DNA of 64,000 nt from Nitrososphaeria archaeon. GTDB lineage: Archaea; Thermoproteota; Nitrososphaeria; Nitrososphaerales; JAAOZN01. The number at the start of each line of letters is the position of its first letter. Positions within the stretch are counted from its first letter, which is position 1. Below the pieces are notes generated by a model that did not search any database, was not told the DNA's origin, and worked only from the letters and a program-made list of their open reading frames with translations. Position numbers and translations under genes: made by a program. The stretch spans positions 32,001 through 96,000 of the forward strand of contig JARVJZ010000004.1 of assembly GCA_029775855.1 (NCBI GenBank), given 5' to 3'. Of the stretch, positions 1-64,000 are shown in pieces.

Positions 1-511
1 CAAATAGCTTCATGGCGCCACAGAAGCTACCATTCACTAAACCATAATTCCCAGAGAGTGTAGCGAACATTACAGCACTTGAGCCATACTTCTCTTTGAC
101 TTTTAAGAGTTTTTGTGCAATAGTGTTAATGGCTTCATCCCAGCTTATCCTTACCCACTTACCCTCACCCCTCTTCCCCACTCTTTTCAAAGGATACTTT
201 AGTCTATTTGGATCATAAACACGTTGAACATGAGATAAACCTCTAAGGCATATCCGATCATACCTTCTATTGGGCATAGGTGCCATCTCAGTTTTAACAA
301 GCTTATCCTCAAATACGTGGACATAAAGCCTGCAGCTCTGCCAGCAGTTAGGAGCGCAAGCGCTACGAAATACTTTAGTTGTCTTCTCCATCTTTTCGAT
401 TGAAGCAGAAGCGCGAGATGGTATAAGCAAATTGCAACCAAGTGAGGATAAAGCTGCAATAGAAGTTGTTAAGGCAAGGCCTTTCAGGAAGGAACGACGC
501 GATAGAACCAT
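1..511 (-). CDS. Tat-exported DMSO-reductase-family molybdopterin oxidoreductase, catalytic subunit (5' part only, runs off the window; absent from the ORF track)
   Basis: Hand translation from ATG at 511 (alternative GTG at 526): MVLSRRSFLKGLALTT... (Tat motif SRRSFLK), SACAPNCWQSC...RICLRG (FS0 Cys motif), DPNRLKYPLKRVGKRGEGKWVRISWDEA. Frame stays open to base 1. Confidence 0.93.
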   Translation of the reverse strand, partial: MVLSRRSFLKGLALTTSIAALSSLGCNLLIPSRASASIEKMEKTTKVFRSACAPNCWQSCRLYVHVFEDKLVKTEMAPMPNRRYDRICLRGLSHVQRVYDPNRLKYPLKRVGKRGEGKWVRISWDEAINTIAQKLLKVKEKYGSSAVMFATLSGNYGLVNGSFCGAMKLF

Positions 512-526
512 TGTAGGCTTATCCAC

Positions 527-637
527 TACAAGCCTATCTTTTATATTTTTCCTTGGTTGTCGCTAAATTTTTTGTTTATTTTGTTTAAATATTTATATAT
601 TAGCTCTACTTTGATTTAGAGCAAGAGTTGATGTTGT
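527..637. promoter_or_regulatory. Divergent promoter region between the two molybdoenzyme genes
   Basis: Very AT-rich spacer with TATA-like runs (TTTTATAT near 539-546; TTTATATAT near 592-600) between head-to-head starts. Confidence 0.6.
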
Positions 638-3328
638 TTGGGTGAGGAGGTTAAGGTTTCTCGCCGTTCTATGTTGAAGTGGGCTGGCGCTTTAGCTGCT
701 TCTGCTGTAGCTGGTGTTGCGGTTGGTGTTGGTGCTGATAGGCTTCTCACACCTATCAGAGAGGTTGAAAAGACAGTCACAGCAACAGTAACACAGACCA
801 GAACCACAACACAAACAGCGACGGTAACAACACCAGTAACACAGACAACGACAGTCACAACACCAGTAACACAAACAGCAACAGTAACTCAAACAGCAAC
901 CACAACCGTAACTCAAACACCACCCCCACCACCAAGCCTAAAACCACCCCTATCACCAGAAATCAAACAAAGAGTCGAAGCCATAAAACAGCAACTAGCA
1001 GCAAAACACCAACAAGAAACCATAGTGTACAGTGGGGGGTGTGGAATAAATTGTGGTGGTGGCGGAGGTTGGGATAGTGGGTGCTTCTTTAAAATAAGAC
1101 TTAGGGATGGTGTGATAACAGCTATAGAATCTGATGATACTATTAACACCAATCTGCCTAGGGAAGACGAAGTAAAAGATAACATTGATAAAGTGAGACT
1201 TCAACGCCGACCGTGTGTCCGTGGTAGAGCTTGGCGCAAATATATCTACGGACCAGACCGTATTCTATATCCATTGAAGAGAGTAGGTCAAAGAGGTGAG
1301 GGAAAGTTTGTTCGAATTAGTTGGAATGAGGCTCTAGATACTATTGCAGCTAAAATGAAAGAAATGAAAGAGAAATACGGTCCATACTCAATAGGCACTA
1401 TGTATGAGTACCAAGAGTTTCCTAACATTCTTGCATACTTTGGTTGCGGCGCTACAGGTTGGAGCACAGCGTCTTTTGAAGCTACTAACTTTGCTGGGCT
1501 ACAGATGATGGGTGCTTGGGCTTGGATACCTTACGTTGATCACGAAGCACCAGACATTTTTAACACTAAACTCATAATCATGTGGGGGTGGGACCCAACT
1601 ACATCAGAATGGATGATCTTCACAAAATACTATCTTCTACTAGCAAAAGAAAAGGGTATACCAATTATCGTAATCGAACCTAGATATACGTCATCGGCAG
1701 AAGTTTATGCAGACCAGTGGATACCAATTAGACCCGGCACTGATGTAGCAATGATGTTAGCGATGGCAAACGTTATATTCAAGGAAAAGCTTTACGATCA
1801 AGATTATATCTCGAAATATGTGGATACGAATGGTCTTCAAAAATGGATGGACTATGTCTTAGGTAAGTCTGATGGAGTCGATAAGACGCCTGAGTGGGCA
1901 GAGAAGATATGCGGTGTTCCTGCTGAAACTATACGCGACTTAGCTCGACTATACGCTAAGAGCAAACCTTGCCATCTTAATGTAAGCTGGGCGCAAGCCA
2001 GACAGCCTTGGGGTGAGAATGTCGCTAGAGCAGCAATAGCTTTACACGCCATAACGGGAAACATAGGTGTGCCAGGTGGTGCTTCTTGCTTAGGTGGTGG
2101 ATTTGTGGCAAGAGGTGTTTATGATAGCCCAGTTGTCGATTATAGGCAAAAACCTGTTCCCGTAACAGAAATGTGGGGTGGGACATTACCAGTGCTATAT
2201 TGCAACTGGAAGTGGGCTGATGTAGTTCTGCTAAAAGAGAAGGTTGATAAGGGTGAGATGACTAAAGAAGATTACTACAGCATCATCGGTAACGATGCAA
2301 ATAACCCTATGCCCAATCTACATATGTTATGGATAAATAAGAACATATTTAATCAGACAGTTGATCTTAACAAACAAATCAAGGCTATTATGAAGATGGA
2401 CTTTGTAGTTGCTTGCGGGAGGCATATGACGCCATCAAACAAATATGCTGATATAATATTGCCCCTAACAGATGTCATGTTTGAAGAAAGACACTTTTTC
2501 GGCAACATGTATGCACCAAAGATCATTAACCCCCCAGGAGAAGCAAAAGATTTGTTGTGGATTCAAACTCAACTCGCCAAAAGACTGGGTCTTCTCGACT
2601 TGTATATGCCACTCTACACTACAGATGCTGAATGGGATAACTTGCTGGAAAGGCTCCATAAAGAAGCCTATGAAAAATGGGCGGCTCAACGAGGAATAAA
2701 TGTTTCTTGGGAGGAGTTTAAGAAGAAGCCAATAATACGCAGAGATGTCGTAGGAGAATTGAATTATCCCTTTAAAGCGCAGATTCAGAAAGGTGAGAAA
2801 TTTAACACAAGTACTGGCAAGATCGAAATATATTCTGAATATTTGGCTAAGACTGATCTAAAGAAGACAAGATACGGAGGATATATAGATCCTATGCCAG
2901 TCTACAGACCGCTTTGGGAAGGCTTTTACGATCCAAAAGCAAAAAAGTATCCACTTATGGTTATCACACCCCACGGAAGGTACAGAATCCACTCTGTTCA
3001 AGACTCTAATCCTTGGTTATCTGAAGATGCATATAGGAACTCAGTTTGGATAAGTGTGGTCGACGCTAAAGCAAGAGGCATTAAAGACGGTGACTTAGTC
3101 AGAGTTTACAACGACGTGGGAGAAATGGTGATTCCAGCTTATGTGACTTCGAGGATAGTACCTGGTGTAGTCTGTGTGTATGAGGGTAGATGGTATAGTC
3201 CAAACCCCAAAGGAGTCGATCGTAGAGGATGCAGTGATATAATATGTTATAATGAGAGTGCTGTACAACGATATCCCGGCGCTGGAGCTTGGCCGTTTAC
3301 AGCGCTTGTGGAGGTTGAAAAGTTCTAA
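638..3328 (+). CDS. Tat-exported DmsA-like molybdopterin oxidoreductase catalytic subunit with a Thr-rich stalk
   Basis: SRRSMLK Tat motif plus hydrophobic helix; CGINC-x9-C...PCVRG FS0 motif; RILYPLKRVGQRGEGKFVRISWNEA; WIPIRPGTDVAM; ADIILP; C-terminal molydop-binding domain (RIHS...DAKARGIKDGDLVRVYN). Confidence 0.93.
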   Translation: MGEEVKVSRRSMLKWAGALAASAVAGVAVGVGADRLLTPIREVEKTVTATVTQTRTTTQTATVTTPVTQTTTVTTPVTQTATVTQTATTTVTQTPPPPPSLKPPLSPEIKQRVEAIKQQLAAKHQQETIVYSGGCGINCGGGGGWDSGCFFKIRLRDGVITAIESDDTINTNLPREDEVKDNIDKVRLQRRPCVRGRAWRKYIYGPDRILYPLKRVGQRGEGKFVRISWNEALDTIAAKMKEMKEKYGPYSIGTMYEYQEFPNILAYFGCGATGWSTASFEATNFAGLQMMGAWAWIPYVDHEAPDIFNTKLIIMWGWDPTTSEWMIFTKYYLLLAKEKGIPIIVIEPRYTSSAEVYADQWIPIRPGTDVAMMLAMANVIFKEKLYDQDYISKYVDTNGLQKWMDYVLGKSDGVDKTPEWAEKICGVPAETIRDLARLYAKSKPCHLNVSWAQARQPWGENVARAAIALHAITGNIGVPGGASCLGGGFVARGVYDSPVVDYRQKPVPVTEMWGGTLPVLYCNWKWADVVLLKEKVDKGEMTKEDYYSIIGNDANNPMPNLHMLWINKNIFNQTVDLNKQIKAIMKMDFVVACGRHMTPSNKYADIILPLTDVMFEERHFFGNMYAPKIINPPGEAKDLLWIQTQLAKRLGLLDLYMPLYTTDAEWDNLLERLHKEAYEKWAAQRGINVSWEEFKKKPIIRRDVVGELNYPFKAQIQKGEKFNTSTGKIEIYSEYLAKTDLKKTRYGGYIDPMPVYRPLWEGFYDPKAKKYPLMVITPHGRYRIHSVQDSNPWLSEDAYRNSVWISVVDAKARGIKDGDLVRVYNDVGEMVIPAYVTSRIVPGVVCVYEGRWYSPNPKGVDRRGCSDIICYNESAVQRYPGAGAWPFTALVEVEKF
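772..935 (+). repeat. Thr/Val/Gln-rich low-complexity linker with an imperfect 30-bp repeat, ending in poly-Pro
   Basis: ACAACACCAGTAACACA at 827-843 and 857-873 (30-bp period); encodes TVTATVTQT...TVTTPVTQT...TPPPPP. Confidence 0.85.
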
Positions 3329-3336
3329 GAGGTGGT

Positions 3337-4083
3337 ATGATGGTTCAATATGGATTTTTCTTTGACCAAAGCAGATGCATAGGTTGCAGAGCTTGCGCTG
3401 TAGCTTGCAAGGACTGGAACGATCTGCCTGAAGGACCGGTTAAGTGGCTTCGGATATATGAATATGAAAAGGGTGCTTTCCCAAATGTGAGGGTTCACTA
3501 CCACTTCATTCCTTGTTTCCATTGCGAAAACCCCATATGTATAGACGCATCTAGTGCTCGCGGTATTTATAAGGAAGAAAAGTATGGTGCTGTGTTAATA
3601 GACCCTGATAAGGCTACTAAACTGAGGGATGCAGCCGCTGCTTGCCTATACGGTTCGATAGTCTTTGAAAGTGATGCCTCTGATGCAAAAGCCTCAAAAT
3701 GCACAATGTGCATAGATCGATTAGAAGAGGGGCTACTACCAGTTTGCGTAGCAGCGTGCCCAACTAGAGCTTTGGATTTTGGACCTCTTGAAACATTGCA
3801 AAGAAAGTATGGTACAAACAGGGATCTAGAGGATCTACCACCGTCTACTCTAACAAAGCCTTCCGCAATCTTTAAGCCACACTCTCCGAAGAAGCAGCTA
3901 GTCAGCTACGATGTAAATAAGGCCCTAAAGCTGCTTGCTGAAAGAGGCGATCTACCAAGTATATATAGTACAGCTGAGGATGTATTAAATATACCAGAAG
4001 GGCTGTTAAAGCGCAATAAGTTAGTTCTTAAGCCAAATAGCGTAAAGGACCTTCAAGAACTAACAAGGGACGATAACGCCTAA
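3337..4083 (+). CDS. DmsB/PsrB-like Fe-S electron-transfer subunit (apparently three clusters)
   Basis: QYGFFFDQSRCIGCRACAVACK; PCFHCENPIC; KCTMCIDRL...PVCVAACPTRALDFG; Cys group III is degenerate; GAGGTG RBS. Confidence 0.92.
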   Translation: MMVQYGFFFDQSRCIGCRACAVACKDWNDLPEGPVKWLRIYEYEKGAFPNVRVHYHFIPCFHCENPICIDASSARGIYKEEKYGAVLIDPDKATKLRDAAAACLYGSIVFESDASDAKASKCTMCIDRLEEGLLPVCVAACPTRALDFGPLETLQRKYGTNRDLEDLPPSTLTKPSAIFKPHSPKKQLVSYDVNKALKLLAERGDLPSIYSTAEDVLNIPEGLLKRNKLVLKPNSVKDLQELTRDDNA

Positions 4084-4099
4084 GAATCTCTACAGTTTC

Positions 4100-5218
4100 A
4101 TGACTCTCCTCTCATATTTTTTTAGAATTTTATGGATTTTCCTTTCACTTTCAATTTCTTCAGCAGCAGTATGGTCAGTTTTTTACCTACCAAATCCACA
4201 ATTACCTAGCAACAACAATGTTCTTCAACTTGTTAATAGCGGGGGAATGCCGGCAATAGACTCTCTTGGCGATACTGTCTCCTACATTTCATTAAATGAT
4301 GGATATAGTGAGATATGGTTGATTCGCAGCGATGGAAGAGAAAATAGACTTTTAACACCTATAAAAGGTAATATATCTAAAATTAAGTGGAGTCCAAATG
4401 GATTAGTAATAGCGTTTATTGCTAATCAAGGCTCTGATAAGATCTTCAGGATTTCGAAATATGGTGGAGTTATTACGCCAGTGAGCCGCGCGTTTGATGC
4501 TATCGAACAATTTGTATGGCTAGACGATGAATGGATTTTGCACGACGGCTACGAAAATGGTAAGTGGGGCGTATATCTCTCTAAAACAGACCGCGTGTAC
4601 GTTAGACTTAGCTCTTTCGATATCGACGCAAAGCATCCTAACTTATTAAAAGAAGGATCTCTTGTTGCAATGAGCGCAAAATATAGCGAGGGATACAAAA
4701 TAATCCTTTACAATCTCACATCAGGAAGTTGGACTCCTATAACTTTTGGAAGTGGTGATGATCTTAAACCCGCATTCAGCCCAGACGGCAAGAAGATAGC
4801 ATACCTATCTAATCGAGCAGGCAGGTGGAGCATTTGGCTAAAGAACATTGACACCGATAGTGAAATAGATCTTACGGCACCTTTTTCAGAGAGACGATAC
4901 CCCAGTTGGGCTCCTGATGTAGACCTCAATACAACTTTGATCTGGAAACCAGATTCACAACATCTAATATTCGACGGAAAACGTGGAAATTCCCGCGAGA
5001 TTTATATAATTAACTTAAGTGGTGGAACGGTAACTTTACGTTTCGCCGTTAAAGAATATTTTCCTCTGATACTCAACGTGGTATTTGAAAGCGTTTCGTC
5101 CTACAATCCAGTAATAGATCCAAGAGGTGAAAGTATATACTTTGAGAATAGAGGAGAAGGAGCCAGCAGTGTTTGGCGATTAGATCTTAACGTAAAACGA
5201 GCCTTATCTTATGGTTGA
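4100..5218 (+). CDS. Exported TolB-like (PD40) beta-propeller protein
   Basis: N-terminal hydrophobic segment; repeats WSPNG, PAFSPDGKKIAYLSNR, WKPDSQHLIF, PVIDPRGESIYF. Confidence 0.8.
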   Translation: MTLLSYFFRILWIFLSLSISSAAVWSVFYLPNPQLPSNNNVLQLVNSGGMPAIDSLGDTVSYISLNDGYSEIWLIRSDGRENRLLTPIKGNISKIKWSPNGLVIAFIANQGSDKIFRISKYGGVITPVSRAFDAIEQFVWLDDEWILHDGYENGKWGVYLSKTDRVYVRLSSFDIDAKHPNLLKEGSLVAMSAKYSEGYKIILYNLTSGSWTPITFGSGDDLKPAFSPDGKKIAYLSNRAGRWSIWLKNIDTDSEIDLTAPFSERRYPSWAPDVDLNTTLIWKPDSQHLIFDGKRGNSREIYIINLSGGTVTLRFAVKEYFPLILNVVFESVSSYNPVIDPRGESIYFENRGEGASSVWRLDLNVKRALSYG

Positions 5219-5292
5219 TACCAGTTACACTCCATTTTTCACCTTGACAACTTACATATTAATAGTACTTATGGAATTAAGATGACGGTCTA

Positions 5293-6156
5293 ATGAACGC
5301 TAAACCTATACTCATTATAATTGCTTTAATTATAGTTTCGTTAGCCGGTGTATTTTCTTATAATCTTCACCAACCTTTAGAGGTTGATAGAGTTGTTGAC
5401 GTGAGGTGGCTTGAAACTAATTGCGGTGGAGTCAAGATTGTAGCGGTTGGAAGCGACCAATCGCTTTTTAAAAGAGGATACATTCCTAGATCCTCTTTTA
5501 TATCTTACCAAGATCTAATAGATAAGAATTCGAGTATTCAAGGGCTGGTCTTGAAGGCTGAGGATTTTGAGAGGTTGATGAGCCATCTTGGAGTCTCAGA
5601 GAAGACCAGCATTCTGCTTTATGATAATCAATCTGGCTTATTTGCTGCACGAGCCTACTGGACACTCTACTATTATGGGCATAAGAGTATCCTGTTCCTG
5701 GATGGTGGAGTATCATCGTGGATAAAGGCTGGGTTACCATTAGAATCAACAACCACATCTAGCATATCTTCACAATACAAAATAGGTCAACTAAACTCTC
5801 AATCTCTAGCTACATTAACATACGTTAAAAGCCATTTGTATGATCCCCATGTTGTGATCATAGATGCTAGATCTGAAAGTGAATACTCTGAAGGCCATAT
5901 TCCGAATGCAATCCACATAGAATGGTCAGCTACGCTCACCTCTGAAGGCTTATTCAAAAATAAAACAGTATTAAAAGAATTATTTGCAAAACAAGGCATC
6001 ACACCTGAGAAGACTATAGTCACATATTGTAGAACTGGTGTGAGAGGGGCGCACATGTGGTTTGTGCTAAGTCAGATACTTAAATACCCTAATGTTATGC
6101 TTTATGACGGCTCTTGGGAAGAGTGGCTGGCAACAAGTCAGCCCATAGAAAGATAG
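5293..6156 (+). CDS. Tandem-domain rhodanese/sulfurtransferase with N-terminal signal or anchor
   Basis: AARAYWTL..G, LDGG..W, IIDARS..EY..GHIPNA, active loop YCRTGVR, YDGSWEEW; N-terminus MNAKPILIIIALIIVSLAG. Confidence 0.9.
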   Translation: MNAKPILIIIALIIVSLAGVFSYNLHQPLEVDRVVDVRWLETNCGGVKIVAVGSDQSLFKRGYIPRSSFISYQDLIDKNSSIQGLVLKAEDFERLMSHLGVSEKTSILLYDNQSGLFAARAYWTLYYYGHKSILFLDGGVSSWIKAGLPLESTTTSSISSQYKIGQLNSQSLATLTYVKSHLYDPHVVIIDARSESEYSEGHIPNAIHIEWSATLTSEGLFKNKTVLKELFAKQGITPEKTIVTYCRTGVRGAHMWFVLSQILKYPNVMLYDGSWEEWLATSQPIER

Positions 6157-6160
6157 ACGA

Positions 6161-7486
6161 CTATCGACGATAAAGGTTATTGTAAACACAGAAAGGAATA
6201 AGTTTATCATCCAGAACCACATGTACGCAGCACTTCATACATCTTTTCAAATCGAAGTTCCAAGCATCCTGAAAAGAATGAACTTGTATACTCATAACAT
6301 TATCTATCAAGTTCGTACTTGCGGAGCAGCAACATCTTATGCTATCTAACACATGCTCTGAACCAGGTGTAGCAGACATACTCCAAAGTTTATCAAGCGC
6401 CGCTGCCACCATCGGATCTTGATGCTTAGGTCTCTCACCATACGCACCAAGATATTCTGAAACGTCGCAATAGCGTGTCAAGGGGATGAGGTGCTCACCA
6501 GTATTGAACGTATATGTTAACGCACTGCAATGGCTGTCTGGACACGGAACAGGTATGAAGTCCGAAGCATGAATCTCTCTGTTTGTATGCTCCACTATCG
6601 TTCTGATAATGTCAGGTGCAGTTATGCGATGTAGAGGATTCAAAAATTCTTTTCTCAATCTACCAACAAAGGCTATCGGTGTAAAGATCAAACCATCAAT
6701 CCGCATCTTCTTAGCAAAATCTAAGATATGCCCTATCTGTAGATCGTTAACCCCTTTTACTACCGTGACACTTAGACTGATTTTTAAGCCGGCACACTTG
6801 GCCGCATCTATTGCTTTTTTCTTCAAAGAGAGAAGGTTTGAGCCGCGCATAAACTGGTATACATCGTCGTTAAGCGAGTCAAAGGAAAGGCTAAGTTCTT
6901 TTAGCCCTGCCTTTGAAAGTTCGTAGGCTAAACCAGGATTTCTAGCCAAGTTCACTCCATTTGAGTTTAAAGTTATGTTTGCGTAGCCGAGCTTATGTGC
7001 TTCAGCAACAAGATCTACAAGATCGGATCTTAATGTAGGTTCTCCACCAGTTATGACAAGACTTGGATTTTCACATTCACAGCTAGAAAGAAACCTTAAC
7101 CTATTTACCAGATCCTCTAATGTAGGTTCCTCACCAGCCATATTTGAAGATGCATAGCAAATTGGGCAGTTTTGGTCACATCTCCCTGAAACCTCCAATA
7201 GTCCAACACAAGTATGCTGTTGATGCTCAGCACAAAGACCACAGTCCCAAGGGCAACCTAAATTTTTAGAAGTAGCGTAGCGTTTTATAAGATACTTCTT
7301 TCCTGTCTGATTATATTTCTCAGCATTACGGTAGAAGTCAGCATCACTACATATAAGAGATTTTAACATCCCATGCTCTGGACATTCTTTGGCCATATAT
7401 ATTTGAGAATCTTCTTGATATATTCTAGCTTTTATTAAAGTGTTGCAAAAAGGGCATAGGCTATAGGTATCGCCTTTTGATTCCAA
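6161..7486 (-). CDS. Radical SAM enzyme of the MJ0619/tetraether synthase (Tes, GDGT-MAS) family
   Basis: N-terminal SLCPFC...KECPEHG; auxiliary GCPWDCGLC; RS motif CDQNCPIC; TGGEPT; C-terminal PCPDSHC...KCCVH...IPFCVYN. Confidence 0.75.
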   Translation of the reverse strand: MESKGDTYSLCPFCNTLIKARIYQEDSQIYMAKECPEHGMLKSLICSDADFYRNAEKYNQTGKKYLIKRYATSKNLGCPWDCGLCAEHQQHTCVGLLEVSGRCDQNCPICYASSNMAGEEPTLEDLVNRLRFLSSCECENPSLVITGGEPTLRSDLVDLVAEAHKLGYANITLNSNGVNLARNPGLAYELSKAGLKELSLSFDSLNDDVYQFMRGSNLLSLKKKAIDAAKCAGLKISLSVTVVKGVNDLQIGHILDFAKKMRIDGLIFTPIAFVGRLRKEFLNPLHRITAPDIIRTIVEHTNREIHASDFIPVPCPDSHCSALTYTFNTGEHLIPLTRYCDVSEYLGAYGERPKHQDPMVAAALDKLWSMSATPGSEHVLDSIRCCCSASTNLIDNVMSIQVHSFQDAWNFDLKRCMKCCVHVVLDDKLIPFCVYNNLYRR

Positions 7487-7599
7487 CTCTAAACACTAAC
7501 TGACTAACTAGACTTAAATGTTACTCTACGAGTTGCATCCCGTCAATCTTCTTCAACCATTATCAGTTAAAGATATTAATTTTCCTCTAGCATTCTATT

Positions 7600-8187
7600 T
7601 TGATGGATAAGATTAGGGTAGATGAGCGTACCGCACTTATAGTGGTTGATGTGCAGAATGACTTCTGCCCAGGAGGCGCTTTACCAGTTCCTGAAGGCGA
7701 CAGAGTTGTGCCTATAATCAACTGTTATATCGACATCTTTAGAGAGGCTGGTGCACCCATCTTCTTCACACGTGATTGGCACCCTAAAGACCACATATCC
7801 TTCAAGGGCTATGGTGGCATATGGCCTCCTCATTGTGTGCAAAATACTTGGGGTGCTGCTTTCCACCCGGCTCTTAAAGTGGGTGAAGAGGATGTGGTTG
7901 TTTCAAAGGGTTTTGAGCGGCTGAAGGAAGCGTACTCTGGCTTTGAGGGTACAGACCTTGATGAGCGTTTGAGAAGACTGTGTGTGGAGAGGCTGCTGGT
8001 CGGCGGGCTAGCTACTGATTACTGTGTTAAGAATACTGTGTTGGACGGTTTGAAAAGAGGGTACCGAGTATTTTTGCTTGAAGATGCTGTGCGTGGTGTA
8101 GATGTTAAGGTAGGGGATAGCATTAGAGCGGTGGAAGAGATGGTTAAGTCGGGAGCGGTGAAGATAACACTTAAAGACCTTTTGTAA
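7600..8187 (+). CDS. pncA: Nicotinamidase/pyrazinamidase
   Basis: VDVQNDF.PGGAL, RDWHP..H.SF, WPPHCVQ, YSGF, GLATDYCV. Confidence 0.92.
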   Translation: MMDKIRVDERTALIVVDVQNDFCPGGALPVPEGDRVVPIINCYIDIFREAGAPIFFTRDWHPKDHISFKGYGGIWPPHCVQNTWGAAFHPALKVGEEDVVVSKGFERLKEAYSGFEGTDLDERLRRLCVERLLVGGLATDYCVKNTVLDGLKRGYRVFLLEDAVRGVDVKVGDSIRAVEEMVKSGAVKITLKDLL

Positions 8188-8231
8188 GGCAGCACTCTAG
8201 ATGCATCATCACATTTAGAGGAGTATCTTTC

Positions 8232-8552
8232 TTACCGCATTATTGGGCTATTCTCGCTGATCTGCTCGAGAATGTTTAGGTATGCGCGTAAAATGTTGAA
8301 GCCTTTTTGTGTCAACTCGTATCTCCTTCTATTACCAAATTCGAATTCAGCTAAGAAGCCGTTTTCAACAAGGCTCCTAAGGTGTGTCTGGAGAATCGCC
8401 CAAGATATGTTTGCTTTATACATTATTTGTGTTGGTTTCTCTATACCCTCTTTTACGATGCGAAGAATGTCCATCTTAATCTCAAGATGAGAGCGGCGAA
8501 TAAGCTTTTGAGACTTACCAACAACATTCTGTTCGAGTTTCTCCACGTTCAC
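8232..8552 (-). CDS. Small archaeal winged-helix DNA-binding protein
   Basis: RRSHLEI..DIL, PTQIMYKANISW, L..NGFL, YELTQKG. Confidence 0.85.
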   Translation of the reverse strand: MNVEKLEQNVVGKSQKLIRRSHLEIKMDILRIVKEGIEKPTQIMYKANISWAILQTHLRSLVENGFLAEFEFGNRRRYELTQKGFNILRAYLNILEQISENSPIMR

Positions 8553-8628
8553 ACCTCTTTTTAGAAGTTAAGAAGGAGGAGATATATATGGTTTAGTGTG
8601 TTCAAATCTGTACCGCAAATCTATTAAA

Positions 8629-10356
8629 TTATAGTGGAAATGGCATAAATGCTCTAAGTAAACATACCGCTGTGACGGTCATTACTACGAGAATTAGAGA
8701 ATGTTTGAACCCTTGAGCTACGCTACTTTCACCCATCTTGCCTGCTACAAGCCCTATTATCCAGCTTTGAAATACCGCTGCGGTAAGCAACATGTCTGTC
8801 GTAGACTTTAAGCTGGCTTGTGTGGTAAGTGGGTTGGCGATGTGTGTAGATGCAAGTGGCTGCATTATGAAGAATATAGTGAGGAATAGGCTGACTACCA
8901 TCAATATCGCTGAGAAGTATGTAATAAATACATATGGTTTAAGTGAAGAGCGTTTTGACCGCTCTAACTCATCTACTTTATACGTGAATGTGGCCATCTC
9001 AACAAAGCTTTTTAGCGTTCCGCCTCCAACATCTATCACCTCCATAACAATGCTTCCTATTACCTTAGTGAGCCAGCTGTTGACTTCCGTGTTGAATGTT
9101 GAAATTACTTTTCGTAGCGGAAGCCCCCAGCTAAGTTGATAGCTCATCTTCTTGATGTGCTTCGTCAAATTACCATAATTCCTATCAGCTAGTGACTCTA
9201 TACACTTTTCAGGAGAAAGCCCCATCTTTCTACCCTCAGCAATGCCTTTAAGAAAGAGTGGAAGCATCTTCTCTAAGGCATACCTATTCTTTGCTTCACG
9301 GTATGCTTGAACTCCTGGTAAAGCTACGCAAACCATAAGCGCTACGGCTGTGATCATATAATGTGGTATAAGGTGTGCGGCACTGTATCTGAGCATAAAG
9401 TAGATGAGTCCACCAACTATTGATGAGATAAAAAAGAGCTTGTATGATCTCCAGTCCATAAACGGCTGCTTAAACTGAATCTGATCTAAAATCCAGATGT
9501 AAATAAAGGATATGAGAGGCACACCTAAAAATGAGAATAGAAGTATGCTCTCTAGACCCGTATTCAGGTTTGATAACATAGTCTGCATCTGATATACCGC
9601 AAAAAGGCTAATCCCCAGCACAGCGGTTAGGATGATGTACGATTCAGCTAGCATACTTATTGTGTCTGAGGCTCTTTTGATCCTAGCACTTCTTTCTTCA
9701 TATATTTCGCTTAGTTTTACGTTAAGGTAGTTTACATGGTCCCCGCCCATCTTTAGAGTTGTGGTGTAGCCGTTAAGAAAGTCTGAAAATGTTCTGTTAG
9801 GGTTGTATTTGGCAGCTTTCTCTAACGCTGAGAGTGGGTCTAAGCCGAACACATCTATATCAACCAATATTCTCTTGGCTTCTTTTGAGGACGCAGGGAA
9901 GATGCTGCTCAACTCCGCTATCCTCCTTAAGGCGATTATAGGCGACAAACCGCCACCCGCCATAGCCGCCATAAAGCCTATCAGAAAAGGGATCTCAGTA
10001 TCAAGAGCAGCTGCACGAGAAGACTGACTAAATTTAGGTGCGTTCCACACAAGTAAAAATGCTAGGGGTGGTACTAAAATTAGAAGAGCGGTTGGGGTTA
10101 CGCCTGCGATTATGCCTAAGATACATCCAAGTGTCGCTACAATAACTGATAATGTGGTAACAAGAAGTGCTACGGAAACCAAGCCTTGAGGAGACACATG
10201 TAGATCTGATTTGAGGAGTTCTTCTTTTAATTCTGGCGTTGCTCTTGAAATCGATTCTGCGTAACGTTGGAATATTCTGTACGCAAATCCTGTGAACTTG
10301 TCGAAAAAGCTGAGGTTCATGTCTAAACGTTCTGAATTGAATCTCCTTACATTCAT
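8629..10356 (-). CDS. Type IV pilus membrane platform protein (PilC/TadC/ArlJ family, two T2SSF domains)
   Basis: Multiple TM helices; G.DPLSALE..A..NP; GLVAGKMGESSVAQGFKHSLIL; adjacent to the assembly ATPase. Confidence 0.9.
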   Translation of the reverse strand: MNVRRFNSERLDMNLSFFDKFTGFAYRIFQRYAESISRATPELKEELLKSDLHVSPQGLVSVALLVTTLSVIVATLGCILGIIAGVTPTALLILVPPLAFLLVWNAPKFSQSSRAAALDTEIPFLIGFMAAMAGGGLSPIIALRRIAELSSIFPASSKEAKRILVDIDVFGLDPLSALEKAAKYNPNRTFSDFLNGYTTTLKMGGDHVNYLNVKLSEIYEERSARIKRASDTISMLAESYIILTAVLGISLFAVYQMQTMLSNLNTGLESILLFSFLGVPLISFIYIWILDQIQFKQPFMDWRSYKLFFISSIVGGLIYFMLRYSAAHLIPHYMITAVALMVCVALPGVQAYREAKNRYALEKMLPLFLKGIAEGRKMGLSPEKCIESLADRNYGNLTKHIKKMSYQLSWGLPLRKVISTFNTEVNSWLTKVIGSIVMEVIDVGGGTLKSFVEMATFTYKVDELERSKRSSLKPYVFITYFSAILMVVSLFLTIFFIMQPLASTHIANPLTTQASLKSTTDMLLTAAVFQSWIIGLVAGKMGESSVAQGFKHSLILVVMTVTAVCLLRAFMPFPL

Positions 10357-10357
10357 T

Positions 10358-11950
10358 CTAAAACACTTCCGCCTCGATCTCTACATCCATCTTCGGCAGT
10401 TCGGCTGATATCTTAGAAAACATGCTGTTGGGGGATGAGGCGTAATCTTCTAAAATCAGAGAGAGTTCTTTGTAGTTTCTGATGTTCTTTTGCTGAACCC
10501 ATTTCAACACAAGACTTCTCCTTCTTATCTCATCTTCCAATTCTTCTATCGAGAGGCCAAGGTCTCTTGATAACCTTGCGAGCTTTATGCTCTTCTTAAA
10601 GGGTTGAGCGGTAAATGTGTCTGAAATTGGATCCCACTCGAACATCTTGAGGTAGTTTCCAACGTTTATCACTTCTTCGACCGATACTATTCTTCTAATG
10701 ATCTTTGAACTCGATTGAGAGGGCAACGTGATTCTTTTGATCACAAATACGAGGTCGAGAAATGGTATGAAAGAGGGTGCTACATCCATAGGTTTTGATG
10801 TTAGACGCTGTATAGCTGAAGCTGCATCGTCAGCATGTAGGGTACAAAGCCCTCCATGCCCAGTTCCTATTGCTTGAAATAGCACGTAAGCTTCTTCTCC
10901 CCGCACTTCACCTACTACAAGAATGTCTGGTCTCATCCTCATTGCAACCTTTACAAGATCAAACAGACCAACTTCAGTCGATCTTTCACCACCTGTGTAG
11001 TAGATCGGTCTGGAAGTGAGGGCAACCCAGTTTGAATGTGCTATATTTATCTCTCTGACCTCTTCTATTGTGATGAGTTTTGAATTCATGCGGGTTAGTG
11101 TTAGAAGTGCGTTTAGCAGCGTGGTTTTGCCAGAGCCTGTAGTTCCGACTACTACGGCCGTAGCTCTATTCTCCATCAGCAGCCAAGCATATGCTGCTAA
11201 GGTGTGGTTTAGCACGTTTAGGTTGAGCATATCCACTATGGTGATAGGGTCCTCTCTGAACTTTCGTATTGTGAAGGTGCCGCCGTTGGGCGAAATTTCA
11301 CGCTTATATGTCGCTGATAACCTATGCCCCCCTGGTAGGGTGCCTTGGATTATTGGGTAGGCTGTTGATATATGCTTTCCAGACATGTGACATAATCGTG
11401 TTATTAAGTTGTCTACAGATTCTTCTTCCTTTAGTTTGATGTTGGTTGCGAGGCTCTCGTATCTGCGGTGGAATACAAAGACTGGTCTTCCAACACCGTC
11501 TAAAGATATGTCCTCTATGTTTGGATCTCTCATAAGTCCGTCCAGTATGCCGAATCCTACCAAGTCTCTTTCTGCATAGTAGAGTATCTTGTTCCAAGAG
11601 GTTAAGGAGACTTTTCTCTTATATTTTATCAGCACCCTCTTACCCTGCTGCATAAAGTATTCCCTTGGGTTGATCTTATCTCTCGGCACTGTAAGCTCGT
11701 TTTCTAGAATGTTGAGAAGGTGTGTGTATACGCTTGCCTCTATAGGGTTTAGAGGCACCTCGTCCAAGAAGTAGATCTTTGTTGATGAAGAAGGTTCCTG
11801 GGCTATTGTTGCGTAAGCGAATGGTGCGTTTAAAGGGTAGCGCTCCAAGATCTTGTAGGATGCTGGTATAGCTTCGCCAAGCGTGGGGAATCTTAACTGC
11901 TCTTCTTGCTCTCTTGTATTTCTTTTGAGCATCTTAAAGATCTGTACCAA
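10358..11950 (-). CDS. Type IV pilus assembly ATPase (PilB/ArlI/VirB11 family)
   Basis: DPNIEDISLDG, FTIRKF, Walker A GTTGSGKTT, MRMRPDILVVGEVRGEEA, TGHGGLCTLHA. Confidence 0.94.
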   Translation of the reverse strand: MVQIFKMLKRNTREQEEQLRFPTLGEAIPASYKILERYPLNAPFAYATIAQEPSSSTKIYFLDEVPLNPIEASVYTHLLNILENELTVPRDKINPREYFMQQGKRVLIKYKRKVSLTSWNKILYYAERDLVGFGILDGLMRDPNIEDISLDGVGRPVFVFHRRYESLATNIKLKEEESVDNLITRLCHMSGKHISTAYPIIQGTLPGGHRLSATYKREISPNGGTFTIRKFREDPITIVDMLNLNVLNHTLAAYAWLLMENRATAVVVGTTGSGKTTLLNALLTLTRMNSKLITIEEVREINIAHSNWVALTSRPIYYTGGERSTEVGLFDLVKVAMRMRPDILVVGEVRGEEAYVLFQAIGTGHGGLCTLHADDAASAIQRLTSKPMDVAPSFIPFLDLVFVIKRITLPSQSSSKIIRRIVSVEEVINVGNYLKMFEWDPISDTFTAQPFKKSIKLARLSRDLGLSIEELEDEIRRRSLVLKWVQQKNIRNYKELSLILEDYASSPNSMFSKISAELPKMDVEIEAEVF

Positions 11951-11956
11951 AGCTTT

Positions 11957-12961
11957 TCACCCACTGTATAGTGTGGTGACATAAGGTGAATTTTGACCAT
12001 AGTTTGCAGGCGTGCTCCATATTTGACTGTAGTCTACGCCGATCCAGCCGTGAGAGAGTATTAGCACACCAGCTAAGGTGCCAGAAGGTGGAACTTCATC
12101 GCCCGAAAGTGTAACCGGCTGAAATGTGTAAGGTGTTCTTGACGCAAAGACAAGTACTTTTGGCTTATCGTATTCTAGTTCGATGGGTGTGTAGGTGTTT
12201 AATATTGTGTTTGACTGGTTTGAGACTATGTACCAAGTAGCTCTTCTCATGCTTGAACCTACTCCCCAAAACTGAAATATTCTGGTATATCCATCTAGGA
12301 TTATATTCTTCTGGGCTGCGTTAAGATTTGTTACAACAACTGAAAAGGCTGACGAGTATGTGCTGATAAAACTTCTTGGTATTGTGAAGGCTTGACCTTG
12401 ATAATATAATGTTTGGTAGGAGACGCGGTAATACCCATAAGAGTCAAAGTCGAGGTAAAGATCTCCTATAGCTCCACTAGATAGGGCTCTGGCTGCTAAC
12501 TCGTTATTTACAGGAGGGTATGTCGCTGAATATATGTTTCCTCTTTCAGTTAAGAGCTTAACTTGATATTGGGTGGCGCTGCTGTATACTACGTCAGTAT
12601 TTATGGTTTCTGAAGCAAGTGGATTCAAGAAGATAGGTAGCTTTGGAGCTATGGATGTGCTGCTCGTATTATAATATGCAAGTATCTGCCCTTCTTTATT
12701 TCGCACAGTGAGCGCAACTACAGCCGAAGAGATCACACCTTTATTAGTGACCACTACTCTCATTTGATCATTTACAAAGTCCACCATAAGTTCTAACTTT
12801 TCTTTTAATATATCCTGCGCTTGTGCGCTGTTTTCGACATGTGCTCGAACGTAAAGCTTGTTAATCTGATTTACGGCGATTAAGTAAGTAGTTCCTACAG
12901 TAAAGAGCATCGTAAAGAGCATCGCAGCAGCAACAATGCCAGAGACACCCCGCTTTAACAT
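11957..12961 (-). CDS. Large minor pilin / putative adhesin with class III signal peptide
   Basis: MLKRG|VSGIVAAAMLF.. followed by a beta-rich body; in the pilus operon. Confidence 0.75.
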   Translation of the reverse strand: MLKRGVSGIVAAAMLFTMLFTVGTTYLIAVNQINKLYVRAHVENSAQAQDILKEKLELMVDFVNDQMRVVVTNKGVISSAVVALTVRNKEGQILAYYNTSSTSIAPKLPIFLNPLASETINTDVVYSSATQYQVKLLTERGNIYSATYPPVNNELAARALSSGAIGDLYLDFDSYGYYRVSYQTLYYQGQAFTIPRSFISTYSSAFSVVVTNLNAAQKNIILDGYTRIFQFWGVGSSMRRATWYIVSNQSNTILNTYTPIELEYDKPKVLVFASRTPYTFQPVTLSGDEVPPSGTLAGVLILSHGWIGVDYSQIWSTPANYGQNSPYVTTLYSG

Positions 12962-12964
12962 TCT

Positions 12965-13525
12965 TTACCACCTTTGGTAGTATATGAATATGTTTCCGTG
13001 CTTACCTAGTAAATTCACATAGTATGTTCGTCCGTTTACAAAGCCTTGCCATCCTTGAGGTATCAATAATGTGATTGTAGAGGCTTTCCCAGAAGAGAGT
13101 TTGAAGCTGGACAGCCTAGGCACTTCAAGTAAAGGGTTATTGTCTACTAGCACGTAGGTGGTGGGTTCGTTTAGATTTACGACATGAGATGCGTTATATA
13201 AGTAGTATAGCGATCTAGAGTGGTTGTAGACCAAGATTTGGTTGAACTCTAAATCTACTCCTCCACTATTATAGAGCCAGATAGTGACTGAGTTTATAGT
13301 GTAGTTTAAGTCGAGGATAGTAGCTTTCTCGTTAAGAAAGTTAACAACATCTTCCACACTCTTACCGTATAGGTTAACGCTTTCTGTGCTTCGAGCGTTT
13401 ATGTAGTAGAAGATTGCTGAGCCTGAGATGATTGTTATAGTGACTGTGAGAAGAGTAGCCATAAGCTCAGATATTCCAGCTCTCCTACGCATAATACGTG
13501 CAGCACGCATATCTACACGCTTCAC
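12965..13525 (-). CDS. Type IV pilin-like protein (class III signal peptide)
   Basis: RRRAG|ISELMATLLTVTIT; IWLYNSG motif. Confidence 0.82.
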   Translation of the reverse strand: MKRVDMRAARIMRRRAGISELMATLLTVTITIISGSAIFYYINARSTESVNLYGKSVEDVVNFLNEKATILDLNYTINSVTIWLYNSGGVDLEFNQILVYNHSRSLYYLYNASHVVNLNEPTTYVLVDNNPLLEVPRLSSFKLSSGKASTITLLIPQGWQGFVNGRTYYVNLLGKHGNIFIYYQRW

Positions 13526-13584
13526 AACAACCAGATTTTATATCATTTATGTAGCAATGATATGGATTACTAATATATTTCGAA

Positions 13585-13624
13585 ATAAAAAAATATTCTA
13601 GAAGCGCCACCAGCACCGGCGCTT
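13585..13624 (-). terminator. GC-rich hairpin plus T-tract downstream of the major pilin gene
   Basis: AAGCGCC (13602-13608) pairs with GGCGCTT (13618-13624), 9-nt loop; followed on the - strand by TATTTTTTT. Confidence 0.6.
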
Positions 13625-13645
13625 GACTACGTAGCCCTAACCAGC

Positions 13646-14131
13646 CTATACGAAGGTTCCAACGAAAGGTACTTGGGCACCGTTCGATAGTACAACTGCG
13701 CCTGTGAACTGCTGACCTGAGGTAGGTAGACTACTAAGACCAGTTATATAAATGGTTTGAGTACCGCCAGCTGAGATTGTACCACTACTAGCACTGGCAA
13801 AGTATGTTGAGCCACCATATGTTAGTGAAAGGCCGCTTATGCCTATGCTGCTTGTTCCAGAGTTAACTAATATTATGGTTCCGACATAATTTTGTGGTTC
13901 TTGACCAACTTGGATCACGAATGTTCCTGCTTGTTGCGGAACCGCTATTTGGGCATATGTTACCGAGACTTGTGCTGTTGAGGTTTGTGAGCTGAAGACG
14001 CCGAATATGAATCCGCCTACGGCTACTGCTGCGACGAGTGTGACCGCTACGAGTGTCAGTGTGGCTATGATGGGTGATATCGCTTTCCTCTTGTTTCTAC
14101 ATCTTCCTTGCATAGGCGGATGAAGGTTCAA
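13646..14131 (-). CDS. Archaeal type IV pilin, probably the major subunit
   Basis: KRKA|ISPIIATLTLVAVTLVAAVAVGGFIFG; Ser/Gly/Thr-rich globular domain. Confidence 0.88.
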   Translation of the reverse strand: MNLHPPMQGRCRNKRKAISPIIATLTLVAVTLVAAVAVGGFIFGVFSSQTSTAQVSVTYAQIAVPQQAGTFVIQVGQEPQNYVGTIILVNSGTSSIGISGLSLTYGGSTYFASASSGTISAGGTQTIYITGLSSLPTSGQQFTGAVVLSNGAQVPFVGTFV

Positions 14132-14231
14132 CTTAATTTAAAATTCTTGTGGATTCTCGCTTTATCTTCTAAATATGGAATCAGAATACATAAGATTTAA
14201 AATGTGTTACTAGCATCTTTATACCCTTGAT

Positions 14232-14732
14232 ATGGAGCCAGTAACGAAATCGATTATGGACGCATCTATGTTGCGTATAGTGAGGGAGACGCAGAGCACA
14301 CTTGCACAGCTCATAGAGATGCACGATTTACAGACAAACTATACTCTAAGACTCTTGGGTTCATTAAGGTCTCTTCAAGCATTTATCAAAGATACTATTC
14401 CAGTAGACCCGAATAAGCTTGGATGCCCCTATCACAACATCAAAGAAGCATATCTACTACCAGAAGCCCAGATACTAATGATTAGAGAAGATGGCAAAAT
14501 AGCATCCGAATCGCTAACCAGTTTGGAGCCCGCTAAAGTATTAGCAGTACTAGAGGAGTGCCTACCAGCCATCAACCAAATCATAGCAGCGAAGAAGCAG
14601 ATGGTTGAGGAGCGAGTCGAACTGCTTGAGCAGCTGGTAAAGGAGTTCAAGAAGATCAATGAAACACTGAACCCTGTAGATGAAAGTAATTTAGCCGAAG
14701 ATGTTGTTCAAAAGGCGCTTAGTGAAGCATAA
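14232..14732 (+). CDS. Hypothetical protein with a C-terminal coiled coil
   Basis: Plausible ORF with TATA-like TTTATA upstream; heptad-rich C-terminus. Confidence 0.65.
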   Translation: MEPVTKSIMDASMLRIVRETQSTLAQLIEMHDLQTNYTLRLLGSLRSLQAFIKDTIPVDPNKLGCPYHNIKEAYLLPEAQILMIREDGKIASESLTSLEPAKVLAVLEECLPAINQIIAAKKQMVEERVELLEQLVKEFKKINETLNPVDESNLAEDVVQKALSEA

Positions 14733-14744
14733 AGAGGAAGACTT

Positions 14745-15227
14745 TTGAACATAAAGCAGGAGAAAGCCCAAGTAATAGATGGGTTGAAGACCTTCTACGA
14801 ATTTGAGGAGCTAAAAGCTTTCGGCAGTGACCTATTAAGATACTATGAAGCGAGAGTGGAGCAATACAGCCAAAGACTAGACACAATGCTTAGGCAACAA
14901 AGTAATGGAAAGGGCGTGGTCAACAAGCCTCAATCTCATATTTCTAGTGGGTGGATTAGAGTCGGAACTTTAGTTGTCAACATGAGTAACCCCGTTCAAG
15001 CGACGACCGAACTCCTCTTTAAGCTGCTTGAAGATGCCAAAGCTAAACTAGATGCGACGAAATCCTTTCTTGAATCGTTAGAGAGTGTCTTAAACATAGG
15101 CGCGAATAAAGAAGTAAACTATCTTCTATGCGTAAGGAATGGTGTCCCAGAGAAAATAATCCTTGAGGAGCGTAAGAGGGGTAAGGAATTTAACTATAAT
15201 GTGAAGCTTCAAGTAGTATCTGATTAG
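14745..15227 (+). CDS. Hypothetical helical-hairpin/coiled-coil protein
   Basis: GAGG RBS; two long amphipathic helices; ends in NGVPEKIILE. Confidence 0.65.
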   Translation: MNIKQEKAQVIDGLKTFYEFEELKAFGSDLLRYYEARVEQYSQRLDTMLRQQSNGKGVVNKPQSHISSGWIRVGTLVVNMSNPVQATTELLFKLLEDAKAKLDATKSFLESLESVLNIGANKEVNYLLCVRNGVPEKIILEERKRGKEFNYNVKLQVVSD

Positions 15228-16885
15228 AAGAGACTAGAAAGTTCAAAGTATGCTCTTACAAAAAACTTCATCATCTGATAGGGCTCCATCAAATCGCAGT
15301 TTACGGTAAAGAACCCACGTATAGATGGATTAGTTATACCTATACCAAGCAGAAGCACGCCAGACCTAGACGTTTTACGTATCTTAAAAACAAGTTCGCG
15401 CTCTATACCTGTATACCCAACAGGATACCCATCGGATATAACCATCAAGATCCTGGGTTCAACAGGAAGGGAGGTTAGGGCTTTGGAGCAAACTGAAATC
15501 GCATCTGGCAGAAAGGTAGAGCCACCTTGTAGTAAACCACCGATACGTGCCTTAACATCCATAGAGTACGGTTCGTTGAAGTCCTTAAGAACAAGAAAGT
15601 TGTTATTAAACGCAAATAGACCCCAGAGGTTGCGCTCAGAGAATAGATCTTTTGCCACCTCAGCCAAACATACTGCCAACTTCCTAACTTCGGGTGCTGT
15701 GGAACCAATGCTTTTACTTGCGTCGAGCAGAATAGCCCAGGCTTCACGTTTAAGCACTTTCTCATCTCTTGTGAAGACATCATTTCTTAAACTCCTTGAA
15801 GCTACAACCTGTATCGCGGTCTGCGTATCCAACTGCCCACTTTCGTCACCGCTTACTTCATCTTCAGCCGTCTTTAGCAACCTAAGTTGATTCCTGATAT
15901 TTGCTATAACCCCTGCCAGATTAGCCCTTATACGAAGAAACATCGCATAGTCACCACGTGGGACCACTAAATCCTCAAGTCTCGTGGCGGCGATGATTTT
16001 TTCAAACCGCTCCTTTAGCTTATTTATTTTAACCTCCGCTGCTTCGAATTCTTGCAAGTTTTCTAGTTTCTCATCTCTCAATTCTTCTGCCTTCAAACCT
16101 AAACTACTGAAGCTTCTACGTAAAAGTTCTTGGGATTCATCTATCGAACTCCCTTTGAAAACATTTGTTCTACCATGTGACTCGGTGTAGGGAAAAGAAG
16201 GAATCTCTGTCAACGACCCTCTTCTATATAGAGCGGAATACATAAGTTGTGCGCCTTCTATAAGTTTGTTCTGTTCACCGCTTTCAACTGCCTCGAGCAC
16301 AAGCTCCCTGAGCTTCTTGGTAGTTTTTATCGCTTCTACATCCAGCGGTGTTAAAGAACGCATACTATTCTCTAACCCCCATGCCGCCAACAAGAGAACT
16401 GTAGCGTATCTAAGAGGCTCATCGTAGAGAAGCATATGCTGATTTAGTCGCAGTGCAGAGAGGTAATTAGAGTATGCTATATCATAAAGGATACCAGGGT
16501 GGTTCTTAGCAGCTCTGTATGTTGCGTGTAGGTCTTCAAGAAGTGTCACACAAAATATTGCAGCCTTTGTATCCTTGCCCTTAGCCCAAGACTTGTAAAC
16601 CTCAAAGTTTGAGTACGCTATGTGAATTGCTGCGTGATACAGTGAAGCCTTGAATGTTCTCCATAAATTTGACCAGCCCTCTACATTAGTTTCATAATAC
16701 TCGCCGTGGAGGGTATAAAGGTCGCTTCTTAAGCGCTTTGGAAGAGGTATTTTGACGACATACCCTGCCTCATCAAATGATAATATCGGGTAAGTTAAAT
16801 GTTCATCTAAGATCAACCTTACTTTATCGAAGTCTTTCTGCGCTATGTCTATAAAGGTGTTCCAAGCAAAGTTAAGTATGTTCAT
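15224..16885 (-). CDS. VWA-domain protein, NorD/CbbO-like
   Basis: SGQLD; intact MIDAS LLDASKS...GST...ISDGYP; directly downstream of the AAA+ gene. Confidence 0.85.
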   Translation of the reverse strand: MNILNFAWNTFIDIAQKDFDKVRLILDEHLTYPILSFDEAGYVVKIPLPKRLRSDLYTLHGEYYETNVEGWSNLWRTFKASLYHAAIHIAYSNFEVYKSWAKGKDTKAAIFCVTLLEDLHATYRAAKNHPGILYDIAYSNYLSALRLNQHMLLYDEPLRYATVLLLAAWGLENSMRSLTPLDVEAIKTTKKLRELVLEAVESGEQNKLIEGAQLMYSALYRRGSLTEIPSFPYTESHGRTNVFKGSSIDESQELLRRSFSSLGLKAEELRDEKLENLQEFEAAEVKINKLKERFEKIIAATRLEDLVVPRGDYAMFLRIRANLAGVIANIRNQLRLLKTAEDEVSGDESGQLDTQTAIQVVASRSLRNDVFTRDEKVLKREAWAILLDASKSIGSTAPEVRKLAVCLAEVAKDLFSERNLWGLFAFNNNFLVLKDFNEPYSMDVKARIGGLLQGGSTFLPDAISVCSKALTSLPVEPRILMVISDGYPVGYTGIERELVFKIRKTSRSGVLLLGIGITNPSIRGFFTVNCDLMEPYQMMKFFVRAYFELSSLF

Positions 16886-16901
16886 AGACAGGGTTGCAAC
16901 T

Positions 16902-17885
16902 CTATTTTTTCTTGCTGAAGATCAGCTGCAGCGTTGTTCTAATGCTGTTCTGCACCTCTGCGTCATCTGATGCCACACCTACAATGGTCTCTTCAGCAGC
17001 CACAAGAGGTGGTAACCCATCTGCTATGAGCGTTGCCCAGTTGATTAGGTCTCCCACAGAAGGTGCGTAGGGTAAGTCTCCACTCTTATATCGTCTTCTT
17101 AATTCAGCAGCAGCCCTTACTATACTCTCGGATAATTCTCTTGAAACCTTTGTTCTTTCGCATACAAGATCTATTTCACGCTCTGAAATGTTTGAACCAA
17201 CGCTTAAATAGTCGAAGTTTATCCATACGCTTAGCCTCCTCCTAAAGGCTACGTTAAGAGGCTTTGTCCCGGCAAATTCGACTGAATATGGGTTCATGCT
17301 AATAATTACGTAACCGTATTTATGTCTGGGTATTACCTCGTTGTCTTTTTCTGCCAAGACAAGATGCCCTCTAGTATCTAGGAGTGGGTTAAGGCGTGTT
17401 GCTACATCTTGCTTCATCATATTAGCCTCATCAAGATAGAGAATCCCACCGTGCCTACACCAAGAAACAATCAAGCCGTCTACCCAGTTCTCCTTACCAA
17501 GACCGACAAACCTCCCGAACAAATCATATACAGATGTCTGAAGACTGCAGTTAATCTCCCAAAGAGGTAAACCCGCAATCTTCGCGACCAAGTAAACTAC
17601 ATGTGTCTTGCCAGTTCCACTCGGTCCTATGAGCGCACACTGCTTAAAGTGATAGAGGGCACGCATAAGTCTTTGAACATACCGCTCAGTGTCTACAAAT
17701 TCAGGGACATCTCTTGGCACAAGGTTCTTTAGTGATTCCGGTAGTACGTAGCCGGCGCTAAGATCATATTGTGACACCTCATATTTTGTCTTAAGCCTCC
17801 CTTCACCAACCTTCTGTGTGATGTCAAGCTTTAGGCGAAGCTTAACATTAGCACCCTCGGCCCTAACTACCTTTTCAACACTCAA
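16902..17885 (-). CDS. MoxR-class AAA+ ATPase, CbbQ/NirQ/NorQ/GvpN type
   Basis: GPSGTGKT; DLFGRF; WVDG; LYLDEAN; LNPLLD; SMNP...GTKPLN.AFRRR. Confidence 0.9.
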   Translation of the reverse strand: MSVEKVVRAEGANVKLRLKLDITQKVGEGRLKTKYEVSQYDLSAGYVLPESLKNLVPRDVPEFVDTERYVQRLMRALYHFKQCALIGPSGTGKTHVVYLVAKIAGLPLWEINCSLQTSVYDLFGRFVGLGKENWVDGLIVSWCRHGGILYLDEANMMKQDVATRLNPLLDTRGHLVLAEKDNEVIPRHKYGYVIISMNPYSVEFAGTKPLNVAFRRRLSVWINFDYLSVGSNISEREIDLVCERTKVSRELSESIVRAAAELRRRYKSGDLPYAPSVGDLINWATLIADGLPPLVAAEETIVGVASDDAEVQNSIRTTLQLIFSKKK

Positions 17886-17990
17886 CTTCTTTCTAGTATT
17901 TGAAAACGCTTTAACAGATTAAACATTTATGAATTTAAGATATGTAGCTGAAATCCGTCTAACTTTTAACTCAAGGCTTTGTAGAAGTGG

Positions 17991-18401
17991 ATGATGGAAA
18001 TCATCGTCCTTTTGACAAGCATCCAAGCTACCAGATTATCAGAGGAGACTGATGAAGACGCTGATGTGGTATTCGAAGTAGATGCATCACTCTCTGAAAC
18101 GCGACGTTCATCGGACAAGATGAACATAAGGTTTAAGATAGACCTAGAGACTCAACCACAGATAGCCAAGGTCTCGCTTTCGGGTCTAACAACGATACAG
18201 GGAGAAGCAGATGAGGTGGAAAGGCTGATACACGTACAAGAAAGAAAACCTCCAAAAATATTCATGAAAATCTACCATAGACTTTACCCAACACTCTATC
18301 TACTATGCTGCGCATTAAAGATACCTTGCCCAGGACCAAAGCTTCTAGTAAACACAAACATAGTAGAAGCACAGGAGGTCCCCCAAAACGTTGAATCTTA
18401 G
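17991..18401 (+). CDS. Hypothetical protein, possible SecB-like alpha/beta fold
   Basis: About four alternating beta strands, then an amphipathic helix and LKIPCPGP; fold call is inference. Confidence 0.55.
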   Translation: MMEIIVLLTSIQATRLSEETDEDADVVFEVDASLSETRRSSDKMNIRFKIDLETQPQIAKVSLSGLTTIQGEADEVERLIHVQERKPPKIFMKIYHRLYPTLYLLCCALKIPCPGPKLLVNTNIVEAQEVPQNVES

Positions 18402-18541
18402 AAAAGATTTGAGCAAAGTTCTTACCTTTAAAGCTAGATTATTACTCAATATTGCTCAAAAAGACTCAAAATTTAGAAGCCAGTTATTAATCTTTAACAC
18501 ACAACTATTATATAATATTCCGTACAAGAATTAGAGGTAGA

Positions 18542-18757
18542 GTGATGATGGACCCGGTTTATGAATGTAGGATTTGCTTGAAGGAGTTTCAAGGTAAAAA
18601 TAATTTAGTTGAGCATTTGAGGACAGAGCATGAAGTTCTTGAGATCGTTTCCTATGCCGCTACGACTATGATAAGTGAGCAAGAACGAGACAAGATCGCT
18701 ATGGAGTATTATAGGCAGCTCGAGCATATCAAGAAGGAGTTAAGAGGACAGGCCTAG
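18542..18757 (+). CDS. Small C2H2 zinc-finger protein
   Basis: YECRICLKEF...LVEHLRTEH (C-x2-C-x12-H-x4-H); GAGGT RBS and upstream TATA. Confidence 0.85.
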   Translation: MMMDPVYECRICLKEFQGKNNLVEHLRTEHEVLEIVSYAATTMISEQERDKIAMEYYRQLEHIKKELRGQA

Positions 18758-18820
18758 GCCCCAATTATATATTTCGTATTCATAAATCTTATAGTTAACT
18801 CAAACTAGATTCTGATAGAC

Positions 18821-21811
18821 TTGAGAAACTCTTTCAGAAGAAGCATGCTCATTTTATCTCTACTATTACTGCAGGGCACCTTACTTATCACAATGCTGGA
18901 TATGAACGTGACCGCTCAAAACGAAGTGCTCACAACAGCAAGTCGATATAGGCTTGAGCTCACACTACCTATGCCTTATGTGCCAGCAGACGGCAAAACC
19001 TATCCCCTTATCCTACAGGTAGTAAATAATGACGGGCAACCTAGATTTCTCTCAAAAGATATCGTCGTTCAATTATCGTCTTCAAACATCACAGTTGGCT
19101 ACACTGAGCCAACGGCTGTACTGAAAGCTGGGGAATCATCGAGGGTAGTAGCCTTTAAGTCTACCTTCAACATAGGCTACACAAACATCACAGCTTCAGC
19201 GGGTGGTCTATTAAGCAGCACCACAACAGTAAGAACAGTCGGCATAAGCGGTGCTCCTGCAAAGCTCTCGGCGCAAGTTCTACCTAGTAGACCGTTAGCG
19301 AAAGCTGGAACAAAAGCAATAATAGTTGTAGAGATCTTAGATGGAAACGGTCTACCAGCACGCGCCGCTGAAGATCTTAACATATCACTTTTCTCTAGCA
19401 AAACTAGCATAGGGATAACCGATTCAACGCTTACTATACGTAGGAACAGCACATTTGGCACAGCGTATTTCTACCCAACAAACCAACCGGGCGTAACTGA
19501 AGTTAAGGCAGTTGCTTCAGGACTAAAATCCACTTCAATTGAAGTTACAACAGTTGCATATAATCCGAATAGGCTTGCTGTGTATCTGCTTCCGCCAATA
19601 TTACCTAAACAGAGTAAAGGTATTCTAATAGTCCAGATTCAAGACTCGTATGGCAGACCTCAAGTCGCAACCAAAGATGTTAAGGTTATTCTTACCTCTA
19701 ATGACACCAATACCGCGCTACTCGATGCAAACTTTCTAATTATACCTCAAGGGATGAGTTATGGAAGCGCTGAGATTACTACGGGCAATATCAGCGGTGC
19801 AGCCACGATATACGCATCAGCTCAAGGATATCGAAGCTCTAGTTCTACACTTTTGGTTAGAGAGATCCACGAAGCTAGAAATGGGCGGCTTCTACTCTCT
19901 TCTGTACCTAAGCTTATCGCAGATGGACAGGTTCATACCACAGTATCAGTAATCATGATGGACGATAACTTAACAAACCCTGTTAGACCTTCTTACCCTA
20001 CACAAATCTATCTAACTTCAAGCAACACGAAGATAGGTGTAGTTAGTGAAATCGTGTTGAACAAAAACGGATATGTTTACGCTAATTTTACGTGCAACAC
20101 ATCTGGTAACACAACCATCACCGCGACTGCGGACAACTTCGATGGTGATGGAGGTGTGGTATCGGTCGTGGAGAGAGTGAACTTCAAATTAAATATACAA
20201 GTCTGCCCATCCCTTATACCTATAGATTCACCTTACAAACCAATAGTTTTAGTGGAGATGCAGAATGCTCACGGCGAACCCACAGAAGCACCAACAGATG
20301 TTGAAATAAAGCTGTATTCATCAAATACCAAAGTCGGCTACGTTGAAGAATCTCTAACGATCAAGAAGTCTGAAAGCATAGGCATATCCTTCCTAAATTT
20401 ATCTTCAGAGCTCGGCAACACTACATTAACAGCCGCGGCACCTAACTTCATCGCTGCATCAACCAGCATATCAACATTTAGAGCCGGCCCTTCTACAACA
20501 TCTCTAAATATAGAGCCCTCAATCACAATAGCCGACGGCTCAACCATCCAAAATGTGTTCATTATGCTGCAAGATATGTTCGGATACCCTGCTAAAGCGC
20601 TGAACGACATCGAAATTAAGATTTCAACATCCAACGAGGTGATAGGCACCCTGCCAACCTCTTTGACTATACATAAAGACAATACTTGGATCACAACTTG
20701 GTTCACAAAGAGCAACATACAGGGCTCAACACAGATAACGGTACACGCTGAAGGTCTCCAATCCTCCACCAAGACTTTATCCACTATACTGCTTGACTTG
20801 AATCAGACTCTCTTTGCGCAAACGACTAAAATCTATGCAAACGACAAACTCGCCATCTACAGTAGCATACAATTTGAAGGATACCCTGTTAGCGGCGCCG
20901 ATGTTGAATGGTCAACTACAGGAAATCTGTTAGATGTGGTGTCAAAAAGCGATGCTGAAGGCGTTGCAAAGGCGATATTTACTTCACCTATAGAAGGTGA
21001 ATACACAGTGAAGGCCATCGTATCTAAAGCTGGTTTCAAGGTAACCGAAAGCAGTATTAAAGTATTAGTCAAACCGCGTTCACTTTATGTTGAAGTGAAA
21101 GCGCCAACAGAAGTACGCACATTTGAGGAGTCTGAAATCTCTATTAAAGTTTTGGAAGACGGTAGACCTATAGAAGGTACTGCTGTGAACTTTAAGCCTT
21201 CACAAGGCCTTCTAAGGATATTGAATAACATTACAGATGCGCAAGGGCTCGCGAAAGCCATCTTCAGCTGCAGCGAGCCTTTAAATGCAATAATACATTA
21301 TACAGTCAAAAAGACTGGCTACGTGGTTTACAATGGAAGCTTGATCATCAACGTTAAACCTCAACCTCTAACCATAGCATTGAATACCAACGCGTCGGTA
21401 ATTGATGTTAACAACGCACTCGAAGTCACAGCATCTGTAACAAGCAAGGCCGGGGCTGTGGAAGGCGTAAAACTCAATTGGAACGTAATTGGTGGAACCA
21501 TAGTTACCAAGAGTGATGTGACAGATGCACAAGGTAGAGGGAGGCTTATTCTTAGAGGTGAAGATGCAGGTAAAGTGTCGATAGATGTTACTGCAGCGAA
21601 AAAAGGCTACAGTTCAACTATGGCATCTATAAACGTTGAAATTCTTCCTCTACCGCTTTACCAATCTATTGCTACATTCTCATTCTGGCAGAAGAACCCT
21701 TTAGCTGCTTCGATGGTTGCAGTCCTTGCTATAGTCTGCGTCTTTTTAGTTAGAATGTTAAAAAAGAGGGCGGATGCTACAAAGCAGGATGAGTTAGAGC
21801 TTATAGGGTAA
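18821..21811 (+). CDS. Large Ig-like repeat cell-surface protein (invasin/intimin Big_1-like) with a C-terminal membrane anchor
   Basis: Signal peptide; six ~100-aa repeats with L.SSN..(I/V)G; three repeats with (S/T)DA.G.(A/G); C-terminal TM plus KKR; many N-x-S/T sequons. Confidence 0.85.
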   Translation: MRNSFRRSMLILSLLLLQGTLLITMLDMNVTAQNEVLTTASRYRLELTLPMPYVPADGKTYPLILQVVNNDGQPRFLSKDIVVQLSSSNITVGYTEPTAVLKAGESSRVVAFKSTFNIGYTNITASAGGLLSSTTTVRTVGISGAPAKLSAQVLPSRPLAKAGTKAIIVVEILDGNGLPARAAEDLNISLFSSKTSIGITDSTLTIRRNSTFGTAYFYPTNQPGVTEVKAVASGLKSTSIEVTTVAYNPNRLAVYLLPPILPKQSKGILIVQIQDSYGRPQVATKDVKVILTSNDTNTALLDANFLIIPQGMSYGSAEITTGNISGAATIYASAQGYRSSSSTLLVREIHEARNGRLLLSSVPKLIADGQVHTTVSVIMMDDNLTNPVRPSYPTQIYLTSSNTKIGVVSEIVLNKNGYVYANFTCNTSGNTTITATADNFDGDGGVVSVVERVNFKLNIQVCPSLIPIDSPYKPIVLVEMQNAHGEPTEAPTDVEIKLYSSNTKVGYVEESLTIKKSESIGISFLNLSSELGNTTLTAAAPNFIAASTSISTFRAGPSTTSLNIEPSITIADGSTIQNVFIMLQDMFGYPAKALNDIEIKISTSNEVIGTLPTSLTIHKDNTWITTWFTKSNIQGSTQITVHAEGLQSSTKTLSTILLDLNQTLFAQTTKIYANDKLAIYSSIQFEGYPVSGADVEWSTTGNLLDVVSKSDAEGVAKAIFTSPIEGEYTVKAIVSKAGFKVTESSIKVLVKPRSLYVEVKAPTEVRTFEESEISIKVLEDGRPIEGTAVNFKPSQGLLRILNNITDAQGLAKAIFSCSEPLNAIIHYTVKKTGYVVYNGSLIINVKPQPLTIALNTNASVIDVNNALEVTASVTSKAGAVEGVKLNWNVIGGTIVTKSDVTDAQGRGRLILRGEDAGKVSIDVTAAKKGYSSTMASINVEILPLPLYQSIATFSFWQKNPLAASMVAVLAIVCVFLVRMLKKRADATKQDELELIG

Positions 21812-21854
21812 TATAATTTATTTTCTACTATCTGCGAGTGGGCAAAAGTTATAT

Positions 21855-22214
21855 GTGACCCCTAGCTGTCTAAAGGGTAAATTGGCTGTCTCTAAAAAAA
21901 GTCATATCCGGTTAATATTGGGTTCAGTTGCAATATTTATCGTCGCTTTTCTGTTATTCATTTTGCTCTGGTATTTTATTCTGCTAATGGCGCCAACAAT
22001 CCTTTCAATGTTCACAGGGGTTACAGAAGTCGGTAGACCTACAGGTGGGACTATTGAGATTCTTAAGCTACAGGAGCAGCTAAGTGTGGTTGTTTTACGG
22101 TGGGGACTTATCCCTATATTCATAGGTGGCTTAGGAGATCTAACACCCTACTATGTTGGATATGGTATTATAGTGGCGCTTCTTCTTGTTTGGCGTGCAA
22201 AGAAGAGGTGGTGA
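21855..22214 (+). CDS. Small membrane protein
   Basis: 2-3 hydrophobic segments and a basic C-terminus. Confidence 0.6.
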   Translation: MTPSCLKGKLAVSKKSHIRLILGSVAIFIVAFLLFILLWYFILLMAPTILSMFTGVTEVGRPTGGTIEILKLQEQLSVVVLRWGLIPIFIGGLGDLTPYYVGYGIIVALLLVWRAKKRW

Positions 22215-22438
22215 ACCTGTTGAATGTATCGACGATTCGGAACATATGGGCTGTTTTTGGCGCTATATGGTTCGTAATATTCTTTACATTAACCTTTGTC
22301 AAGGAGCTTATGGAGCCTATGGCGATTATAGCTGCAATCAGCCTCTACGCTGGAATGATTCTAGCAGCCTTCACAGTAGTTTACTTAGCATATACCTTGA
22401 TTAGAAGGTTGTTAAAGGGAAGCAGAAAAGGAGGCTAA
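22211..22438 (+). CDS. Small two-TM membrane protein (start re-assigned to GTG 22211)
   Basis: GAGGTG then GTGA start/stop overlap with the upstream gene; MNLLNVSTIRNIWAVFGAIWFVIFF... Confidence 0.6.
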   Translation: MNLLNVSTIRNIWAVFGAIWFVIFFTLTFVKELMEPMAIIAAISLYAGMILAAFTVVYLAYTLIRRLLKGSRKGG

Positions 22439-22920
22439 GTTATCACAACTACAGCTGGCGCCTGTGAACCAGACTCTATTGCTTCATTGTAGTTGGGTAT
22501 GTAGTAAGCCACTAAACCTTGAGAAGGCTTATTCCCTTTGATAAGCAGAATCTGAAAGTCTTCGCCTACTTCAAACGAAGAGATCGTGCTTGTCACAACT
22601 CTTGCGTCAATAAGTAGGCTATTTTGGTTTAGAAACTTGTAGCCGCCCGTAAATATAAACGACACCTCATATTCTTGCCACACCCCGCGGATAAGGTATG
22701 ATGCTTTGTGGAAACCACTCCCCTTTGCAACTCCGTCATGTATTAATCCCGAGCCTTGCCAAGTGTTAAAGGCAACTCCTCCGCCTGGTATGCCAAATGT
22801 ATGTCGAGCTGAAAATAGGAAGCTATGCTGGTTTTGCTGCGCAACAACCTGAGCTAAGGGCAGCATCAAAAATAAGAGTGAAATAGTTACCGTGGTAAAC
22901 AAGAAGTATCGACTCATCAA
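22435..22920 (-). CDS. Secreted beta-rich hypothetical protein
   Basis: Signal peptide ..PLAQVVA|QQ; GAGGA RBS. Confidence 0.65.
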   Translation of the reverse strand: MMSRYFLFTTVTISLLFLMLPLAQVVAQQNQHSFLFSARHTFGIPGGGVAFNTWQGSGLIHDGVAKGSGFHKASYLIRGVWQEYEVSFIFTGGYKFLNQNSLLIDARVVTSTISSFEVGEDFQILLIKGNKPSQGLVAYYIPNYNEAIESGSQAPAVVVIT

Positions 22921-22977
22921 TAATATTATCCTCTCTCTTTCATTTAAGCTTTGAAGAGTGGCTACTTATCTTACTAT

Positions 22978-23036
22978 TCTTATTAGTAATAAGAGAGCGA
23001 ATAAGTATACATCTTGTTCATTTGCAAGATGTATAC
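22978..23036. promoter_or_regulatory. Two adjacent palindromes, putative operator sites
   Basis: TCTTATTA-G-TAATAAGA (22978-22994) and GTATACATCTTG-N8-CAAGATGTATAC (23005-23036). Confidence 0.55.
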
Positions 23037-23507
23037 AAAAAGTTTGAGCCTTGACTTTTATGATTAAGCACCTTAAAGGGTTTGGGAATAAACCTAGATC
23101 TACAAAGGTTTTTAACCCCTTTTTATATTCGACGATGTACTTTGTCTTTCTGGTAAGTTTAGCTACTGCTTATTTAGCTTCAGATGCACATAAATCTAGG
23201 TCCATTATGTTTAGGCTATTGATGGTGATAGTTTATTATAGCTGTTTGCTTGATGGTAATCTTTGGTTGTGGCACCAACCTCTTTTGCGCCTAATGGTAG
23301 TAGGTGATATTAATCTATACATTAGGAGGGAGGGGTTAGTCCTCAGAGGTGTTTATGCTAATTTATCACTGGATGACAACTCTGCTTACCCTTCTTAGTT
23401 AAGTAATTTTGAGGCTTGTAGGAGCATGGTCTAGCTAAAGAAATACCTAACTACTAATTGACGATACTTTTAATAAGTTTAGTATGGTATTAGGGGAAGG
23501 AGGGTAG

Positions 23508-24764
23508 GTGATGACTTCTTCTTTTGAAAATATCTCCCCTTCGTCTGATTCTTCTCTGCTTACGATTGAGGACCTTGACTTAAGTGGTAAGACGGTTGTT
23601 CTAAGGGTAGATATAAACACGCCTATAGACCCAAAGACGCTGAAGCTACTTGAGCTAAATAGAATAATGGAAGCAGCGGTTACGATAAAAGATCTTTCAA
23701 ATTCTAAGGTAGTAGTTATGTCTCATCAAGGGCGAGTTGGTCGATATGATTACATACCCTTAGAGCAGCACGCAGAGGCTCTATCTAAAGTGCTTGGCAA
23801 AGAGGTTAAATTCGTAGACGATGTATTTGGTCCAGCTGCGCGTGAGGCAATATCATCTCTCCAAGATAACCAAGTGCTGCTGCTTGATAATCTAAGGTTT
23901 ACCGCTGAGGAGAATGTGGAGTATACACCTGAGGCCGCGGCAAATACTTATCTTGTTAGAAAGTTAGCGCCTTTGTTTGATGCATGTGTGCTGGATGCTT
24001 TTCCAACAGCCCACAGATCAAGCCCTTCAATAGTAGGTTTTGCTGAAGTTTTACCTACTTGCGGGGGTAGGCTTATTGTGAAAGAGCTTAAGACGCTTAA
24101 TAGAATTCTTAAAGTCGCAAAGGGCCCATATGTCGCTGTTCTAGGGGGGGCTAAAGTATCTGACCGAATCGAAGCTGTAGAGACGTTAATCAGCAATAAA
24201 AGAGCGGATAAGGTTCTTTTATGCGGATTATTAGCGAACGTCTTTTTACGTGCAGTAGGCAAGCTCCGTATGCCGCTGGGGATAGATAAGGAGGAGCAGT
24301 ATGTAAAGAAGGCCCATACTCTCCTCGACGAATACCCTGATGTATTTGAGTTCCCCTCTGATGTTGCTGTTGAGAGGAGCGGTGAAAGAGTTGAAGTTCG
24401 ACTAGAAGATCTTAGGGAAGATGAAGCTGTTTACGATATAGGGCATAAAACTGTTGAAAACTACTCTAAGATTATACGCGGTGCAGGAACAGTATTCATG
24501 AGCGGGCCCCCAGGCTTTTTCGAGAAAGAAGGGTTCGGCTACGGTACCGAGTCGCTCCTTAGGTCTATGGCTTCATCCTTTGCTACGACTATTGTGAGCG
24601 GTGGTCATCTGAGCGCAGCGCTGCAAAAGTTTGGTATTAAGGAGTGGATTGACCACGTCAGTACGGCTGGTGGTGCGCTGGTGCTTTATTTGGCTGGTAA
24701 AAGGTTGCCCTTGATAGAAGCCTTATATAAGGCTGCGAGGCGTTGGCAGGCTAGTAGTAGGTAG
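23508..24764 (+). CDS. pgk: Phosphoglycerate kinase
   Basis: RVDINTP, SHQGR, LLDNLRF, DAFPTAHRS, LGGAKVSD, STAGGA. Confidence 0.97.
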   Translation: MMTSSFENISPSSDSSLLTIEDLDLSGKTVVLRVDINTPIDPKTLKLLELNRIMEAAVTIKDLSNSKVVVMSHQGRVGRYDYIPLEQHAEALSKVLGKEVKFVDDVFGPAAREAISSLQDNQVLLLDNLRFTAEENVEYTPEAAANTYLVRKLAPLFDACVLDAFPTAHRSSPSIVGFAEVLPTCGGRLIVKELKTLNRILKVAKGPYVAVLGGAKVSDRIEAVETLISNKRADKVLLCGLLANVFLRAVGKLRMPLGIDKEEQYVKKAHTLLDEYPDVFEFPSDVAVERSGERVEVRLEDLREDEAVYDIGHKTVENYSKIIRGAGTVFMSGPPGFFEKEGFGYGTESLLRSMASSFATTIVSGGHLSAALQKFGIKEWIDHVSTAGGALVLYLAGKRLPLIEALYKAARRWQASSR

Positions 24765-24769
24765 AAGGG

Positions 24770-25801
24770 TTGGGTATGAAGGTTAAGGTTGCTATTAACG
24801 GGTATGGTGTGATAGGGCGTAGAGTTGCAGACGCGGTAGCAAAGCAGGATGATATGGAGCTTGTAGGTGTATGTAAGGTAAGTCCAGACTATAAGGCGCT
24901 CTTCGCTTTGAATAAAGGCTATAAGGTCTTTGCCGCGGATGAGAAGGGTATAGAGAAGTTCCGCAAGATGGGTATAAGTGTTGCTGGTACAGTATCAGAT
25001 ATGGTAAGAGAAGCAGATATTATAGTAGATGCTACACCCGGAGATGTAGGACCGCAGAATAAGGAGATGTACGCTAAATCTTCTAAGAAAGCTATCTTTC
25101 AAGGCGGTGAAGAGCATGAGTTAACAGGCTTCTCATTTGTTGCGCAGTGCAACTATAATCAAGCTTTGGGTAGGCAGTTTGTCAGAGTTGTCTCGTGCAA
25201 CACAACGGGGTTATGTAGGGCCTTAAACGCTCTTGACAATGGTTTTGGTGTTGAGAAGGCTAGGGTTGTTATAGCTAGGAGAGCTGCTGATCCTGATGAG
25301 ATTGGGCGTGGACCTATAGATGCGGTTGTGCTTGACCCTGTGACTCTACCTTCCCACCACGGCCCAGATGTGAAGACTGTTCTTCCACACATAAACATAA
25401 CCACAATGGCATTGAAGGTGCCTACTACTCACATGCATCTGCACAGCCTTATTGTGCAGCTAAAGGATAAGAGCGTTTCTGTTGATAAGGTTAAAGAAGT
25501 CTTCCGGCGTACACCTAGAATTCTGCTTGTTAGCAGTAAGTTGGGAATAAAGTCTACGGCACACGCATATGATGTTGGGCGAGAGATTGGGCGTGAGAGA
25601 AGTGACCTATTTGAAAACATAATCTGGGAGGATTCAATTACTGTAGAGGATTCTGACCTCTACTTATTTATGGGTGTGCATCAAGAAGCTATCGTTGTGC
25701 CAGAAAATATAGATGCTATAAGGGCTATGTTCAACCTTGAATCAGCTGAAAAATCTATAGAGAAGACTAACAAGACTTTGGGAGTGAAGTCATCCATCTA
25801 A
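24770..25801 (+). CDS. gap: Archaeal phosphorylating glyceraldehyde-3-phosphate dehydrogenase
   Basis: INGYGVIGRRVADA, RVVSCNTTGL, SHHGPDV, HQEAIVVPENIDAIRAM. Confidence 0.97.
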   Translation: MGMKVKVAINGYGVIGRRVADAVAKQDDMELVGVCKVSPDYKALFALNKGYKVFAADEKGIEKFRKMGISVAGTVSDMVREADIIVDATPGDVGPQNKEMYAKSSKKAIFQGGEEHELTGFSFVAQCNYNQALGRQFVRVVSCNTTGLCRALNALDNGFGVEKARVVIARRAADPDEIGRGPIDAVVLDPVTLPSHHGPDVKTVLPHINITTMALKVPTTHMHLHSLIVQLKDKSVSVDKVKEVFRRTPRILLVSSKLGIKSTAHAYDVGREIGRERSDLFENIIWEDSITVEDSDLYLFMGVHQEAIVVPENIDAIRAMFNLESAEKSIEKTNKTLGVKSSI

Positions 25802-25901
25802 TAGCGCTAACCTTCAAACCGCATAGTTAATTCACAGCTCCAAATAGGCTAGAGCGGGAAAGTTTTATAAGAGAAAACGGTGGAGGCTGCTCAATAGAGC
25901 A

Positions 25902-26753
25902 ATGAGTAGAGAAGTGTTTGAAGTATACAAAGGTTCAAGCGACTATGTAGCCTCTGAGTCTCTCAAAAACGCTGTAAACGCTGCAATAACCTTAGGACGA
26001 CCCTTACTTGTGCGCGGAGAGCCTGGTACTGGCAAAACATTGCTAGCACACAGCATAGCAAGAGCGCTCGGTAAGCGACTAATAGTCTTTAACGTTAAGT
26101 CTACAACCAAAGCACAAGAGGCGCTATATGTCTATGATACTGTCAGAAGGTTAAATGATGCTAGGTTTGGCGATAGGGATGTGTCTGACATTAAGCAGTA
26201 TATCAAGTTAGGTAAGTTAGGTGAGGCGTTTGCTTCACCCGAGCAAGTTGTGCTCTTAATAGATGAAATAGATAAAGCTGACCCAGAGTTCCCTAACGAT
26301 CTCCTTAACGAATTGGACGAAATGTCTTTTTACATACCCGAAACTGGTGAAACTATTAGGGCTAAGCATCGCCCTATAGTTATTATAACTAGTAACGCTG
26401 AAAAAGAGCTTCCAGATGCTTTCTTGAGGCGATGCATATTCCACTACATAGAGTTTCCAGACCCAGAAACTATGGAGAAGATCGTCAAGGTTCATTATCC
26501 AAATCTTCGTGAAGACTTGCTTAAAGAAGCAATCAAAACCTTCTATAAGATTAGGAGTATTGATGATTTGAAGAAGAAGCCGTCTACAAGCGAGCTGCTT
26601 GACTGGATTTACGTTCTTTTACGGGCTGATGTAAGTCCTGATAAGATATCGAAAGAAGTCCCGTTTATCAATGTGTTATTGAAGAAAGAGACAGACTTCC
26701 ACTACTTTGTGAATAACTATTTGGGTAAAGGTAGCGGGTTGCTAAGGCGTTAA
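25902..26753 (+). CDS. MoxR AAA+ ATPase (CoxD-like)
   Basis: GEPGTGKT, LLIDEIDKAD.EFPNDLL, TSNAEKELPDAFLRRC, KKPSTSELLDW. Confidence 0.92.
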   Translation: MSREVFEVYKGSSDYVASESLKNAVNAAITLGRPLLVRGEPGTGKTLLAHSIARALGKRLIVFNVKSTTKAQEALYVYDTVRRLNDARFGDRDVSDIKQYIKLGKLGEAFASPEQVVLLIDEIDKADPEFPNDLLNELDEMSFYIPETGETIRAKHRPIVIITSNAEKELPDAFLRRCIFHYIEFPDPETMEKIVKVHYPNLREDLLKEAIKTFYKIRSIDDLKKKPSTSELLDWIYVLLRADVSPDKISKEVPFINVLLKKETDFHYFVNNYLGKGSGLLRR

Positions 26754-26755
26754 GT

Positions 26756-27928
26756 TTGTTCACAGGCTTCTTTTACACACTTAGGAAGCATAAGGTTCCG
26801 GTCAGTCTAACGGAATGGATGACTTTGATGGATGCGTTATCTAAAGGTCTTGCTCAATCTAGTCTGGAAAATTTCTACTACTTGGCTAGAGCGATATTAG
26901 TTAAGAGTGAGGCCTTATACGATGCATACGACCAAGCTTTTCAAGAATACTTTAAAGGGCTTGAAGGTACCGCTGAGATTAGAGACGAGATCTGGGAGTG
27001 GCTACAGAATCCTCTTGTAAAAGAACTATTCACCCCAGAAGAAATCGATGCTATGAGCAATATGAGTCTAGGGGAATTAATGCGTGAGTTTGAGAAGAGG
27101 CTTAGAGAGCAGAGGTCAAGACACGACGGAGGCTCATACTGGATAGGGACAGGAGGAACCAGCCCATTTGGACACTCAGGCTATCATCCAGCAGGCATCA
27201 GAGTAGGCGGTGAGTCTAGAAGTCTAAGAGCGGTAAAAGTAGCTGGAGAAAGGCGCTTCAAAAACTTGAGGAGAGACGTTATCTTAGATGTAAGACAGAT
27301 GGAGATAGCCCTCAAATCTCTAAGAATTCTAAGTAGAGTAGGCCCAGAAGACGAGCTTGACCTAGAAGGCACGATAGATGCTACAGCGAAGAATGCTGGT
27401 GAGCTTGAGTTAAGGTGGAGGCGTAGTAGACGCAACACCGTAAAACTCCTCTTACTTATGGATGTAGGTGGTTCAATGGATCCCTACGCTGGGCTCTGTA
27501 GTAGGCTGTTTACCGCAGCTAACGCGGCGACGCATTTTAAAGACTTCAAATACTTTTACTTCCATAACTGCATATATGATAAACTCTATACCGACATGGA
27601 GCGTCAAGAGTGGGTTAACACAAAATGGGTTCTACAATCATTGGATTCTGAATACAAGGTGATAATTGTTGGGGACGCTATGATGGCTACAACTGAACTT
27701 GTATCACCCTATGGCGCTATAAATTACAGCGACTTTAACGAGACACCTGGAATAGTTTGGTTAAGGGAGGTTGCTGAACACTTTCCATACTCTATTTGGC
27801 TTAACCCGGTTGAGCCCTATTACTGGGACCATACCACTATAAGTATGATAAGAAGGATATTCCCAATGTATCATCTTACTTTAGACGGGTTGACTGAAGG
27901 GATTAAAAGGTTAGTAGCGCGGCGATAA
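26756..27928 (+). CDS. VWA-domain CoxE-like protein
   Basis: WIGTGGTSPFGHSG, LMDVGGSM, YFHNC, VGDA.M, WLNP. Confidence 0.9.
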   Translation: MFTGFFYTLRKHKVPVSLTEWMTLMDALSKGLAQSSLENFYYLARAILVKSEALYDAYDQAFQEYFKGLEGTAEIRDEIWEWLQNPLVKELFTPEEIDAMSNMSLGELMREFEKRLREQRSRHDGGSYWIGTGGTSPFGHSGYHPAGIRVGGESRSLRAVKVAGERRFKNLRRDVILDVRQMEIALKSLRILSRVGPEDELDLEGTIDATAKNAGELELRWRRSRRNTVKLLLLMDVGGSMDPYAGLCSRLFTAANAATHFKDFKYFYFHNCIYDKLYTDMERQEWVNTKWVLQSLDSEYKVIIVGDAMMATTELVSPYGAINYSDFNETPGIVWLREVAEHFPYSIWLNPVEPYYWDHTTISMIRRIFPMYHLTLDGLTEGIKRLVARR

Positions 27929-27999
27929 ATTAAAGCACTTTTAATATTAGAGGCAAACAATATATCGAACTTAAATTTATCAAAAAAGATGTGGAGTAG

Positions 28000-28479
28000 T
28001 TGGTTATAGTGAAAGATGAGTTAAGTAAGAAGATAGAAGAGCTGATACTAATGGAGGAGATGCAGTCTCAGCAGCTTTCTGTAGGTGTCAAAACCCTTGG
28101 ATCCGTTATGGTCAAAGAGATCCTAAATGGTGTAGCGCTAGACTCTAAAGAGCATGCAGGCTTCTATAGAGCCATTAAAACTCTGCTTACAGAGGAAAGC
28201 TCGCCTCTAATAGAGGATGAGTATATGAAAATGGAGAACATAATTAGAACACATATTCAAGTTGAGGATAGAATGAAGCGAGCCGCTGCAGAACTCCTCG
28301 CAAAAGTAGAGGATTCGAGAGTGAAGCATCTCTTAAAGGAGATCCTTCAAGATGAGATAAGGCATCACAAGCTGATGCAGAACCTCTTAGAAAGTATAGT
28401 TAAGAGGACCATTATGGAGGAGGATGTTTGGGATATGATTTGGAAAGATGTTCCTGGGCATGGTGCTCCAATAGGATAA
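28000..28479 (+). CDS. Ferritin-like/rubrerythrin-family di-iron protein
   Basis: DSKEH, HIQVE, DEIRHH metal-ligand pattern. Confidence 0.75.
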   Translation: MVIVKDELSKKIEELILMEEMQSQQLSVGVKTLGSVMVKEILNGVALDSKEHAGFYRAIKTLLTEESSPLIEDEYMKMENIIRTHIQVEDRMKRAAAELLAKVEDSRVKHLLKEILQDEIRHHKLMQNLLESIVKRTIMEEDVWDMIWKDVPGHGAPIG

Positions 28480-28481
28480 GC

Positions 28482-28928
28482 CTAATCTTGCTGAGATTCA
28501 CTTTCGTAGTCAAGTATATGCTTTTCTTCTTCGGATAGTTTCTTGCCTATATGGCTATAGACGCCAATTTTCAACGCCTTATAGGGTAGAAGGGCGCATT
28601 TAATTCTGACGGGGTTGAGCCCGAGCGTCTCTATCCCTAATGCTTCAAGTAGATCTTTTTTAGAGAAGGATAGTAGATCATCAAGTTTCTTACCTTTTAG
28701 GAGCTCTGTCATCAAGGAGGCTGATGCAACACTTATCGCGCAACCTCTGCCTTTGAACTTTATATCTTTAACATTCTTCTCTTCATCGAACTTTATATAG
28801 AGTTCGATGTCGTCACCGCAAAGCGGGTTAGATTCCTGAACCTTTATTTCAGCATCTTCTATGCTACCATAGTTTCTTGGATGCCGGTAGTAGTCTAGTA
28901 TCATGTCTCGATAGATTTCTGAGCTCAT
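28482..28928 (-). CDS. sufU: SufU/IscU-type Fe-S scaffold or sulfur acceptor
   Basis: HPRNYG, NPLCGD, GCAISVASAS, RIKCA. Confidence 0.93.
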   Translation of the reverse strand: MSSEIYRDMILDYYRHPRNYGSIEDAEIKVQESNPLCGDDIELYIKFDEEKNVKDIKFKGRGCAISVASASLMTELLKGKKLDDLLSFSKKDLLEALGIETLGLNPVRIKCALLPYKALKIGVYSHIGKKLSEEEKHILDYESESQQD

Positions 28929-30160
28929 AGCTTAAATATGCGCCTCGCTTTATTTAGCCCTTCCACCAACGCGTCTACGTCGCTTTCAGCATTGTAGAGG
29001 TAGAAGCTTGCTCTTGCTGTTGCTGCTACACCGAGCTTATTCATTAGTGGCATAGCGCAGTGATGACCAGCTCTTAGGGCGATGCCCTCTTCGTCGAGTA
29101 TTGTTGCCAAGTCATGGGGGTGTATGTTTGCCAGATTAAATGATATGACAGCACCACGCTGCTCTAAATTATTGGTTCCATAGATCTTTAAGTCTGATAT
29201 TTCACTTAATGTTTCAAGAGCATATTTTGTGAGTTTAATCTCATGCTTCCTAATTCTACTAATCCCTATTGAATTAAGATAATCTACTGCAGCGCCTAAA
29301 CCTATAACATCGGCTATGGATGATGTGCCAGCCTCAAACTTCCAAGGTAGTTCATTCCATTCTGAGTTCTCTAACCAAACTCTGCTTATCATGTCTCCGC
29401 CACCTAAGAAGGGATTCATATCTTCAAGCAGATCTCTTTTGCCGTAAAGCACCCCAACACCTAAAGGGCCAAGGGCTTTATGACCAGAAAAGGCTAGGAA
29501 GTCACAGCCGATTTCTTGAACATCTACCTGCATATGAGGGACAGATTGGGCAGCATCAACTACAGTGATCGCACCAATTTTATGCGCATGCTCTACTATT
29601 TTCTTAACGTTGTTTATTGTTCCAAGCACATTTGAAACATGCGTTATGCTAACGATCTTAGGTCTTTTTTCCATAAGCCTATCTACTTCATCATCCACAA
29701 GCAGCCCCTCTTTATCTATAGAAATGTAGTCGATCTTGGCTTTAGTATACTTTGATATAAGCTGCCAAGGCACGATGTTGCTGTGATGCTCCATTTCCGT
29801 TAGTAGTATGTGATCTCCTTCTCTTAAGTTATTTAGTCCCCAGCTGTATGCTACCAAGTTTAGGGCTTCGGTTGCGTTCTTTGTGAAGATTATTTCAGAT
29901 TCTTTTGCGTTGATAAACTTAGCAACTTTCTTTCTGGCGTTTTCGAAGGCTTCTGTCGCCTCTACACTTAGTCTATAGACACCTCTATGGATGTTCGCGT
30001 TGTAATCTTGATAAAATTCACGCATCGCTTCTATGACTTGGCGCGGCTTCTGAGTTGTGGCTGCATTGTCCAGATATATCAGCCGTTTACCGTAGACTCT
30101 TCTTTTAAAGATCGGAAAATCTTGCTTTATTATTTCTGGGTCTAGCAGGTCTGGGCACAT
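28925..30160 (-). CDS. sufS: Cysteine desulfurase (group II)
   Basis: YLDNAATTQKP, EHHSN, SGHK, RAGHHCA. Confidence 0.96.
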   Translation of the reverse strand: MCPDLLDPEIIKQDFPIFKRRVYGKRLIYLDNAATTQKPRQVIEAMREFYQDYNANIHRGVYRLSVEATEAFENARKKVAKFINAKESEIIFTKNATEALNLVAYSWGLNNLREGDHILLTEMEHHSNIVPWQLISKYTKAKIDYISIDKEGLLVDDEVDRLMEKRPKIVSITHVSNVLGTINNVKKIVEHAHKIGAITVVDAAQSVPHMQVDVQEIGCDFLAFSGHKALGPLGVGVLYGKRDLLEDMNPFLGGGDMISRVWLENSEWNELPWKFEAGTSSIADVIGLGAAVDYLNSIGISRIRKHEIKLTKYALETLSEISDLKIYGTNNLEQRGAVISFNLANIHPHDLATILDEEGIALRAGHHCAMPLMNKLGVAATARASFYLYNAESDVDALVEGLNKARRIFKL

Positions 30161-30289
30161 TTCGCTACACTCCGTTGGGTAACGTAGGTTTTATCTGTTT
30201 ATGTAAAGTTGTTATTGGTGTGCTTCTTCGCTTCATGTCTTCTTCTAATATGTTTTTCATAACAATGTTATATAAGCTTTCATAACTAC

Positions 30290-30961
30290 TTAGCGAGCAA
30301 GCCTGCTTGCATCTCGAAAGACATTTATCCACATACTCCAAGTAAGCCTACCTGTCTGAGTGTTCTGGCGGCTAGGATGATAAGAGTCAACTAGAATACG
30401 GCTGTGCCCATCAAATCTGATTATTTGACCGTGCTTGAATGGTCTGCTTACCAATCCTGACACCCTGAGGTAGGTGTTGTGCGCCAACCTACCAAGAGCC
30501 AAAACAACCTTAACGTCTCTGAGAATATCAAGCTCAGCCTTAAGATATCTTGAGCAGTTTTCAACTTCGCTTGTTAAAGGTTTGTTCGCAGGCGGCACGC
30601 ACCTAACTACTGCAGACACATATACACCATTTAAGACCAACCCGTCACTGCGTGAGACGCTCATAGGCATATTTGCACAGCCAATCTCGTAAAGAGCTTT
30701 AACAAGCCATGCTCCTGAACTGTCTCCTGTAAACATGCGTCCGGTTCGGTTTCCACCGTGAGCTGCTGGTGCGAGTCCTAAAATGAGTAGCTTTGCGTAT
30801 GGATCTCCGAATCCCGGCAGTGGTTTAGCCCAGTATTCTTCGTCTCTGTATCTTTTTGGTGGGTTAAGAGCTACTTTCACTCTATGTTGAACGAGTCTAG
30901 GGCAGAGGTTGCAGCCTATAATTTGTGCAGAGAGAGCGTTAAGAGCTTCGATTCGGTTCAA
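30290..30961 (-). CDS. Uracil-DNA glycosylase family 5 (UDGb)
   Basis: GLAPAAHGGNRTGRMFTGD, RCVPPANKP, HPSRQNTQTG. Confidence 0.92.
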   Translation of the reverse strand: MNRIEALNALSAQIIGCNLCPRLVQHRVKVALNPPKRYRDEEYWAKPLPGFGDPYAKLLILGLAPAAHGGNRTGRMFTGDSSGAWLVKALYEIGCANMPMSVSRSDGLVLNGVYVSAVVRCVPPANKPLTSEVENCSRYLKAELDILRDVKVVLALGRLAHNTYLRVSGLVSRPFKHGQIIRFDGHSRILVDSYHPSRQNTQTGRLTWSMWINVFRDASRLAR

Positions 30962-32190
30962 TTCTCAATTTCGCCTTGCACCATCTTTTGTAGCTGAGTT
31001 AGAGGCACTTCTGTTTCCTCCGAGATCTTTTCTAGATCTTTAAATTCTGGTTTCACTCTAATCAGCTTTCCTTCCGGTGTCTCTGAGACCTTAACTCTAA
31101 CCTTATACTTTTTACCCTTTATATTCAGAATCTTAGTTTCCATCCGTCTTCTTGCTAAATATCTTGGTATTGTAAGAGTTCTTACACCAAGCGTGCCTGT
31201 CTCAAGCATGAGAATGTTGCTGAGCTTAAACGCTTCTTCCTGCCTACAAAGAACTTTGATAACCCATCCTGGTCTTCCCTTCTTCAAGTATGCTGGTGTC
31301 GTAGCTACATCGAGCGCCCCTTGTTTCATTAATATTTCAGATGTTCTGCTTATTACTTCACCAGTCACATCATCGACATTAGTTTCTAGTTGAACTATTG
31401 TGTCTTGGGTGTCTTCTGCAGTTTTACTCCCTAAGATTATGCGTAGTATGTTTGGTAGAGCATCTATTTCTTTTAAGCCGCCGCCGAAGCCTATCTTTAT
31501 TGGGGTGATCTGTGGGTAGAATCTTGTGGGCTTAGGATTTAGGGCTGCTAATAGCGATGCACCAGTAGGTGTTGTGAGCTCCATCTCAACAGGTCCTCCG
31601 TGGAAGGGTATTTCGCTTATGGTGAGTATGCTTAGGGCTGCTGGAGATGGAGATGGTGTTATCCCGTGTGAGAATTTTATAAGGCCGCCTCCTACCGCTA
31701 CTGGAGTCGCATATATTTGTGCGTCAAGCAGATCTAGTTGCTCTAAGGCAACTGCAGCACCAATAGCTTCTGCTAATGTATCTGCTCCAGCTGTCTCGTG
31801 TAAGTGTAGGTTATCTATAGTTTTATTGTGAAGATGTGCTTCGGTGTCGATTAACATCTTTACAGCTCTATAGGCGTATTCAGCTGCCTTCTTTGTGTGT
31901 GTAGTAATTTTTGCGGCTGTCTTTACAGCTTCTAGTATCTCGGTTGGTGTATAGCTTGTTTCTCTCTGTTTATATTTGGCTTTTATTAGTTTGCATCTGA
32001 ATCCCCCTCTCTTTGCTTCCTCCACATCTATCTCTGCCTCCCCTTGCTCCAATACTTTTACGGCTTCAACCATAGCCTCTAACACATATCTCTGAGGTGC
32101 ACCTAGATCTACTAAGGAGGCGACTAACATATCACCTGAGATTCCAGCAGAGCTCGCATCTATAACTAAGATCTTATCCTTCATCCTCAC
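30958..32190 (-). CDS. larC: Nickel-pincer cofactor Ni insertase
   Basis: GISGDM, HLHE, HG..P.P.PA, ELTTPTGA, ETNVDD.TGE, KKGRPG, KPEF.D. Confidence 0.93.
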   Translation of the reverse strand: MRMKDKILVIDASSAGISGDMLVASLVDLGAPQRYVLEAMVEAVKVLEQGEAEIDVEEAKRGGFRCKLIKAKYKQRETSYTPTEILEAVKTAAKITTHTKKAAEYAYRAVKMLIDTEAHLHNKTIDNLHLHETAGADTLAEAIGAAVALEQLDLLDAQIYATPVAVGGGLIKFSHGITPSPSPAALSILTISEIPFHGGPVEMELTTPTGASLLAALNPKPTRFYPQITPIKIGFGGGLKEIDALPNILRIILGSKTAEDTQDTIVQLETNVDDVTGEVISRTSEILMKQGALDVATTPAYLKKGRPGWVIKVLCRQEEAFKLSNILMLETGTLGVRTLTIPRYLARRRMETKILNIKGKKYKVRVKVSETPEGKLIRVKPEFKDLEKISEETEVPLTQLQKMVQGEIEN

Positions 32191-32272
32191 TTATTGTCGA
32201 GTATTCCCTTTTTATTCGCTTTGTTAGAGGATTTAAACTGTTTTAAAGTAGGTTTCAAAAACAGTAAGGGGG

Positions 32273-33061
32273 ATGAACCCTACATATAGGCGCATCTTAA
32301 AAGATGTGGCTAACGGTAAAGTTTCGATTGAAGAGGCTGAGAAACTAATTGACCAAACCCTTTTGGCTGAAGTTAACGAGCTAGCGAAGCTAGATGTTGG
32401 TAGAGAAGCCAGAAAAGGTATACCTGAAGTAGTCTACGGTGAAGACAAATCTGTTGGAGAGATTCATAGAATCATCTCTAAGAGCCTCGAAGCTTGCGAT
32501 AAGGTTATAGTAAGTCGGCTCACCAAAGATAAGATCAAGAAGCTTAAACAGCTCCTAAACGATAAACCTCTGAGACTCAGCGAAAAGGCAGGCGTCTTAG
32601 TGGTCAAAAGCAGTGAAGGCAAGGTTGTAAAGACTGGGGGAAGGGTTGGAATATTGACCGCCGGCACAAGTGATCTGAAGGTTGCCGAGGAAGCAAAGGT
32701 GATGGCTGAAGAAATGGGGTGCGAAGTATATCTTGAGGCTGATGTTGGTGTTGCTGGTGTGCATAGATTAATTCCAGCGCTTAAACACATGCTCGATAGA
32801 CAAGTTGATGTTATCGTTGTGGTTGCTGGGCGGGAAGGAGCGCTGCCTTCAGTTGTAGCGGGGCTGGTTTCCATCCCTGTTATAGGTGTGCCTACCTCAT
32901 CAAGCTACGGCTTCGGTGAAAAGGGGTTGGCTGCTTTGATGGCTATGCTGCAATCCTGCTCACTCGGAATTGGTGTAGTGAACATAGACAATGGTATAGG
33001 AGGAGGAGCTTTGGCAGCACTTATAGCAAATAATGTAGCTGCAGCACGCTCTTCAAAATAA
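32273..33061 (+). CDS. larB: Nickel-pincer cofactor carboxylase/hydrolase
   Basis: PEVVYGEDK, AGTSD..VAEEA, DVGVAG.HRL, AGREGALPSV, VNIDNG.G. Confidence 0.94.
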   Translation: MNPTYRRILKDVANGKVSIEEAEKLIDQTLLAEVNELAKLDVGREARKGIPEVVYGEDKSVGEIHRIISKSLEACDKVIVSRLTKDKIKKLKQLLNDKPLRLSEKAGVLVVKSSEGKVVKTGGRVGILTAGTSDLKVAEEAKVMAEEMGCEVYLEADVGVAGVHRLIPALKHMLDRQVDVIVVVAGREGALPSVVAGLVSIPVIGVPTSSSYGFGEKGLAALMAMLQSCSLGIGVVNIDNGIGGGALAALIANNVAAARSSK

Positions 33062-33197
33062 GGCGCATACATCTTTGACACATAAAGCACCCTAATCTCT
33101 GAAAGATGTTACCCTATATCCAAAGTTGTCGATAACAGATGCTCATAAAGGGCTTATCTTTATATCTAATTGTTCTGCTAGGGTTGTGTTTACGCAC

Positions 33198-34007
33198 ATG
33201 CTGATTAAAAACTTACTAACGGTTTATGTAAGAAAGAATGTGTTAAGCTTTGTTGTGGGTGTAGTAATAGGAGTAGTCGCAGGCTTAATAGGAGTAGGCG
33301 GGGGCGAATTTAGAATACCAGCCTTAACCTACCTCACAAGCAGCTCTATGACCGTTGTTGCGTCATCCAATCTACTAATAGGCTTCTTTACCGTCTTTGT
33401 ATCATTTCTTCTACGCTTACTAAAAGGGTTAGCTAGTAGTAGCAGCATTCTTTTTGGCGCTTATCTTTCCGTTGGCTCAATAGTTGGAGCCTACTTAGGA
33501 GCTCTAATGAGTGGAAAGTTTTCAAATAGAGCGCTTAGGATACTAGTGATTGCATATCTTCTAATCGTGGGGCTGAGGTTTACTTTTGAGCCATTAATAG
33601 GAGAAGTCTCGGAAACCCTTCTATTCCAAGAAAATGTAATTCCCATTTACCTAATTTGCTTTGGCTTCCTTGTCAGCGTGCTCTCTGCTATGTTTGGCGT
33701 CGCGGGCGGGGAAATGCGCATCCCTATTCTTATAATGGCTTTTGGTTTAGGTGCAAAGCTTGCAGGTACTGCAAGCCTTTTTGCATCTATAGCTACAGTA
33801 GGGATAGGCTTCCTGCAGCATTACCGCATGGGTCATTTTGAAGTTAGATTTACTTGGATTGCTCTTTTCATGACTATTGGTTCCATCCTAGGAACCATAC
33901 TAGGAACTTTTTTGGTAGTCACTTTAGATGACCGGTATTTGAAACTAATACTTGGAGTAGTCTTAATAGCGGCGACTTTACGCTTTACGGCTGGATTAAA
34001 CAAATGA
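33198..34007 (+). CDS. TauE/SafE-family membrane transporter (start probably later than the ORF-track 33126)
   Basis: Duplicated G.GGGE.RIP motif; about 8 TM helices. Confidence 0.85.
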   Translation: MLIKNLLTVYVRKNVLSFVVGVVIGVVAGLIGVGGGEFRIPALTYLTSSSMTVVASSNLLIGFFTVFVSFLLRLLKGLASSSSILFGAYLSVGSIVGAYLGALMSGKFSNRALRILVIAYLLIVGLRFTFEPLIGEVSETLLFQENVIPIYLICFGFLVSVLSAMFGVAGGEMRIPILIMAFGLGAKLAGTASLFASIATVGIGFLQHYRMGHFEVRFTWIALFMTIGSILGTILGTFLVVTLDDRYLKLILGVVLIAATLRFTAGLNK

Positions 34008-34108
34008 ATCTAACTTTAAGCCTCAGTTTGCGCAGCTAAGAGGTAAACAGAGATAAAGAGGGGTCATTTGATGCTCCTCAAGCTGCCTACACTTTATATA
34101 GGAGTAAG

Positions 34109-34351
34109 ATGTATACAGAATCTGTGGTATACTACAAAGCGCATGTAGGATGCTCAAACCCAGCAATCATAGACAAGAACGGTAGAAAAGTGGGGCGATT
34201 CCACGCTGTCTACATACGCGAATCTAAACCCAACGGTGCGCGGTGGCGTAAGGTGGGTTGGTTGTGCATCGACTGTAATGGGTTTATAGCGTTAGATACG
34301 CCTGAGGCGAGAATACTTGAGGCTGGGAATCGAAGTAGAAGAGTAAGCTGA
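34109..34351 (+). CDS. Small hypothetical protein, possible zinc ribbon
   Basis: H-x2-C ... C-x2-C (HVGC, WLCIDC); GGAG RBS. Confidence 0.55.
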   Translation: MYTESVVYYKAHVGCSNPAIIDKNGRKVGRFHAVYIRESKPNGARWRKVGWLCIDCNGFIALDTPEARILEAGNRSRRVS

Positions 34352-34360
34352 TTTCATCTG

Positions 34361-34591
34361 CTACTCTATAACAGTCATCGTTAGGGTGGAACGAACCTCA
34401 GGCAAACCCCTAATCTTAACGGTTATCGTCTCCTTTAAGGCTTCAATACTATCCGCCTCAAGAATCACTACCAGATCATATACTCCAAAGACAAAGTAAG
34501 CCTCCTTAACATTTGGTGTGCTCCTCAGCTTCTGCAGAAGGTAGGTTTCTGTTCCTACATCTGCATTTATCAACACTATAGCCTTAGGCAA
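34361..34591 (-). CDS. Stand-alone Lrp/AsnC ligand-binding (RAM) domain protein
   Basis: AIVLIN..., VKEAYFVFGVYDLV, IRGLPEVRSTLT. Confidence 0.9.
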   Translation of the reverse strand: MPKAIVLINADVGTETYLLQKLRSTPNVKEAYFVFGVYDLVVILEADSIEALKETITVKIRGLPEVRSTLTMTVIE

Positions 34592-34711
34592 TTAACATCC
34601 TACACATCCACAACACAGAGGGATATAAAAGTTCTTTTAATATCCAGATTCTAACTTTTCGATATAAATATTTATACACGAGTCGCATAGTTTAGAAGTG
34701 GTGCAAAATTA

Positions 34712-35152
34712 GTGTTTAGAAAGATCTTAGTTGCTGTGGACGGTTCAACGTTCGCTGAACACGCTGTGGAGTACGCTGCTATGCTAGCCAAAAAGTTTGG
34801 TTCAGAACTTGTCCTCATACACGCTATACTTAACCCCATGTATACATATGAAGGCATTGTGCTTAGCCCACCTCTAGAGCAGCTTGAGAAGGCTGGTCAA
34901 GAAGTTCTAAATCGAAACGTAGCGTTAGCGGAGAAAATAGGTGTGCAAGCTAAGACTCGGCTTGTAGTCGGGCACCCTGCTGATGAGATATCCAAGGTGG
35001 CTAACGAAGAAGACTTTGATCTGCTTGTTGTTGGAAGCAGAGGGTTGAGCTCTGTTAAAGCTTTCCTTCTTGGCAGCGTCTCTGAGAAGTTAAGTAGGCT
35101 CGCAAAGTGCCCAGTTTTAATCGTTAAACCTGGATGGAAGGTTAGTGAGTAG
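34712..35152 (+). CDS. Universal stress protein (UspA family)
   Basis: KILVAVDGS, DLLVVGSRG, LLGSVSE, CPVLIV. Confidence 0.95.
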   Translation: MFRKILVAVDGSTFAEHAVEYAAMLAKKFGSELVLIHAILNPMYTYEGIVLSPPLEQLEKAGQEVLNRNVALAEKIGVQAKTRLVVGHPADEISKVANEEDFDLLVVGSRGLSSVKAFLLGSVSEKLSRLAKCPVLIVKPGWKVSE

Positions 35153-35288
35153 CTTTACATTTGTGCCTATCCTTATGTATGAAGCAGTATGTTGCACCAC
35201 ACTTCGAGCATCTATAGTGGTAGGATGTAGAGAGGTTTCTACCACACCATCCACAAGTCAGCTGACGTCTCTCTGCTAACTGAATCAA
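35142..35288 (-). CDS. 48-aa AN1-like zinc-finger micro-protein (absent from the ORF track)
   Basis: TTG start; (M)IQLAERRQLTCGWCGRNLSTSYHYRCSKCGATYCFIHKDRHKCKATH; TTTATAA box about 35 nt upstream. Confidence 0.8.
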   Translation of the reverse strand: MIQLAERRQLTCGWCGRNLSTSYHYRCSKCGATYCFIHKDRHKCKATH

Positions 35289-35374
35289 ACTCTTCTGTAT
35301 TTGTAGAGGTCATAGGTAAATTATAAATTTTGCTTAGAACATAGAGCATCAAAATTTAAAATCATCTGATTCTA

Positions 35375-35863
35375 ATGGTATATCGCATGGAGAGCATCGT
35401 AAGGCTGTTTAACGATGTGCAAGGACATACATATGACACCATTCTAGATTTAGTCTTCACAACTAAAAGGCTTATAGTCCTCCGGATACTCAGCCCCCAA
35501 GATGGAAGAGACCTAAGGGCTGCGCCGAACCTACTGAGCTTGTTTATAGGCTCCTCTGGGCTACGTAGAGCAGAAGCTGTAAAGAGGTATAAGATTGCGT
35601 CGGAAAGGCGTCAGAAGCTTATGTATCTTACACCTGAACAGATTGCAAATGAAGATGAATGCATACTTGAAATACAGTATAATCTACTTTCAAAGGCTAA
35701 GTTTACTCAAAGCATCTTTGGCAGAGTGGTAGAGTTCAGTTTTGAGAGGGATGGTGTTAAACATTCTTTATCGGTTAGACTCACACGCGAGCAGTATGAA
35801 GATATGTGGAGGCTTCTTGGTGAAGTAGCACCTCAAATCCGTGAGAAGAAGGTGAGGAGCTAA
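35375..35863 (+). CDS. Hypothetical protein, possible PH-like fold
   Basis: DLVFTTKRLIV motif recalls bacterial PH domains; inference. Confidence 0.55.
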   Translation: MVYRMESIVRLFNDVQGHTYDTILDLVFTTKRLIVLRILSPQDGRDLRAAPNLLSLFIGSSGLRRAEAVKRYKIASERRQKLMYLTPEQIANEDECILEIQYNLLSKAKFTQSIFGRVVEFSFERDGVKHSLSVRLTREQYEDMWRLLGEVAPQIREKKVRS

Positions 35864-36771
35864 GGCATCTGCTCTAAAGAGGCGTTAAGCATTTTAATTT
35901 GATCGATTGTTATGCTAAGAGGGTATCCGAAGACAACTTCAGTTATGCCTAACTCTCTGAGTGTGTGTATGTAGTTAGGTAAAGCGCCTACATGCATAGT
36001 TATAGTTAGAGCCCTAACCAAGTTTTCTGATACTATCTTAGCTTCCTCACCTTCTTGGATGTCCTTAAGGCGCTTTAATGTTCGTTCATATTCTACCTCA
36101 AGATTTAAATCCCTTGCAAGCCTCTTTGACATGCCTAGAAGTATCTTAAGCGCCGCTTTCTTAGCGCGATTGAGCATATCTTCTTCGATAATTTTGTAGA
36201 TGTATGCTGGTGCTGATATCCCGACTGAAATATGTTGTTTTAATGCACCTATCTTATCTAAAGCCCATCTTAAGTAGTCTAAATTTGAATGATTCAAGAG
36301 CACGTAATCAAAACAAGTTGATAGACTGAGTGTCGTAGAGCCTTGTGCGGCTAGCCAAAGTTTTATGCCTAATCTAGACAGTTCTTCTTCGAGCATTCTG
36401 CATGTTGATTTTAATATATTCAAGAAGTCTGTATGAGTTATTTTTACACCTAATTCTTTGAGCAGAGTTTTATCTCCAAGCCCTATGCATAGATCAAAGC
36501 GTTTTCCATAAAGATCTGTTAATTCCGTCAATCTTTTGATGATCTCTCTGACGCTGTAGATATAAGGGCTCAACGCACCAATACCTATCTTTAGACCCTC
36601 TACGCTTTCAGCTACCGCGGAAGCCATCTCAAAGGGGTCTCTGCCCTTTGATGAAAAGGAGACCCAGATTTTTTTGATTTTACTCCGCGCAATTAATATA
36701 GAGATCTCCTTTGCTTCATCCAAACCTTCACCCACGTTGAGGGCAAGGCCGAAGATCAAAAGCAGAGACAC
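35860..36771 (-). CDS. Divergent luciferase-like (LLM/Mer-like) flavin- or F420-dependent oxidoreductase
   Basis: RDPF, IGIGALSPY, RFDLCIGLGD, LWLAAQG, GITEVVFG. Confidence 0.75.
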   Translation of the reverse strand: MSLLLIFGLALNVGEGLDEAKEISILIARSKIKKIWVSFSSKGRDPFEMASAVAESVEGLKIGIGALSPYIYSVREIIKRLTELTDLYGKRFDLCIGLGDKTLLKELGVKITHTDFLNILKSTCRMLEEELSRLGIKLWLAAQGSTTLSLSTCFDYVLLNHSNLDYLRWALDKIGALKQHISVGISAPAYIYKIIEEDMLNRAKKAALKILLGMSKRLARDLNLEVEYERTLKRLKDIQEGEEAKIVSENLVRALTITMHVGALPNYIHTLRELGITEVVFGYPLSITIDQIKMLNASLEQMP

Positions 36772-36829
36772 CTATAAGAGATATATCAGCTTGAGAGTAG
36801 ATTAAGAGATTGTGTAAATTAATAAAGGT

Positions 36830-37351
36830 TTACCCTCTTGATACTGGTCTCTTGCTTAATGTGTCGATAAGCCAGCTTATTCCTTGGGTAGTTATCCTAT
36901 ATTTTATGCCTTGCTCGGTTTGAACCCTTTCAACAAACCCACCCTTCACAAGTTCGCTGAGTCTTGAGCTGACAGACTTTGGGTTTAATCCTGTTGCGGA
37001 TTGAATTTCGCTTACTAGAAGCGAGTCCACTTGGGATTTGGCTGTTTGATATCCTATCTTTACAGCTACTAGCTGTAGCGCAACCCTTTCTTTATCACTT
37101 AACTTGCCACCTTCAACCCAGACCCGAGGCCCTTCAGGCGTAATCTTAATCAACCTTTCAAACTTCTCTACAAGCTCTTTAGTAGAGTAGCTTAGATAGA
37201 TACGCCTAGCCAAGTCGATGGTTGGTATCTGCTTGTGTAGAAACTCATCTACTTGAGCAGCGACAACTTCAGCTCTGCCTGAAAACTCAACTTTAACGTC
37301 GCCGAAAGAAATAGCAACATTAATTGTAGGTTCCTCTGACAAATCCACCAC
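36830..37351 (-). CDS. Winged-helix domain protein
   Basis: EIQSATGLNPKSVSSRLSELVKGGFVER...YRITTQG. Confidence 0.75.
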   Translation of the reverse strand: MVDLSEEPTINVAISFGDVKVEFSGRAEVVAAQVDEFLHKQIPTIDLARRIYLSYSTKELVEKFERLIKITPEGPRVWVEGGKLSDKERVALQLVAVKIGYQTAKSQVDSLLVSEIQSATGLNPKSVSSRLSELVKGGFVERVQTEQGIKYRITTQGISWLIDTLSKRPVSRG

Positions 37352-37394
37352 ATCATATCAAACAAAAGGTCTTCACAATTAAGCTTTGCGCATA

Positions 37395-37712
37395 TCAACG
37401 AAACTCGTTCTGAAGAGCTAACTTCACAGCAGACGCTAAATCGCCAACCGATACTCCTAGTAGCTGAGCACCAGCACGCATAACTGCATTAGCCAACACT
37501 TGCTCTATATCCGAGGAAACATTAACACCGCTCAGAGATTCCTCGATCTGCTCTATCGCTTCTTCTGGATAAAGAAAAAAGTCTCCTGCTATCAAAGCTC
37601 GTCTAATTACATTTTCTTCCACATCGAGTTTAACCTTGATCATCTTGCCGCCTTTTACCTTATATTCTGATGTAAGCAGCATACGATTCACCTCTTTGCG
37701 ATCCAGCTCCAA
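37395..37712 (-). CDS. Lipoate-protein ligase C-terminal subunit (LplB/LplA-C)
   Basis: KVKGGKMI, GDFFLYPEE. Confidence 0.88.
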   Translation of the reverse strand: MELDRKEVNRMLLTSEYKVKGGKMIKVKLDVEENVIRRALIAGDFFLYPEEAIEQIEESLSGVNVSSDIEQVLANAVMRAGAQLLGVSVGDLASAVKLALQNEFR

Positions 37713-38467
37713 GAAGCAAAGCGTTTACGGTATTCAGAAGCGAGCTCGAGCTCAGCTTGTGTTGGAGATGATGGTTCTATAGCGGTGTCAAAATATTCTG
37801 AGAATCCTCTTCGCAGAGCCTCCTTGATGTCCTCTAAAGTTATGCTGCTTGATACTTCACGATATATCGTCGTAACTCTGTCTTCAACCGCCTTGATTGC
37901 CTTGTCACTTATCTTCTCTTTGCTCACCTTCAAAACTTTAAACATCGTAGGTATGTCTGTCCTCAGTAAGATGGTTCCGTGTTGTAGAATTACTCCTCTT
38001 CTGCGCGTTTGAGCATTACCAGAAATCTTCTTACCGTTAACTACAATATCATTTATAGGCTTGAATTCGGCACTTATGCCAATCTTCTTCAGCCCCTCAA
38101 CAACCGCTTCACAGATAACTCTATAGGAACCTTGTATATCCTCGAAGAACCTTTTAGATCTCAGTGTGTCTTCACTAACCACTAGGCTGTATGTCAATTC
38201 ACCTCCACACTCATGATAGACCGCGCCGCCTCCAGTAATTCTGCGAACAACATCTACACCCAAAGACTTGCACGCATCGAGGTCTACTTCTTGCTCCAAG
38301 CTCTGAAAATAGCCTATTGATACAGCAGAAGGCTTCCAAGTGTAGACCCTAAGAGTTTCAGGAACCCTCTTCTCAGTACGCAGCATAAGAATAGCTTCGT
38401 CGAGCGCCATATTCCAATACGCATCATTATACCCAGTATCCAAGAACCTCCACAAAGTCATCAGCAA
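37688..38467 (-). CDS. lplA: Lipoate-protein ligase catalytic subunit
   Basis: NMALDEA, SIGYFQ, RRITGGGAVYH, KKISGNAQ, LQHGT. Confidence 0.93.
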   Translation of the reverse strand: MLMTLWRFLDTGYNDAYWNMALDEAILMLRTEKRVPETLRVYTWKPSAVSIGYFQSLEQEVDLDACKSLGVDVVRRITGGGAVYHECGGELTYSLVVSEDTLRSKRFFEDIQGSYRVICEAVVEGLKKIGISAEFKPINDIVVNGKKISGNAQTRRRGVILQHGTILLRTDIPTMFKVLKVSKEKISDKAIKAVEDRVTTIYREVSSSITLEDIKEALRRGFSEYFDTAIEPSSPTQAELELASEYRKRFASWSWIAKR

Positions 38468-38551
38468 GCCTTCAACGCATTTCTCTTAGTAAGCTTTTCC
38501 CTATCTGTAAGAGTTAATAGAAAGTCTAAGCATATATTCCTATGCAGGCTG

Positions 38552-39595
38552 GTGATAAGCTTGCCTAAACAAACACCAACTGCTCTCTACCCCGCTCTGT
38601 TAGGCGAAGCAGAAGAAGGAGGGCGGGTCAGATGTAGATTATGCGCTAGACTGTGCAGCCTGCCTGAAGGTAAAGTTGGATACTGCGGCGTAAGGATGAA
38701 CAGCGGAGGTAAACTCTACTCCCTAAACTATGGCAGACTAGTAGCGATGCATCCAGACCCTATAGAGAAGAAGCCTCTTAATCACTTTCATCCTGGCTCA
38801 TACGTGTTTTCAATAGCGACAGTAGGCTGCAACTTTGCCTGCCAATACTGCCAAAACTACGACATCAGCCAGAGAAGAGTTGTGCAGGAACCATACACAC
38901 CCATAGAGAAGGTCCTTGAACTTACGAGAGCGTATCAGTGCCAAGGTGTAACTGGAACATACAACGAGCCAACAATAGAAGCAGAATATCTTATCGACTT
39001 GATGAGAGAAGCTAAGAAAAGAGGTTACTTTACAACATGGGTCTCAAACGGTTACCTAACCCCAGAAGCGGTCGAACTAATAGCGCCTCATCTTGATGCA
39101 ATCACTGTAGACTTCAAAGGATCTGGTAACCGAGACTTCTACCGAAAATACATTCTTGTACCATCAGCCGAGCCTATCTTTGAGACACTTAAATTACTCA
39201 AAGCAAAAGGCGTCCATATAGAGATCACAGATCTTATCGTTCCGGTCCAAAGCGGAGCTGAAATCGAAGACATCAAGAAACTAGCTGAATGGATAGCCGC
39301 AAACCTAAGCGACGAAACACCATTCCACCTACTTAGATTCCACCCAGATTATAGAATGCTTGACACCCCTTACACACCAATCGAAACACTAACGAAAGGT
39401 TGGGCTGTGGCTAGAGAGGCGGGTTTAAAGCACGTCTACCTTGGGAATGTACCTGAAGGAGGTTATGAAGACACAATATGTCCTTCTTGTGGTGCAATAT
39501 GCATAGAGCGCCGCGGCTTCTGGCTAGTGAAGAACTTCTTAAAGAATGGAAACCAGTGCCCCTCTTGTGGCAGAAAGCTGAATATAGTGGACTAA
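38552..39595 (+). CDS. amrS: AmmeMemoRadiSam system radical SAM enzyme
   Basis: CRLCARLC, DPIEKKPL.HF.PG, GCNFACQYCQN, YNEP, RFHPDY, HVYLGN. Confidence 0.92.
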   Translation: MISLPKQTPTALYPALLGEAEEGGRVRCRLCARLCSLPEGKVGYCGVRMNSGGKLYSLNYGRLVAMHPDPIEKKPLNHFHPGSYVFSIATVGCNFACQYCQNYDISQRRVVQEPYTPIEKVLELTRAYQCQGVTGTYNEPTIEAEYLIDLMREAKKRGYFTTWVSNGYLTPEAVELIAPHLDAITVDFKGSGNRDFYRKYILVPSAEPIFETLKLLKAKGVHIEITDLIVPVQSGAEIEDIKKLAEWIAANLSDETPFHLLRFHPDYRMLDTPYTPIETLTKGWAVAREAGLKHVYLGNVPEGGYEDTICPSCGAICIERRGFWLVKNFLKNGNQCPSCGRKLNIVD

Positions 39596-39624
39596 AGCTC
39601 TTGGGATACTTTAGCGCATCTAGA

Positions 39625-40062
39625 TTATTCAACTCTTTCCCAGCTTTCAATTCCACCTTCAACAACCCTAAAGATAGGGTTCGGTTTGATGAATTTAGTA
39701 TTCAATCTTTTTAATTCCTCAAATCTTTTTACGTCCCGCTTCTTAAGTTTTTCAAGTAGGTGCTTAAACTCATACTTAAGTTGACCACAAGTAACACTTA
39801 CAGCTTTCGATATTGTAATACACCTTATTTTAGAGTAATCAAACAAATACCCTCTTTTCTCCGCCTCATAATATATTTGAGTAAGGTATGCATCTATCAG
39901 ATCAATAGGCTTATCATATAGTTTAAACCTTATAAGTTGAGGATGGTTTACATATCCTCTAGTCTTACCCTCTAAAACCCTCTTTGCCAGCAACCCCTCC
40001 CTCCAAAGAGCCACCAACCCACGGCTATCAAGATACTTAGGGTGAATAGACCAAAGTCTCAT
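39625..40062 (-). CDS. Pyrimidine-dimer DNA glycosylase / T4 endonuclease V-like protein
   Basis: MRLWSIHPKYLD..GLVALWREGLLA, GY.NHPQL.RF. Confidence 0.88.
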   Translation of the reverse strand: MRLWSIHPKYLDSRGLVALWREGLLAKRVLEGKTRGYVNHPQLIRFKLYDKPIDLIDAYLTQIYYEAEKRGYLFDYSKIRCITISKAVSVTCGQLKYEFKHLLEKLKKRDVKRFEELKRLNTKFIKPNPIFRVVEGGIESWERVE

Positions 40063-40136
40063 CTAAAAGCCACACGGTAAATTGACAACATCTTACAACA
40101 TAAATATTACTTGATCAGATGCTAATTTGATTAAAA

Positions 40137-40799
40137 TTGAAGCATCTAATTATCTTTGGTCCACCAGGCTCTGGTAAGGGGACGGTCTCACAAGAGGTTG
40201 CTAAGGTCTACGGCATTCCTCACATATCTACAGGAGATCTGCTTCGAGAACACGTTTCTAAGAAAACAACATTTGGTTTAAAGGCTAAGGAGTATATGGA
40301 TAGGGGTGAACTTGTGCCTAACAGCTTGGTCAATGAACTTATGGAAGATGCTCTGGCAAAAAGTGAATGCAGAAAGGGCTTTATACTTGACGGATACCCT
40401 AGGACCGTAGAGCAAGCAGAGGAGCTAGAGAAGATTCTCAATAAGTTGAATCTACATATAGATTGGGTAATCAACTTGAATGTTTCTGACGAAGAGATAA
40501 TAAGAAGGCTTTCAACAAGAAGAGTATGCAAAGTATGCGGCGCGGTTTACAACACAGTAACTAATCCATCTAAGAAAGAAGGAGTCTGCGATGTCTGCGG
40601 TGGTCCTCTAATATTAAGAGATGACGATAAACCAGAGGTGGTTAAAAATAGGCTTCAAACTTATGCAAAGATGAGCGCGCCTGTATTGAGTTACTATATA
40701 TCTCGTCAAAAGGTGCTGAACATAGATGGCTCAGGGGATGTCGCCACAGTTAGAGCGAGAGTGCTTAACACTTTAGAAGAGAAGATGAGAGTAAAGTAA
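40137..40799 (+). CDS. adk: Adenylate kinase, bacterial-type with zinc lid
   Basis: GPPGSGKGT, ISTGDLLR, LDGYPRT, CKVC...CDVC, RDDD. Confidence 0.95.
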   Translation: MKHLIIFGPPGSGKGTVSQEVAKVYGIPHISTGDLLREHVSKKTTFGLKAKEYMDRGELVPNSLVNELMEDALAKSECRKGFILDGYPRTVEQAEELEKILNKLNLHIDWVINLNVSDEEIIRRLSTRRVCKVCGAVYNTVTNPSKKEGVCDVCGGPLILRDDDKPEVVKNRLQTYAKMSAPVLSYYISRQKVLNIDGSGDVATVRARVLNTLEEKMRVK

Positions 40800-40802
40800 A
40801 AT

Positions 40803-41210
40803 TTAAGGCATTATCTGCTTCAGCTTAGCCTCTATTATCTGACGGGGAACAGCACCTATCAACCTATCCACAACTTCACCATTACGCGCAAAGAGTAGAG
40901 TAGGTATGCTCATAATTCCATATTGTGAAGCTACGGTCGGATTCTCATCTACATTAAGCTTCCCAAATACTACTCTACCAGCGTAATCTGAAGCTAGCGC
41001 ATCAATTACGGGTGAGAGTATTCTGCAAGGTCCACACCAAGGCGCCCAACAATCTATAACAACTACTGGATACTGTGTGATGAAGTTGTCGAAGGTCGCG
41101 TCTGAAACTTCTACTGGCCTGTTAGGGTAGTTCTTTTTAGCCTCTTGTTCCGCTGCTTTTCTCATAAGTTCAAACATCTTTCTTCTTTTTAGATCTTCTA
41201 AGTCGCTCAA
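40803..41210 (-). CDS. trxA: Thioredoxin
   Basis: WAPWCGPC, SIPTL. Confidence 0.95.
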   Translation of the reverse strand: MSDLEDLKRRKMFELMRKAAEQEAKKNYPNRPVEVSDATFDNFITQYPVVVIDCWAPWCGPCRILSPVIDALASDYAGRVVFGKLNVDENPTVASQYGIMSIPTLLFARNGEVVDRLIGAVPRQIIEAKLKQIMP

Positions 41211-41224
41211 GGCTCTTCTCCTAA

Positions 41225-41692
41225 CTAGCCCTCTGTGTCTGCTATTAAAGAGTTACTTAGTTTAAATGCAAGCATCTCTTCATGTTTGAGGCGCTCTTTC
41301 ATCATACATCTATCCATGATTACTATAAGACCGGCATTCGATGCGGCTTCAGCGGCTTCTTTGTTTACGATACCCTCCTGCATCCAGACCGCTTTAAGTC
41401 GGCCATATTTCCTCCGAATTTCTAAAGCTTCTTTAACGACAGAGGGTACATCTTCCGCTCTTCTAAATATGTCCACAACCTCTATGCTAGCTTTAAGATT
41501 CTCCGGCAGAGCTGATAGTGATGGATAGGCTTTCTCGCCAAGAACTTCTTCTGCAAAGGGATTTATGGGTATTATCTTGTATCCCTTTGACTTTAGAAAC
41601 TCTGCCACCTTGTAGCTTTCTTTGTTAGGATCTCTTGATAAACCAACTACCGCTACTATACGACACTTTAGAACCTCTTCAACCTCATCCAA
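41225..41692 (-). CDS. CoA-binding protein (YccU-like)
   Basis: AVVGLS, VDIFR, WMQEG, DRC. Confidence 0.9.
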   Translation of the reverse strand: MDEVEEVLKCRIVAVVGLSRDPNKESYKVAEFLKSKGYKIIPINPFAEEVLGEKAYPSLSALPENLKASIEVVDIFRRAEDVPSVVKEALEIRRKYGRLKAVWMQEGIVNKEAAEAASNAGLIVIMDRCMMKERLKHEEMLAFKLSNSLIADTEG

Positions 41693-41713
41693 ATCTTTCT
41701 ACACACCATAAGA

Positions 41714-42355
41714 CTAAGCTCTGACAACAAAATCAATGAACTGCTCTTCCGGCAGCGCGCCAACGAACTCGAGCTTATCGTTAATTACTGTCTTAGGCAC
41801 AGCCATGACTGAGTAGCGGTTCGCGAGATGTGGAAACTCAACCGACTCAACCATATCAGCCACTATGTTAAGGTTTTCGATAGCGAGCTGATGTGCTGTG
41901 CGCACCGCTTTAGGGCAGTAAGGGCAAGTCGGTGTAACAAAGACTTGTATGTGGACCGGCTTACTTATGCTCTTCACTTTACTTACAAGCTCTGGTGGAA
42001 GTCTTGATCTACCTCTAGACACATCAACTATATCTTCAATTAATGAAGTGAATTCATAGCCTGAAGGTATACCGAAGTATCTGACCTTATATTCGTCTTT
42101 ACCAGTTATTATTGTGGCTGGTATCTTATCTACACCCAACGCCTTAGCAGTATTAGCTTCTGAGACAAAGTCGTAAACTTCTAGGTTAATCTTGTTCGAT
42201 AACGCAGCCAACTCCTCCAATAACATTCGAGTCTCCTTACAGAATTCGCATTCAAAGTCTTGTGTAAAGTAGCGTATCCTCACTTCTCCTTCGAGGTTTT
42301 GACTGAAGATTCTAGAGACCTTTCCTTTAATATCGTCCTTTAAGATAGCCATCAT
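41714..42355 (-). CDS. Protein disulfide oxidoreductase (PDO, two thioredoxin folds)
   Basis: CEFC and CPYC; GIPSGYEF; SVMAVPK. Confidence 0.93.
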   Translation of the reverse strand: MMAILKDDIKGKVSRIFSQNLEGEVRIRYFTQDFECEFCKETRMLLEELAALSNKINLEVYDFVSEANTAKALGVDKIPATIITGKDEYKVRYFGIPSGYEFTSLIEDIVDVSRGRSRLPPELVSKVKSISKPVHIQVFVTPTCPYCPKAVRTAHQLAIENLNIVADMVESVEFPHLANRYSVMAVPKTVINDKLEFVGALPEEQFIDFVVRA

Positions 42356-42409
42356 TTAATCCTACTATAGAATTCTTAATAAATTATTCTACTCAATAAG
42401 CTGTGTAGG

Positions 42410-42802
42410 ATGTCAAGCAGACAGTCTATAAGTGAGGAGGTTGATGCCCTAAAAGCTTTTCTTAAAAAGCTAGATGATGAGGCTAATGACGGGGCCATAG
42501 TTGTCGTTGAAGGATTGAGAGATGAGAGAGCGCTTCGCAGCCTAGGTTTCTCCGGCACTCTCTTTCTACTCTGCCAAGGCAAGGGTATTAATCATCTACT
42601 CACGGTATCGCCATCGTTTAAAAAAGCGATAATTTTAACCGACCTTGACCGTAAAGGCGGAATACTAGCAGCTAGGGTTGTGCAAACACTTCAGAGCAAG
42701 AATATTAAAGTTGACTTATTCTTTCGCAAAGAGCTAAAGAGCATCATGCGTGGTAAGATTCGTAGCATAGAGGATCTGAAGAAGTTCAGCGACTATTTCT
42801 GA
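42410..42802 (+). CDS. Stand-alone TOPRIM-domain protein
   Basis: VVVEGLRD, ILTDLDRKG. Confidence 0.88.
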   Translation: MSSRQSISEEVDALKAFLKKLDDEANDGAIVVVEGLRDERALRSLGFSGTLFLLCQGKGINHLLTVSPSFKKAIILTDLDRKGGILAARVVQTLQSKNIKVDLFFRKELKSIMRGKIRSIEDLKKFSDYF

Positions 42803-42805
42803 GTG

Positions 42806-43894
42806 TTATCGGCTGTGCGCAGATATCCAATATTCAAGCATCCTTTTTGCTTCGCTATCGTCTATCTGCTTTGGTGGATGCTTCATGAGCCAAGCGCTTG
42901 CTTCAACTAATGCTCCTCCTAAACCTCTATCTAACGCTAGTTTACAGCACCTTATAGCGTCTACCGCAATACCCGCGGAGTTGGCTTTATCGTCAACCTC
43001 TAACCTTAACTCTATTGTAAAGGGTATGTTTGCGAACATCCTGCCTTGAATCTTTATGAAGGCTATCTTTGTGTTTCCCAGCTGAGGTATGAAGTCGCTT
43101 GGACCCACATAGATCTTATCTTCAGGTAGCCTTTTAGGAAGGACGCTTTGAACCGCTTCAGTCTTAGAAATCTTTTTTGACTCAAGTCTTTCAACTTCTT
43201 TCAAATTCAGAAAGTCTGTGTTGCCTCCTACATTAATCTGGTATGTTTGGTCTACAATAGTTCCCCTGTCTGCACAAAGCTTAGCTAAGGCTCTGTGCAC
43301 GATTGTTGCGCCGACGACAGCTTTTATGTCATCTCCTATGACTGGTATGCCTTTTTGAGCGAATCTTTCTGCCCAACTGTTGTTTGATGCTATGAATACT
43401 GGTATGCAGTTTACAAATCCGCAACCCGTTTCTAAGGCGATTTCAGCCCAGAACTCTGTTGCTAACTGGCTTCCGACTGGTAAATAGTTAATAAGAATCT
43501 CCGTGTTGCTTCTCTTTATTTCATCTATTATCTCGTTCTTAAGAATATTTATTGGGCGTTGGTTAGTTATTGGTTTGATTTTGTTTTCTACATATATACC
43601 TACACCATCTAAGATGGGGGATTCTTTAACTACTACATCACAGTTAGAAACCTTTGAGACCCATTTAACTAAATTTGGCTCTTCATATATAGCTTCTGAA
43701 AGCAGCTTCCCAACTTTGTTTTCTCCTACATCAAAGGCGCTAGTAAATGTAATATCTTCAAGCTTATACCCCCCGATTTCCTGGTGCATCAAGCCTATTT
43801 CAGATTCACCAGTTGTTTTGTAGAATTCGATGCCTTGAACTAGGGCGCTCGCGCAGTTACCTACCCCTATTATCCCAACTCTTATTTTGCCCAT
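42806..43894 (-). CDS. ino1: myo-Inositol-1(3)-phosphate synthase
   Basis: GVGNCAS, YLPVGS, GDDIK, NVGGNTDF, SKKISKT, NSAG, KHPP. Confidence 0.95.
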   Translation of the reverse strand: MGKIRVGIIGVGNCASALVQGIEFYKTTGESEIGLMHQEIGGYKLEDITFTSAFDVGENKVGKLLSEAIYEEPNLVKWVSKVSNCDVVVKESPILDGVGIYVENKIKPITNQRPINILKNEIIDEIKRSNTEILINYLPVGSQLATEFWAEIALETGCGFVNCIPVFIASNNSWAERFAQKGIPVIGDDIKAVVGATIVHRALAKLCADRGTIVDQTYQINVGGNTDFLNLKEVERLESKKISKTEAVQSVLPKRLPEDKIYVGPSDFIPQLGNTKIAFIKIQGRMFANIPFTIELRLEVDDKANSAGIAVDAIRCCKLALDRGLGGALVEASAWLMKHPPKQIDDSEAKRMLEYWISAHSR

Positions 43895-44099
43895 GCTCTA
43901 TGACGCTTCCTCTTGACTATATTTAAAATCTTACCATCAACATTCGCATCTTTGTTAACTTAGATGTGAACAATAGATTCAACATATACTCTGCTATTTG
44001 GTTGGAGGTGCGTGTCAACAAAGTCAAGATATGAGACAGTTGATTCTTATGTTTTTGCTAAAAACGATATATATCTTTACAACTTTTCAGCTATATTAG

Positions 44100-44119
44100 T
44101 ATGGTATATACATACCATA
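44100..44119. promoter_or_regulatory. Palindromic operator ahead of the ArsR-cdh operon
   Basis: TATGGTAT-ATAC-ATACCATA, about 25 bp downstream of AAAACGATATATAT (BRE/TATA-like). Confidence 0.65.
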
Positions 44120-44153
44120 GGCTTAATAGTTATCTTTTTGTAATTACTGCAAA

Positions 44154-44489
44154 ATGAGCGCTGCAGAGGTCTTAGCCGAAATGCCTGAGAGTTTTATACC
44201 CAAGGTCTGTAGAGTCTTTAGCAATCCAACTCGATACAAAATACTTTTGCTACTAGACAAAGAGCCTAGAACATTCACAGCCCTAATGAAGATGCTTACA
44301 GTCAACCCTAAGGTCTTAAATGACCACCTTAACACGCTAATAGCAAACAAGCTTGCAGCCAAATCCTATGCATATAATGTATATACATTAACTCCGCTAG
44401 GTCGTTTGGTAAAGGAAGCGCTAGCTGAGATGAACAACAAATTAAAAGAACCTTTAAAAACCTTGGCTCAGTGGGAGGGATTAGGATGA
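44154..44489 (+). CDS. ArsR-family HTH regulator
   Basis: FSNPTRYKILLLL, LNDHLNTL, YTLTPLG. Confidence 0.88.
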   Translation: MSAAEVLAEMPESFIPKVCRVFSNPTRYKILLLLDKEPRTFTALMKMLTVNPKVLNDHLNTLIANKLAAKSYAYNVYTLTPLGRLVKEALAEMNNKLKEPLKTLAQWEGLG

Positions 44490-44533
44490 GGAAGCTAGAC
44501 CAAAGCAGCCTCACGATAAGGAGGGATTAGAAT

Positions 44534-45994
44534 ATGCTTCTTGAATGTGACCCAAGTAAACTTAGAATAGAAACAATAGGTGTTGAGAAGCCCAACTTCC
44601 CGATGGACATAGGCGAGATGTATGAAGGCGAACGCATACGCCGCCCAGATATGCAGGTGGAGTTTGGAGGCGTTGATGTACCAAAAAAGTGGGAAATCGT
44701 CCTCACAAGAAAACCAGAAGAAATAGAAGATGGCAGAGTGATACTAATCGGACCAGACCTAAATGAACTAAAGCAAGGCGGCACCTACCCGCTAGGAATC
44801 TTAGTAGAGGTTGCTGGTGAGAAGGTTGAAAAAGACTTAGAGGGTGTGCTGGAGAGAAGAATACACTACTTCCTTAACTACATAGAAGGCGTTATGCACC
44901 TAAATCAAAGATACGATATATGGATTAGAATAGGGAAGAAAGTCTATCAAAAAGGACTGAACTCGCTAGCTTGGCTAGGTAAAGCGCTGATATGGCTCTA
45001 TAAACAGAGCTTTCCAGTAATAGAAAAGATACAAGTGAGCCTAACAACCGACCAACAAACGATAGAAAAGTTCTACCCATATGCGCTAGAAGTGTGGGCT
45101 GCAAGGGACAAACGCGCCAGAGAACTAAAAGACGAAGATGTAGAAGAATTCTACGGCTGTGTTATGTGCCAATCATTTGCACCCACACACATGTGTGTGA
45201 TAACACCTAACCGCATAGCGTCTTGCGGCTCAATAAGCTGGTTCGATGCAAGGGCAGCGTCAAAAGTAGATCCGAAAGGACCCAACTTCCCCATTCCTAA
45301 AGGGGAGTGCATCGACCCTATCAAGGGCATCTACACAGGTGTAAACGAGATTATATCTAAAAAGTCCCTCGGAAGCATAAAGCAAGTCGCGCTTTACACA
45401 TCTTTTGAAACACCACACACATCCTGCGGCTGCTTTGAGGGTATAGCCTTCTACATACCTGAAGTAGATGGTATAGCGATAGTTCACAGAGACTTTAAAG
45501 GACCTACCGTAAACGGGCTGACTTTCTCGAATATGGCTGAGCATACTAGCGGCGGCACGCAAAACCCAGGCTTCAACGGAATAGCGATAGAGTACCTTAG
45601 GTCACCTAAGTTCCTACAAGCAGATGGGGGCTGGGAGAGAATAGTGTGGATACCTAAGGCGATAAAAGATAGAGTTGGAGACAGCATACCTCAACATATG
45701 AAAGATCTAATACCAACTGAGCAAGAAGTCAAAAATATAGAGGAGTTGAAGTCTTGGCTAAAGAGTAAGAATCATCCAGTCGTTAAACGCTGGAAGCAGG
45801 TTGCTGAAGAAAAGGCGCCTGAGGTGAGAAAGGAGGCATTTGTGGAAGCCGCACCTGCTGAACTTGTGCCAGCAACAGTAGTGCCTGAAGGCTTATCCGT
45901 CCCGATAGGCGGAGGCTTCATCATCATCTTCAAGAACGCTAAGATCGTGGCTGAAAAGGTCATAATAAAGCGTGCGGAGAAGGTAGGGAAATAG
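44534..45994 (+). CDS. cdhC: Acetyl-CoA synthase (ACDS beta subunit)
   Basis: YEGERIR, HLNQR, FYGCVMCQSFAPTH.C...CG, HTSCGCFE; A-cluster Cys ligands intact. Confidence 0.97.
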   Translation: MLLECDPSKLRIETIGVEKPNFPMDIGEMYEGERIRRPDMQVEFGGVDVPKKWEIVLTRKPEEIEDGRVILIGPDLNELKQGGTYPLGILVEVAGEKVEKDLEGVLERRIHYFLNYIEGVMHLNQRYDIWIRIGKKVYQKGLNSLAWLGKALIWLYKQSFPVIEKIQVSLTTDQQTIEKFYPYALEVWAARDKRARELKDEDVEEFYGCVMCQSFAPTHMCVITPNRIASCGSISWFDARAASKVDPKGPNFPIPKGECIDPIKGIYTGVNEIISKKSLGSIKQVALYTSFETPHTSCGCFEGIAFYIPEVDGIAIVHRDFKGPTVNGLTFSNMAEHTSGGTQNPGFNGIAIEYLRSPKFLQADGGWERIVWIPKAIKDRVGDSIPQHMKDLIPTEQEVKNIEELKSWLKSKNHPVVKRWKQVAEEKAPEVRKEAFVEAAPAELVPATVVPEGLSVPIGGGFIIIFKNAKIVAEKVIIKRAEKVGK

Positions 45995-45995
45995 G

Positions 45996-47195
45996 ATGGC
46001 TGGCGGGAATGATGATATTAATGAGCTAGTCAAGAAGGTAGCTGACCTCGTGCAAAAATTTGAAGAAATCGAAATAGAAAATGTGGAGCTGTCAACAGAA
46101 GAGCTACGCATTATAATCCAACCTCTTGTCCAAACCGCAATTAAACGCGCTGAAGCAGCATTAAAGGTTGAAGAAAAACCCCCTGAACTTATTAAAGCAA
46201 CATTTACACCCTACCTAGAAAAGTTCCACGGACAGATCGCTGAAGTTCAACTTGGTGCTACAAAATCTGAAGGCGGGACAAGAGGGAAGACGCTGAAAAT
46301 CGGTGGAGAGAAGACGATGCCCTTCTACAGCTTTGAAGCATCTAATCCGAATAAACCCGTCTTCGCTATGGATGTGTTCGATATGCCCATTACTTTAACC
46401 AAACCTGTTAAGCAGATGGTAGAGGATGTTATGCACGACCCTGCTGAGTGGGCTAAGAAGTGTGTAAATAAGTATGGTGCGCAAGTTGTTTCACTTAATT
46501 TGGTGAGCACAGATCCGCTCCTTGAGGACAGACCTATTCAGCAAGCTATGAAGAGCGTTGAAAATGTCCTTCAAGCGGTGGATGTGCCTATAATCATTGG
46601 AGGCTCAGGTAATCCTCAGAAGGATCCATTAGTGCTTTCTGCTGCTGCGGAAGTAGCACATGGAGAAAAGGTGGTGCTGAACTCAGTTACTATTGAGATG
46701 GATTATAAGAGGGTTGTGAAGGCTTGTAAGGAGCACGGTCATGCACTAGTTTCTTTTACACCAATGGATGTGAATAATCAGAAGCGGCTTAATCGCTTAC
46801 TGTTAGATGAGGGGCTACCGAAGAATCAGATAGTCCAAGATCCAACTACAGCTGCATTAGGGTATGGTTTAGAATACGCCTTCAGCTTAGAGGAGCGAAT
46901 AAAGCTCGCTGGGCTGATGGGTGATGAGGATCTGCAGATGCCGATTTTAGCTGCTGCAAGCAACGCATGGGGTGCTCGTGAATCATGGATGAAGGTTGAG
47001 GAGTGGGGGCCTCGTGAGATAAGAGGGCCGCTTTGGGAGACTGTAACTTGTGTAGCGCTTATGATGGCTGGTGCAGACTTATTTATGATAAGTCATCCTG
47101 CTACGATTAGGGTTGCTAAGAAGCTTGCGGACAGCCTCTTTGGCGAAGGTGTCTGTGAGCAGAAGATAGAAAATTGGATCACGAGCCTAAAGTAG
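45996..47195 (+). CDS. cdhD: Corrinoid Fe-S protein small subunit (ACDS delta)
   Basis: GGSGNP.KD, DPTTAALGYGLEY, NAWGARE, RGPLWE. Confidence 0.96.
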   Translation: MAGGNDDINELVKKVADLVQKFEEIEIENVELSTEELRIIIQPLVQTAIKRAEAALKVEEKPPELIKATFTPYLEKFHGQIAEVQLGATKSEGGTRGKTLKIGGEKTMPFYSFEASNPNKPVFAMDVFDMPITLTKPVKQMVEDVMHDPAEWAKKCVNKYGAQVVSLNLVSTDPLLEDRPIQQAMKSVENVLQAVDVPIIIGGSGNPQKDPLVLSAAAEVAHGEKVVLNSVTIEMDYKRVVKACKEHGHALVSFTPMDVNNQKRLNRLLLDEGLPKNQIVQDPTTAALGYGLEYAFSLEERIKLAGLMGDEDLQMPILAAASNAWGARESWMKVEEWGPREIRGPLWETVTCVALMMAGADLFMISHPATIRVAKKLADSLFGEGVCEQKIENWITSLK

Positions 47196-47207
47196 GAGGG
47201 TAAGGGC

Positions 47208-48623
47208 TTGGCTAAGCCAACACTCCTAGATGTCTATAAGTATCTACCTCAAACAAACTGTGGTGAATGCGGAGAAGTAAACTGCATGTCGTTTGCGTCT
47301 AAGCTTCTCGAGAGGCGTTATAAGCCTTCAGACTGCCCACCACTGGTAAAAGAGTCAAAATACAAGGATAAGATGGCAGCGCTAACGAAGCTTGTCGCGC
47401 CACCAGTTAGGGCTGTGGTGATAGGTAAAGGCAAAAATGCTGTAACCATAGGTGGAAAGGAGGTTATGTATCGCCACGAACTAACACTACATAACCCCAC
47501 AGCTATAGCAGTAGATGTCTCAGATTTAGACCCACCAGAACTCATTGAAGAAAGGTGCAAGAAGATCGAAGGTTTCAAGGTTATAAGAATAGGAGATGAA
47601 CTTAAACTTAACCTAGTAGCTGTTAGAGCAGCTTCTGCGGATCCTAGCCGTTTTGAGAAAGCAGTCGAGATCGCCGCAAAGAGCTGCAGCTACCCCATGG
47701 TGTTGTGCTCTTTTGACCCCACGATTTTAGCAGCTGCATTGCGGAAGCCTGAGGTTGCTGACTCAAGACCTTTACTTTATGCAGCTACGAAGGATAATTG
47801 GAGGGAGATGGTTGTTCTAGCAAGGAAATATAACTGCCCTATTGTAGCGTTTGAACCTGGCGGATTGGATGAGTTAAAGTCTCTAGCCTTAACAATAAAG
47901 GCTAATGGTGTTGAAGATATTGTGCTAGACCCAGGAACTTATACTGACGGTGCTGGTTTAAGGGACACCCTTAACAAATTTGTTATGATTAGGCGCGCTG
48001 CCATAAAAGCGGGGGATGAAGGGTTAGGTTACCCTATCTTAGGCGTACCCGCTATCACATGGCTTGATGGAGGTGAAGACCCCGTTAAATCTTACGAGGA
48101 AGCCTATCTTGCTGCGGTTATGATGGCACGCTCAGCAGACATACTGATACTTCATACATTACAACCCTATGCTCTGCTAGCCTTAACAACACTTAGGCAG
48201 AACCTCTACTCAGACCCTAGAAAACCAGTTGCGGTCGAGCCGGGTTTAAGAACATTCGGTAGACCTAGCGAAGATTCTCCTGTACTTGTGACGACTAACT
48301 TTGCCCTAACATACTACACTGTGGCAAACGATATAGAGTCACAAGGGAACAACTGCTACTTGCTAGTTGCTAACACAGGCGGCTTGGCTGTAGAATGTAG
48401 TGTAGCTGGAGGTCAGTTCAACGCATCCGTTGTGAAAAATCTTATTGATGAGACTAAGATAGAGACTAAAGTTAAGCACCGCATTCTAATCATACCTCAG
48501 CTCGCCGCAAGGCTAAAGGGTGATATTGAAGATACTACCCAGTGGGAGGTAATTGTAGGCCCGAGAGACTCCTCACAGATAAGGGACTTCCTTAATAAGA
48601 ACTGGCCGCCACAAAAGAATTAG
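47208..48623 (+). CDS. cdhE: Corrinoid Fe-S protein large subunit (ACDS gamma)
   Basis: LPQTNCGECG..NCMSFA...CP, YRHEL, YSDPRKP, TTNFALTY, VGPRDSS. Confidence 0.97.
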   Translation: MAKPTLLDVYKYLPQTNCGECGEVNCMSFASKLLERRYKPSDCPPLVKESKYKDKMAALTKLVAPPVRAVVIGKGKNAVTIGGKEVMYRHELTLHNPTAIAVDVSDLDPPELIEERCKKIEGFKVIRIGDELKLNLVAVRAASADPSRFEKAVEIAAKSCSYPMVLCSFDPTILAAALRKPEVADSRPLLYAATKDNWREMVVLARKYNCPIVAFEPGGLDELKSLALTIKANGVEDIVLDPGTYTDGAGLRDTLNKFVMIRRAAIKAGDEGLGYPILGVPAITWLDGGEDPVKSYEEAYLAAVMMARSADILILHTLQPYALLALTTLRQNLYSDPRKPVAVEPGLRTFGRPSEDSPVLVTTNFALTYYTVANDIESQGNNCYLLVANTGGLAVECSVAGGQFNASVVKNLIDETKIETKVKHRILIIPQLAARLKGDIEDTTQWEVIVGPRDSSQIRDFLNKNWPPQKN

Positions 48624-48652
48624 GTGACACATTTACGAGCTTCCGGTATAGG

Positions 48653-49060
48653 GTGGAGATCAGAAACCCAGCGAGATGCATAGGATGCTACAGCTGTGTG
48701 TTCGCCTGCTCAAGACACCTATTTAATGTAGTAGACCCCACGCGCACAGCTGTCTTTGTGGAGCTGGATCGCAAAGGTGGAAGAGCTCCTAAGGTAAGTA
48801 TGTGTAGGTTCTGTAAGGAGCCTGAGTGTGCCTACGCTTGCCCTCACGGTGCTCTGCAACCCCTTCCAGAGGGGGGTATCACACTTACGCCTTCTAAATG
48901 TGCCCCTTGCACAACTTACGATTGTGTAGAAGCGTGTCAGTATAAGGTTCTTGTGCTCGATAGGGAGAAGAAGATACCTATACTGTGTGATAGATGTGGT
49001 GATTGCGCAAAGTATTGTCCTCACAATGTTTTTTGGTATACGGAGGCTCCTGGAATATGA
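48653..49060 (+). CDS. Four-cluster [4Fe-4S] electron-transfer protein (CooF/HydN/AOR small-subunit type)
   Basis: 16 Cys in four groups: CIGCYSCVFAC, CRFCKEPECAYAC, CAPCTTYDCVEAC, CDRCGDCAKYC. Confidence 0.9.
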   Translation: MEIRNPARCIGCYSCVFACSRHLFNVVDPTRTAVFVELDRKGGRAPKVSMCRFCKEPECAYACPHGALQPLPEGGITLTPSKCAPCTTYDCVEACQYKVLVLDREKKIPILCDRCGDCAKYCPHNVFWYTEAPGI

Positions 49061-50874
49061 ATAGTAGAGTTCTTTATGTTGATCTATCTGAATGCAAGAG
49101 TCGAGTTGAAGATAGGCGGGATCTATTCGAGAGTATGTTAGGTGGTGTAGGTGTTGCTTCACAAATACTTCTAGAAGAGAGCAAGCCACGCATAGACCCC
49201 TTCTCACCAGAAGCCCCAATAATATTTGCAACAGGACCTTTAACAGGCATATATCCGTGCATGGCTAAAGCGGTCGCGCTTTTTAAGTCTCCTCTTACTG
49301 GGAATTTGGGTGAAACGCATGCTGGTGGACACTTCGCAACCGCTTTAGCTACAGCAGGATACGGTGCACTTGTAATAAAAGGAAGCGCTCTACACCCTCA
49401 GGTACTTAAGATACGTGATGACAGGGTTGAGTTGAAGACAGCCTCCTCTCTTTGGGGGCTTGGGACAAGGGCGGTTGATGAAGCATTAGCTGAGCCGATT
49501 AAAACTGGTTTACAGAGCATAGCGGCCATAGGTCCGGCTGGCGAGCATATGGTACTCTATTCAAATGTTATAGTAGACCTTCACCACCATTTTGGAAGGT
49601 TAGGTTTAGGTGCGGTTTTAGGAGCTAAGAAGATTAAGGCTATTTCAATCATCGGCACCAAGAGCATTACACTAGAAAAACCTAACGCTGTAAAGGCGTT
49701 TTACGAGAAGATTGAGCACGAAGTTGTCGCTACAGATAAGATGTTGAAGTATCACAATTTAGGCACACCTAGTAACGTGCTTGAATTAAATGCGTTAGGC
49801 GCTTTACCTACTCGAAACTTTCGGGAAAGGAGATTTGAAGGCGCTGAAGAGATGTCTGGAGAAAGATTCGCTGAGACTGTGTTTAGGAGGAAGGTTACTT
49901 GCACTAACTGCCCAGTAGCATGCATACATCTAGGCGCATTTACAAAGAGTTTCGCACCGGAGCACGAGCGTGGTAGAAGTGAGATTATTAAGGAGGAGTT
50001 GGTTGTTGCATATAACTATGAACCTATGTTCGCACTAGGTTCAAACCTTGGAATAAGCGAACCAAGCCGTATACTTGAACTCATTGAGTTATGCGAAGAT
50101 CTGGGCTTAGACGCTATGATGACAGGCTCTGTTTTAGCGTGGGTGACTGAAGCTTGTGAGAGAGGGGTGTTAGACGAAAAAATTCTTGGAATTAAGCCAA
50201 AATGGGGTGATCCTGATAATATTTACCCGCAGATGATTAGAAGGATAGCCGAATCTAAAGACCCCTTCTATGCAAAGCTTGCCCAAGGTCTAGTCAAAGC
50301 TTCAGAGAGATATGGAGGTAATGAGTTTGCAGCCTCTCTAGGTGGGAACAGCCCAGCAGGCTACGCCACAGGCTATGGGCACATAGTGGGAACCCTTGTG
50401 GGAGCAAGGCATTCCCATCTCAGCAACTCAGGCTACTCCATAGATCAGCAGATAATATCAGGAAAAGCTAAGGTTGACGATATAGCAGAGTTTCTGGTGA
50501 GGCAAGAGAATTGGCTCTATGTGCTTTATTCTCTAGTAGCATGCTACTTTTCAAGGAGTGTGTATACTCCTGAGTATGTGGTAGAGGCTTTAACTACTGT
50601 AGGTATAAACACAACCAAGGAGGAGTTGGAGAAGCTGGGAATGAAGGTCTTTCATAATCTCTACAAGTTTAAGATGCAAGAAGGCTTCGACTTAGAGAAG
50701 CAGTATATACCTAAGCTTCTTAAAGAGCTCGATACACCAATCGGAAGATTAGAGCCACAAACGTTAAACAAGATAGTTAAGAGGTATATAGCTCTAAGGG
50801 AGAGAGAAGGGTTAAAAATAAGTAGAGAGGAGAAAACATTAGCAGACCTACTTCTCCCTTCAGATAAAGATTAG
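49057..50874 (+). CDS. Tungsten aldehyde:ferredoxin oxidoreductase-family enzyme (start re-assigned to ATG 49057)
   Basis: KSPLTG..GETHAGG, IGPAGE, GRLGLGAVLGAKKIKAI, LPTRNF, CTNCPVAC, DLGLD, VAC; ATGA overlap with the ferredoxin gene. Confidence 0.93.
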   Translation: MNSRVLYVDLSECKSRVEDRRDLFESMLGGVGVASQILLEESKPRIDPFSPEAPIIFATGPLTGIYPCMAKAVALFKSPLTGNLGETHAGGHFATALATAGYGALVIKGSALHPQVLKIRDDRVELKTASSLWGLGTRAVDEALAEPIKTGLQSIAAIGPAGEHMVLYSNVIVDLHHHFGRLGLGAVLGAKKIKAISIIGTKSITLEKPNAVKAFYEKIEHEVVATDKMLKYHNLGTPSNVLELNALGALPTRNFRERRFEGAEEMSGERFAETVFRRKVTCTNCPVACIHLGAFTKSFAPEHERGRSEIIKEELVVAYNYEPMFALGSNLGISEPSRILELIELCEDLGLDAMMTGSVLAWVTEACERGVLDEKILGIKPKWGDPDNIYPQMIRRIAESKDPFYAKLAQGLVKASERYGGNEFAASLGGNSPAGYATGYGHIVGTLVGARHSHLSNSGYSIDQQIISGKAKVDDIAEFLVRQENWLYVLYSLVACYFSRSVYTPEYVVEALTTVGINTTKEELEKLGMKVFHNLYKFKMQEGFDLEKQYIPKLLKELDTPIGRLEPQTLNKIVKRYIALREREGLKISREEKTLADLLLPSDKD

Positions 50875-50882
50875 AGGAGGAG

Positions 50883-51239
50883 GTGAAAAGAAACTTGTGT
50901 GAACTTAAGGTGTCTTTAAAGGAGGACGGCAAGTCGGTAGAGGTTGCGCAAGATGTGATCTACGTTAAGCTATCTGAGCAAAATCTCATATTGAGAGATG
51001 TTTTAGGCAGCTCTAAGATCGTTGAAGGCGCGTTAGTTGAGGAGCTCGATATATCTAAAGAGAGCCTAATCCTCCTTAAATCGCCTCTGCTCACCAAGGT
51101 GGCAAGATTCCTTAGTATACTTAACGCATCTATTTCCACCAGAAGATATGACCAAAGCATCGAAGCAGCTTGGGAGGATGTTAAGGCTGAAGGCGATAGA
51201 TGCATCAGAGAAGCGTGGAAGATGGGTAGGAAAGGTTGA
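50883..51239 (+). CDS. cooT: CooT-family nickel-binding protein with a C-terminal helical extension
   Basis: CELKV..., AQDV, LRDVLG..K.V.G.L.E.D pattern; next to the cooC genes. Confidence 0.72.
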   Translation: MKRNLCELKVSLKEDGKSVEVAQDVIYVKLSEQNLILRDVLGSSKIVEGALVEELDISKESLILLKSPLLTKVARFLSILNASISTRRYDQSIEAAWEDVKAEGDRCIREAWKMGRKG

Positions 51240-52027
51240 CTATTTCAATAGCAGTTACTGGGAAAGGTGGAGTGGGTAAGACTACCATAGCAGCCCTACT
51301 AGTCAAAACTATCCACGATAAAACTGGTGAAATAGTGTTAGCAGTCGACGCAGACCCAAACTCAAACCTACATGAGGCTCTAGGTGTAAAGGCGGGTAAG
51401 AGCATAGGGGATATACGCGAAGAACTGCTAAAACTAGGAGAACAAATACCCCCGGAGCAGGGAAAGGCAGATTATCTCGAAGGATTGATAGAAGGCGCTA
51501 CTGTAGAAGGCGAAGGTTTCGACTTAATCAGCATGGGTAGGCCAGAAGGACCAGGCTGCTACTGCTACGTTAACCATCTGCTTAGAAAGGTGCTTGATAA
51601 AGTTAGTGAAAGATATAAGTTTGTGGTTATAGATGCTGAGGCTGGATTAGAGCACTTCAGCAGACGCACTACTAGAGATGTTGATATTCTTATTGTGGTC
51701 TCAGACCCTACTGCACGTGGATTTATGACGGCTAAGAGGGTTAAGGAACTTGTGTCTGAGCTTAACACAAAGTTTGGAAAGATGTATATGGTGGTCAACC
51801 GAGTGCCTCAGAGCTTCGCTGACAAGGTTGCCGAAGAGGCTGCTAAAGTAGGAATAGAATGCATAGCACTTATACCTGAAGATGAATTAGTAGCGGAGTT
51901 CGACTTAGCGGGCAAACCTCTGACATCACTACCACCAGACTCTAAAGCATACCAAGCAATTCAAAAGATTGTCGAGAAGCTACCGCTTAAAGAAGCGGAG
52001 CAGACGCTCTGGTGGCAGAAGATTTGA
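51236..52027 (+). CDS. cooC: CooC/AcsF nickel-insertion ATPase
   Basis: GKGGVGKTT, DADP, GPGCYC, DAEAGLEHFSR. Confidence 0.93.
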   Translation: MTISIAVTGKGGVGKTTIAALLVKTIHDKTGEIVLAVDADPNSNLHEALGVKAGKSIGDIREELLKLGEQIPPEQGKADYLEGLIEGATVEGEGFDLISMGRPEGPGCYCYVNHLLRKVLDKVSERYKFVVIDAEAGLEHFSRRTTRDVDILIVVSDPTARGFMTAKRVKELVSELNTKFGKMYMVVNRVPQSFADKVAEEAAKVGIECIALIPEDELVAEFDLAGKPLTSLPPDSKAYQAIQKIVEKLPLKEAEQTLWWQKI

Positions 52028-52818
52028 AGATAGCAGTAGCGGGTAAAGGTGGTGTAGGCAAGACCACAGTGAGCGGCGTATTAGCGAGGGCGATGGCACG
52101 CCGTGGGTATAAGGTTCTTGCAATAGATGCTGACCCCGCGATGAACCTATGGCTATCTTTAGGTGTGCCAAAGTCAGCCTTGACCAACATTACACCCTTA
52201 TCTGAAAATGATAACCTAATAGAAGAACGCACTGGTGCAAGACCCGGATCCATAGGTGGAGTCTTCAGCTTAACACCTAAAGTTAGTGACCTCACTGACA
52301 AATATGGTATCACGGGTCCTGATGGTGTTACCCTTCTGGTATTAGGTACGGTTAAGTCTGCTGGTGGAGGATGTATGTGCCCAGCTAACGCTCTTCTTAA
52401 AGCGCTTCTACGCCACCTTCTATTAGATAGAGAAGATGTTGTTGTGTTAGATATGGAGGCTGGGTTAGAGCATCTAGGTAGGGGTGTTGTAAAGGGTGTT
52501 GATGTACTTCTGGCTGTGGTTGAGCCTAGCTATAGATCTATTGAGACAGCCTTCAGAGTGAAGAAGTTGGCGCAAGACCTTGGTGTTAAGCGCGTTTATG
52601 TGATTGGTAATAAGATTAGTCGGGATGAAGAAGCCTTTTTTGTTAAGAGTGAGACAGAGAAGCTAGGGATGAATCTTTTAGCCAATATCCCCTTAGACCA
52701 AGCTATACCTGCTGCTGAAATGGCTGCGCTGTCACCCATAGACTACGCCCCAGCCTCACCGGCGGTAAAAGCGATTGAAGGTCTAACTCACCGTCTTAAG
52801 GAGATAATAGCTAGCTGA
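52012..52818 (+). CDS. cooC: Second CooC-family nickel-insertion ATPase
   Basis: GKGGVGKTT, GGGCMCP, DMEAGLEHLGRG. Confidence 0.93.
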   Translation: MAEDLKIAVAGKGGVGKTTVSGVLARAMARRGYKVLAIDADPAMNLWLSLGVPKSALTNITPLSENDNLIEERTGARPGSIGGVFSLTPKVSDLTDKYGITGPDGVTLLVLGTVKSAGGGCMCPANALLKALLRHLLLDREDVVVLDMEAGLEHLGRGVVKGVDVLLAVVEPSYRSIETAFRVKKLAQDLGVKRVYVIGNKISRDEEAFFVKSETEKLGMNLLANIPLDQAIPAAEMAALSPIDYAPASPAVKAIEGLTHRLKEIIAS

Positions 52819-52820
52819 AC

Positions 52821-53846
52821 ATGCCTATGCAGCAAGCTAGGGAAGGAGACTTCATAGAACTCGACGAATACTCTATCTTCGAAGTAAAGGGTCTAAGCCA
52901 CCCATCTTATGGAGTGATAGCGTATCCACGCTACCTACCTAGCGAGAGAGGGGTGAGGATAAGATGTGGCAGAAGGTATCTGAGGCTTTACACCTTTGAA
53001 GAGAGGGAGAAGGTGCTTAAAGGGAGGTTCGCGCAATACTACACCTTTAACCCCTACTACAATAGACTGCTGCCTATAATACCTTGGGGCAGAGTTCAAA
53101 GACACTTCAAACCACAAGATATGGTTAGAGTGTTAAGAGCATCACACAATCTTGCTGGTTTAAGACTAAAGGTGCTGGAGTTCATCGAATATATCTCCAG
53201 AGAAGCGGATGTGCCAACAGATAACCTTGGTATATCAGGCTCCATTTTGCTTGGGTTAGAAGAAGAGAACTCTGACATAGACTTAATCGTGTACGGTCTG
53301 AAAGAATCAGCAAAGGTTAGGGAAGCAATCTTAAACGCTATGGCTGAAGGAAGCGTTTTACGGACTCTCACAGAAGAGAGGCTAAAAGAGCTCTATCTAT
53401 TCAGATCAAGGGATACGGCTATGCGCTATGAAGATTTTAAAAGGGTTGAGCAGAGGAAGAGCAACCAAGGTCTCTTTAAAGATACACTCTTCTTCGTCAG
53501 ATATCTTAGAGAGTGGAGCGAGGTAGAGGAGCGGTATGGTGAATATTCGATTCGAAGATTAGGATACGGTAAGATATATGCTAAAGTTGCTGACGCAAAT
53601 GAAGCACATATGTGCCCCGCAATCTACATCCTAAAAGATGTTACCTTGCTCTCAGGTCCGAGCTGGACAACTATAGATAGGCTAATTACGTGGCGAGGTA
53701 GGTTTGCTGAACAAGCATCTGAAGGCGAAGCTATCGTTGCGCAAGGATTTATGGAGGAAGTATTATTTAGAGATAGAGTGGTTAAGCAGATGGTGGTAGG
53801 TGAAGAGCGCTATGACACCATCCTACCAAAGTGGCGAGAATTATAA
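52821..53846 (+). CDS. Predicted archaeal nucleotidyltransferase (COG1665-like)
   Basis: EGDF, VKG..HP, GISGSIL.G....SDIDLIVYG, RGRFAEQA..GE. Confidence 0.82.
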   Translation: MPMQQAREGDFIELDEYSIFEVKGLSHPSYGVIAYPRYLPSERGVRIRCGRRYLRLYTFEEREKVLKGRFAQYYTFNPYYNRLLPIIPWGRVQRHFKPQDMVRVLRASHNLAGLRLKVLEFIEYISREADVPTDNLGISGSILLGLEEENSDIDLIVYGLKESAKVREAILNAMAEGSVLRTLTEERLKELYLFRSRDTAMRYEDFKRVEQRKSNQGLFKDTLFFVRYLREWSEVEERYGEYSIRRLGYGKIYAKVADANEAHMCPAIYILKDVTLLSGPSWTTIDRLITWRGRFAEQASEGEAIVAQGFMEEVLFRDRVVKQMVVGEERYDTILPKWREL

Positions 53847-53849
53847 AGC

Positions 53850-55118
53850 CTAAATGTTTTTGAATGTTAATATGCGTTCATACAGATCTAAATTGTCTCT
53901 AACACCCCTCTCTAAGCTATAATGCTGTTCGTAAATAGCCCTTCCCCTTTCTCCTAACCTCCTTCTAAGAGCGTCGTTCGAAAGCAGTGTTAAAAGTGCT
54001 TCAGAAAGCTGCTTCACATCCCCGGGCTTAACAAGATAACCATTGACACCAGGCCAGATCTGCATCATTATACCTCCTGTAGCTGAGCCTATCACGGGTT
54101 TGCTAAAAGCCATCCCTTCGGTGACCGTTAATCCAAAGCCCTCTTTAAGTGAAGGTAGCACTACAACATCACATTCTTCGTATGCTTGCATCAATTCGCT
54201 TCTAGAAACGCTTCCAGCGAATATTACTGTGGAGTGTAAGCCCAACTCTTCTACGAGGTTTCTTAAATACTGCTCATAGACCTTCTTCTCGCTTGTCTTC
54301 AGAACATCCTTGGTCATGGAGCCGTTTCCGATAAATACACATTTAATCTTTGGAAAAGCTTTGACAACCTTTGGCAGTGCTCTTAGTAGCCTATCTTGAC
54401 CCTTTAAGGGGTCGATTCTTGCCACGCATAAAATGATCTTTTCATCTAAACCTATTCCATATTTCCTTCGAAAGTCATTTTTTTGAGGCTTCTCGACTGT
54501 CCCAAATGGATTTATGCATGTAATTTTGTTCCAAGATAAGCCGTGTTCAATAGCATTTGCCACATATGCCCTTGTAGAGAACACCACATTATCATATTCA
54601 GCCATATAGTTGATGACAAAATCCAACCAAACTTTAGGCGTCTCTTCTATAAAAGGGATATGCCAAGTGAAGATCTTAGGTACCTTAAGATCTTTTAACA
54701 ACCAAGCAAGTGGTAGCACCTGATAATCATGGACGTGTAAAATATCGAATGGCTCCTTAGCGTATACTTCTCTTACTCTTTCGGCAAAATGTAAGTTGAC
54801 TGTTAAGTATTCGTTGAATCCGTAGAGGTGTCTGTTTATCAACTTCTCCTCTGATTTCTCTACACCGTGGAAGACCTTTGAAATGAGATCTTTGAATCTT
54901 GTATAACCTTCCATAACCCTTTGCTCTAAATCCTCCTTTGGAGCGCGATAGACCTTTATAGATTCAATCTCATCCTCAATCGATACATCTTTTGGCCTAA
55001 GATGTATTACAGATAGCTTATGTCCTAATTCGTAGCATCGCCGACCAAGCCACAGAAGATAGTATGAAACTCCTCCAGTATAGGGGAAGAAAGATTGGCT
55101 AACCGTGCATATCTTCAT
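53850..55118 (-). CDS. GT4 glycosyltransferase, TreT-like trehalose synthase candidate
   Basis: GGV, HVHDYQ, WHIP, ARIDPLKG, EGFGLTVTEGMA..KPVI. Confidence 0.85.
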   Translation of the reverse strand: MKICTVSQSFFPYTGGVSYYLLWLGRRCYELGHKLSVIHLRPKDVSIEDEIESIKVYRAPKEDLEQRVMEGYTRFKDLISKVFHGVEKSEEKLINRHLYGFNEYLTVNLHFAERVREVYAKEPFDILHVHDYQVLPLAWLLKDLKVPKIFTWHIPFIEETPKVWLDFVINYMAEYDNVVFSTRAYVANAIEHGLSWNKITCINPFGTVEKPQKNDFRRKYGIGLDEKIILCVARIDPLKGQDRLLRALPKVVKAFPKIKCVFIGNGSMTKDVLKTSEKKVYEQYLRNLVEELGLHSTVIFAGSVSRSELMQAYEECDVVVLPSLKEGFGLTVTEGMAFSKPVIGSATGGIMMQIWPGVNGYLVKPGDVKQLSEALLTLLSNDALRRRLGERGRAIYEQHYSLERGVRDNLDLYERILTFKNI

Positions 55119-55127
55119 CCCAAAGAT

Positions 55128-57062
55128 TCAACTCCGAATCTTAAGAGAGAAACTTTCATACCACTTCTTATCCGTCTTAGGTAAAATGAAGTCGGAGAGT
55201 ATAGCTATTACCTTATCTGCATCACGCGTAGAGAGCCAGCCGCGGAGCTTTAGTTGACCAAGTCCTTCTAAAAGGGTTGTAAGAAAATCGTGGTTTCTGA
55301 GCAGGTTGAGCCGAGCGCATGAGTTAAGCACCTCTTCTTCAAAAGAGTAGTTTTGCTTCATCACCTCATAGAGTCGCTCCTTCACTACTCGGTCAAAGCT
55401 CTTTAGCATTATCTCTAAAGATAACTTCTTTGACCAAGGTGTTTTGTAGACTTGTTTGACCTTTATGGGTGTGTATAGTGAATATCGACGCTCAGTTAAC
55501 GTCTCAAAGCATACCAAGTAGAGGGGGATCTGGATTAAAGTAGGTGCTTCAAGCTCAAGGCTCTTAGGAAGATATATTGCCGCGCCGTAGAAACTATGGA
55601 TGAAAGACCTTTTCAATTCGATTAGTCTTTCTACTTGCGCGGTAATCTCATTACTTCTCCATCTAATTTCATCAATTCTTCTTCTAAGCGCCTCAAGCCT
55701 AATTGCCATCTCAAGCTGTAGAGCAGCAATCTTTAATCTTACCTCATCAGACTTCAGCCTATACTCTCTATCAACCCTAAGGATCTCATCATGTCTCCTC
55801 TTTTTGAAATCCTCTATTTGATGAGGAATGCTTGCAAGCTGCGCCTTATTCTCTACAGTCGATGCATCAAGGTCTTTAATAGCCTTCTCTATATCAGAGA
55901 TCTGCTTGTTTAAGTTAACTATCTCTTCTTGAAGTCTTAAGCGTTTTTCATCCTCATCGCCAAGTTCCTTCTTCAATCTTAAGATAACTTCGTTAACCCT
56001 ATTTATCTCTAGGCTGAGCTTTGATAAGCGTTCTCTTGTCACGCTCAGCTCGGATGCAACGCCTTTTTGTTCCTCCGCTAACCCTTCTAAACGGATCTGC
56101 TCCATCTTTAAGTTTTCAAGTTTAAGCAATTGTTCTTCAATTTCGTTGGATATTTCGTTTCGTCTACTCTGTGGCGCATTCAGCTGTTTTAGTAAAGCTT
56201 CTCTCGACTGTTGTAGTGTTTTAAGCATTTTAAGACATTCGCTCCGCTTTTGTTGAAGCTGTTGTATTTCGCTTTGCAGCCTTTGCTGCTCGTTTAGCAG
56301 AGATTTAACCTCTTCATCCATCTTTTTCTCAAGCTCAGACACCTTCGATTGATACATCACCCTTAAGTCTTCTAGTTTAGCGGTTACTCTCGCTTCTTCT
56401 ATTAGCGTCTGATACTCTTTCTGAATCTTCTCAGATTCCTCCTTAAGCTTATTCACCCATTCGCTTGTTAAAGCTGTAAGTTTTTTCCTAACAGAGCCGA
56501 GAGCCTCGATCTCTGCTTCAGCCTCCCTTAACATCTTTACGAAGGTTGAGACTTGTTGCCAAGAAACTTTAGGGCTTAGCGAGAGTGCATTAACTACAGA
56601 TTCCTTCTTATAATGAAGGATGTATCTTTGCAGTTCGGAGACCAAATCTTTATTCGAAATAAGGCTGAGTATAAACGGTCTAGAAGCTTTAACACTAAAG
56701 AATGTAAAAGTATGCCTCCTTAAAGTATCAAGGTATTCTTCACCAGACCTCGACCTTTCAAGATCTTCGACAAAATCCTCAAAGCTTTGAAGTTCATCAT
56801 AACAGAACGCTTGAGGAAAGAGCTCAAGGGCATCAATAACCAGACCCTTTCCATCCTTCCAAGGAGTGATCCAAGCAGAGTAGTAGATTTTAGATACAAG
56901 GGCGATCTTTGAGGCGTATCTAGATTTCTTAAATAGACGTTTACACTCTTGCTCAAGGAAAAGGAAGAATAGAGCAGATTCTACGTCTTTTGTGAACCCT
57001 TTTATCCATCCCTTCTTATCTTCGTCAAGCGCATATGGTAGTATAATCGGTGTTTCCTCCAA
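55128..57062 (-). CDS. Long coiled-coil protein with globular N- and C-termini
   Basis: About 300 aa of continuous heptad E/K/L/Q/R-rich sequence; no Walker motifs. Confidence 0.8.
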   Translation of the reverse strand: MEETPIILPYALDEDKKGWIKGFTKDVESALFFLFLEQECKRLFKKSRYASKIALVSKIYYSAWITPWKDGKGLVIDALELFPQAFCYDELQSFEDFVEDLERSRSGEEYLDTLRRHTFTFFSVKASRPFILSLISNKDLVSELQRYILHYKKESVVNALSLSPKVSWQQVSTFVKMLREAEAEIEALGSVRKKLTALTSEWVNKLKEESEKIQKEYQTLIEEARVTAKLEDLRVMYQSKVSELEKKMDEEVKSLLNEQQRLQSEIQQLQQKRSECLKMLKTLQQSREALLKQLNAPQSRRNEISNEIEEQLLKLENLKMEQIRLEGLAEEQKGVASELSVTRERLSKLSLEINRVNEVILRLKKELGDEDEKRLRLQEEIVNLNKQISDIEKAIKDLDASTVENKAQLASIPHQIEDFKKRRHDEILRVDREYRLKSDEVRLKIAALQLEMAIRLEALRRRIDEIRWRSNEITAQVERLIELKRSFIHSFYGAAIYLPKSLELEAPTLIQIPLYLVCFETLTERRYSLYTPIKVKQVYKTPWSKKLSLEIMLKSFDRVVKERLYEVMKQNYSFEEEVLNSCARLNLLRNHDFLTTLLEGLGQLKLRGWLSTRDADKVIAILSDFILPKTDKKWYESFSLKIRS

Positions 57063-57235
57063 TACTAAAAGCCTCTATTTGCCTTCTTAGAAGGGCTGAG
57101 CTAATAAGGTTTTCCTGAACAATGTAAAGCTCTCTATAAAACTCATCATTGTTGTAAAGAGTCTACCTTAGGACACTCACACTTGATGAATGGAAAGCTT
57201 AAAGTTTAATAGCGGATTTTCGTAGCCTGAGGTAT

Positions 57236-57520
57236 ATGAGTGAAGAGGAGGCCGAAGAGAGCGTCTTCCACAAGAAGCTCAAGGTAAAGTTAAAGGCTAA
57301 AGGTAAGGAGGGGAAGATCATCTTCCTCAAAGAATATCTTGAGTTCCTCCTTAAAAACAACCGCACTCTACCACCAGACTTTCCTACCTTCTGCAGAGAA
57401 GTTATGGGGTTGGATGAGAGAAACGGCACCATTCACATAAAGATATGGAATGAAAGAAATGAGCTAGTAGAATTTGTGAGATCCATGAACTACGATTATA
57501 GGATAGATCAGTATGACTGA
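57236..57520 (+). CDS. Hypothetical protein
   Basis: GAGGT RBS; overlaps the fae-hps start. Confidence 0.6.
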
Positions 57521-58697
57521 CTTTCTGGTAGGAGAAGCGTTAATAGGTGAAGAGCCTGAAGTAGCACATATAGACCTCATCATAGGTAGTAAGAACGGCC
57601 CAGCGGGTCAAGCCTTCGCAAACGCTCTAGCACAACCAAGGCTTGGACATACCCCCATACTCGCAGTGATCAGACCAAACCTACCTACTAAACCCTCAAC
57701 CCTCATAGTTCCAAAGGTTACCATAAGAGATCTTGAAGACGCTGAAAAGGTCTTTGGACCTGCACAGAGCGCAGTCGCTAAAGCTGTTGCTGACGCCGTT
57801 GAAGAGGGTATCATACCTAAGGAGCGAGCTGAAGATTATGTAGTTATAGTTTCTGTCTTCATTCACCCAAAAGGGAAGGACTATCAGCGAATTTACAGAT
57901 ATAATTACGCTGCAACTAAACTAGCACTCCAGAGGGCTTTGACAAACTTCCCAGATATAGATAAAGTTTTAGAGGAGAAGGATAAAGCGATACACGGCAT
58001 GGTGGGCTTTAGAATAAACAACCTTAAGAAGCCTCCTTACTTAGAAGTTGCTTTAGATATCCCAGATTGGAGGCGTGTTGAAGCTATAATCAAAGCGCTG
58101 CCTAGAAGCGATGCAATAGTTTTAGAGGCAGGTACACCATTAATCAAAAGATATGGTGTTGAAGTTATTCAAAAGATTCATCAGCTTAGACCCGAATCTG
58201 TTGTAATCGCTGATATGAAGACGCTTGATGTGGGAAATATTGAAGCAAGAATGGCTGGGGACGCTACCGCAGATGTCGTAGGTTTCTCAGCGCTCGCACC
58301 CATAAAGACGATAGAGCGGTTTATAGACGAATGCAAAAAGATCGGCACACTATCACTTATGGACACCATAAACGTTCCGAACCCAATAGAGGTACTCAAG
58401 AAGCTGAAGGTGAAGCCTGATATCGTCGAGATCCATAGGGCTATAGACGTCGAAGACGAAGCATACGCGTGGGGCAACATCAAAGAAATAAGAGAAGTCT
58501 GCGGCAAAGTATTGATAGCGGTTGCAGGTGGAATAAGGCTTGAAAGTGTAGAAGCGGCGTTAAAGGCTGGCGCGGACATCCTTGTAGTTGGCAGAGCGAT
58601 AACAGCAGCCAAAGATGTTACTGGTGCGGCAAGAGCGTTTCTCCAAAAGATGGGTGTCGAAGAAGTAGACCAATTCAGAGTTATGACAGACTTCTAA
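57513..58697 (+). CDS. fae-hps: Bifunctional formaldehyde-activating enzyme / 3-hexulose-6-phosphate synthase
   Basis: [34 protein letters not shown]; then [35 protein letters not shown]. Confidence 0.96.
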
Positions 58698-58727
58698 ATC
58701 ACATCACTCATAACCGTTAAGCATCAT

Positions 58728-58928
58728 CTACTTTATTCGAGCCACTAATGTGATTAATCCTGACACTGCTAGCAAGGCTGAAATTAGGTAAAATGTAGAT
58801 GCTACAGAAGGATGAAGTGGAGTAGTTGCTGTAAGATATGCGGTCAACAGCCCCATAACTACGAAGATCAACGCAATCAGCTTAATTAATATATTCATTC
58901 TTGAGCGGTAGATCTCTTTCTTCTCCAT
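58728..58928 (-). CDS. Small two-TM membrane protein (start re-assigned to ATG 58928)
   Basis: MEKKEIYRSRMNILIKLIALIFVVMG...; the longer ORF-track version overlaps the opposite-strand gene. Confidence 0.6.
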   Translation of the reverse strand: MEKKEIYRSRMNILIKLIALIFVVMGLLTAYLTATTPLHPSVASTFYLISALLAVSGLITLVARIK

Positions 58929-59040
58929 ATGCCGACTACACCCTATACTGATACTCTTCTTATTCCTTTCTATAATATTTAACTTTAGGCTGATTCGAAC
59001 TAAAAGCTTAAGATAGCCTCTAACCCAATATAATACTGAA

Positions 59041-59541
59041 ATGCCTAAAGATGGCTGGGCGGCTTTATACAGAAAATTATCTTTAGTAAATGCGGTAGTG
59101 GCATCAATATGGACGATAATACTTCTACTGCGGATTAAACCCTTCTCATATCTACTACCAATAATTGCTGATGGCGGGCCCGGTACTTGGCTTATACTTG
59201 GATACATTCTCTATGTAATAGTAGGGTTCTGCGGCTTTCTAGGGTTTTCAACGTTCTTTTCACATCTTGAAAGAGCGGGTTATGTGGTAAATGATAAGCT
59301 GACCACTTTTGGTGTTGTAGCGCTTTTTGTAGGCTCCACATCAGCCACAGTCCTCTTAGGGTTAGGCGGGGCTTTGGGTGGCTATGCTAGGACTGTGCAA
59401 CACCTACCTCTACATCAAATTCAAGCTATACTAGAGCCGTTCGTCGATGTCATAACCTCTTTCACCATTTTGACGGTTGTAGGTGTTTTAATTAATGTGG
59501 CAGTAATTGCCAGAGCGGAACGGACTCCTAAAGGCGACTAG
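59041..59541 (+). CDS. Four-TM membrane protein, paralog of 60461-60994
   Basis: IIADGGPGTWLILGYILYVIVG motif. Confidence 0.75.
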   Translation: MPKDGWAALYRKLSLVNAVVASIWTIILLLRIKPFSYLLPIIADGGPGTWLILGYILYVIVGFCGFLGFSTFFSHLERAGYVVNDKLTTFGVVALFVGSTSATVLLGLGGALGGYARTVQHLPLHQIQAILEPFVDVITSFTILTVVGVLINVAVIARAERTPKGD

Positions 59542-59542
59542 C

Positions 59543-60448
59543 GTGCACTTCATCTGTAAGAATCTATCTATTATTGCGGTGTTTGCACTTATTTCGCTAA
59601 CCTACTACAATGTGTATGCTGAGATTATCGCTAAAGGGGAGGAAGCTGAACCTTGGGTTGAAGTAAGGCTACCTTGGGCGCTTGGTGTTGTGTTCTCTGA
59701 CGGCACTCTGCTTGAAAATGGTGTTAGATTAGACTGGAGTAAAGTTTCAAATATAACATTAGTCGCAAAACTGCCTAACATAAGCTGGACTGACAACACT
59801 ATATATCTAATTCTCTCAGCAATGAACATATATGGTGAAGTTATACAAGTAGCGGCGGGTCTTAACCCTAATGAGCAGATGTGGCAAGTATACGCCTTCT
59901 ACATAAGCGACATTACACATTATCCTCAAACATATATTTGGATCGCAAACCGCTCTCTGCCGCAGATCATGCCTGGGGAAAGAGTTGCCCTTGCGCTGCA
60001 TCTAATCGAAGATGAGGGTTGGCGTTTTACTGCACAGAACCTTAACACGGGAGATGCATCTAACGGGTTATTTCCAGCCGGTAAAGTTAGACTTAAAAAC
60101 GGAGAGCATGAGGTCTTCGCATTAGAATCATACACCACAAACCCAATTGTGTTCAGGGAGATGGATGAAGCTGTTCTTGAAGGCATCTACGTAGATGGAT
60201 TTAAGATCGTAGGTGAAGGATATCTGCTTGGAGGCTGGGATCCTCTACATAAACCGCTTTTCTTAGTAGGTGGCGGAAACGTACCTGGCTTCATATCGGT
60301 AGTGAAGAGTTCGAACCAATATAAGTGGGTTTACAGCCAAGCCGAATCTTGGGAATCCTCTGTTGCACCGCTCTATGTAGGCTTAGCATATGCATCAGCT
60401 ATAATACTTGTCATAGTATTAGCGGTCGTATTTAAAAAAGAGAAGTGA
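59543..60448 (+). CDS. Membrane-anchored exported beta-sandwich protein (possible glutamic-peptidase/concanavalin-like fold)
   Basis: Signal peptide, beta-rich body with VIQVAAG and FALES, C-terminal TM plus KKEK; GTG start just after the upstream stop. Confidence 0.6.
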   Translation: MHFICKNLSIIAVFALISLTYYNVYAEIIAKGEEAEPWVEVRLPWALGVVFSDGTLLENGVRLDWSKVSNITLVAKLPNISWTDNTIYLILSAMNIYGEVIQVAAGLNPNEQMWQVYAFYISDITHYPQTYIWIANRSLPQIMPGERVALALHLIEDEGWRFTAQNLNTGDASNGLFPAGKVRLKNGEHEVFALESYTTNPIVFREMDEAVLEGIYVDGFKIVGEGYLLGGWDPLHKPLFLVGGGNVPGFISVVKSSNQYKWVYSQAESWESSVAPLYVGLAYASAIILVIVLAVVFKKEK

Positions 60449-60460
60449 TTGAAGCTTCAG

Positions 60461-60994
60461 CTACTTCTTTCTAAGGTAGGTAACTATGTAGCCAAATCCA
60501 CCTGCTAAGACGCCAATGCATAAAGCTATTATGAAGTAGCCGATAGGCTCCACATAGCCCGCTATAAGTGGATGCACTTGTCCTGGGTTTGTAATGCCTA
60601 AGCCTCCTAGCTGGGTTGGTTGGAGAGCTTTACCCCCGGTGTAGCCAGCTATCATCAGAAGCCAAGTTGCACCTGCGACCCCAACATTCATAAGTATAAA
60701 GTGAAGGCTTGCCAGCACGTTCCCTAGGCCTTTAAATGGCTTTTTCAAGTTGACTTCGATGTGATGATAGAATAGGCTTGTTACGGCAACGCCTATTACC
60801 CCGACAACGATGTATGTTATGTAGCCTACAAAGAACCATGTTCCAGCGCTGCCTCCAGCTATTATTCTCGATATAGGAGGTGTCACGAAAGGTGCTATGA
60901 TTAGTATTGTCCAAAATAAAGCTCCTGCGCCTTGAGCTACTGCCGCCCATATGAATCTATTTGCCCATTTACTTACGGTAGTTGCTTCGCTCAT
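60461..60994 (-). CDS. Four-TM membrane protein (start re-assigned to ATG 60994)
   Basis: MSEATTVSKWANRFIWAA; IIAGGSAGTWFFVGYITYIVVG; LHFILMNVG. Confidence 0.78.
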   Translation of the reverse strand: MSEATTVSKWANRFIWAAVAQGAGALFWTILIIAPFVTPPISRIIAGGSAGTWFFVGYITYIVVGVIGVAVTSLFYHHIEVNLKKPFKGLGNVLASLHFILMNVGVAGATWLLMIAGYTGGKALQPTQLGGLGITNPGQVHPLIAGYVEPIGYFIIALCIGVLAGGFGYIVTYLRKK

Positions 60995-61111
60995 ATATTT
61001 GGTAATGAACTCTATCATGATATAAACATTACTACTATATTTTTTACAAAAATATATAGAATCCCTAAATTCAGGTGTTTCATCCACCAATACTAATTTC
61101 GTGAAATAATT

Positions 61112-61669
61112 TTATTGGATTGGAGACTTTTCTCCTTGAAGTGCAACAAAACCTTCAGCTCCACCTTCCCTTATAAGCCAGAGTTTGAAGGCGTAGCCGC
61201 ATCCACACCTAAGAAGTAGCTGACCTAAGTAGGTATCTTGAGGTGGTACACCAATATCAAGTTGCTTAAACGTCTCTTCTAAGAGTGGTAGCTTATAAGG
61301 TGAAGTTAGAGAAACGATTATCTTACCTCCTTGGTCTACGAGAGTTGAAAGCAGCTTAAAGAGATCGAGATCAACACCTTCAACCGTGAGATCAACTACT
61401 TCACCGCCTTCGAAGAAGATAAGGTAGCAGTAGTCTATATCAAAGTATGAAGGAAGATTTATTGATGCTCTACCTACGCTATAGAAGCCTTCTATCATCG
61501 AATTGATTGAGATCTTACCTTGTTTTAACCCTTTTAGCTGAAAATATCTGCATTCCTTCTCGCGGCCTTTTGGTCTAAGTATCGTAGGAACGGTCAGCTT
61601 GAGGTTTCCAATCTTCTTACCCTCTAAACTCCTTAACCTTTCTTCTGGGTCTTTATATGCTCTCAGCAA
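61112..61669 (-). CDS. DUF1122-family protein
   Basis: G.YS.GR, ETF..L..GVPP..T.LG..L, W.I.EGG.EG...LQGEK. Confidence 0.8.
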   Translation of the reverse strand: MLRAYKDPEERLRSLEGKKIGNLKLTVPTILRPKGREKECRYFQLKGLKQGKISINSMIEGFYSVGRASINLPSYFDIDYCYLIFFEGGEVVDLTVEGVDLDLFKLLSTLVDQGGKIIVSLTSPYKLPLLEETFKQLDIGVPPQDTYLGQLLLRCGCGYAFKLWLIREGGAEGFVALQGEKSPIQ

Positions 61670-61684
61670 GTTAGACCCCTACGT

Positions 61685-62752
61685 CTAGCTGGTACTTGAA
61701 AGAATTTTATCAGCGGTTAGGTTCAACACAATCTCGGCTATATCTGTTGCATATTCCGCAGTTCGTTTAATGTCTTCTATTATGAGTCTAGCGATATATG
61801 TCTGCTCCTTGGAGCTTTCTGCATCTATAATCGTTAGAAGTTCCTTAACCATATTATCTACGACTTCTGCGTCAAGTATTAGCCTTTCAGCGGATTCATA
61901 ATCTCTTTTAAATAAAGCTTGGCTAGCTCTTTCTAAAAAGCTTACAGCGGTATCACTCAGATTCTTTATGTGGTCAAGTATTTCTGGTTTAAGTCTATTT
62001 TTGAGCTGTAGCACATTCTGCGCTATGCTTACCGCGTGGTCTGCAGTCCTCTCCACACTCTTCACTATAACCCGGTAGCCGAGGCAATCTTTTGGCGCTT
62101 CTAACCCGATCTTTTCAAGAATCCTTCCGTCTGAAACGGCTTGTTTAAGTTGGCGTATCGTATATAAGCTGAATCTATCTACTTCGTCATCAACTCGGAT
62201 GACACCCTTAGCTACTTCATAATCAAATTCGGTTAGAGCGGTAAGGGCATCTCTATGCATAGATGCTGCTATAAGGAACATTCTCCTTAGAGCGTTCTCA
62301 ACATTTAACTCAGGAACGCCTAGAAAGACTTGCAAGGTTATGTAGTTAGTTGACTCATCTACCACCTCAACACCAATAAGACTTTCACGTACGGTATCCT
62401 TAACAACTTCTTTATGCTGCAGATCAAATCTTCCATCCTTTGCCTTGACTTGAATTATGCGATATCCAAGTAGGTAGGCTGATATTATTCTCCTGATTAG
62501 TGAGTGGGGGTGTTCTTTGTTTGAAGTCTCGATAACCGCTTTATCCTTAAGCTGCGTTGGCATATGATCCCGGTGCGTAATAATTAACGCTTTAGGTCCA
62601 TATCTTGCGACGGTCAGTTCACTTCCTGCTTTGAGCTTCATCTCATCTACCCAACGTTTTGGGAGAGCTATAATATAGGATGATTTCCCTGAGAACTGGA
62701 TTCTTCTTGTCCAATAATTTAAGGGTTCATGCTCTTTTATTTCCTCAACCAT
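61685..62752 (-). CDS. phoU: Archaeal phosphate-uptake regulator (AbrB N-domain plus tandem PhoU domains)
   Basis: RRIQFSGKSSYIIALPK.W, DDEVDRF, ERTADHA, RTAEYATDIAE. Confidence 0.93.
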   Translation of the reverse strand: MVEEIKEHEPLNYWTRRIQFSGKSSYIIALPKRWVDEMKLKAGSELTVARYGPKALIITHRDHMPTQLKDKAVIETSNKEHPHSLIRRIISAYLLGYRIIQVKAKDGRFDLQHKEVVKDTVRESLIGVEVVDESTNYITLQVFLGVPELNVENALRRMFLIAASMHRDALTALTEFDYEVAKGVIRVDDEVDRFSLYTIRQLKQAVSDGRILEKIGLEAPKDCLGYRVIVKSVERTADHAVSIAQNVLQLKNRLKPEILDHIKNLSDTAVSFLERASQALFKRDYESAERLILDAEVVDNMVKELLTIIDAESSKEQTYIARLIIEDIKRTAEYATDIAEIVLNLTADKILSSTS

Positions 62753-62842
62753 ACATTTCTTCAGGATATATAGTTCAATAAGCCATATATGTTTTACTTG
62801 TCAACACCATATATACTCCATAATCACAAACTGTAGAAGAAT

Positions 62843-63856
62843 ATGCAGCACAACGACGCACAGTTATCACTAAACCAAAAGAAAAAATTTGTTACCACCT
62901 TCTTCTTTCTACAGCATCTAAAAAGAAGCATAAAGGGCGATAACCTCTTCATAGTCGTAACTGCTGCGGCATCATCTAGCATAATCATAATAATGGCTCT
63001 GATGATCTTTAAGATCTACGATGGGGCTGCACCCGTCTTTGAACGATTTGGGGTAAATTTCCTAACCGGTTTAGAATGGAATCCAGTAGAGGGAATGGAG
63101 GCTTATGGTGCTCTACCATACCTCTTAGGTACAATCACCACATCAGCCATAGCGCTTGTTGTTGGTGTTCCGATAAGTTTAGGTGTAGCCATCTTTTTGG
63201 CTGAGATCGCTCCGAGCAGCATTAGAGCGCCTCTATCATACATTATCGAGCTGTTAGCAGCCGTCCCAAGTGTTATCTATGGGCTCTGGGGAGTGTTTGT
63301 ATTCAGATTCTGGGTTAGGGATCTGATAGAAAAGCCGCTATCAACTTATTTAGGTTTCGTACCTATATTCAGCGGCACACCATATGGGTTAAGCATACTT
63401 AGCGGCGGGCTTATCCTATCCATTATGATAATTCCAACGGTTTCAGCGGTCTGCAGAGAGGTTCTTCTATCTGTGCCAGCTACACAAAGAGATGCAGCAT
63501 ATAGCTTAGGTGCAACGAGATGGGAAGCTATAAGAATTGGGGTGCTGAGTTATGCTCGAGCAGGCATAATAGGCGCAATAATCTTAGGTTTAGGTAGAGC
63601 GGTTGGAGAAACGATGGCTGTAACTATGGTTATAGGGAACGCTATTGGTCCTTCCGCGCTACCAACCTCGCTCCTAAAAGCTGGGCAAACCATGGCATCC
63701 CTTATTGCCAACGAGTTTAATGAAGCAGACCCAGTTTCTCTTCACCCATCAGCCCTTATAGGAGTAGGGTTCATACTACTACTTTCAGCTCTTTTGATAA
63801 ATGTTGCAGCTCAAATACTCATATATCGTGTGAGGATGAAGGGAGTTGTGGAGTAA
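62843..63856 (+). CDS. pstC: Phosphate ABC transporter permease
   Basis: ELLAAVPSVIYGLWG, LGATRWE, GRAVGETMAV, IANEF. Confidence 0.96.
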   Translation: MQHNDAQLSLNQKKKFVTTFFFLQHLKRSIKGDNLFIVVTAAASSSIIIIMALMIFKIYDGAAPVFERFGVNFLTGLEWNPVEGMEAYGALPYLLGTITTSAIALVVGVPISLGVAIFLAEIAPSSIRAPLSYIIELLAAVPSVIYGLWGVFVFRFWVRDLIEKPLSTYLGFVPIFSGTPYGLSILSGGLILSIMIIPTVSAVCREVLLSVPATQRDAAYSLGATRWEAIRIGVLSYARAGIIGAIILGLGRAVGETMAVTMVIGNAIGPSALPTSLLKAGQTMASLIANEFNEADPVSLHPSALIGVGFILLLSALLINVAAQILIYRVRMKGVVE

Positions 63857-64000
63857 AACAAACTACAAGATAAGAAAGTTCAAAGATCGACTCATAATCA
63901 GCCTAACCGTTTTATGCGTAATTCTCGCGATTATTCCACTTACAAGCATATTGATTGAAGTCGTGGTGCGTGGACTACCCGCAATCTCAATAGAATTTCT
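63846..64000 (+). CDS. pstA: Phosphate ABC transporter permease PstA (5' part, truncated by the window)
   Basis: Hand translation from TTG 63846: MWSKTNYKIRKFKDRLIISLTVLCVILAIIPLTSILIEVVVRGLPAISIEF; overlaps the pstC stop. Confidence 0.85.
   Translation, partial: MWSKTNYKIRKFKDRLIISLTVLCVILAIIPLTSILIEVVVRGLPAISIEF

Follow-up and report, generated by a model that had tools for sequence, protein, structure and literature searches.

A type IV pilus locus with a conserved AAA+/VWA module in an uncultured Nitrososphaeria archaeon

In ammonia oxidisers and their relatives, archaeal surface filaments are important for attachment and for biofilms. MoxR/VWA remodellers are widespread, and to our knowledge their clients are known for only a few, namely Rubisco, NO reductase and the chelatases. 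In a Nitrososphaeria archaeon such a pair lies among pilus genes, at positions 8232-22438 of the window, i.e. the whole stretch of 64,000 nt that was analysed. This raises the question of what the pair does at a pilus locus. A reading made from the letters and open reading frames (the sequence-only reading) had proposed an undescribed adhesion or surface-structure system of about 14 kb in which the pair controls the assembly or expression of pilus or adhesin.

The gene list of that reading was reproduced in full: every open reading frame between 8232 and 22438 was found where it had been placed, with the domains ascribed to it and the SecB-like fold included. Housekeeping genes are absent from the block, as had been claimed, and no block gene matches the arlH or che families. 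The pilus strand ends with the gene of a wHTH regulator (8232-8552, reverse strand; HTH_45 71.7 bits, Sso10a family 69.6 bits). On the same strand, pilC (8629-10356) codes for a polytopic platform protein of the PilC/TadC/ArlJ type, which matches T2SSF (PF00482) in two stretches with 67.5 bits and has BasF and UpsF as its top NCBIfam models, each below cut-off. The T2SSE assembly ATPase of the PilB/ArlI family is encoded by pilB (10358-11950, reverse strand; PF00437 123.5 bits, cut-off 24.9). Three pilin genes, also on the reverse strand, complete this part. Pilin334 (11957-12961, 334 aa) is pilin-like, with an N-terminal basic-Gly-hydrophobic segment that resembles a class III signal by eye; it has no Pfam or NCBIfam family match, and its homologs keep the same position in loci L045, L046 and L048. 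Pilin186 (12965-13525, 186 aa) shows a weak UpsB match (34.2 bits, cut-off 70) and has syntenic homologs. For both of these proteins the class III signal was judged by N-terminal sequence pattern and synteny alone. Pilin161 (13646-14131, 161 aa) is the probable major pilin (TIGR02537 35 bits, cut-off 20; Pilin_N 23.9 bits). A contig of an RNA library (run X7, depth 21.8) covers 13614-14080, which is not proof of transcription.

The region is a genuine archaeal type IV pilus gene cluster of non-archaellum type. Neither Pfam nor NCBIfam gave a match to ArlH, ArlF/G or archaellin within 8232-22438, and the FlaI equivalog model scores pilB at 343.8 bits, under its cut-off of 550. The canonical archaellum locus was identified on another contig (C1), with ArlI at 664.9 bits (cut-off 550) and the FlaH subfamily at 280.4 bits (cut-off 194); the ArlJ, ArlF/G and flagellin models match there below cut-off, and the archaellin is recognised by PF01917 (106.6 bits). 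The region 8232-22438 is therefore a separate type IV pilus locus, and the earlier statement that it is not a canonical archaellum holds. A prepilin peptidase is encoded elsewhere in the genome (contig C2, PF01478 48.8 bits). The cluster is more than a chance assembly, as 80 related loci share its core.

The pair itself consists of AAA (16902-17885, reverse strand), a MoxR-class AAA+ protein of the CbbQ/NorQ/GvpN subfamily (AAA_5 72.5 bits, CbbQ_C 56.1 bits), and VWA (15224-16885, reverse strand), a MIDAS adaptor of 553 aa whose VWA domain match of 20.8 bits does not reach the cut-off of 23.8. The best single-domain PDB matches of AAA are CbbQ (78 bits) and NorQ (76 bits), and the GvpN equivalog TIGR02640 gave 39.1 bits, under the cut-off of 266.8. 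The VWA family profile matches NorD with an E value of 2.8e-14, at profile positions 339-533 only, which correspond to the VWA region. The ATPase and MIDAS motifs are intact: Walker A, Walker B, N198 and R215-217 of AAA are invariant in 30 aligned sequences, and the MIDAS residues D388, S390, S392 and D485 of VWA in 29 aligned orthologs. A search of genome contigs revealed 384 relatives of AAA, of which the best 80 stand at 61-73% identity. The loci of these 80 and the window itself form the 81 sources referred to below. VWA lies directly 3' of AAA in 79 of the 80 sources with AAA called (median gap 14 bp).

The conserved unit exceeds the pair. It comprises the AAA-VWA operon, a convergent cc166-cc160 operon and, in Nitrososphaerota, a divergent gene for a protein of SecB fold, and the module is conserved across Nitrososphaerota and Bathyarchaeia. 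In the window, cc166 (14232-14732, forward strand) is the first gene of its operon and is followed by cc160 (14745-15227, forward strand), which is convergent with VWA. Both products are without a family match, and hhalign detected no homology between them (probability 1.2%). Clustering placed cc166 in 62 and cc160 in 58 of the 81 sources; cc166 is followed by cc160 in 51 (median gap 12 bp), and cc160 stands tail-to-tail with VWA in 52 (median gap 11 bp). The model of cc160 (pLDDT 84.5) has two helices of 34-35 residues and small beta hairpins. Its top Foldseek rows are prefoldin subunits with weak E values of 0.15-1.3, and VIA-align gave a Z of 7.7 to 1fxk, level with many unrelated helical hairpins. 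Homologs of the wHTH regulator adjoin the AAA/VWA module in 15 of the 81 sources (clustering), and no operator common to the upstream regions of AAA and cc166 was found.

The divergent gene encodes p136 (17991-18401, forward strand), for which the label SecB-like was confirmed at the level of predicted fold. The AlphaFold model (pLDDT 86.6) contains four long strands and one long helix, and Foldseek retrieved SecB and Rv1957 (5mtw, 1fx3, 1qyn) with probability 1.0, E values of 6e-5 to 7e-4 and TM scores of 0.53-0.62. Identity to SecB and Rv1957 is, however, only 6-20%, and with E values up to 0.01 neither Pfam nor NCBIfam linked it to the SecB sequence family. The gene is present in 32 of the 81 sources, mostly Nitrososphaerota, and divergent from AAA in 27 sources (median gap 130 bp). 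A limited literature search turned up no publication on SecB-like proteins at pilus loci of archaea.

Not all genes of the region belong together. A block of 13.6 kb from wHTH through Ig996 (8212-21839) is strain-variable, being both present and absent in one metagenome (run X2). Its absence is seen in a 123-nt contig of depth 12.5, in which 8211 and 21840 are separated by 59 other letters, and the same run also contains a 13,692-nt contig across 8182-21873 (depth 15; right flank depth 25). No flanking repeats of the block were detected. ZnF (18542-18757, forward strand) is a C2H2-like protein of 71 aa with a visible CxxC...HxxxxH pattern (zf-C2H2 E 5.5e-4, 20.7 bits, cut-off of 25.2 not reached). 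Its homologs are confined to close relatives, and it is present in genomes G001 and G002 despite the missing pilus and AAA/VWA. Ig996 (18821-21811, forward strand) is an Ig-repeat surface protein of 996 aa (Big_1 75.8 bits, Invasin_D3 43.6 bits) with full-length homologs in G001 and G002; in G003 an Ig996-like gene is split across two contig ends, and all three genomes are without the pilus. The small proteins tm119 and tm112 (21855-22438, forward strand), hydrophobic by eye and without a family match, lie outside the variable block, right of the breakpoint at 21840, and are conserved in G001-G003. Since ZnF, Ig996, tm119 and tm112 have full-length matches in genomes of the same genus that lack both pilus and AAA/VWA, they are separable neighbours, and the single 14-kb system of the sequence-only reading is not supported.

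The same genus provides a natural deletion series. G002 and G003 carry neither this pilB nor AAA/VWA. In G002 the pilus block and the AAA/VWA block are missing separately, with wHTH and cc166 between them intact, the latter though cc160, VWA and AAA are gone. In G001 only remnants are left, namely an AAA fragment of 99 residues, whose Walker A is broken, and a p136 fragment of 51 residues. The co-loss of pilus and AAA/VWA in the genus could simply be an effect of adjacency.

Linkage to pilus genes was analysed in those related loci, the window included, that had a pilB/pilC match or flanks of 8 kb or more on each side. Among the Nitrososphaerota loci, pilB/pilC were found within about 10 kb of the pair in 11 and were absent in 4. 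Linked sources occur in each of the four Nitrososphaerota subclades of the AAA tree, in no fewer than five different gene orders. The linkage also recurs in one Bathyarchaeia subclade, with 2 linked and 21 unlinked loci within 10 kb among the 23 judgeable ones of Bathyarchaeia. A related pilB is encoded elsewhere in all five Bathyarchaeia genomes with the module that were checked (48-50% identity); in G041 the nearest close pilB lies about 285 kb off on the same contig. G030 and G035 carry their orthologs of AAA and pilB on separate contigs. In a sample of 41 genomes of the order, all genomes with the module also have a close pilB: it scores above 400 bits in 12 of 12 genomes with an AAA ortholog and in 7 of 29 without, a line that was chosen after the scores had been seen and a sample of related, not independent, genomes. 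At a line of 300 bits, such a pilB is present in 13 of the 29 genomes without the pair. Because the seven genomes have a close pilB and no pair, the pair is dispensable for such pili. The linkage of pair and pilus genes holds in Nitrososphaerota and fails in most Bathyarchaeia, so that it is not universal. Copies unlinked to filament genes had been named beforehand as evidence against the sequence-only reading, and the 21 of 23 Bathyarchaeia loci count in part against it.

With moderate confidence we read the locus as a pilus locus of the thaumarchaeal kind, joined to a cytoplasmic accessory module that would act as an ATP-driven remodeller of the pilus machinery. By analogy with NorQ/NorD and CbbQ/CbbO, an AAA+ hexamer and its VWA adaptor would form the remodeller, and the pair may assist or regulate the pilus machinery as a chaperone driven by ATP. 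The MIDAS site of VWA would grip an acidic residue of a cytoplasmic client that is part of the assembly machinery or controls it. The client could be PilB, PilC at its cytoplasmic face, the cc166/cc160 pair, or prepilins held by p136. In this way the module would gate filament assembly or activity post-translationally. A more elaborate version, which we consider unlikely, unites p136, AAA+, VWA, cc166 and cc160 in a dedicated cytoplasmic chaperone machine: p136 would hold prepilins or a machinery subunit, VWA would dock at the PilB-PilC platform on a scaffold of cc166 and cc160, and ATP would drive the AAA+ ring to load or release subunits. If true, this would be the first time that a SecB-type holdase is given a role in Archaea, and MoxR/VWA remodellers would gain a new class of client.

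It is also possible, though in our view rather improbable, that AAA+, VWA, cc166 and cc160 form an autonomous chaperone with a non-pilus client, e.g. a metal-cofactor or Fe-S enzyme (cf. NorQD, CoxDE, cobaltochelatase), which merely adjoins pilus genes in Nitrososphaerota. The unlinked Bathyarchaeia loci fit this explanation. In Bathyarchaeia the pair is moreover co-directional with NifS-NifU-NifS-c11 (median gap from c11 to AAA 94 bp, 21 loci), the window encodes NifS and NifU about 11 kb from the AAA gene on the same strand, and the nearest solved relatives of both proteins belong to the metal-insertion systems NorQ/NorD and CobS/CobT. However, the NifS/NifU context is restricted to closely related Bathyarchaeia loci and was seen in no other Nitrososphaerota-type locus of the set. 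A pilus-related role is favoured by the linkage in varied gene orders across every Nitrososphaerota subclade and one Bathyarchaeia subclade, by the close pilB in all sampled genomes with the module, and by G002, where the two blocks were lost separately and yet together.

A role in transcription of filament genes rather than in their assembly is doubtful. Here VWA would be ArnB-like and form a phospho-regulated repressor module with ZnF and wHTH. ArnB of Sulfolobus and the thaumarchaeal pilus-linked vWA protein were assigned to one arCOG (arCOG02900), and an alternative regulatory pathway with a MoxR/GvpN ATPase was proposed, by Makarova, Koonin and Albers (2016, PMC4858521). DNA-binding companions of the module also exist, namely wHTH in the window and a TrmB-type regulator in 42 of the 81 sources, and the ZnF gene adjoins p136 in close relatives. 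In Sulfolobus acidocaldarius, too, a VWA protein is implicated in type IV filament control, but the partners of ArnB are an FHA/Zn-ribbon protein and kinases and do not include an AAA+ protein, whereas the present locus has neither an FHA protein nor a kinase. The same authors state that Sulfolobus ArnB is not partnered with an AAA+ protein and that type IV pilus loci never encode ArnA/ArnB (PMC4858521). The scan of 16 proteins gave no match to FHA or kinase families; ZnF, of 71 aa, gives C2H2-type matches only, and the block is free of kinase and phosphatase genes by Pfam and NCBIfam. ZnF is intact in G001 and G002 without VWA, and the VWA profile matched NorD and CobT, with no chain named ArnB among the PDB matches. 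The ArnA/ArnB analogy of the sequence-only reading is therefore not upheld.

MoxR-vWA pairs occur in described conflict systems, and the block varies within the genus and, in run X2, by presence or absence. That it is a defence island with the pair as part of an anti-phage system is nevertheless very improbable: the PADLOC matches of AAA were all weak and of the generic P-loop sort (BrxF E 1e-4, IetA E 4e-4), VWA, cc160, cc166 and p136 had none, and an AAA identity of 61-73% over two archaeal classes is unlike that of fast-evolving defence genes. A classical activase for Rubisco or nitric oxide reductase encoded elsewhere, to which the CbbQ_C match and the CbbQ and NorQ structures would point, can practically be dismissed, as neither gene is present in the window, in agreement with the sequence-only reading, and RuBisCO_large (PF00016) and COX1/NorB (PF00115) are unmatched in the 98.4%-complete genome while control genomes were matched.

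The conservation of a pilus-linked MoxR/VWA pair at 61-73% identity between two archaeal classes suggests an unexplored step in the construction or control of archaeal surface filaments. Since the link between pair and pilus is in print since 2016 (PMC4858521), the system is not undescribed as had been claimed, and the locus adds little beyond that published association. What is gained is a sharper parts list (the AAA+/VWA pair, two small partners and the SecB-fold protein), the deletion series inside one genus and the range of the linkage, and with them the list of candidates for initial biochemical work becomes shorter.

Among the closest known systems are NorQ/NorD, which is involved in FeB insertion into cNOR, and CbbQ/CbbO, a Rubisco activase. 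As in these, the gene of a MoxR-class ATPase with AAA_5 and CbbQ_C domains immediately precedes that of a large adaptor whose C-terminal VWA domain carries a MIDAS. Unlike in these, neither Rubisco nor NOR was found in the present genome, and the adaptor aligns with NorD in the VWA region only. We know of no counterpart of cc166, cc160 or p136 in NorQ/NorD or CbbQ/CbbO.

Closely comparable to the locus as a whole are the thaumarchaeal loci of subclade 4A, in which a vWA protein (arCOG02900) and a GvpN-like ATPase (arCOG00441) were reported to be strongly linked to type IV pilus genes, with a predicted regulatory role (Makarova, Koonin and Albers, 2016, PMC4858521). The authors further noted an adhesin or surface protein in the thaumarchaeal 4A/4I loci. 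Table S4 of that paper lists for Nitrosopumilus AR2 TrmB, a pair of small uncharacterised genes (arCOG11968, arCOG11534), pilins, arCOG05517, GvpN/MoxR, vWFA, a pilin and FlaI, with arCOG05517 as a small gene divergent from the ATPase, and in N. gargensis two small genes are divergent from pilin-FlaI-TadC-HTH. The present locus, from an uncultured relative, matches them in gene types and in relative gene order, and the N. gargensis arrangement is that of the window; its proteins are putatively assigned to these arCOGs, and its pilB to subclade 4A, by gene order, size and annotation. The discussion in that paper is confined to the pair; this study adds the SecB fold predicted for the product of the small divergent gene and the distribution in Bathyarchaeia.

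The locus at 8232-22438 is a type IV pilus locus that holds an intact MoxR-class ATPase (AAA) with an intact MIDAS adaptor (VWA) and three conserved small partners, and linkage of these genes to pilB/pilC extends clade-wide in Nitrososphaerota. All open reading frames listed in the sequence-only reading are present at their coordinates. For family assignment, Pfam and NCBIfam were used. On the reverse strand, wHTH (8232-8552) encodes a winged helix of the HTH_45/Sso10a type, pilC (8629-10356) a T2SSF platform protein and pilB (10358-11950) a T2SSE ATPase, whose top NCBIfam model is the archaellum motor FlaI (343.8 bits, cut-off 550). Pilin161 (13646-14131, reverse strand) exceeds the threshold of the archaellin/pilin N-terminal model, and pilin186 and pilin334 are pilin-like, with weak or no family matches and class-III-like N-termini. 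VWA (15224-16885, reverse strand, 553 aa) shows a weak VWA match in its C-terminal part and is preceded by AAA (16902-17885, reverse strand), an AAA_5 and CbbQ_C ATPase. On the forward strand follow ZnF (18542-18757, 71 aa), with sub-threshold C2H2 matches, and Ig996 (18821-21811, 996 aa), which carries Big_1/Invasin_D3 repeats. No family match in Pfam or NCBIfam was obtained for cc166, cc160, p136, tm119, tm112 and p161, a 161-aa ORF at 22435-22920. The ORFs of tm119 and tm112 (21855-22438) share 115 nt in different frames. Since the match of tm112 in the same-genus genome G002 is limited to residues 35-110, its true start probably lies later than 22100.

Assembled contigs of an RNA run (X7) match parts of wHTH, pilB, pilin161, cc166, cc160/VWA, Ig996 and p161 (14 contigs at ≥99% identity, 20 of 30 bins); these contigs are silent on strand and level, DNA carry-over is possible, and uncovered parts carry no meaning. 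A second, unrelated MoxR/VWA pair is located about 8 kb from the first, in the region 25902-30160, and consists of an AAA_5 gene (25902-26753) and a CoxE-type VWA gene (26756-27928). Next come a rubrerythrin-like gene and, on the opposite strand, NifU (28482-28928) and NifS (28925-30160), beyond which LarC-type nickel-insertion and UDG genes are found.

The genome of the window encodes two T2SSE ATPases, the second of which is located on contig C1 within a canonical archaellum locus. This locus comprises an archaellin (PF01917, 106.6 bits), ArlH (FlaH subfamily model, 280.4 bits, cut-off 194), ArlI (664.9 bits, cut-off 550), weak ArlF/ArlG matches in one gene and a sub-cut-off ArlJ match. The earlier view that the studied locus is not a canonical archaellum is borne out, and since the archaellum is encoded on C1, the locus represents a separate type IV pilus system. 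Only one prepilin peptidase was identified, on contig C2. In the archaellum locus (C1:193000-212999), four ORFs without family match (136, 212, 199 and 216 aa) surround the ArlF/G-like gene ahead of ArlH (positions 5725-8425 of this interval). A 2021 review states that an unknown gene stands in for ArlCDE/ArlX in Thaumarchaeota, and the four ORFs are candidates for this replacement.

Of 41 genomes sampled from the same order, 12 contain orthologs of AAA (65-72% identity). A species-representative genome collection contained 384 relatives, the best 80 of which (61-73% identity) belong to MAGs labelled Nitrososphaerota/Thaumarchaeota and Bathyarchaeia; several of these 80 loci share their contigs with another set of loci in the analysis, and the two sets are not additive. 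ORFs were called and clustered in the 80 loci and the first 32 kb of the window (81 sources). AAA was called in 80 of the 81 sources and is directly followed by VWA in 79 of these 80 (median gap 14 bp), the sole exception being L088, where the sequence stops 380 nt past AAA. Although the record of L088 is titled "bacterium", it contains the archaeal module together with pilB and pilC, and its AAA falls inside a Nitrososphaerota subclade, so that the label is probably wrong. VWA is arranged tail-to-tail with cc160 in 52 sources (median gap 11 bp), cc166 is located ahead of cc160 in 51 (12 bp) and p136 is divergent from AAA in 27 (130 bp). Clustering placed cc166 in 62 and cc160 in 58 sources; the corresponding totals are 42 for a TrmB-family regulator, 32 for p136 and 15 for wHTH. 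The conserved unit is a module larger than the AAA/VWA pair. The AAA protein is unusually conserved, with Walker A, Walker B (D152/E153), N198 and R215-217 invariant in 30 sequences, and the MIDAS residues D388, S390, S392 and D485 of VWA are kept in 29 sequences. Because these motif residues are invariant, both proteins look active.

The Bathyarchaeia loci L064-L123 share a strongly conserved gene order: Hel308-type helicase, NifS, NifU, NifS, c11 (an 89-aa unknown), AAA, VWA, cc160, cc166, c8 (a small membrane protein), TrmB regulator and c7 (a 500-aa multi-pass membrane protein), with glycosyltransferase and dTDP-rhamnose genes beyond c7. The protein c8 was rejected as the Bathyarchaeal counterpart of p136, as it is small and hydrophobic and matches DUF5658 weakly. 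Likewise, the neighbour cluster c4 is not a prepilin peptidase but a TrmB-family regulator. A KaiC-family ATPase (c20) and/or a DUF7504 protein (c19) is encoded a few genes from the module in ten Nitrososphaerota-type loci (L047, L050, L053, L054, L056, L059, L061, L069, L096 and L112). Such loci often carry extra p136 paralogs, with three copies in L054. KaiC-family ATPases are listed among the predicted type IV pilus regulators in the 2016 paper of Makarova, Koonin and Albers (PMC4858521). The motif ATATATTTCG was rejected as an operator common to the upstream regions of AAA and cc166, as it occurs 10 times in the window at no more than one mismatch compared to 4.8 expected, coding sequence included. 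By a crude test, the conserved 7-/8-mers upstream of AAA (66 regions) and cc166 (57 regions) showed no overlap, with cross-counts of 0-6.

With the proteins of the window as tblastn queries, 12 of the 80 loci showed pilB and/or pilC at a distance of up to about 10 kb from AAA. Three labels were used: linked, unlinked (both flanks 8 kb or longer) and too short to judge. The expected linkage of AAA/VWA to filament genes holds for the Nitrososphaerota-type loci, including the window (11 linked, 4 unlinked, 18 too short), but not for the Bathyarchaeia (2 linked, 21 unlinked, 24 too short). The linkage is tight in Nitrososphaerota and absent in most Bathyarchaeia. In a quick maximum-likelihood tree of AAA, the linked loci are spread over all four Nitrososphaerota subclades and one small Bathyarchaeia subclade, and the AAA of the window forms a long branch beside L045. 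Gene orders at the linked loci vary: the pilus operon is located downstream of cc166 in the window, L045, L046 and L048, upstream of p136 in L069, L088 and L107, immediately after VWA in L079 and divergent from cc166 in L080 and L110. Among the 41 sampled genomes, a pilB match above 400 bits was present in 12 of 12 genomes with an AAA ortholog compared to 7 of 29 without, at a line that was chosen after the scores were known (the genome's own ArlI reaches 254 bits); at 300 bits, 13 of the 29 genomes without the ortholog have such a pilB match. In G030 and G035 the AAA and pilB orthologs are on separate contigs. All five of the Bathyarchaeia genomes checked that carry the module have a pilB elsewhere (48-50% identity), in G041 at a distance of about 285 kb. 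From this pattern of co-occurrence and linkage it follows that the module is accessory to only some pili of this type.

AAA has its best single-domain matches among solved structures in CbbQ (78 bits) and NorQ (76 bits). A special relationship to Midasin was dismissed, since its 191 bits (E 2.8e-55) are the sum over six AAA modules, the best of which reaches 50.3 bits, below CbbQ. The family profile of VWA matches NorD (E 2.8e-14) and CobT, confined to the VWA domain. The description of p136 as SecB-like proved right at the fold level: its AlphaFold model (27 homologs, pLDDT 86.6) matches SecB and the SecB-like chaperone Rv1957 in Foldseek (E 6e-5 to 7e-4, TM 0.53-0.62). The model of cc160 has two long helices of 34 and 35 residues, each followed by a hairpin, with a strand ahead of the first helix. 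Structure searches (Foldseek; VIA-align wide) returned prefoldin and generic helical hairpins at background level only, and cc160 was given no fold assignment. A profile match of cc160 to designer PPR proteins (E 2e-34) is a summation artefact of one 35-residue segment against 8-10 identical repeats; the model shows one long helix at this segment. For cc166, an atlas search gave hypothetical-protein clusters only and its profile nothing below E 0.1 in the PDB. No homology between cc160 and cc166 was detectable by hhalign (probability 1.2%). Complex prediction of cc166 and cc160 with VWA as partner gave 0.15 and 0.26, below the mark of 0.32; these uncontrolled scores carry no verdict.

With slightly better than even confidence, we consider AAA/VWA an ATP-driven remodeller that acts on the pilus machinery. 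By analogy to NorQ/NorD and CbbQ/CbbO, the AAA+ hexamer would work through the VWA adaptor, whose MIDAS site would grip an acidic residue of the client, which would then be remodelled at the expense of ATP. On genomic grounds, the client would most likely be a component of the pilus machinery in the cytoplasm or a protein regulating that machinery; cc166/cc160 are possible scaffolds or clients, and p136 is a possible holdase. The main alternative, an autonomous chaperone with a non-pilus and perhaps metal-cofactor-linked client, is a clearly less probable though serious candidate, in favor of which the pair in Bathyarchaeia comes after NifS-NifU genes. We regard an ArnB-like transcriptional role of the pair as rather doubtful. 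The classical role in Rubisco or NO reductase activation is unlikely, as searches of the genome found no Rubisco and no heme-copper NOR/oxidase, and a defence role is unlikely because PADLOC matches are weak and restricted to the P-loop, with no meaningful defence-family match.

The AAA/VWA and pilus genes are embedded in a variable region. The assembled contigs of the DNA run X2 include one of 123 nt (depth 12.5) in which window position 8211 is connected to 21840 through 59 other letters, and one of 13,692 nt (depth 15) that covers 8182-21873; the right flank has a depth of 25. Two forms of similar depth are thus present, the 13.6-kb block and its 59-letter replacement. Both breakpoints are intergenic, and no repeats flanking them were found. 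Judging from overlaps of 30-34 nt in these contigs, the complete wHTH-to-Ig996 block seems to be polymorphic for presence or absence. Nested variants with the same flanking genes occur in genomes of the same genus. G002 has intact wHTH, cc166, ZnF and an Ig996 homolog, whereas pilC-pilB-pilins are missing and cc160-VWA-AAA-p136 are missing as a separate gap; with the queries used, this 98%-complete genome yielded no close ortholog of pilB or AAA at any position. Pilus block and AAA/VWA block disappear jointly, and in G002 this joint loss takes the form of two distinct gaps. In the compact variant of G002 (L147, contig C4, 8068-12315), wHTH is divergent from cc166, which is followed by ZnF and a 1010-aa Ig protein (gaps of 19 and 50 nt), without pilus or AAA/VWA genes. 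Given this layout, cc166 may also function alongside the ZnF and adhesin genes. In G001, a 1.1-kb segment encoding an HExxH protein replaces wHTH through most of AAA and is followed by a 99-residue AAA fragment broken in Walker A and a 51-residue p136 fragment, and ZnF, Ig996, tm119 and tm112 are matched full-length. The HExxH ORF (L043, contig C22, 1352-2929) encodes 317 aa and is metalloprotease-like. In G003, an Ig996-like gene, interrupted by a contig break, starts about 80 nt from the flanking isochorismatase-family gene. These variants show that ZnF, Ig996 and the small membrane proteins are independent of the pilus and AAA/VWA genes, and the proposal of one 14-kb system is not supported.

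The gene observation of the sequence-only reading stands and its interpretation stands in part, but the association it called undescribed is not new: a pilus-linked vWA/GvpN-like ATPase pair already appears in the 2016 paper (PMC4858521). In the literature searched, no later functional work on the pair beyond this paper and reviews was found, and nothing on SecB-like proteins with archaeal pilins. As listed in Table S4 of the 2016 paper, Nitrosopumilus AR2 encodes TrmB, arCOG11968, arCOG11534, FlaF-type and other pilins, and arCOG05517 divergent from GvpN/MoxR, which is followed by vWFA, a pilin, FlaI, a REC protein and an MCP. For N. gargensis, the same table lists two small genes divergent from pilin-FlaI-TadC-HTH. 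A further listed case in Crenarchaeota was set aside, as the arCOG05517 copy of Thermofilum pendens is three genes from a stand-alone TadC and the link is too weak. By size, order and orientation, the Table S4 genes are putative counterparts of cc160/cc166, p136, AAA and VWA. Compared to this precedent, four elements are new: a longer parts list that includes a SecB fold, the contrast of Nitrososphaerota with Bathyarchaeia, the separable adhesin-like neighbours and the variability at strain level.

Follow-up and report, generated by a model that had tools for sequence, protein, structure and literature searches.

Can an archaeon make or cleave acetyl-CoA with an acetyl-CoA synthase (ACS) that works without CO dehydrogenase (CODH)? 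The question is raised by an operon in the genome of an uncultured archaeon (1.5 Mb, 98.4% complete). A preliminary description of the window, as the whole analysed stretch of 64,000 nucleotides is called here, read this operon as a CODH-independent ACS module with an aldehyde oxidoreductase (AOR) in the CODH slot. Acetyl-CoA decarbonylase/synthase (ACDS) is the enzyme on which the archaeal Wood-Ljungdahl pathway centres. To our knowledge, its electron supply at about -500 mV and its reactivation are poorly understood outside methanogens. In sediments and hot springs, such uncultured archaea are important to the turnover of carbon.

Gene content of the operon

The block has the order arsR-cdhC-cdhD-cdhE-polyferredoxin-AOR-cooT-cooC-cooC, followed by one further ORF, all closely packed on the forward strand. 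The intergenic gaps are, in order, 44, 1, 12, 29, 8 and 2 nt, and there are overlaps at fd/AOR (ATGA), cooT/cooC1 (TTGA) and cooC1/cooC2 (16 nt); gene calls and junctions thus agree with the tight order described earlier from arsR to the cooC pair. The first gene, arsR (44154..44489), encodes an ArsR/SmtB-type winged-helix regulator (PF01022, 30.1 bits). It is followed by cdhC (44534..45994), encoding the ACS beta subunit with the A-cluster (TIGR00316, 624 bits, cut-off 356; NF003379, 680 bits), and by the genes for the delta and gamma subunits of the corrinoid Fe-S protein, cdhD (45996..47195; TIGR00381, 476 bits, cut-off 253) and cdhE (47208..48623; NF003195, 581 bits, cut-off 306). CdhE has an N-terminal [4Fe-4S] motif (PF04060 FeS domain). 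The CdhC, CdhD and CdhE equivalog models all exceed their curated cut-offs, which places the proteins in archaeal ACDS, and each gene is single-copy in the genome. By eye, the A-cluster is intact, with its CGC motif and upstream Cys cluster, as are the four N-terminal Cys of CdhE, both as first reported.

The polyferredoxin gene, fd (48653..49060), encodes the AOR small subunit, a protein of 135 aa with 16 Cys in four [4Fe-4S] motifs that are invariant across 15 orthologues. The most likely start of the adjoining gene (49057..50874) is ATG 49057 rather than 49003, where the long ORF begins, and the gene's product belongs to the AOR family of tungsto/molybdopterin oxidoreductases, with AFOR_N (223.5 bits) and AFOR_C (209.8 bits) both above gathering scores. 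Tungsten, as opposed to molybdenum, is assumed as the metal; sequence alone cannot decide between them. Similarity to solved AORs is low (236 bits to 9mqx as the best, 232 to 1aor, 142 to WOR5), and the named NCBIfam equivalogs were missed by a wide distance (YdhV-type NF007354, 171 bits against a cut-off of 868; GAPOR NF040818, 32 against 1300). Residues C282, C285, C289 and C496 align with C288, C291, C295 and C494 of 1aor, the Pyrococcus furiosus AOR, which we take to be the ligands of its [4Fe-4S] cluster. Y321-E322 and H454 align with Y312-E313 and H448, of which the Glu and His are presumably catalytic. The cluster Cys and catalytic residues are invariant in six orthologues. Five further AOR paralogues are encoded in the genome. 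One paralogous fd-AOR pair lies near ftr on another contig (C2), with unrelated opposite-strand genes intervening, and this proximity was dismissed as coincidence.

The cooT-like gene (50895..51239, in a long ORF from 50883; PF10133, 38.5 bits, cut-off 27) most likely starts at TTG 50895, where a ribosome-binding site precedes TTG-TGT and the product begins Met-Cys. A Cys at position 2 of CooT is a Ni ligand, and its presence here depends on that start. About 50 residues extend the protein at its C-terminus, and it gave no meaningful match in the PDB. Two CooC-family ATPases follow, cooC1 (51236..52027; GKGGVGKT and CYC) and cooC2 (52012..52818; GKGGVGKT and CMC). The deviant Walker A and the CxC metal motif have recognised roles in the CooC/AcsF nickel-insertion ATPases. 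Both products carry them and resemble solved CooC, their best PDB match being 3kje (83 bits for CooC1, 157 for CooC2); neither was hit by a dedicated CooC model from NCBIfam or Pfam. The last co-directional gene, the tenth, is a 341-aa ORF (52821..53846) starting 2 nt past cooC2. Pfam and PDB searches with it gave no match; its nearest atlas clusters, in which 22-49% of members have PF01909, suggest a nucleotidyltransferase fold as likely. It recurs near cooC2 at two other loci (L059, L064).

The CODH half of the complex

The window does lack cdhA and cdhB, as originally noted, and a profile search found no match to either on its contig (C4). Extended to the whole genome, as the preliminary description had proposed, the search of the contigs located the only CdhA and CdhB matches on C6 and C1. 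Each of these holds a full-length CdhA (TIGR00314, 1182 and 1075 bits, respectively) followed by a CdhB (TIGR00315, 119.5 and 122.4 bits). The operon is without CODH genes only since cdhA-cdhB sit elsewhere in the genome; it is a split ACDS operon. With its two full cdhA-cdhB pairs on C6 and C1, the genome overturns the proposal of a CODH-independent ACS module. The CODH-less ACS of Dehalococcoides, which goes with a genome that encodes no Ni-CODH catalytic subunit, is likewise no model for a genome with two full-length CdhA. Mch, Ftr and FwdC of an H4MPT-type methyl branch are also present; MCR (alpha) and formate-THF ligase were looked for in the genome and not found.

The cooT and the two cooC genes of this operon are the genome's only ones. 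Since there are no others, they must serve the remote cdhAB, a role that the preliminary description had allowed for CooT and the second CooC. In family f6, the gene after cdhC-D-E is of the CooC1 type, and the gene after cdhA-B is of the CooC2 type. By this neighbourhood, CooC1 is probably the AcsF-like nickel insertase of ACS, and CooC2 probably that of CODH.

An inverted-repeat element (44099..44119, no strand assigned), a candidate operator or promoter, lies about 43 nt upstream of arsR. Its 13-mer has two exact matches in the 1.5 Mb genome, this one and another 48 nt ahead of the C6 cdhA. Other genomes of the genus keep a half-site before both arsR and the C6-type cdhA. The 13-mer is missing upstream of the C1 copy of cdhA, and with up to 2 mismatches the motif was not found in the f12, f19, Bathyarchaeia, f5 or f6 loci. 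A third near-match (C2:9398) lies within a coding frame and was set aside as chance. The element is suggestive of an operator common to the split ACDS halves, and stays at that grade because a TATA-like sequence overlaps it. Contigs from two RNA libraries of one study (X1, X2), in which DNA carry-over is possible, cover cdhC, cdhD, cdhE, AOR, cooT and cooC. None of the RNA contigs listed spans cdhE-fd-AOR-cooT, and the uncovered parts in X1 and X2 are uninformative; two other RNA runs, X3 (probably DNA) and X4, of which 0 contigs mapped here, contributed nothing further.

The ACDS of Archaeoglobus fulgidus reportedly has split loci and duplicated cdhAB. The accessible part of a preprint gives two clade A CODH genes for this species. 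The present genome resembles that type in having cdhC, cdhD and cdhE in one operon, two CdhA-CdhB pairs elsewhere and an H4MPT-type methyl branch. It differs in the AOR and four-cluster ferredoxin that lie between cdhE and the nickel-maturation genes, an insertion of which the accessible part of a survey of CODH genomic contexts makes no mention.

Conservation of the ACDS-linked AOR

The survey took in the distinct genomes whose AOR is at least 52% identical and whose sequence reaches far enough upstream of it; all 17 have the order cdhE-fd-AOR. This order persists down to 52% AOR identity in lineages whose labels are Nitrososphaerales and Bathyarchaeia, although cdhAB and cooT/cooC have been rearranged around it. 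In all 17, fd is directly upstream of the linked-clade AOR, and 13 of them have an ArsR homologue ahead of the cdh genes. Six genomes have cdhAB outside the operon, and there fd-AOR remains with cdhCDE; in the other 11, cdhA-cdhB precede cdhC within the operon and fd-AOR still comes after cdhE, so that the AOR does not occupy the CODH slot. An exception is a second AOR copy in one genome (G436, L118; 53% identity), which has no fd or cdhE within 1.5 kb. This survey of synteny, also proposed at the outset, bears on the idea of a split ACDS locus with a passenger AOR, which was to follow from cdhAB elsewhere together with loss of the linkage in relatives. The former was found; the linkage is conserved, and therefore the AOR is not a passenger.

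In a quick tree, the 17 AOR orthologues form one clade (99% SH-aLRT), with 12 AORs that have an fd partner only as its sister. Six genomes, the window's among them, carry one AOR from each sister clade. An insertion that precedes the catalytic Tyr-Glu and adjoins the active site is specific to the linked clade, and the CdhE of linked operons clusters apart from that of families f5 and f6. The tree suggests that a free-standing fd-AOR pair was duplicated, giving rise to the dedicated clade, which has been attached to cdhCDE since. Among CdhC-bearing genomes, the fd-AOR module occurs in 7 of 13 in the order sample and in 5 of 140 in the Bathyarchaeia-class sample; it is absent from the ACDS loci of f5 and f6. 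A phylum-wide sample of 401 genomes yielded just three more genomes, all with the sister clade and fd only. Judged by this distribution, the module is accessory to ACDS and dispensable for it, because it is absent in f5 and f6 and present in just those 5 of the 140 class-sample genomes.

An AFOR_N + AFOR_C subunit encoded directly after a small four-[4Fe-4S] protein is also seen in P. furiosus WOR5 (6x6u) and Aromatoleum AOR (8c0z), unlike which the present AOR forms a separate clade with its own insertion and is embedded in a cdh operon. The Rhodospirillum-type CODH operon is cooFSCTJ. Here too, a ferredoxin-like gene and a redox enzyme gene precede cooT and cooC in one direction, a likeness that arises because the nickel-maturation genes trail a cdh operon; in relatives of the present archaeon, the redox enzyme accompanies CODH and does not stand in its stead. 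Ca. Ethanoperedens and Ca. Argoarchaeum, which oxidise ethane, have AOR genes near or in operons with methanogenesis or Wood-Ljungdahl genes, and these AOR genes are highly expressed, according to the available text (PMC7175092). That likeness, AOR genes beside C1-pathway operons, is one of gene context and not of compared AOR sequences; those organisms have alkyl-CoM reductases, unlike the present genome with no match to MCR alpha, and the order cdhE-fd-AOR-cooT is not described in that text. No description of the cdhE-fd-AOR arrangement was found in the literature searched, of which the supplementary tables may list such genes, and the conserved pair is apparently undescribed so far.

Possible roles of the AOR and its polyferredoxin

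The reading we consider probable on balance is that the ACDS operon is split and that an aldehyde/acid redox module of low potential is expressed together with it. The locus is the ACS/corrinoid half of ACDS, with the genome's only nickel-maturation genes, and the CODH half is provided in trans by the two cdhA-cdhB pairs. CooC1 would probably act on ACS, and CooC2 and CooT on CODH. Through the polyferredoxin, the AOR may trade very low-potential electrons of an aldehyde/acid couple with a ferredoxin-dependent ACDS reaction. In one direction, aldehyde oxidation would feed CO2 reduction and enzyme activation; in the other, acid reduction would drain surplus reduced ferredoxin. The gene content, the remote CODH genes and the conserved linkage described above are observed; direction, substrate and any physical contact we infer. 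A stronger form, in which fd-AOR is a physically integrated ACDS module that wires aldehyde oxidation to CO2 reduction or to reduction of the A-cluster or corrinoid, is unlikely. A complex prediction for CdhE with the polyferredoxin from 15-row alignments scored 0.00 and counts neither way.

A looser link through products is possible, if doubtful. The AOR would interconvert acetate and acetaldehyde, or other acid/aldehyde pairs, via the general ferredoxin pool, and would be co-regulated with ACDS since both handle the acetyl-CoA/acetate node. In acetogens, with CO-grown acetogenic bacteria as the model, such a route is established, AOR coupling CODH-reduced ferredoxin to acid reduction. The catalytic residues found here are those of ordinary aldehyde-oxidising AORs, and the five paralogues make aldehyde chemistry prominent in this genome. 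A general-pool enzyme needs no fixed place, but all 17 genomes keep this one between cdhE and cooT, and the insertion beside the active site is particular to this clade. The hits for an acetate/ethanol branch in the genome are also weak: an ADP-forming acetyl-CoA synthetase beta domain at 56 bits and an Fe-ADH-family gene at 65 bits that is possibly a glycerol-1-phosphate dehydrogenase. That fd-AOR was inserted once in an ancestral cdh operon as a neutral hitch-hiker, functionally unrelated to ACDS, accords with its absence from most sampled ACDS-bearing genomes and with a sister clade that works unlinked; it is very improbable, given the adjacency retained to 52% identity through rearrangement of its neighbours and the linked clade's own conserved sequence features. 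Replacement of CODH by the AOR, which the absence of CODH genes from the window and its contig had favoured, has hardly any probability left: it is refuted at the genome level by the two cdhAB pairs, cdhAB and fd-AOR share one operon in 11/17 genomes, and the operon retains CooT and a CODH-type CooC.

It is also quite improbable that fd-AOR takes the role of RACo as an ATP-independent activator, using the very negative aldehyde/acid couple to restore either the A-cluster of ACS or the corrinoid of CdhDE, inactive as Co(II), to its reduced state. Of the options in the preliminary description, this is the third. Such a role fits the persistence of fd-AOR beside the corrinoid and ACS genes when cdhAB leave, and the presence of RACo between the cdh and cooC genes at ACDS loci without fd-AOR (f5 L070, f6 L069). 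No match to RACo_C_ter (PF14574) was found in four genomes of the window's genus, its own included, three of them 98-99% complete. This absence is not unusual, because the control M. jannaschii has ACDS and no RACo. Moreover, fd-AOR and a RACo-family match co-occur in f12 (3/3), f19 (2/2), Hecatella and HK01M. The f19 protein that was scanned in full (G021, L079) is truly of the RACo type, and its gene lies unlinked, next to an aminotransferase; f12 copies in G014 and G038 adjoin a thiamine-synthesis gene (ThiD/ThiN). A clean replacement of RACo is rejected: the complementarity holds for the window's genus against f5 and f6, and fails for the other four groups.

The operon gives no evidence for a CODH-free ACS, and a tempting misreading is corrected. 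As practical markers, it offers the signature features of the AOR clade, a neighbourhood rule that separates ACS-type from CODH-type CooC, and a candidate operator for split ACDS halves. That a dedicated AOR clade has been kept in the cdh operon of lineages bearing the labels Nitrososphaerales and Bathyarchaeia suggests a specific aldehyde/acid link with acetyl-CoA synthesis or cleavage in uncultured archaea. If the integrated module were real, acetyl-CoA synthesis could be started or run by aldehydes, independently of ATP and without soluble ferredoxin.

Gene content of the operon

The block at 44154-53846 holds ten co-directional open reading frames, and Pfam and NCBIfam matches together with translations bear out the gene order given in the preliminary description. 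An ArsR-type regulator (Pfam/NCBIfam) is followed by CdhC (TIGR00316, 624 bits), CdhD (TIGR00381, 476 bits), CdhE (NF003195, 581 bits), a ferredoxin of 135 aa whose translation has four cluster motifs with 16 Cys in all, a member of the AOR family with AFOR_N at 223 bits and AFOR_C at 210 bits, a protein with a CooT domain (38.5 bits against a cut-off of 27), and two CbiA/MinD-type P-loop proteins, CooC1 and CooC2, with GKGGVGKT plus CYC or CMC. The tenth gene, a 341-aa ORF at 52821-53846, begins 2 nt after cooC2 and matched no family in Pfam or NCBIfam and no PDB entry. Gaps in the operon are 44, 1, 12, 29, 8 and 2 nt, and the overlaps are ATGA, TTGA and one of 16 nt. The most likely AOR start is the ATG at 49057, and that of CooT the TTG at 50895, which lies 8 nt past a GGAGGAGGTGA site and yields Met-Cys. 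The operon is flanked by opposite-strand genes with no relation to it, which encode inositol-1-phosphate synthase and a glycosyltransferase of the GT4 family.

By eye, the 52821-53846 ORF has a GS...DxD motif, and NTP_transf_2 occurs in 22-49% of the members of its nearest atlas clusters. Its homologues adjoin cooC2 in two collected loci (L059, L064) and lie upstream of arsR in a third (L063); a paralogue, 31% identical, is at C2:16422-17375 of the same genome (G000). On the other strand, some 2.5 kb before the start of the operon (41225-41692 (-) and 40803-42355 (-)), a small CoA_binding_2 protein is encoded between two thioredoxin-fold genes.

A split ACDS

The operon had been described as ACS without CODH, which is wrong for the organism. 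The window spans C4:32001-96000 in G000, a genome of 1.51 Mb in 6 contigs that is rated 98.4% complete. Searches of this whole genome for the Prismane/CODH and CdhB families matched two loci, on contigs C6 and C1, each with a full-length CdhA (TIGR00314, 1182 and 1075 bits) and CdhB directly after it; the two CdhA are 53% identical. When the window's proteins were compared with the whole genome by tblastn, cdhC, cdhD, cdhE and cooT were each found in one copy, and the only cooC genes were the two of this operon; neither cdhA-cdhB locus has cooC or cooT nearby. The ACDS of this genome is therefore split, and the nickel-maturation genes accompany the ACS half. Divergent to the C6 cdhA is a gene for a molybdenum hydroxylase large subunit (L007 4772-7162 (-); glyceraldehyde dehydrogenase alpha or aerobic CoxL-like, 673 bits), adjoined by a LarA-like nickel-pincer racemase homologue (L007 3377-4693 (-)).

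The best solved match of both P-loop proteins is the CODH-maturation CooC of PDB 3kje; the scores are 157 bits for CooC2 and 83 bits for CooC1. The nickel insertase of ACS is known as AcsF. In genome family f6, in which ACDS is likewise split, the gene after cdhC-cdhD-cdhE is of CooC1 type, 41% identical to CooC1, and the gene after cdhA-cdhB is of CooC2 type, 58% identical to CooC2. Because of these neighborhoods, and because 3kje matches CooC2 far better than CooC1, CooC1 is read as the putative ACS (AcsF-like) insertase and CooC2 as that of CODH.

An inverted repeat lies 43 nt before arsR, at 44099-44119, and includes a 13-mer of which the genome has two exact copies; the second (C6:87244-87256) precedes the C6 cdhA by 48 nt. 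The 13-mer overlaps a TATA-like sequence, its half-site is retained at both places in genomes of the same genus, and it is absent upstream of the C1 cdhA copy. The repeat may be an operator common to both ACDS halves, and its placement suggests that they are co-regulated. Two metatranscriptome runs of one study contained 30% and 18% of the sampled words. Contigs assembled from them cover parts of arsR, cdhC, cdhD, cdhE, AOR, cooT and both cooC, and most of the pieces listed differ from the window by <2 letters in 100. Contigs among those listed bridge cdhC/cdhD and cdhD/cdhE, and none of them bridges cdhE-ferredoxin-AOR-cooT; a transcript is not provable from assembled contigs of this kind.

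Linkage of the AOR to ACDS genes

The preliminary description proposed a survey of synteny. Loci were collected from same-order relatives (41 genomes), from the named genome collection by a pattern scan based on an AOR alignment, from 401 genomes sampled across the phylum, and from 201 genomes sampled in the class to which the Ca. Hecatella genome belongs; they were scored with the window's own proteins, and same-contig duplicates were removed. In 17 genomes there is an AOR of 52-85% identity whose locus extends far enough upstream, and cdhC-cdhD-cdhE-ferredoxin immediately precedes it in all 17, so that the linkage is kept throughout. The titles of these records name Nitrososphaerales, Nitrososphaeria or Thaumarchaeota, Candidatus Bathyarchaeia, Ca. 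Hecatella orcuttiae and Ca. Methylarchaceae.

Eleven of the 17 genomes have cdhA-cdhB immediately before cdhC on the same strand, with arsR preceding them in most cases, and a twelfth genome (G033) has cdhA-B-C-D-E-ferredoxin and then the contig end. The analogy that placed the AOR in the slot of CODH thus fails, since CODH genes and the ferredoxin-AOR pair share an operon in those 11. The remaining six AOR operons, without cdhAB, are those of the window, G002, G003, L053 (Ca. Hecatella), L054 (Ca. Methylarchaceae HK01M) and L056 (the record 'archaeon isolate H03B2'). Downstream of the AOR, cooT-cooC are found in most of the 17, the exceptions being family f19, L063 and L064. Two further loci, L059 and L061, start inside the AOR and are uninformative on upstream genes. 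There is one exception to linkage: G436, which also has the linked copy, encodes a second AOR (L118, G436:C5:63242-64984; 53% identity to that of the window) with no ferredoxin or cdhE within 1.5 kb.

CdhC is present in 13 of the 41 genomes of the order sample; the linked AOR accompanies it in seven, probably in an eighth (G033), and is missing from three (G007, G008, G024), the contigs of G001 and G010 ending in cdhC and so not judgeable. CdhC occurs in 140 of the 201 genomes of the class sample, and the linked AOR in five. The ferredoxin-AOR module is an accessory to ACDS. A family f5 locus (L070 4497-8462) has DUF166, a B12-binding protein, a second DUF166 and RACo between cdhE and cooC, a set that differs from ferredoxin-AOR but holds the same operon position. 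Several genomes of the Bathyarchaeia-class sample have a second CdhC match, to model positions ~5-400 only, in open frames of 640-736 aa (e.g., G447:C9:14303-15505 and G471:C5:35527-36723), which may be fused or bacterial-type forms of ACS.

Among solved structures, the AOR is closest to 9mqx (236 bits) and to 1aor, the AOR of P. furiosus (232 bits); WOR5 scored 142 bits and BamB 104 bits, and the protein does not reach the equivalog cut-offs of NCBIfam for YdhV-type AOR and GAPOR. Alignment to 1aor places the four cluster cysteines at C282/C285/C289/C496, and the Tyr-Glu pair and His, presumably catalytic, at Y321-E322 and H454, all invariant among six orthologues. The AOR looks like an active tungsto- or molybdopterin enzyme. 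An extended GARHSHL...GYS motif is common to both ferredoxin-partnered AOR clades, and the linked clade has a conserved F-[AS]-P-x-H-E-x-G insertion just before Tyr-Glu, where the sister clade is 6-7 residues shorter.

A tree of 43 AOR-family sequences from the collected loci and the window's genome (IQ-TREE, quick method) placed the 17 linked AORs on one side of a branch with 99% SH-aLRT, the groups having been set by linkage, the very feature then counted. Their sister is a clade of 12 AORs with a ferredoxin partner only (98%), and a branch with 100% support divides the two clades from the remaining 14 paralogues. One member of each clade occurs in six genomes, that of the window among them, which indicates that the duplication predates these lineages. 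In a FastTree tree of CdhE, the proteins of f5 and f6, which lack the AOR, lie apart from all linked-operon CdhE, and the same subgroups appear, a pattern consistent with the block having been inherited as one. G000 has six AOR-family paralogues and a seventh, partial tblastn match at C2:250369. The other matches are a ferredoxin-partnered sister-clade AOR (C2:78877-81017, 43% identity) and those at C1:154189, C2:209928, C4:98819 and C6:136680; C4:98819 and C2:250369 adjoin weaker ferredoxin matches. In G468 a sister-clade ferredoxin-AOR pair (L094, contig C29; 48% identity) is convergent to cdhE, and this genome has a CdhC match inside a 728-aa open frame.

Role of the AOR-polyferredoxin module

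One proposal was that the AOR drives activation of ACS/CoFeSP. Loci without ferredoxin-AOR have a RACo gene (Fer2, RACo_middle and RACo_C_ter) between cdh and cooC, and in a search of 41 genomes RACo_C_ter was present in f5 and f6 and missing from all four members of the window's genus, an absence that favors the proposal. Against it, ferredoxin-AOR and RACo coexist elsewhere: the same search found RACo_C_ter in the ferredoxin-AOR families f12 (3/3) and f19 (2/2), in copies unlinked to cdh, and RACo is present in two of three further ferredoxin-AOR genomes. The f19 copy in G021 (L079) contains all the RACo domains and has an aminotransferase gene as its neighbor; the f12 matches in G014 and G038 are beside a thiamine-synthesis gene, and in G014 another copy, RamA-like, adjoins a gene for a URO-D-type methyltransferase. 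The module is therefore no clean substitute for RACo, and that reading was rejected.

Mch, Ftr and FwdC were found in G000, and searches of this genome did not find the MCR alpha subunit or formate-THF ligase; for these reasons the organism appears to be a non-methanogenic archaeon whose Wood-Ljungdahl pathway is of the H4MPT type. Weak matches to the beta domain of ADP-forming acetyl-CoA synthetase and to an Fe-ADH-family gene are also present.

A full-text literature search found no account of an AOR inside a cdh operon, although supplementary tables may list such genes. The accessible part of a preprint on CODH genomic context names C1-pool genes, CooC and FeS proteins as neighbors of clade A CODH and does not mention aldehyde, AOR or tungsten (10.1101/2025.09.14.676152). 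Neither AOR nor aldehyde is mentioned in the available portion of the Methylarchaeales paper (PMC9478090), and the terms looked for do not occur in that of the Wolframiiraptor paper (PMC9246946). In Ethanoperedens, according to the sections available, aor genes are near, or in operons with, methanogenesis-pathway genes, their role being left unresolved there (PMC7175092). The operon is thus a conserved ACDS variant with a dedicated AOR-polyferredoxin module, undescribed as far as the literature was searched. From its position, its conservation and the chemistry of the AOR family, the module would most likely exchange low-potential electrons with ACDS.
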